A stretch of DNA of 63,745 nucleotides, the filler included, from Platydemus manokwari (Eukaryota): the NCBI GenBank assembly GCA_037951405.1. It is 5 parts of 5 records of this genome, joined end to end, with 100 filler letters (N's around TTAATTAATTAA, not from the genome) between each part and the next. Parts side by side here need not be neighbours in the genome. Positions count along the whole stretch, not along the records: positions 21,301 to 30,395 come from JBBMOY011300429.1; positions 30,496 to 40,569 come from JBBMOY011172100.1; positions 40,670 to 53,884 come from JBBMOY011796949.1; positions 53,985 to 63,745 come from JBBMOY011208654.1; 1 more part is not named here. One strand, written 5' to 3'. Position 1 is the stretch's first letter, and each line of letters starts with the position of its first letter. Of the stretch, positions 1 through 63,745 are shown piece by piece. Made by a program: the position numbers and the translations under genes. The notes beneath the pieces are model-generated. The model had not been told where the DNA came from. It did not search any database and saw only the letters and a program-made list of their open reading frames with translations.

Positions 1-13000: not shown

Positions 13001-16000
13001 GATTTTTGATTATTTATGGTCTATTACTGTGTGGCATTGTGATCTATGCATTGAGATCTATTTTGTCCTTATTAGTTTTCTGCATGCTTAACTCTGTGTT
13101 TCAGAGTTGTTTTTCTCAATAAATAAATATTAATGATAACAATAGTGATATTAAATTAGTGCATTTTATTCGTTCTGATATTCCTAATACTAAATCTAAT
13201 TCTAACGGTTAATTTATTTGTTCATTTTATTTCGTATATATATAATTGATCGATCAGTTAAGTATGAAAAGTGAGTTTGAAATCATTTCCTTAACAAACT
13301 CTAAACCCTGCTTGACCTGCTAATTTCATTAACCAATCCATTGTTTGTGTGTATCAAATATTGATTTCGTTACAATTTTAGAGTGATGCTCCTAATATTG
13401 CCAAGAAATATATCGATGTTTTGAAAAATGAATTGATAAATCTATCAGAGATCGAGCATAAATTATTGAAAGAAACGACGATTCATTTGAATGAGAAAGA
13501 AAATCAATTGCTCCTAGACGAGTGTCAAGTGATTAGTTATATGAAACACATGATCAATAACTGTCGATTTCTTTTCCAGGATATCAATAATGAATTTTCA
13601 AGCAAACAAACTGCTATTTTGACATTGATTCATCAAGTGGAAAAATTCATTTCCAAACAGTATGAAACCGTACCAGAGGAAATCGACGGTGAATTGAAGG
13701 ATCTCACCAATGATTTGAAACTGCGAACGAATCAAGTATGGATTTCTCACTGTTATTGATTTTTATCAACAAAACAAATACCCAATCAATTTAGATTCAA
13801 ACTGAGATAAGCAATCGATCACGATTATTAATCAATATCATCGATGAGTTCGATCAATTCTTCAATCGATTGACCGATTGCAATACACTCCACGACAAAT
13901 TGCATCAATCAATCGATTCCATCAGTGATGTCAAATTGATTGAAGATTTGGAAAAATCCATTGTCAACATCAAATTATTAGATAGCGAATTTAGCACATA
14001 TAATAATGATATCAGAATTTTAAACAGCTCCAAACTGAAATTCATTGATAAAATTAATAAATTCGAAGAGAATCGAGTGAGTTATTTTGTAAAGAGATAT
14101 CGATTTGAACAATTTATTATTAATAATATTCAGAGAAAATTCAGTCAGTCATTACACAAAAATGTCGACACTGAATCCAATTCGGTACTGCAAATCCATC
14201 AGGAAATCAATGATTCAACTAATGAAATCAATATTCAACAGAAAGATATTCAAAAGAAATACAAACAGAAACTCGGACAAATGAAAGAAGCATTTGAAAA
14301 TATTGAAAAGATGAAAGAAAAACAAATGAGTATCGATAAAATCGTGGGAGAAACGAAATTGGAATTGAATAATATTTTATCGAAAGTTGAAGTTCCTTCT
14401 AGCCACTCATTGCTGCCCTTCACTGATGTTCTTCATAGATTGAATGGAGAAATCTTTGGTATTTCTAGACTCATCGATGTAAGAATTATGTTTTTTATTT
14501 TTGTTCTTTTGATTCATTGTATAGATATCGATTTATTGTAATAATTTAGTTCCCATTTAACGTGAGACTCGATTTTGTATATGTTAAAGTGAATAATGGT
14601 CTTTTTTCAAAAAATACTGCTCCTCTTCAATGTTTTTATATGCATTTCATGTGTCAACATGTGACATTCACGAATATTTTCAGGTCATAAATGAATGCCG
14701 CCCAAGTACTAATAACTGTTTAGAAGTCCTTGGCATTGAAAAAGAAAATATCGATTTATTCATGAATTCCATTGACAGTTCCATTGACCTTTTCCAAACA
14801 ACCAATACCCAATTGCAGGACTTATTGAAAAACATCAACCAACAGTCGATATCAGAAAATGATACCAATTTTTCAATCGATAATCTAGACCATTGGCTCA
14901 CTGATATTGATCAGAGACTCAATGATATCGGACCTTTGAGTTTGGATAAGAAATCTTTAATCGAACAAGAAAGATCACTGCAAATCTTACAGGCCGAAAT
15001 CAATAGTAGACTACCAAATCTAGAGAATTTATTAAAATCTGCTGATAATAATAATGTAGCCAGAATTCAAGAATTGGAAAACAGGTTATATATAATTGTA
15101 TATTATTGTATTTTAATCGAATAATTTCAAATATATTATTAATTAAAAAAAACGAAATAAATATAAATCTTATTAGAAGTGTTTTATATTTTGTAACAGA
15201 CTCAAACAAAAATCCTTGGTTGTCTCGGATAGTATTGACAAAATCAATGACACCAGAACATTATTGGATTCTTTCCAATCCATGCTTTCATCTTGCAGCA
15301 ATTGGATAATTTTAACGACAGAACTGCTCTCTGATCGCATGTTCATTCGGCTGGACAATGAAAACTATCAAGAGAAATTAGACGAAATTAAAGTCATTTG
15401 TTTTTTTATCGATTATTCCATTCAATTAAATGTGAATTTCTCTTTTCTAGAAAGAATTTCATTCCAAAGAGAAAGACGTTGAGCATGTGAAACAACTTGC
15501 CAAACAACTTCTCATGAAACCAGACTGTACCGATCAATACTGTATCGAAAATTCATTGAAAACACTTGATAAGGTCTGGTCTTCATTGAGTGATTTGATA
15601 AATATTAGAACTGACGAATTGAATGATCGACAAAAATATAATGAAAAATATTCCGGTATGAAAACGAATATCTTGGACAAATTAAGCAGCTGGGAACAAA
15701 CTCTGTCAACGAACAGTCCACTGGCTATCGATTTATTGGAGCTACAGAAACAATTTGAAAATATTGAAAGTTTTATCAATGATTGGACATTAAGCAAAGA
15801 TGAAATCAATGAATTTTGCATTGTTGGATCTGAATACGATTCGATTTTACAAGGCTTTCCTTTGGGTGGTGATCAAAATATTTATCGAATCACAAGTCCG
15901 CAAAGAAAATCATCAAGTAATATCTGTTTTTTGGCTTATTGGTGCATGGGGATTTATTATTCTATTCATTTTTATTTATTTTTATAAAATTCTTTGTTTT

Positions 16001-19000
16001 ATTGCACAAATTATTTCAATGAATTTAAACAAAATGGTTTTGTACTAAAATAAATGTTTCCAATCAGATATATTTAATAGCCAACAGTAATGGGGGTAAA
16101 AACGTGAATTCCTAATGTGAATAAAATATTTTGAAAGGATTTATTTTAAAAAACCAATAAATGATAATTTTCAATACTCGTCGCAACGTTTTAGTATGCG
16201 GGTTTTATATGAAATTATAGATTATCAACAATAGAATGATATTCGATTGGGTAATTTTAATATCATTTTATTGACCTACTTTCTCAGATTAATTTTGGTT
16301 GAGATATTAATAGGAACACCAAATACATAAATGATAAAATATTAAAAATCAATAATAGCTAAATTTGAGAAAATAATTGTAAAAATATTTTAACCTACTT
16401 TCTTTTTATCAAAATTTTAAAGGGCATATTTGATTTTTTTTAATATTAAATTCATAAAAACTCTCGTTAAAATAAGTAAAACATTAAATAATCACATTAT
16501 TTTTTAATAAATCATTATTCGGAAACATTTAGCAATTTAGTTTCACGCACAATTTGCTTTTGTTACTTTTTGTTTTGTATTTATACTTTTATAACCTTGC
16601 TGCATTTTCGCTGTAGAAATAAAAGCTGGCTTGCATTTTCCACCACCAGGAGCTTCTGGTGTTAGCAAAGCATTAATTAACCAGTCAAGCGCCCACTATT
16701 CTGGTAGTGAATCCAGTGGTGTGTCGAGCGCTGACTATGTGAATCTTAATCAAGGTATTGCTTGGTTTTTTTTTTACTTTTTTTGCAGCTATTTTCAAAT
16801 ATAACGATTTCCATGGTATTAAAAACAATGTTTTTTTTTCTGTTTCACTAGAATTCAGTGAAGTTATTATGGAAATGAACGATGTCAAGTCGCGTTATGC
16901 AGAAATCGGTGATAGATTATTGAATCGAAAGAGCGATATTGCATTGCTTTTGACGAAATGCCAAAAATTCGAAACCGATTATAAAGAATTCTCTGACAAA
17001 CTGGATGAACAATTGAAACTTTTGATGTCACCCGATGCCAGTGCTCTTAGCAAGCCGGAGGAAATCGCTTATTATGAAAAGTAAATATCAGTGATTTATT
17101 ATTTATGATCCAAACATGCGAAAAATAATTTGAAAAGAACCATTTGAAATCATTGATAATAATTCTTTTGTTTCTTTACTGCAAATATTTTTATCTTGGA
17201 AATTCTTTTGATCGCAACATATTTCTTTCTTATCATTCCTGTAGTACCAACTTAACCATTTTTCTTTCAATGGTTTTTCAATACTCAATTTCGAAATGTT
17301 AAGATTCTATGTCATATTTTTTGTCGTTAAAAGCCAAGTGGATTCAATTGATGTCAGCATTAATGTCACTTTCGTTGAGATCATAATTGAATCACTGGTG
17401 GATTCCGTGGTCGAGTCTGAAACTAATGAGCAGGACAGACTGAAAAAAAGAATTTATAATAATAATCCTCTAAATAATAATCAGCTTACCCTCATAATGT
17501 TTATAATGATTAAGGAATATATTAAAAAATAATTTTCTTTCTGGATAAATCAATGTCGATATATACAAATTTTCTTTTTTCTTAATTTAGAATTGAAGAG
17601 AACGTCAGAAACCTACGACCAACATTGATGAATATATTATCTTTCGGTAAAGAATTATTGCGCAATAAAGAACTCGTTCCAGGTGGTGTTGGACTTCAAT
17701 CTAACATCAATAGATTGGAAAAGAAATTCAATTCTTTGAAAGAATCCACTAAGAAACAGCTCAATGGACGGCGTAACATTGAAAATCAAATAAAGAAATT
17801 TAACGATATGAAAAAATCAATTGAAAACAACATAATGCGTAAAGAAAGAATGTTGAATGTTCTGGGACCTGTTGGTACTTCAGTGTCTTATGGAAATGCT
17901 CAATTAGATCAAGTATTTAAAAATCAATTATTATAAATCAGTGATCCATTGTTCTTTATTTAGGTGAATGCGTTAATTGATGAAGTTGAAGGCTTGCGAA
18001 ACGATTTGAAGGGATTAAATGACATGGGACAAGATATCATTCGAACTATGTCACCAACATTGTCTGAAATTAATGAAATCGAATCAGCTCGAAGTATTCT
18101 TACAGAAAAAATAGATAATTTGGACAAATTACTGAAAGATCGTGAAGAGAATATTCATTCGATCATGGGTCCAAGTAAAGACTTTTACAAATCGATCAAT
18201 ACCGCCAACGATCGTCTGGCTTGTCTTCAAGAGAAATTTGACAAGTAAAATCTTGCTCTCTATATACCTGATGATAATAAAATGATTGCATTTAGTATCG
18301 GTGAAAATGTGTTGACAAGTTTTGATTGGGATGAACTCCAAGTTGAATTAGATAATGTGAAGGCAATTTTGCAAGAGGCAGAAGATTTATCCAAAACCCT
18401 TCTCAGTTCAACATCAGATGAAAACGCCCACTATGAAATCAAAAACAAAGTTTGCACCAATTTATGAAAATCATTTGATTAATATCATCGAATTTTCAGG
18501 TGGGCAATCTCTTGCGACATTGTCGTGAAATTCAGTCGAAAATCGATCACGGAGTGAATATGATCGATAAGCGTAGCCAACAAGAAGATAAAATACTCAA
18601 CAAAGTCGAAGAAGCTGAACAATGGATTGAACAAACACAACAATTCTTGAACGAAGAGTGCAGTGAAATTCCTAACAATTTATTGGACAATATCAGGCAG
18701 TTACAGGTGATATTTTTGCACTTTTATTGGTGAACTAATTTTCTGAGTTTCCTCTATTTTCCAATCAAAAAATTTGCTAATACAGAAATATATTTAATAT
18801 TATTTTGTGATATCTAATAGATTCTCCAAGGAGACCTCAAACATAAAAAGTCTCAAATCAATGATTTATGTAATGAAATGAACCGAATCAATGAGGATAA
18901 AAGCCCCACTCACAAATCTATTCAAATCAATGAAAAATTAAGAAATATTTTAAATCTTATCGAAAAGCTCGAAAGCGACACGGATGAGCTCAACAGCAAT

Positions 19001-20922
19001 TACCAGAAAGCTTCCATCGATATGAGCAAGATCAACAATGAATCCAATAAGATCGAAGTAATGGACCAATTGAAAATTGTAAACAATATTTAATATATTT
19101 TAGGCCTGGATAGATATTGAGAAGCATAAATTAAATAAGCAATATCCAGTTGGCTTAGAATCAGTGGAATCAGAGGTTAGACTTCTGGAATCGACAATTC
19201 AGTCCATTGACAACAAACACCAACAAATACAAGATCTTAAAGCTTTGATCAATCCCATCGATAATGTTGATTCGAAGATATTGTTATACAATAAACTATC
19301 ATCTGTCAATGAAATCGAATCCAATTTAAAAGATTTGCAAAATGAGGCTGAAGAAAAAATCGTAAGTTCTCTGAATATATATAAACATATATAAATGTAT
19401 ATAAATATATAATTCGATAAAATCTGTATAATGGAGAATTTCCAATGACTTTTCTCTTTGTTTTCAGAAATCTGTTAAACAACTTCACGAGCAAATATCA
19501 ACTGCTTCAGATAACTTAAATGATTTCAAATCTTCAATTCAGAAATTCGAAGACAAATGGAAAGAATTCGTCACATTGGAAGAGTCGCCCGACAAACCAA
19601 TCGACTACACGAAACTGGAATCTGAAATCAAAGAAATGCAGTCCAATTTCCAGTTATTGAAACCAGATTTGACAAATACAAAATCGATCATTGCCAATAT
19701 CGCCGATATAAGTTCAGTCAATGCTCATTTATTGGAACCAGAACTGGAAAAATTGACAAACCGCTATCAAGCTTTATCTACCAATCTGATTCAGAAGATA
19801 AATTATTTCAACTCCAAACACAAAGCCATGGATGAATGCAAAAATCGAATTGAAATATTTGCAACTCGTCAAAAGAACCTCAAAGAGAAAGTCGATAATT
19901 TTCCACAGCCATCTTTGGATTTGGATTCTTTGGAAGATCAAATTCAAGATCTAGTGAATTTAAACCACGAAGTGGCAGATATTGAGAAAAGTTTAATCGG
20001 TTTGAAATCAGAAGTTAAAAATTTGTCCGGCCAAAATATGGAAAGTGCTGAAAAGGCCCTACAAAAAATCAATAATTTGAATGCTGCAAACGAGAAAATC
20101 GCTGATTTGATTGATGATCGTCAGAATTCATTGAGATTGCAACATAATTTAGTTACGGAATTTGAATCCAGGAAAAACGATTTTAATCGAAAATTAGATG
20201 AAGCCAACAATGATCCAGAATTGAGCAAACTCTTATCAAACTCCAGCAAGAACATAAATGAATTCACGACACAGAAAATCGATCCATTGAAAAAACAATT
20301 GGAACAAGTTGTCGATATAGGTAATAAAGCATGTAGCACAGTAGTATCGGGTTTGGGCTTTAGACATATTGAGCAAGAGATTGAGCAAGTGAAACATAAT
20401 TTCGATAAACTTATGCAGGTTGTGTCTGATATTGAAAATAATGTCGATATCAAGCTGATGAAACAGAAAAAATTCGACACCACTTTGAAAAATTTGAAAG
20501 ATTTCGTCGAAAATGTGAAGAAAGAGCTGGAGTCTGAAGAAGAACCTTCGATAGAATATCATAAAGCAAAGAGTCAATTGAATTCACATAGACTTGTTCT
20601 GGATCGATTGAAAAAGCGACAATCGAGTCTGGATGAAATCAACAAAATCGGATCTGATTTGCTTTCCAATTTGAAGGAACCAAAGAAATCGCAATGGGGA
20701 AAAGAATTGAAAGAATTGAATAAAAATTACGAAAATTTATTGAATATTGCTGAAGAGAAAAATTGTCAATATGATAGAGCTGTCAAATTATCCAAAACAT
20801 TCAAAGATTTCTATGAACCATCACTGGTTTGGCTGGATACTGCTGAAAAGAATTTAGCTAGTTTTGATACATCCCCAACAATCGATTCTTCAGAAATGGA
20901 GAGAAGAATCCAAGACTATCAA
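1099..20922 (+). CDS. spectraplakin (dystonin/MACF1/Shot/VAB-10 family), partial at both ends, multi-exon
   Basis: Exons splice in frame over short GT-AG introns: 1099-1181, 1238-1312, 1363-1527, 2533-2637, 2692-2913, 3036-3263, 3315-3563 ... 6245-10300, 10698-12058, 12118-12903, 13382-... 16617-16754 ... last donor after 20922. Plakin-domain signatures: LNWIKEKEDQQIHWPW; LIDELEMKE; EWQWILHLTHCLKTHL..YEQFF; SH3-like segment VKAICS...WKV...APSICF. These are followed by plectin repeats and many spectrin repeats (W-I/L helix A motif, e.g. LDHWLTDIDQRL, LVWLDTAEKNL). The actin-binding N-terminus and EF-hand/GAS2 C-terminus are not in the window. Confidence 0.93.
6245..10300 (+). CDS. giant plectin-repeat-domain exon of the spectraplakin (4056 nt, 1352 codons, phase 0-0)
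   Basis: Acceptor ttgcag at 6243-44, donor AAG|gtaata at 10301. Recurrent motif DP.(T/S)...(L/I)(S/T)L.EAI..G(L/I)ID typical of plectin repeats. Confidence 0.9.
11271..11860 (+). repeat. 297-bp (99-aa) near-identical coding tandem repeat spanning a 100-N gap
   Basis: gacattg(c/t)aaatgctgaaagacaaagagtattagaaaa starts at 11274 and 11571 and recurs after the gap at ~11795. The unit VDIANAERQR...DLRAMVVDH contains plectin-repeat motifs. Confidence 0.92.
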
Positions 20923-21200
20923 GTTTGTTTGAATAATTATTATTATCGTTATTATCAANNNNNNNNNNNNNNNNNNNNNNNNNNNNNNNNNNNNNNNNNN
21001 NNNNNNNNNNNNNNNNNNNNNNNNNNNNNNNNNNNNNNNNNNNNNNNNNNNNNNNNNNNNNNNNNNNNNNNNNNNNNNNNNNNNNNNNNNNNNNNNNNNN
21101 NNNNNNNNNNNNNNNNNNNNNNNNNNNNNNNNNNNNNNNNNNNNNNNNNNNNNNNNNNNNTTAATTCTATTAATATTATTCTTTTTTATTACTATAATTA

Positions 21201-21300
21201 NNNNNNNNNNNNNNNNNNNNNNNNNNNNNNNNNNNNNNNNNNNNTTAATTAATTAANNNNNNNNNNNNNNNNNNNNNNNNNNNNNNNNNNNNNNNNNNNN
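21201..21300. other. artificial contig-joining spacer (44N-TTAATTAATTAA-44N)
   Basis: Identical 100-nt design at four sites; the 12-mer puts stops in all six frames. Confidence 0.95.
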
Positions 21301-21692
21301 TTTTAATTAAGGTTTAAAATAAGTTAATAAATTTTAGAATTTAATATTTTGAAATTTATATTTGATTGGTTAAAATAAAGTAATTATTAAATGATTTAAA
21401 TATTTTTATCTATACCTGGTTAAAATTGACAATGGATTCTCTTTACAAAAGGAATTTTAATTTGTTTAAAAATTGCACTATTTGTTGGCATTAAATAAAT
21501 ATTAAGAAAATCGTAATAATGACTTCTTTTGTTGAAACATTATTCTCAAGCGAAGTAGCTGCTACTAACAGTAAGTAACCAAATAAATTGAGCAAATTGG
21601 CAATAAATTATAATCCATTGAATTTAGAATTATAGAGTGATTAATCGATGTTTATGTGATATTGTGTCAAGTTTATCACCAGACAGCGTACT

Positions 21693-21714
21693 GGGATTGT
21701 CAATGTTTCAGTCA
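21693..21714 (+). other. dispersed 22-nt element, copy 1 (GGGATTGTCAATGTTTCAGTCA)
   Basis: 19/22 positions invariant across this copy and those at 28467 and 57760(-). Confidence 0.7.
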
Positions 21715-22288
21715 GTAAATCCTTTAAAAAATAATTCTGATATTTGTAGTCAACTAAATGATGATAATAAATAAATAATAATAATGATAATATTAAAATT
21801 AATAAAAGTATCTATAATTTAAATAAATAAAATTATTATTATTATTATTTATTAAGTAACTATTAAAACGTGAATTAATCCTTTTAAATGAATAATTGAT
21901 TCGGAAAAAAATAATAACGACGACAATTTTTTATATATGTCGGGTGGCCTCTTTGATGTTTATAATTTTTCACCACCTTGTAATCGCATTACAAAATTAC
22001 CCTCATAGAATTTATCACATTCTGGTTTTTGCAAATGCTTTTAATATTAAATCAATAAATATCAAAGGATGTTAAACAATCAATATATCCCTTAATTAAA
22101 GAGATTTAATTGAAAAATAAATCAAGTTATTTCGTTGTAATAAATTTCAATTTCAACCTTTAAAATAAATATACGGATATCAAATAAACGAAATTGTAGT
22201 GGTAGAAGATTCGATATAACTGACATCAATTTTCTTTCTTTAATCGCAAAATGGTTCAAGGAATCATTACATTATTTATGGTTTTCAG

Positions 22289-25200
22289 AAATGAAGATAT
22301 GTTGAGATATTTATTGGATCGTGGATTCAAACGTGTTTCAGCAGCTAAAGCTTTAGAACAGAATGAATTTTACCAAGATCGTCACTGTTCCGATTTATAT
22401 GTTTTTCATCATGATGATCGAGATTGTCTGGAAGAATGTGAGCTTGTGACAAAGCAGAGATTTTCTGTTGTACAAGTAATTATAATTCATCATGAATGTT
22501 ATTTGGAAATTTTAATATCATTTGTAAAAATTTGGGTAATACTGATTAACCATAATTCCAAGCTCGTCAGTTACCGATAAGCCGATTTTGTAGTACTTTC
22601 TACTCATCAATATAACTTAAGGCATCTAATAATGATTTACCCATTGGTGGATTCAAACCAACAATTACCGTAAATTACAATTATGAAGATCCTTCATCTA
22701 TTAAGACCTCCTTCATTTATAGATCCAAAACTTTAGAAAAACCTAAATTACTTTATTCGTGTACCTAATTCGTACCTATTAAGACTTCCTTGGATTTTAG
22801 ACTGAATTTTTTGCAAAAAATGTAGGTCTTAATACGCGTTATCTATGTTATTTCACTGTACATAGTATTCCTCCATCTAACTACCACTTTTGGAGAATTA
22901 GAAAAATGTGGAGGTTAAGAGGAATTGGCTATTCGGAAGAGGAACACTTTTCCTTTTTCTAACGAACTAGGTATTTGTTGTTATTGAATCTATCTGTCGA
23001 TAATGAATATTCCCCATGTCTTCCACTTGTAATTTTACTTGTAATTCTCCTTTTTACCGGTTCAGTGCTTTAATTTAAATCATATCTAAATAATCCAATA
23101 ATAATTTATTGCATTAGAGGTACTGTAATGTCTTAAGATCTGGTAAACCAATAAAACATGTCTGAATATATTCCAATCTGTAATTTTTAATTTTCAAACG
23201 GAAAACTAGTCTCCGTGCTTAATAAACGTTTTAATCTTTTCAATACTTACGAAAATATCGTTTGATTTCCTTATAAAAATTCTGTTTTAAGTATTCTGGT
23301 TATCTAAAATTGATATTTATTTATGAGTATACACAAGGAAGCAAATTTGTTTTTCATTTAGAATACGAGTTTACTATTGTTATCCTGCTTGACCACAGAT
23401 GGACCAAATACCCCTTGATAACTGAAAAATTTGCAATTTTTCTTAATTAAAACTTCTAGTTATGACTAATAAATAATTTTTTTGGTTGGTGATTTTTATG
23501 TCTCAATGAAATAACAGATTATTTACTAACATTAGATATTCAAAGTTGTAATTGCAGGATAATAGTTTGTACATTTTTAAATAAAATTGCCAATGTACAA
23601 CATTCAAAATAATAACTCAAAGGTACTCAGAGAAACAAAAGTTCCAAAAGTCAAACATCAAATCACAATGTGTTTAACATCTGAAAGATGAAAACAATTA
23701 CAGAAATTACCGATCATAAATGACTGCTGGTTGTTGGACTCTTTTGTAGCGATTGTGCACACATTATTAGATTGATTAATTTGAAAATTTTGTTCTAGAA
23801 TATTTCATCAATTTTTTAATTATTTTTTAAAATTTTATTTTTAGCATCCCTGAGAAAAAGTTAATCGAAGCTTTACTCATCACACTCTCTCTCACTCTCA
23901 CACATAATTTATTATTGGGCTTTTATATTTATTTTCTTTCAGGATAAAAGTACTTCTTTAGCTATTCATTGTTTCATTGCCAACGTTGTCCCAGGAGAAG
24001 AAATCGCAATAGTCAACCCAACCACTCTTCTTACAGCAATTCACATGGAAGGTCTTCTTAAAAATAAATTTGGTACAGTTGTTCCTTTAGCAGCAATTCG
24101 TGTATTTCGTACACCTAAAGATGATGACGATCCGAAAATTCTATCAAAAATGGGCTCTTCAGGTAATGAAAAAGTGTCATTAGTTTGTATCTTTCTTTCA
24201 TATCTCACAGCCATCAAAATCCATACCGAAGATATTTTGACTCTCGATTCGACAAATGAAAAATATCGATTTATTAAACATGCTTTTTTCCAAGCGAAAT
24301 GTACCAGATCAGCAATTGTGAGCCCAATAGATTTCCTCGATACCGAACAAGATGGTGGGTAAAAATATTTTAAATTTAATGTTTTTACCCACTAGTTAAT
24401 TCTTCAACTGAGTCTTTCTCAATGTTGTTTTTATTTCCATAATCCAAATTGTTCAATTATTCGATAAATGTTTATTGTGATAAAATATAAATCAATTTAA
24501 AGTGAAGGATCACTATCATTAAAAGAAAAAAAAACCAAGATAAAAATCAACCAATAAATAACTCGCTTATTGTGGGATTCAACTTAAAACAACTTCAATT
24601 AATTACATTTTAACTTATTGTATGCGAGGCGTGTTGTAATTATAAATCGGTTCTATATCAGATAATTATTTTATTCATGATTGGTATCCTTAGCAATCCC
24701 GTGATTAATATTATAGTTCTTTGGCAAATTACCGTGTCCCAAATCTCGTGTATTTAATAAAACAAAGAAATAATCTTATCTTAATTTATTAGAAAAAGCT
24801 GCGTAAAAATACGTTTAACGGCAAATTCATTGCAGATATTACTCTGTTAAAGGATTATGCAATGCGAGCAACCTTGAACGGTGCAAAACCAACGAAAATA
24901 TCTGATTCCATAGTAAGAAACAGTATGATTCTTCGACAATGCTTTCGATGTTAGTTCCAATAATGAAATATAAATGACCTTCTTGATATCGAAAAGTGGA
25001 TTAAAATTAATTTTTAATTCAGTTTCCTCTATCCGAGCATTAACATATTTGACTCATTCAATATACGATGAAGAGAATGAAATGTTAATTCATAAAGCGG
25101 TAGATTTAATCAACAAAAATATGATGAAAGACACAATGGAACCAAATGGAAAATATGAGATGTTTAACAATGTTCCTCCCAATTTACCAATGCTGGTTGA

Positions 25201-25487
25201 TGATTTAACAGAAAGTGGATATTTAGTTGAAAAAAATGTCAAGTTTCCACCGTCAGCCGAAACGAATGGCTTTTTTATTTCTATATATTCCAAAGAGGTT
25301 AAAATTCTATGGAAAGTTATTTTCTTAAAGATTTTCAGATACGATATAATGTTGCCGATGAAGTGGAAAGTCAACATCCACAAGATGAAAAAGTAAAGAA
25401 AAAGAAAAAGAAAGGCGGTAATTTAATTTTGCTTTTAATATAGCTTTAAATTTTTAATTAATTTCTATTCTCTTGTTATTAGGTTGA
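22289..25487 (+). CDS. NSUN7: NSUN7-like putative RNA m5C methyltransferase, 5'-partial
   Basis: Exons 22289-22475, 23943-24162, 24211-24354, 24836-24949, 25023-25297, 25339-25417, 25483-25487 splice in frame. The peptides DRHCSDLYVF, QDKSTSLAIH, AKCTRSAIVSPIDFL, ITLLKDY, ALTYLTHSIYDEENE and PSAETNGFFISIYSKE follow, in order, the NSUN7 motifs as I recall them (HCYDVLIF, QDKSRSLAVH, PRCSGLGVSNPVEFI, EFLKDH, VVYCTCSVFPEENE, PSEITNGCFLSIL). Confidence 0.85.
22667..23126. mobile_element. degenerate pogo/Tigger-type MITE relics in the NSUN7-like intron
   Basis: taccgtaaat...attaagac / gtcttaatacgcg ends and an agaggtactgta terminus resemble pogo-family TIRs with TA; heavily decayed. Confidence 0.3.
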
Positions 25488-26194
25488 TCTCGATTTGTTA
25501 GTTGTTTATAATATTGCTGAGATTTTTCTTTAATGTTTATTTTTTGTTTTTCGAAGAAATAATATTACAAATGATTCTGAGATATTATTTCTTTTGATAG
25601 TTTTGTATTAAAGTTTTGTTCGGTGATGATTTCACTCCATTCTATTCTTAATAATTACTTATTATTTATATTATCACTACGTCTTTCAGTGATAGAATTA
25701 TGAAGCGGTAGTTTTGAGATCAACTCCGATACTGATGAAAGTACAACGAAACCGTTTTATTAGTGAATCAAACGAAGAAGTTTTACAATTTTTATATATT
25801 TCGAAGTCTACAACATATGTTTTAATCATTCCATATTTCATATACAATTTGTATTGGACCATTAAAACCTGTTGCTTTCGATTATTACCTTGTTCTCGTC
25901 AATATATTGTGATAATCGAATTAACAATTCAATTATTTATTAATTTGTCGATTTAAGCCTACTACTAGTTGACATTATTTCTTTGAAAAATTAGCATTTG
26001 GCCTTTAAGCATCTGTTGCGATTAGATCTTGGTTCCACGTCACCGTATTCATCAGATTCATGTAAACTTTAAAATGATTATATTTATCATCACTAGCTCT
26101 GAAAAATAGGTCGCATGATAGAGTATATGACTAGTTTTAAATATTTCCTTAGGCCATACAGTTTATCGAAAAATTTGAAATAATTTTTTAATTT

Positions 26195-43172: not shown

Positions 43173-45548
43173 TGTGTATACAAAGAATATCGATTAACAA
43201 AATTCTTTAACATTATATTATTATTATTANNNNNNNNNNNNNNNNNNNNNNNNNNNNNNNNNNNNNNNNNNNNNNNNNNNNNNNNNNNNNNNNNNNNNNN
43301 NNNNNNNNNNNNNNNNNNNNNNNNNNNNNNNNNNNNNNNNNNNNNNNNNNNNNNNNNNNNNNNNNNNNNNNNNNNNNNNNNNNNNNNNNNNNNNNNNNNN
43401 NNNNNNNNNNNNNNNNNNNNNNNNNNATTTAATTTAATTTTTTATTTACTATAATTATAATTATTATCATTATTATACTTAACAAATAAATAATTATAAA
43501 AATATAAATCTAAATGAAAATTCATTGAATCCATCATACATGGTATACTGAAAATATTATACATTACATGGCAAATCGAAAAGCCAGAAGAAATCGTTAA
43601 GTATTGATACAGAAAGATAAGAATCACAACCAGTGAATGGCAAATCATATCATGGTAATTCGTCACTGTTGTTGTTCATCCAGTTCTGGAGTTTCGATGC
43701 ACCTCCATCATTGGTGATATTGGAAATATTTGTGTTGATTTATATTCCATTGAAAATATATATTTTTTTGGGTGAAATTTCATTAACGGTTTATTTGGTT
43801 TTTGGAATATTTTTCTCCAATTATTTATCATCAACGATATTTCTCAATATTTCACATCCATTCATGATCATATGTGTATCAAAAATCTCACACGTGATCA
43901 CGTCATCGATTGCATCACATTTCTATTACCATACAACAAACACCATTCCACAATTCACCAAACGACACTTTCGGAAAAATCTACATCAATGATATTTCAT
44001 CACCAAATTTTCATCGTGGTATTGACAAATAAATAAATNNNNNNNNNNNNNNNNNNNNNNNNNNNNNNNNNNNNNNNNNNNNNNNNNNNNNNNNNNNNNN
44101 NNNNNNNNNNNNNNNNNNNNNNNNNNNNNNNNNNNNNNNNNNNNNNNNNNNNNNNNNNNNNNNNNNNNACATAGTTATCCAAACCTCCATGTTGTCATAT
44201 CAACCAGCCGGATTGCTGAATAAATCTTGGGAAATAACAGATCACTGGGCAAGGAAAACAATCAGCCAATAAGAAAACACACAACACAGTACGGAAAAAA
44301 ACAAATAAGCACAGAAACAATATAAACGCCCAAATCGGTTGAGATTTATCGCAAATTCTACAATATCTGTAAGAGAAATTCTTTGAAAACTTTCTCGTCT
44401 AATGAGTAATTTTTATGTCTTATTTAAAATTATTTTTAAATTTTTTGTTAATAATACCCGTAAGGGAATAGCTACTACATAAAATTTCATCGTCAAAGTT
44501 CCCAAAGACTATTTGACTTCCTTCAAAACTTAATTTTTCTACATACCTTCATTTTCACCAGAATTGGATGGCTACAGTTTTCAACAGAGATATAAATTTC
44601 AAATCACTCAAATTTAAAATACTTCACATTCGCTATAATTGTATTATTAAATGTTGTAGAGTTATATCAATAAATGTATCAGATCGATTGTTATTTGACC
44701 TCGTGTTCAATACACTCAAACTGCACTATGAAACGGTGATGAATGGAATATTGGTGGAACTATCTTACCATATATCGACCCTCACAGCTTAAATGATATT
44801 CATTAAATAACTACATTCTATCTTCATATTTACAAATAAATTCAAAATATAAAATATATATCAGAAATAATTTTGTCAGTTTCAAACAATATCCTTACAA
44901 CAAAATAAACAATGATTTATTAAAACTACTTATATTAATAAATATATATATTCATAAACTCTCATCTACACCACACTATTTACTCCGATAAAGCCAATAC
45001 AAGAGTGAAAATAACGTATTTAATTCCTAGAAATCGGGTAACAGTAATGCAGCTGTTCAGTGAAACCCATTTTATTAAAAGTAAAAATTATTCCAAGTTT
45101 ATGTCGACGAGAGGTATTTCATTAAACCTGTTCCCAACTCCTGTTTAGTGAATTGTCTGAACAATGTCAATCATTTTTGTTAAAAAATAAATATTGTCAT
45201 CTATTGTTTTCTACCAAATCGATAGAAATTGCCATCATGTTAATCACGGAACTATGACAACATGAATGATAAATGTTGGAATAAAATATAAACTATTGGT
45301 GAAAGAAGAACTGAAATGCAATTATTCATAAACTGATGATAGTGCTGCATATCACGAAGTGAATCAGGAAGAGCAGTAAAAAGTGGAAAATTCCTCTTAA
45401 CTTCAAAGAATAATAAAATTAGTTCGTCATGACTTTATCATTCTCTCATTGTGAGGACTTATAATGAATCGAAATTTGAATAATTTTAAAGGCCGACTTT
45501 TATAAAATATTAATTTTATCAAATAATGATAAGTGAAATATATTTTCT

Positions 45549-45620
45549 TGTCGTGACTTTTCATTTTGATTTAAATTGGTGCTTTATAAAATAGTAGCCG
45601 CTCACAGTCAGATTAGCGAA
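45549..45620 (+). repeat. solo-LTR-like dispersed repeat, copy B (5' part)
   Basis: tgtcgtgacttttcattttg...ttataaaatagtagccgctcac aligns with copy A. Confidence 0.5.
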
Positions 45621-46046
45621 ATAATTTTCATTGTTTATCGATTATTTGCTCGCAGAAAATATTCATCTTTCGAATACTATAATTAACTCTCACTGTGAAA
45701 GCACTTAAGTTTTAATTTTCGAGACTTATTTCGAGATTATTCGAGAAATATGATATTTAATTACTCCATTAAAACACATTTAATATACATTGTGTAGATG
45801 AAGACTGAATTGTCATTAGCTACTTATCAATGTTTTAACAATAATTTAGTTTGTAGAAATACAACAAATTAATTTGTAAATTTATCCCATGGATATAATT
45901 AAAACAAAAGAATAGAAAAATTATGAAAGCATTAAAGTGTGTTTAACTTGATATAAGTGGGTAAATAACTATTTAAAATGTATCTCAATGAGTAAAATTT
46001 AATCTTTCCTTTGCAAACACTTTTAACAAATTTTAGATTATTTCAC

Positions 46047-46530
46047 ATGAGGATTTGTCAATATACAAGTGTCTTATTAACTTTATTGACCATTCCGTTT
46101 GGTCACAGCATAATATTACTATCCAGACATAAACCAACAAACCAGTCATCTTTGTACAATGTTGGCAGAGAATCAAATCTAGCAAATGATGGGTCATATA
46201 ATCAAGTTGCATTATATAATAATCATGGAAATATGAAATATGACTGCACCGCCACCAACAATCAATCAACCAGCTATTGGCTTGTGGACTTAGTGGACAA
46301 TTGTAAAATTAATTACATCGTTATCTACAATAGAGACGATAGTTTTGGAGATCGATTGATATCAGCCAATGTTATTATTATAGAAAACAATGGATCAGAG
46401 AAATCAATACAAAATATCACATCTAACCAGAAAATATATAACATTTCAACTGGTAATACAATTGGCCGTTATGTGAAAATTCAAGTCAGAAAAAAGATTC
46501 TATCACTTTGCGAAGTGGATGTGTTTGGAG
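46047..46530 (+). CDS. secreted F-type lectin (fucolectin/FTP) domain exon
   Basis: ATG at 46047 with signal-peptide-like MRICQYTSVLLTLLTIPFGHS, then KPTNQSS, LANDG, YWLVDL, IYNRDDSFGDRL, GRYVKI, LSLCEVDVFG; donor G|gtaaaa at 46531. Confidence 0.85.
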
Positions 46531-47964
46531 GTAAAATATATTTTATCAAATAATATTCATATTTCATATTAATAACTTGATCAATACATTAAAGCTTCAT
46601 ACAACATAAATATATAAAATCAATTATTATGTACAGTTATGGAAATCATTTTCTGTCACTGTTTAATTGATTTTTTATTTTATATTATTTCTTTAATTAA
46701 TTATTGATTATATATTTAAACCAATTTCATAAATATTTCATATTTAATGAATCAAAGGTTTATCCAATACAGGAACACACATTTTTCATTATTTTTCAGA
46801 TGAATTAAAATTTAATCAAATATTTAAATGGTTCTGGTTTTAATTTTATTGATCATTTTACCTGTGATTGATTAATGTTTCGAAACTAGTTCAGAGGCTG
46901 ATTATAATATATTATTGGAGATATAAATTATTGATTGAGTGCTGTTAAATCTGTTGTCATTATCTTGATTCTGTAAATGATTTAATCTGTATTTTGACTA
47001 AAGAAAATAAACTGTCATTTAAATGGTTCCGTGGTTATTCTATCTCAGATAAATATTTTAGTGTTTATCAATACAATGAAGTTAATGAATTTTCATTTTA
47101 CTAAATATGTTTAATAAATTAAATTATTAAATAAATTCGGTGGGGACACCAGGTCTTGTTGAGACATGCACAGTAAATGCACTCAAACGATTTCGAACTA
47201 AACATTAGTCCTGTCAGACATTTACTTTATGACAAAGTAAATCATAGAGGAAGAAAACTATGAAAAGAAAATTTTGATAAAGAAAAAAAGTTAAAGACTA
47301 GAAAAGAAAGTGCAAGGAAGCAGAATAACCAGTAAAGAACAATACTGAGAATATATATATGGAAATAAATATCAGTGACCGAAAATATTGCTGGCTACAA
47401 GAGTGTAGCAATGATTTTAAAGAATTATTAAGAACCAAATGAAGAATAAATGGAAAAAGAATTCACAAAAAAGAAAAAAAACGCAGGCCCAGGAAGAATT
47501 AGCGAACATTGAAAACATGATTTAAAGATAACAGAAAAAATAGAGGAAAACTTTGATAAAAATAATCGAAAAAAGCTAAGAACAAACAAAATACTAAATT
47601 GATGAAAGGTTACATGAAGGTTTTGCGAGAAATATAAGAAAAGTTGTCAAAAGGAATCCATTCGAGAATATAAGTAATAGGTAAGACGTAAAGAATAAGA
47701 AAAGGAAGTAATGTGTGAAAAGACATAATGAAAAACATAGATTTTACAATGAAAAAAGTATAAATATTGAAGAACATAAAAACAAACTCGAAATACATGA
47801 AGGCAAGATGAACCTACAATTACGGGACATTATTATATTGAAATCGATAGCACATCTCTTCATTACTGTGAAAATTTTTAAATGAATTAAATTTTTAGAG
47901 TTATTTTAGATTTTATAAAAAATTATTTTGATTTGTTTATAAATATTTTTTAAATATATAATTT

Positions 47965-48240
47965 AAGATCGTGATTTTCCAGCTTGTTTTCGAAGTCATT
48001 TTTATAAAATAATAACGGCTTACACGGCCAACACGCATCCGGATTCGAATCTTAGCAATGACTTAATATTAAATCATAGAAGGAGAAATATATTGAGAAT
48101 ATATAAAGAATATACAAAGAAGACGTGGGGAAGATATATAGGAGATATAAAAATATATAAAGCAGATAGAATAATTAAAGATTTTATGTAGATAAATATA
48201 CAGAGCATTCGATACAAGGACAATTACGGTAAAAGTTTAT
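47965..48240 (+). repeat. solo-LTR-like dispersed repeat, copy C
   Basis: cgtgattttcc...ttataaaataataacggcttacacggccaac followed by an AG-rich tract like copy A. Confidence 0.5.
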
Positions 48241-48899
48241 TCATTAAAAAGAAGGAAATCCAAATTGCCGCAATCCCTGATATTTCAATCGACTCAAACC
48301 AAGGAACGAAGCTTTTCAAACTTCGACGTTAATAAATGGTAAATCAATGAGTGTTATAAATATCCAATGATATTTTGGGAATATTAATGTAAATCAGTAA
48401 AAAAGATTGAACTAATTAATAAATGAAGCTATGCAAATAAGAATGAAACTGATTAAAGCCCTTATCATGAATCGAATAAAGATTAAACTGATCGAAGCCG
48501 TAAAATATAACTTGAGAATTTTTTCAGATCAAATGAAATGAGAAAATAAGAATGGGATGAGGATAAAATAATCTATTTTTCTATTCCTTTTTCAATATAT
48601 TTCCGATAAAAGAAGTTGTACAGATTAAAAATATAAAAGTGTTTTCCAGAATAATATTATATATTTTAATAAATTAATTAAAAACATTTTAAAACAATTA
48701 AAAAAATTAATTAAAAATTAATTAAAAAGTTAATTAAAAACACTGATTATTTATCATTTAATTACAAAAAATTTCATAATAAATTGAAATTAGCATTCGT
48801 AAACTATAACACATATTATTATAATAACGAGGTTAAATAAACAAACATATTACAGTTTAATAAAAATAATTGATTGGTGGATTAGTTTAGTTTTTTAAA

Positions 48900-50940
48900 T
48901 AAATATTATGTCTGTGAATTTCAATCATGTAACTGACGACCACGCCAGAACTGTCCGAGATATGATAACAGATACATTGAAAGGCAAGAGTCCCAAGAAA
49001 AATTGGGCTGGGTTGCTGTCAAGGATAGAGTTCTGCATCAACACAATACATCAATCAACACAGAAGTTCTCTCGATTCGAAATAATCTATGGTTAGAAGA
49101 TCAATGACAGTACGGATGTGAGTCACAAGAACCAGACCCAATATGATATTGCAGCAGCAGTTAGAGAAAGTTTTAAAGTGACAGCCAACATAATGTCTAA
49201 CCGAGACAAAGGAGAAAAAAAGATCGAATTTTTTGCATGACAGAGAAGAATCTAATGCGCGTAGATTTCTATAATAGGAAGAAGAATAGATACCAGTACG
49301 AGGCTCCTACCTAATTACCTGGCAGACAAACAAGTGGATATTACCAAGGCTTATTACCAAGTCGAACTAAGTTAGAGGTCCCAAGATTGCACAGCCTTTA
49401 GCACAAGAACCGGCCAACACTCTTTCAACAAATTCCAGTTTGGACTATCTATTTTTCAAAAACTAATGCATATGCTGTTGAATGGATTGATCTTTAAGAG
49501 CGTTATGATATATTTGGATGATGTGCCAGTTTTGGTGCCATCGGGGCTGTTCATATCCAAGTTACTGAAGAATGAACAGAAGTAGCTATTGTTTACGAGT
49601 CTTGGTTACTGACAAGTCACGAGACAGGATACTGTGTTACCAGAAAGGGACTACTGGTTATCCACGTGCATGTTATTTATCTTAGGCAAGACTGTTACGA
49701 GTAGAAATTCATTGTGAAGAGCGATCACAAAGCCCTTGAAAACCCGACACGAAAACTGATCAGTCCTCAGAGGGATTGTCTAGGATTAACAAGACACTAT
49801 GTTCCCAGTGCAAGACGAGGCATAGTGGAGTAAAGACGGATTTAGTCCAAATACAAATATAGTAAGAGATAATGCAGAAAATCCAGAGATAGTGGAGACA
49901 CTAAGATTTCTAAATGGTGAAACTACTTCTAAATATTTACTTTCGATAATTGAAGATAAGCTGAAGGTGGTAGACAGTACGCTGATCTAGAAAAAGAGTA
50001 GAGTTTGGCTGCTATAATACCGAAAACTTTTTCCGCTCAATTTTTCAAGACAGTTCACTAGGACCTCTGCTACTTAGGCTCAAAGAAAACCTTCGCATAT
50101 TTGGCCGCAGTTTTTATTTTATTTTTATTTTATGTTCAACACTATCAAAGAGTTACTGAAATAATGTATTATCTGTGTAAAGATAAAGGATGATCAATCC
50201 AGAACTAAGGCCTTTCCTCTCCGTAGGTTATGCTGAGTTTCAAGTGAACATTACTCGAATTCACACAATGCATTGTAACAAGAAATATCTTGTAGTCATT
50301 ATCAGCAGATTCAATAAACTGATGAGCCTCACTGCTGCTACATCTGAGCACGTAGATTTATGGTTTTGAAAATTAGAAACAATTTGGAATCAAATTTGTG
50401 ACGGGAGGCTGGTTCAAAATTTGGAATCAAATAAGCATTCAGTCAACCATGCCAGCATCAAACAAACGAGTAAGTAGAAATAATCATCGAGACTGTTCGA
50501 GATATGACAACAGGTAACCTAAAAGGTAAGAGCCCCGTGAAAAGTTTGGCTGAATTTCTGCTAAGGATAAAGATCTGTCTCAACGCAACACATCAAAAAA
50601 CAACAAAGTTCTCGGATTTCAAGATAATCTAAGGGCGGAAGATCAATGTCCATATGGATGTGAGTCACAAGATTTAAACTAAAGATGAAAATACAGCGGC
50701 AGCTAGAGAAAATTCTAAAATGGATTCCAAAAGAATGTCTAACCGAAGAATACAGAATTATTCAGGTGGGATAAATGGTGCTAGTTCGTTTAGATCCTTA
50801 GAAGAGCAAGAAGAATGGATTACAGTAAAAATATAACTACAGAACCAAGTCAGACAGACAAGAGGAGATTCAATCCTCTTGCGATAAAATCTAGACCATT
50901 AGAGTGGCTGAAACGATTGAGGGGGACCTAAGAGGAGGCT
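48900..50940 (+). mobile_element. decayed Gypsy pol relics (integrase tail, RNase H, integrase, polypurine tract)
   Basis: WAGLLSRIEFCINTIHQSTQKFS.FEIIYG (integrase tail); ASFGAIGAV...YCVTRKGLL...FIVKSDHKAL (RNase H); second integrase tail VRDMTTGNLKGKSP...; purine tract gaggggg...agaggagg at ~50920-50938. Many stops. Confidence 0.85.
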
Positions 50941-52507
50941 AGTAACGTGGTATTCACCAGTCGATTTTAAATTCTAAAAATGGATTAATATGAAAAAGAA
51001 TCTGACTGGCTTTTGGCACTCTCTTTCATTGGATCTATATGTGCCAACCTTTTATACGTTATTTTCCCCGTTCCTATAAACATTTTGGCTGACCTTGTAA
51101 CCTAATCAATAAATCGAACACAATATCTTAAGTGACATGAATAATTGCAATAAGCAGTGGCATACAAAAAGTACAAGAATTTTAAATTTGAATTATTTTA
51201 AATTGTACACTGAGGGTATTTGATAAACCAGTTTTGAGAACTGTTGCTACCCAACTCTATTGAAAAAAAATGTATTTAAAAATTTTAAAATTGAACGAAG
51301 TCAAATTTTCTCTGGGAATTTTGATGTTGGAATTTTATGAAGTATTAATTCCTTTTAGAGTATTATTAACAATAAAAACAATTAAAGATAACAAATAAAA
51401 TTAATTCCTTTTGGTCGACATAATTAGATAAGAATGGGTGCTTATCTTCTTTTAACCAAAAAATTATTTGTCTGTCTTTTTCATTATTTTAAATTAAATT
51501 TTTGTGCAGTTTGTATTATGTTTACTCCTGATATATCAATTATTATAAATTAAATTATAAATTAAATATAATTAGTTAAATTCTTTTATCATTTTCGACA
51601 TTGTGAAAATGTTAAAATATTTGCAAATTTCTTTTATAAAAAGTCTTGTCTTCTGATTTATTGAATATAAATATACTGATTGTCGCAAGAGTTAACTTGA
51701 TTTTGTTAGGCGTTTTATTTTTTTATTCCACAATTCCAATATTCAGATCATCATATCATATTTCAGCAACATCGACATATATGTCTAGCTCATCATAAGC
51801 GATTGTTCGTCTAGCTGGTTATAAAAATAATTCATTTATTAATATTAATGTTAGACATTGATATTATTCTTTTCATCTTACATTTAGATTCTTTATCAAC
51901 TGATAATTGTACTTAATTATACTTATCTTTATCGGCTTTTATCACCCCCTTCAAAATGGTTTTAAAGAATTTAATAAAATAATCTATATGGATTTTTCCA
52001 ATCCATTCTACAATTTAAACATTTTATTTTAGGACCTTTTTGCCTTTAAACCTATTTCTTTATCTAATTAATCAATTTTCATTGTTGGTCCAACATTTTT
52101 AAATCTAATTTTAATTTCTTTAAACAATATATTTTCAAGGAACAAGTTTAAATTAAAAATGTTTCAAAATTTGTTTATTGTGGCATATTACAATATTGTA
52201 CCGAGCATAATAAACAGTTTATTCTTGTAAACTTTTAACGAATATTTTGTACTGCATGTCCAGATAAAATGGCAAAAAGGTTTTCAAGTACTGCTCCATG
52301 CATTCTTAAACTTATCAAAATCTTATGGTGATACTGTCGGCTTAAATATTATGTCTTATATTGACGTCATATTAGAAAAATTTATCATTGTTTATTAATT
52401 GTTTGTTAGTTGAGATAATTAATAATTTTAGAGTTTTCTCATTATAATGTATTGAAATGATAATAAATCGTTGACAAATACCGACAAATAAAATGTTAGT
52501 CAGGAAT

Positions 52508-52510
52508 AAT

Positions 52511-52553
<43 letters not shown>
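52508..52553. repeat. (TAA)n microsatellite
   Basis: Direct reading; explains the poly-Leu ORF 52372..52569(-). Confidence 0.9.
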
Positions 52554-52554
<1 letters not shown>

Positions 52555-53229
52555 AACTTTATTGGACATTTATTCCAGCGTATTCACAAGCATGCAATTA
52601 TACAAATATATTATTTTATTATTTAATTCAAATGGAGGTTAATTAATTTGCATTAAGTTGTATTGTTGAGCATTAAATTCAGATGATGAAAATTAGAAAA
52701 CAATTTATAAAATCATTTTAATTATAAATAGTTTTTTCCATACTTCTACTAATGATTGTATCAATGATTGTTACAGTGTAAACCAATGTTTATGTTCCCA
52801 GTAGTTGGAAAATGGTAATTCTCACAATTTCTCAATTAACACTTTGCTCAATTTGTTTTTTTACTATAGATAAAGGTGATTTAAATATATTGGCGTGATA
52901 AATAATTGGATTTAATGTTTCACTATTACGAGTTATTTGAGCTTTTCATGAAATTTATATCGTTACCTCAGTTGATGTTGAGGTTTACGACATTCGATGG
53001 ATTATAGATGCGAAACTAAGAATTAAAACATTTTATCTTATATATTTAAAGTTCAAATTTATTATTAATAATTTGTCAATCCTTGTAGGCCGTATTATAC
53101 CTTGTATTATATAAATAGGAAACGAATTGAAAATTATGAGTATGAATACAATTATGGAGATAAAATAGTTTATAAAAATAAATATTTAAAATTTATTCAA
53201 TTTAATATTTTCACAACACTCTACTTTAA

Positions 53230-53475
53230 AATCTTTAATTTTCCTTGCATTATTAATTGATACTTCATCGAACATTCTACATATTTATCTACTTGCAAAT
53301 ATCTAATTCTCCTATCTTGTTAATATCTTCTCTAAATTGTTTCTAGATTTCCTTCAAATTCATAATGTTTATTCTTTCATATTCTCAAAATCGAATCTAG
53401 AAACTGTGGTCGGATATAAGCCGTTACTATTTTGTGAAAGACGCATTGAAAACGAATGTGAAATTTACGACCCGA
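53230..53475 (-). repeat. solo-LTR-like dispersed repeat, copy D
   Basis: Reverse complement contains gttttcaatgcgtctttcacaaaatagtaacggcttatatccgacc...gattcgatttt, aligning with copies A and C. Confidence 0.5.
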
Positions 53476-53808
53476 ATTTCGTATTTAAATACGATTATAT
53501 AAGCAAATTAATATAGTGTGATACAAAATCAAAATATATTTATAAAAAATATTTTAAAATTTAATTTAATTTCACATTATCACAATCTCGTTGATTAGTT
53601 TAAAAGAAATTGTTTAAACAAAGAAACACATCACAAAATCAATATAATATTTTTAGAAGCAATTTTCATGTTCTAATAGTATTTAGAAATGTAATCAAAA
53701 TATGAATCTCAGAAACTTGTTTTGATTTGTTATTATTCATAAAGGTACGTTAATAAATTCCATTGTTGTTTTAATTATTTGCTCCAAATTTTAAAATTAT
53801 TTTAATGA

Positions 53809-53884
53809 TACCAGGTTGAGTCAAAAGTTATTCATGTTTTTATGCAGGTATTTTATTAACACAAATTGTTATAACGCTGAACAT
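53809..53884. mobile_element. mariner-like terminal fragment at contig end
   Basis: TA-ccaggttgagtcaaaagttatt resembles a mariner TIR start and runs into the spacer. Confidence 0.4.
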
Positions 53885-53984
53885 NNNNNNNNNNNNNNNN
53901 NNNNNNNNNNNNNNNNNNNNNNNNNNNNTTAATTAATTAANNNNNNNNNNNNNNNNNNNNNNNNNNNNNNNNNNNNNNNNNNNN
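53885..53984. other. artificial contig-joining spacer
   Basis: 44N-TTAATTAATTAA-44N. Confidence 0.95.
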
Positions 53985-54052
53985 TTTATTCATTGAAATA
54001 CAAATTTTAACTCATTTTTGTAAAAGCCGGAATCATACTAATACACCTAATA
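53985..54052 (-). mobile_element. opposite end of the same mariner family as 40452-40569
   Basis: 54022-54052 is the exact 31-bp reverse complement of 40452-40482; the interior differs. Confidence 0.8.
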
Positions 54053-57000
54053 TATTTCTGATTTGTACTTCATTCCTTGAAAATGATATTCTTTTCTTTA
54101 ATTCATTTAATCCTTCAGGTAGTCTTCTACCGGCTTCTAATTCTTTAACTTTTCTGCATTGTATTGAATATTTCTAGGTGTTTGAGTTATCATATTTTGC
54201 TGTCCACACAATCAATATCACATTGAAGGTTGAACATTCCGATCCTGAATCTCGAGGCTTCTTTCATCATTACTATTGCTTGAGAGAATGTAATAGTGCA
54301 ATGAGAACGTTCTGCAGTAATAGATCAAGTTTACAAATATAGTAACAGATGACTAGTTTGTAGATAATATTTGGAGAATTCAGTGTTTCTTCAAAAAGTC
54401 AACCAATCCATGATGATGTGAGTAGTGCACTATTTGATGTATTATTCTCTGTTATTTTAGAACTGTTACTATAGCAATTAATGCTAAATACGAAAATTTA
54501 TATTTCAAAATCACAATCAATTACAAAATCCTAATCATCACTAGACACAACAAAAATTCACCAGATGACAAATGGATATTCAAAGTATGATGGTGTCAGC
54601 ACCCGAACGTTAAAAGGAAATACAGACGTCAACCACAAAGACTAGTTGTCAGAAAAAAAGCCAAACAGAATATAATTTACCTTAAAAAACCGGCAGAAAT
54701 TCAACTTTTTATAAGCTTGTCGTGTTTTCATTTGATGACTTTCCATTCGATAAATCTGTTTTCACGTCTATCTGTTGATAAATTTTCTTATATCTCTGGT
54801 GCCGTTAGCGAATCTTTGTGTTTGTTGTCATTTTACGGTGTGCACCAGTGACTTATTGAATTCTAAATATGGATTGGTATATAAAACGAATCTGATTAGC
54901 TATTAGCATGTGCACCTTTTGAATCAGTGTACGTCGACCTTTTATATTTTACCAGGAATCTTAATCTTAATTGCTTGCTTTAAAAACCCGACCTCCTATT
55001 TAGGTATCATATAGAGGCACTATCATTTTGAGATTAACAAGATTGAAAGCCAAATGATTCAATCAATATCAGCTATCAACATATTTAAGTCCTAGAAAGA
55101 TTACAAGCCGATACGTTTTCCTCAGCAGTAGATATACCAGTTATTCATGTCGAGATCCTGATGAAATAGCTGTTTCTTTCATTGATTAAGAAAATTCCCT
55201 GAGAACATTTTAAATTATTTCGTAAATATGATTATATGCTTTTTCTCAGGAATATTTGAAAATTACCTTGCTCTAAAATACGGATAAAAATATCATTATT
55301 GACCTGTACTCGTATTATAGCTTCATTTTATTAGTAATTAAGCGATGTCTAATCCGATCCATTATCATAACAATCGTAAATTGCTCTTTGATGGAGATTT
55401 CTACCTGAAAATTCCAAATGAAATTTATATCTCTTTAATATATATCGAACGATATTATATTTCTCCAAACAACTTTCAAGCCACAAATCAATTTAACAAG
55501 TACATATTTACAAACTCTAAGAAATCCTGTTAGTTTAAAAATTATTTTAATTACTGTTTTGAAGAAAATCACAGATATTTGAGAAAAATAATTCAAGAAA
55601 TTGCTCCAGTTCGAGTTTAGTTTAACAAGAAATTGTGTGATCCTTTGATTGTTCCATGATTTTATTCCTGTGGGAAATATATGAATTAATTTTTAATATT
55701 TATCAAAAAATAAGAGTATAAAATAATTGCTAAAAAATTGAAATTTGTTTTCCTTAATAAGTGTAAAGAGGTTGATACAAAGCCAATGAGAACTTGATGA
55801 ATAAAACATAATGAAATTATCATCAAGTCAGCGTCGATAAAGAAGAACATTAAAAGTCATCATGAAAGAGTTGAAATCGAGCAACATAAAAGACAAAACA
55901 ATTAGAGGTATGAGTTTTCAAAAATGGTGAAATAGTTCAAATTTATTTCTTTAAGTAGAAATTGAAAACAAATTGAAAAGTATGTTTAATTATAATATTA
56001 AAACAAATTGTCGTTGCTTAATATTTTAGTTAATTGGAGTATTTAAGAATTAAATTTCCAAAATTTAAAATTTTCACGTATATAAATAAATTAACATTCG
56101 AAAGTATTAACGAATTCTTGACTTTAAACTTCAAAAATTAAGAATTCAAAAAATTTAATCGTCAAAGCCATAATATATAGAATTCGAACAGCCAAACTTT
56201 CGAAAAACAAATGAAACAAAAATAAATAACGGTTATCCAAAAAATAATTTTGATTTTTTACATTTCTAATAAATAAACTATAAAATAAATAAAAGCAAAA
56301 TTGGGTAGGTAAATAATAATCGACATAATGCAGGCAGATAGGAGATTCACAATTCGCCAAAAGTAATTCATAATGTATCATAACAAATATCAGCAAGCTG
56401 GTTAGAACAAATTATAAATACACACTAAAGCTACCATGGTAATACACAGTGTTTCAATAACAACCTCAGTGGATCACATAGGAAATAAATAAATAAATAA
56501 CAATTACAAATAAAAGTAATAAAAATAAAAGGTATTTATAAAACAGAAAAACGTAGAAAAATTACATCAAAATTCATTTTTACAAAAAATTATCAATATC
56601 AAATTGTACAGGAATATTTACAGAAACAGTCGAGCAATATTTGGAACCATATTCAGACAACAATTTCTAAACACGTACTCAGAACATTTCTCAGATTGAT
56701 AGTATTTCAAATCTGAATTGAAGTGACCTATTGTATTAAAAATATCGCATTCTAATCGAATCCGATCAGTTGAAATCGATCTTCTTCAACGAAGGCAAAT
56801 AAAATCTTTTAAAAAACTTTATAGTTCGTCATTACAAGAAAAGTCGATAAATGATAAAACCATATTTTCCACGATAGCAATCCACCTGTGTAAATAATAG
56901 TTATTATATGTTATCATGGATTGATTATAATCTATATTTAATGAGGTCACTGCAAAGAAACAAATATTAAGTGTTAATTCTAATCCACATTTGTACGATC

Positions 57001-57738
57001 GTTAATAACATCAATAATCTTAGCTGTAGGCATGGTTATAGAATTATTTAATTCCAGACATCGGCAGAAGATTACTAATAAAATTTTCCAATATTATTTA
57101 CAGTAATTAACTTCATTGAACGATCAAATGAAATTTTCAATTAAATCAATATATTATTCCAACATCTATGATTCGTGAATAAATTATCAGTTTTTTCCTT
57201 CACACTGAAAATTTTAATAAACGCAAAAGATTTTTCACTGAAATTCGACAGATATCGATATTGTTGAAATTAATCAATGGAATTTATTAAAACAAAAAAT
57301 GAATCAATAAAATCGAATCTGTAATTAAGAAATAATCGATATGTTATTAAATTTTTTTAATATATATACATATTTTTTCATTAAATTGTTCTTCAACTCA
57401 ACTTCTGTTTTTTCCGTATTGACTTTTCGAGATTGATTTCGAGGTGAATTCACCCTCTTTAATATCATACAATATATAAATTAGCTTTCTAATCGATCTG
57501 AAATTTCTTTTAGTAAATCATTAAGAAATTAAGAAAAAATCAATATTTTTATGAGTGCGCAATAGCTATGGTAATATGGAATCAAAATCTAATCACAACA
57601 ACTGCTCATGGCAAAGTGGTGAGTCTTAATAATGTTTACATGAATAATTGTGGATTTGAATTATAATTTGCTGAATTCAAAATTCAATACACATCATTAT
57701 AATTATCTAAGTAAGCGCTAAAGTTTTTGTTATTTTAT

Positions 57739-57760
57739 TGATCGAATCATTGACAATCCC
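57739..57760 (-). other. dispersed 22-nt element, copy 3 (GGGATTGTCAATGATTCGATCA on - strand)
   Basis: Plus strand reads TGATCGAATCATTGACAATCCC. Confidence 0.7.
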
Positions 57761-58571
57761 GGCTGGTTTCCCATACGTTTCAGCACATCGACGAAAGGTG
57801 ACACTAAATTTCATTTGTCAATGTATTTCTTGCTTATTATTTGATTTGATCCCGTGACCACTTCATTAACTCCATTGTTATTCAGCTCTGTAAATTGAGC
57901 AACTGTAATGCTTGTATTTCTATGCTAGACCAGAAAACATTAACATCAACATCATAGTAATCAAAGCAAATCAAAACAAGTATTTAAAGGTAAAATAACT
58001 TCCTAACAATCCTAATTTTTTTCAATATTTTCTCTAACTAAGGATTAAAAAATTCCCGTGATCATATTACCTAAATATGTTTTTATTGCGACCGATTTTT
58101 TGGTCATAAAACCTTTAGAATTTATTGATTAGTTCCATACAAGATGTATTGGTAAAACTCTAAACATAAATTCAAGATCAATTCCACTAAACAGAGACAT
58201 TGATGTCAATCTCTGTTCTTCTCGACATTCACCAATAACAAATCAATCAAAAAAAAATATTTTTCCCCGTTTATATCATTTGATAAAGATAATCGAATTT
58301 ACAAAAAACCATTTTGCTCACATCTATCAAATAACAAAGTTCCCTAACGATTCCATTCATAATTATACTTTACACTACCAGAATGATTTTGTCCTAAATT
58401 AGCTGATGTTGAACGACATATTCAAGATTTTAATTCCCCAGAATTTGCAAAAAGCAAATTATAAATCTTATTGACAGTTGGTTGGTAATGTCAGTTATTA
58501 TATTCAATGAATTAATCTCTGATAATGTTATGCCTATCGATTTTCTTGTAATATATATTGATTATATAATA

Positions 58572-58884
58572 CAGGAGTGCGAAAAATTTTTAAATTGCGC
58601 CCCGATTATTATTATATTAGCTACTGCGCCCATACAATGGGCCCCGTAATAAGATCATAACTCCCATATGAAATACTATTTAGATGAAATAAATGTCTTC
58701 TTCAAGATATAATCAAATTATGCTTTTTAATTAATTAATAATTTTATTCCTCCAATAAATTGCTTTCAACAAACCAGAAATTATAACAACTAAATTTTAT
58801 TTTAGAATTAAAACATTTAGATGATTCCAATATAATGATTCGCGCCCCTCTGAAGGGACGTGCTCTACTGTTTGCGCATCCCTG
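58572..58884. mobile_element. hAT (Charlie-like) MITE
   Basis: Ends caggagtgcgaaaa and (reverse complement) cagggatgcgcaaac; GC-rich gcgcccc subterminal motifs. Confidence 0.55.
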
Positions 58885-61623
58885 CTATACAATATAAAGT
58901 ATAATACTAGATTTTAAAAATAAAATAAAATATTAATATAAATACCTTTCATAACCCCATGTCGGGTCTCTACAGTGATTGTCAGAATTTCAATCTAGAG
59001 ATATAGAACTGAAAAATGTTTCCAAAATATCCATTCGATTAAATACTGTTAAAAGTTTTTCCCAACACTTAATCGAAAGAATCTAAAACTGTGGATTGTT
59101 AAAATATGGCGAAAATCATTGAAAGTTGCACAGAGATTAAAAATGAATTATAAAATATCACTGTTGTCAGGTCAAAGATCGTTATTCCAAATGAGTTACT
59201 AGGCAGTCCATTCAGAGAGGATTGAAAACCATGCTGTGATTTTGACTTTTGATAGTATGTCTAATTAGATTTATAAATAATAATATAATCATAAATAAAA
59301 TTCTGTAATAAAATAAATCTATCCAAATTTCGAGTATGGTGCAAAAATCAATATATTCTTAAAAATTACACTCTATTTTATTCTTTCATGAATTTTTAAA
59401 CAGTGAATTTGATATAACATTTAAAGTTAAAAATAAACATTTCTAAAGAGATAAAAAATCTACTTTCGAATTAAATTGAAAATCAATTCCTTTACTGTTA
59501 TAAAAATATATATATTTAAAACAACATTTTTTTATGATAAATATATTTTCCATAATGTAACATTGCTCTCTTAGAAATATATAAAGTTGGAGTTTCTAGT
59601 TGTTCTTGCATGTACCTCCACGGTGTCTCTTCTTTATCATCTGCCTTCTCTAACCTCATCATTCTGAAATCACGATAAATTTTGTTTGTTCCAACTGCCA
59701 GTATGGTTTACCACATGTTTTTAATAAGTTTATTGATTCTTTTCATAATTATTGGTTTGGGTTTGACATTTTTGATCACGTTATTTCTTCCAATACATCT
59801 TTGCAACCATTGTAATTTCCGGGTTCTTCAAGCTTGCTATATAGCTGCCTGGTGCATGATGCAAATTGTTGCAGTCCAACAGTTTTTGCTGACAAAATCG
59901 TATTCATAATTTTGAATACCTATTTCTTAGCTTGACATAGTCTGTTGTAATATTTTTTATTAATTAAATATTTATTTCAAAACTTATAATTTTGAATTAA
60001 TTTTTATTGCGATTATTTCTGATTTAATTTGTAATAATAAATACCAGATAATCAGAAATATTTTTTGATTGATTTCGGAAAATATCAAGTCAATCCAGTC
60101 AACCTGTTCAGGAAGGCATGAGCTTGAATATTATCAATAAATTTCGTTCTGTCCGTGTGATAAAATTCGATTTTAAATGAAAATCAAATAAAACTGTCAA
60201 AACACAGAACAACAATTTTAATATTTATAAAAAATTAAAATTGTTGTTTTTAAAAAGCTATATTATCATTTATATAATTAATTGTTTGTAAAATTTGTAA
60301 ATCCATATTGCATTGATTTATTAACAATTTTATTAAGAGTACATATTTTTGAATTTTAAGAGCAATTCAATTTATATAATTTGCTTTTAAAATATTTCTT
60401 ACGGACCACCAATTTAAAGCTAAAGGGCAATTAGTTCATCAATTACTGGAGATTAGCAATCTCTGCAATGGATTAATCAATATTTAAACATAATGATAAA
60501 TATTACCGTTAAAACATTGTGTGAAGCAGAAAATCATATTTCTGGTTTTTTGTGAAACCAGAAATGTTTCTCGTGAATTTTAGATGATAATCACAAATGG
60601 AAAGAAAGGGAAAAAATAATTAGAAACTTCTCCAAAAATTAATAATGGTTTATCACGACGATATATTCTAATTATGTAAAAATGATGGGAAAAAATCGTA
60701 TTTTCTCATCGAAAAGAGAGAATTATCACGTACAATTTAGATGATATTATATAAACAGAAAAGGTATTGCGAGATGAGATTTCATGAAATTGTCTTCAAC
60801 TGGGAATATTCAATAAAACGAGAAAGAATTTAAATATTTAAAGCAATTTTTTTCACGGACACCCAGTAATTCTACTAGCGATCGTGGTATTTTCATTCAA
60901 TGAGGTTTGTAAAATAATATTTTCTTTAGATATGGAAATAAACAATAAGAAATTTAATAAAAAGATAAGAAATATACAGGTAGGGAATATGAATTGTGAT
61001 TAATAGGATCACATTAAGAATCCATGGGGCAATATTTATAATTATTTGTCATTGTTAAATTTCGAAATTGCCACAGAAACAGTAATGCATTTCTTGGAAA
61101 TTGAAATCCAATCAAAAAATTCTTGACGATGAGAAATTTGTTTCTAGCAATACAATTAATTTTACAAATAGATTAAATTTAAAAATCTTTCATTCGAAAG
61201 GAATCCTAAAAATATGTTTATTATGATGCTTATTCCCCTTTTAAAAATTCTTAAAAAGGAATATTTGAAGATCAACTAACGAAAATTAATTATCAAATTT
61301 ATATAACAGTACTTCAATTGTTTTTTTATTGTTTTTAAGAACTGCTTTATTCTCACAATTTTAGATGGCCATTTGAGTTCATTATCTGGGGTACTAGCCA
61401 GAGATGGTGTAATAACCACAATATTTATATTCGATATATAATCATATCGATAAGGAAATAAGTGCAAATGCATGTAGAGAAATCGATACATGCAAGGATA
61501 TAACATATAGTATGATAAGAGATATGTATTGATTTACAAAAAAACTTTTAGCCAGAAGAAGCTTTATTAAGGAGACATTGATTAATTTAAAAGATGATAA
61601 ATATTTAATGGAGATTATTAAGC

Positions 61624-61980
61624 TTGGTCGGTTATTATAAAAAACCACAATGTCACATCAATCGATTTGGATACACAGTATCTTATCATGAGAACAAGCA
61701 CATCGGCTATGTCAAAGAATATAGAAAGAAATTTGAACTATTAGACAAACCATTGTATATTCTGTATATTATTCAGAAATCTGACTCAAAACACCTGTCA
61801 CTATCACGTTGGGACTCATGTTTCAAGAATCCCCGTAGACACAAATCTGGACAGGCGAATGCAGACATGATAACCGAAGATTTCAATTCATAAAGTATAC
61901 AACAACATTTACATAGAGATTGATTAATTCCAGCTGACATAAATAAATAACTCCAATTGGAATCCAAAATATCAAAAAGA
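61624..61980 (+). mobile_element. possible non-LTR endonuclease relic
   Basis: MITEDFNS resembles the II.GDFN motif; no other support. Confidence 0.25.
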
Positions 61981-63745
61981 AGTTAAACAAACGCACACAA
62001 ACGTTAGGCGATAAATTTCGCACCAATCACAGTCTAGTGTCAGTACAATCCAATGGTATCAAAGTGTATTTTTAGTATTTGATTTTTTTTTAGTGCTGAG
62101 CAACATTTGTGTTTGAACGGTAAATATGTCTGTCTTGAACTCTTCATTTTATATTCAACAATGTCGATACAGGTGTGAAAGACAATCGCACTTGTCTGAA
62201 TCTCACAAAATACGTTTCAGCTGGATGAGAAGTTAATGGGTCAAAATATACTGTGAAATTGTATGAAAAATAAAATGCATCTACAATGAATTATTAGAAA
62301 CGCAATCTAAAACAAACACAAACAAAGAGACAAAGTTGAGATTAATCAGAACTAGAATCAACACGCAAATTTTCTGAATCGATCGAAACAAATTATAGAA
62401 AATAAAAGTAATACCAATTTCATGGTTGTTTAAAATTCGAGTCACAGGTTTCCAAGGTTATATAATTGTAATATATTTCTAAAATCGGTTACTACTGATT
62501 ACTTTTCTCACAAGACTGATCAATATCAGTTGAATTGTTTTTACATTTTTGAAAACAATTTATTTTTGTTTTAATCGTATGAGATTATAATTATTTATTT
62601 AAAATGTTTATATTATTGTATTTCCTTTCATCGTATACATTTGACGTCAACATATGTGCATGTCTTATTTCCTGAGAGTTGCACTATTTTTTATGGATTT
62701 CTTTTAAAAAAAAGCAAGGTGCAGCATGCACTTACAAAATTTTGAGCATATAAGTTTCTTTTAATTTGTACTAAAAAGGTTTTGAAAAAGGTGCCGAAAA
62801 AAAGAATAAAATCAGACTCGGTATCCTTGAATTTAAATTCTTTCTGATAATATTGGATAAAAATTTTTTAAATTCATCCGAATAACGCAATCAACAGACA
62901 AGAAAAATACGTCAAAGATCAATTTCAATTGATAATTAAACCGAAATTCAGCGGCCTCATAAATATCACACGAAAGTAGTCTCACCCCATTAATAAAACT
63001 GAATCGATTGGGAATATTGAATAAAAATCTTTCGGCAAAACTATAAATCCATAATCGACTTCATTAGTTTTTCTTTTTCATCATGTTCAGCCAACCAAAT
63101 CAATTACTCCTTAATTAACTACCTTTTCATCAACTAGTCGAGTGAGATGACAAAGAATGTCAGCTGTAATTTTTTTTGTACAATACGATTTCAATAAACT
63201 TGGCAGTAAAATGGATTTTTTTGTTAATGACGTTATCAGAGCAATTAGCTTCTTTAAATCTGTATTTATTCTCCGAGGAAATTATAATCTTTTTCTTTAT
63301 CTCTTTCATTTATGCTGAACCTGAATAGCCTATCAAATGGATCACATTTGTTATCTTACAAACTTAAAGATTAAAGGGTAATCTAAGTAGTTGAAAACCC
63401 CCAGGTGCAGGGCTCAAGTTTAGAAAAGAGGCCCTAAAATAAAATTTTGATTTTTCTGAGTGGATTGCAAAAATCTATATAGTTTATTTAATTATATTCT
63501 TTAAAAATATTTTGAATTTTTATTGAAGTATTTAAGAAAAATTTTATTTGTTTGAAATAAAATATTAATTTACATTTGAGCTTAATAATCTCTTAAAATT
63601 TGATTATTTGAAAAAGGGAAAAAAGTAGGTCTAATTGCAATTTATTCAAAATTATCCAGGACCACTTGTTTTGAGAGATGCTATCAATTATTATAATTAT
63701 TTTATAAAAACAACCAATGATATTATTAAACATGTCTGTAATTAA

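Follow-up and report, generated by a model that had tools for sequence, protein, structure and literature searches.

A short dispersed motif in the genome of Platydemus manokwari and its possible role as a protein-binding site in DNA

The stretch of Platydemus manokwari DNA considered here (hereafter the window; 63,745 nucleotides, about 28% G+C) is interrupted by four N44-12 nt-N44 spacers, read here as joints between five segments. The window carries a plakin gene, a CDKL-type kinase, an F5/8 domain, and a methyltransferase-like gene of the RsmB/NOL1/NOP2/Sun (RsmB/NSUN) type. The best named matches to the CDKL-type kinase exon come from an annelid (76%) and a nemertean (73%), followed by flukes (68% to 71%). 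Decayed pieces of transposons are also present, for example a Tc5-type HTH at 42456-42581 (E 3e-4); no tRNA was found in the window.

The RsmB/NSUN-type gene lies on the plus strand of the second segment (21301-30395). Profile matches and relatives mark its exons at about 22289-22480, 23943-24358, and 25007-25417; the gene (22289-25417) is putatively NSUN7. Its N-terminal part, profile positions 1-216, was not found in the segment, and the last candidate exon ends in a GT donor. The exon at about 23940-24356 has 10 relatives, and the 5 that are named are all flatworms: Dicrocoelium, Heterobilharzia, Rodentolepis, Mesocestoides, and Macrostomum. A 10-row tree, which has no non-flatworm outgroup, places this exon outside the fluke and tapeworm group, with no set well supported. 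Plakin, kinase, and F5/8 domain by themselves mark the AT-rich DNA as animal, and the relatives of the exon make a flatworm likely; the kinase exon speaks less clearly. No gene was recognised in the fifth segment (53985-63745).

A single 22-nt pattern is matched exactly at three places in these two segments: at 21693-21714 (full copy 1) and 28467-28488 (full copy 2) on the plus strand and at 57739-57760 (full copy 3) on the minus strand. All three had been placed at these coordinates by the initial annotation, and all three are exact; the pattern did not occur in 100 dinucleotide shuffles, and up to 3 mismatches brought in no further match in the window. Toward its two ends the pattern bears short inverted arms, GATTG on the left and CRRTC on the right. 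The first 13 positions had been called invariant, which holds in 3 of 3 full copies; the variable positions are 14, 18, and 19. A 15-nt partial copy at 26461-26475 on the plus strand had been claimed as well. It is present and exact over 15 nt, with the right arm broken or shifted by one base, but on its own it is marginal: with the full copies masked, a run of at least 15 nt occurs in 9 of 200 null windows (p ~0.045), and its matrix score of 13.9 bits is attained by the top match in 37% of 120 null windows.

Full and partial copies are confined to the second and fifth segments, in agreement with the earlier statement that they occupy two separate parts of the assembly. Copy 1 is 575 nt upstream of the first recognised RsmB/NSUN-type exon; the partial copy is about 1 kb, and copy 2 about 3 kb, past the last candidate exon. 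The exon map, together with the missing N-terminal part of the profile, makes it likely that copy 1 sits in an intron of this gene, with the strand that reads GGG as the sense strand.

The ends of the motif are sharp. Between full copies, the flanks share 24 to 40 of 100 gapless identities, as against 19 to 20 of 22 within the core, and local alignment of the flanks stays at background except for one match in an AAT microsatellite. The longest direct repeats flanking the three full copies measure 3 to 4 nt. These results bear out the description of the flanks as unrelated and free of target-site duplications. The same description denied a coding frame, and 110 reading frames from the two copy-bearing segments indeed contain no Pfam family above the curated cut-off. 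One coding reading, [IT]E[ATS]LTIP, runs through the reverse strand of 3 of 3 copies; we rejected it, as the third codon positions are identical yet the flanking residues are unrelated, and no Pfam family passed the cut-off. An adapter artefact is ruled out, since the copies differ among themselves and sit inside segments. Nineteen 13-mers with at least 4 G+C occur three or more times in the window; other than those of the motif, they are tandem repeats or members of one family that includes a coding site. The 22-mer recurs far beyond chance in 64 kb, at three unrelated, apparently non-coding spots; the window having been selected for the motif, its density here should be taken as an upper estimate. 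As a side observation, each of the three full copies is followed downstream within 62 nt by an AATAAA, which 15% of random windows and 0 of 3 weaker sites show over that distance.

Two additional sites came from relaxing the middle of the motif. The first, at 58975-58996 on the plus strand (core 58977-58995), keeps both arms and the ends of the spacer and has an altered spacer middle; it lies 1.2 kb from copy 3 in the opposite orientation, and its flanks contain a 7-bp inverted repeat. The second, at 20605-20626 on the minus strand (core 20606-20624), keeps the arms, is likewise altered in the spacer middle, and runs antisense to an open frame of the plakin gene. Both hold GATTG and CRRTC at the 9-nt spacing of the motif. 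A 7+7 end pattern identifies five loci when the spacer is 5 nt, and the 30 remaining spacer lengths from 0 to 30 give none. With the full copies masked, a test that used the arms named in the initial annotation and the consensus spacer returned 2 loci with both arms and 5 of 8 spacer bases, where 0.025 were expected (P ~3e-4, at a threshold set post hoc). Under a matrix of the three copies neither site is significant, as 28% and 98% of 120 null windows reach the scores of the 58975 and 20626 sites, respectively; a perfect 5+5 palindrome alone is unremarkable among the 18,432 tested. We regard the 58975 site as a probable copy of the motif and the 20626 site as a doubtful one, which may be chance because it falls inside a plakin coding exon.

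The copies could be a functionless relic of mobile DNA: the terminal hairpin or footprint of a former MITE, Helitron-type element, or SINE. The decayed transposon pieces of the window are compatible with such an origin, as is a substitution pattern that neutral change could produce; with four substitutions over 22 sites, selection cannot be demonstrated (the probability that two of them hit one site is 0.25). Flatworm genomes could also hold SINE-borne motifs by the tens of thousands, given the more than 38,000 SINE-borne hammerheads of schistosomes (PMC2770079). Nevertheless, on neither side does any pair of copies have flanking sequence in common, and the copies yielded no terminal inverted repeats, target-site duplications, or shared internal sequence of the kind found at MITE and transposon ends; copies 1 and 2 have the same orientation. 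For a tRNA-derived SINE, an A box was found 5' of the B-box-like part in 0 of 3 copies, the B box itself in 1 of 3, and the enrichment in A on the 3' side falls short of significance over 30 nt. We hold a relic to be unlikely.

The B-box likeness opens a related possibility, that the other strand carries an isolated TFIIIC B box, or ETC-type site, with a 3' extension. The reverse strand of copy 3 matches the 9-nt B-box consensus exactly, as that consensus is tabulated in PMC12498455, and ETC sites shape chromatin (PMC5340127). But copy 3 is the only one of the three full copies to match. In the other two, bases that are invariant in a B box are changed: the two variable positions coincide with its T and C, which normally do not vary, and the part that is constant in the motif lies outside the box. 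An A box is again missing, and we judge this interpretation extremely improbable.

The arms can also be read as a stem. The initial annotation had proposed a hairpin on the GGG strand in which every A>G change is a wobble, and the corresponding explanation is an RNA stem-loop whose 5-bp upper stem closes a loop of 9 nt, with a bulge on the 5' side and a lower stem unconstrained in sequence; in introns or UTRs, an RNA-binding protein would recognise it. Part of that proposal stands. A 5-bp stem is predicted, at -2.8 to -3.1 kcal/mol; both right-arm changes among the full copies (2 of 2) retain G-U pairs on the GGG strand, an outcome that transitions alone would often give; the opposite strand of copies 1 and 3 cannot fully pair the core; and copy 1 probably reads in the sense direction of an intron. 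The stem is not, however, better than shuffled sequence would give (z -1.4, -0.9, and +0.1), and neither 22-mers nor 42-mers fold better than shuffles. Compensatory changes affect 0 of 5 stem pairs in a sample of only 4 to 6 sequences, and two pairs among four sequences are changed on one side, to U-G.

Lower stems had been claimed for copies 1 and 2 only, which is right for copy 2 and for their absence at copy 3, but with the core forced copy 1, like copy 3, is left with no enclosing pairs. Pairing in the flanks, seen at copy 2 and the two additional sites, slightly exceeds that of shuffles when five sites are combined (Fisher p 0.043 with 12-nt flanks and 0.016 with 20-nt flanks), the latter value partly reflecting hairpins beside the core rather than around it. 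Taken singly, enclosing pairs around the forced core are significant at the 58975 site only. Copy 2 and its flanks form a 56-nt hairpin (z -3.6) that the other copies do not form.

Proteins that read an RNA loop usually need the loop kept, and the additional sites show the reverse: they alter the loop yet keep the letters of the stem. The iron-responsive element has a bulged C and a CAGUGN loop closed by a 5-bp stem. The motif resembles it and similar hairpins in having a short upper stem, a bulge, and lower stems that vary by copy; it differs in lacking the C bulge and the stem closing a CAGUGN loop, and in that its additional sites vary in the loop rather than the stem. Rfam covariance models, including those for the iron-responsive element, SECIS, and the hammerhead ribozyme, gave no match at E <=1 in the window; at E <=10 there were 13 weak matches, none of them overlapping a copy. 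This agrees with the earlier view that the motif is no known miRNA, iron-responsive element, or SECIS. On balance, an RNA hairpin is unlikely.

The initial annotation had further suggested that the motif is a PHAS-type trigger site for one 22-nt small RNA, and it could equally be a mature sequence of a miRNA family. The 22-nt length, the 13 invariant leading nucleotides, and the A/G changes, which are wobble-compatible with one guide, are all in its favor. The trigger-site claim is nevertheless poorly supported. The copies are intronic (likely so for copy 1) or intergenic, and on the strand that would be targeted only the weak 20626 site falls within a recognised exon. The additional sites break the would-be seed or the central pairing. 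A star arm in the 300-nt flanks is not above background (best null fraction 0.045 over 16 tests), and no precursor is shared, the long hairpin being limited to copy 2; there, it pairs 14 of 22 positions and the 22-mer runs into the loop. No Rfam miRNA matches at the copies. Finally, RdRPs are missing from most flatworms examined, being found in only three free-living species, and Piwi has been lost in parasitic flatworms (PMC8191739). We consider a small-RNA site or miRNA highly improbable.

The motif recurs, has sharp ends, occurs in both orientations, and lies in unrelated flanks, and its arms and their spacing persist despite change in the middle of the spacer. A motif-sized unit with one spacing and two orientations, in which the letters of the arms are kept rather than their pairs, fits a protein-binding site in DNA; conservation of the arms in the absence of compensatory change is expected where a protein reads the bases and not their pairing. 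The sites share no evident transcript context: copy 1 is probably intronic, others fall in DNA with no recognised gene, and one is antisense within an exon. Our preferred explanation, to which we assign a probability of about 45%, is that the 22-mer is a DNA-level site for a sequence-specific nuclear protein or complex, belonging to this lineage, that reads the two inverted arms, GATTG and CRRTC, 9 bases apart. From the sequence we infer protein binding, the putative protein, and a function alike. A dimeric or multi-finger protein would bind both arms, about 14 bp apart from center to center. Full copies, with the GG and an intact spacer, would serve as high-affinity sites, and the other copies would be weaker. 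The sites might then act as enhancers, promoters, or elements of chromatin architecture in introns and between genes.

The RE1/REST, CTCF, and ZNF143 sites offer a familiar precedent: they are about 20 bp long, have sharp ends and unrelated flanks, occur in both orientations and in full and partial versions, and are found in introns and in intergenic DNA. The motif is like them in length, ends, flanks, orientations, partial versions, and locations. It differs in its inverted 5-bp arms around a 9-nt spacer, and its protein is putative only; to our knowledge, the 22-mer has no sequence match to any of these sites, and the literature searched yielded no known factor with this motif.

The evidence for a DNA site includes the fixed arm spacing (five loci at one spacing, 30 others empty), the use of both strands, the mixed gene contexts, the lack of a match to an RNA family, and a length within the range of multi-subunit sites, such as the 21-bp fly PSEA (PMC1761439). 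Against it, the firm copies number only three, and the additional sites are not significant under the three-copy matrix. The wobble-compatible changes in the right arm and the slight excess of flank pairing (Fisher p 0.016-0.043) favor RNA.

A special case of a DNA binding site deserves separate treatment. The closest specific resemblance of the motif, as far as its letters indicate, is to a SNAPc element, although it falls short of membership in that class. The fly PSEA is described in PMC1761439 as 21 bp long, with a rigid 5' half and ATTC-CAA as its unchanging core; which polymerase is used depends on the bases at positions 14, 19, and 20. The motif, at 22 nt, is of similar length, is likewise conserved in its 5' half and variable in its 3' half, and varies at positions 14, 18, and 19; at equal spacing, 3 of 3 copies match 6 of the 7 invariant fly bases. 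Copy 1 contains the GTTTC core of the ancestral nematode motif, and nematodes provide a parallel: piRNA loci there are driven by a SNAPc-derived motif and, in some species, lie scattered through introns (both from PMC6436959). Such dispersed intronic loci occur in Pristionchus-type nematodes.

On this evidence the motif could be the SNAPc-type promoter of its lineage, a proximal sequence element present in thousands of scattered copies, each driving a short RNA unrelated in sequence to the others, which would make them the flatworm equivalent of nematode piRNA mini-genes. Several observations make this very unlikely. The likeness is weak (p 0.02 against shuffled PSEA and 0.08 against 21-mers from the window), and 6 of 7 is reached by 10% of random 22-mers. 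The alignment, made to the U6 element printed in PMC4227766, needs a one-base gap, and the motif has a G, a mismatch, at PSEA position 6, which is among the most conserved in insects (PMC1761439). Similarity to the predicted S. japonicum PSE, as given in PMC5460494, is at chance level, with 10 matches where 641 of 2000 shuffles had at least 10. No TATA occupies the fly positions 34-41 in any of the three copies, no downstream block or PSEB-like block is shared (shared columns 12/80, P 0.12), and no Rfam snRNA was found downstream of the copies.

Beyond the window, the exact pattern was found 0 times in viral contigs, twice in metagenomes, and once in prokaryote genomes. We rejected these three matches as true relatives, since all are in open reading frames and chance alone would give about 1.1 in 596 Gb. 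The literature searched, which took in few subscription papers, gave no account of the motif. A fungal Cyp51A primer (PMC11716504) contains its 13-mer, counting both orientations, and the other papers with this 13-mer appear to concern unrelated subjects; no paper was found to join an 11-mer of the motif with schistosomes. Promoter motifs have been reported in planarians (PMC10558129) and could conceivably include this one. The sequence is a real dispersed motif, apparently undescribed and familiar in kind.

The meaning of the motif for this lineage depends on which explanation holds. Should it be a transposon relic, it is ordinary. If it turns out to drive short RNAs as a SNAPc-type promoter, small-RNA genes under the control of a motif would no longer be confined to nematodes. 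As a 22-bp motif of high information at three or more sites in 64 kb, it would make it easy to isolate, by pull-down, a regulator or chromatin organiser that is abundant and specific to the lineage.

The window carries several coding features, among them a large plakin gene of the MACF1/shot type (1-20930, +). It includes a 4.1-kb plectin-repeat exon whose identity to most of its closest relatives is only 19-24%. Within the plakin gene region, three near-identical copies of a 124-nt sequence flank an N gap (11656-11755); these copies may be an assembly artefact. A CDKL2-like kinase gene with several exons occupies 36071-40560 (+); one of its introns is about 2.8 kb long, and three 18-nt repeats lie in tandem within the CDKL intron (39040-39090). 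An exon at 45996-46550 (+) encodes an F5/8 type C (galactose-binding) domain, and a 389-codon frame (30888-32054, -) combines a weak N-terminal match to the CCHC zinc-finger PF25491 (E 0.008, below cut-off) with a long, Asn-rich tail.

Remnants of mobile elements are also present: a decayed Tc5/Tigger-type transposase at 42000-42910 (+), with an HTH_Tnp_Tc5 match just under the cut-off (E 3e-4), and a likely decayed retroelement at 48900-50750 (+), which shows a faint match to RT RNase H (E 0.035) as well as a 255-nt direct repeat of 75% identity.

Two local structures adjoin copies of the 22-nt motif. Copy 3 (57739-57760, -) has a second half-site some 60 nt upstream of it, with which it forms a 9-bp inverted pair (57811-57819 / 57749-57757); no such half-site was seen at the other copies. 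A perfect 5-bp hairpin (28442-28453), followed on the minus strand by a six-T run, lies 13 nt upstream of copy 2 (28467-28488, +).

In the 30 nt 5' of the motif, G+C exceeds background at all three full copies and at the 58975 site, a candidate further copy with an altered spacer middle (58975-58996, +). The values are 0.43 at copy 1 (21693-21714, +; background fraction 0.09), 0.37 at copy 2 (0.24), 0.53 at copy 3 (0.01), and 0.50 at the 58975 site (0.02); over the same span, G+C is not above background at the 15-nt partial copy (26461-26475, +). The raised G+C 5' of these four sites may mark small regulatory islands.
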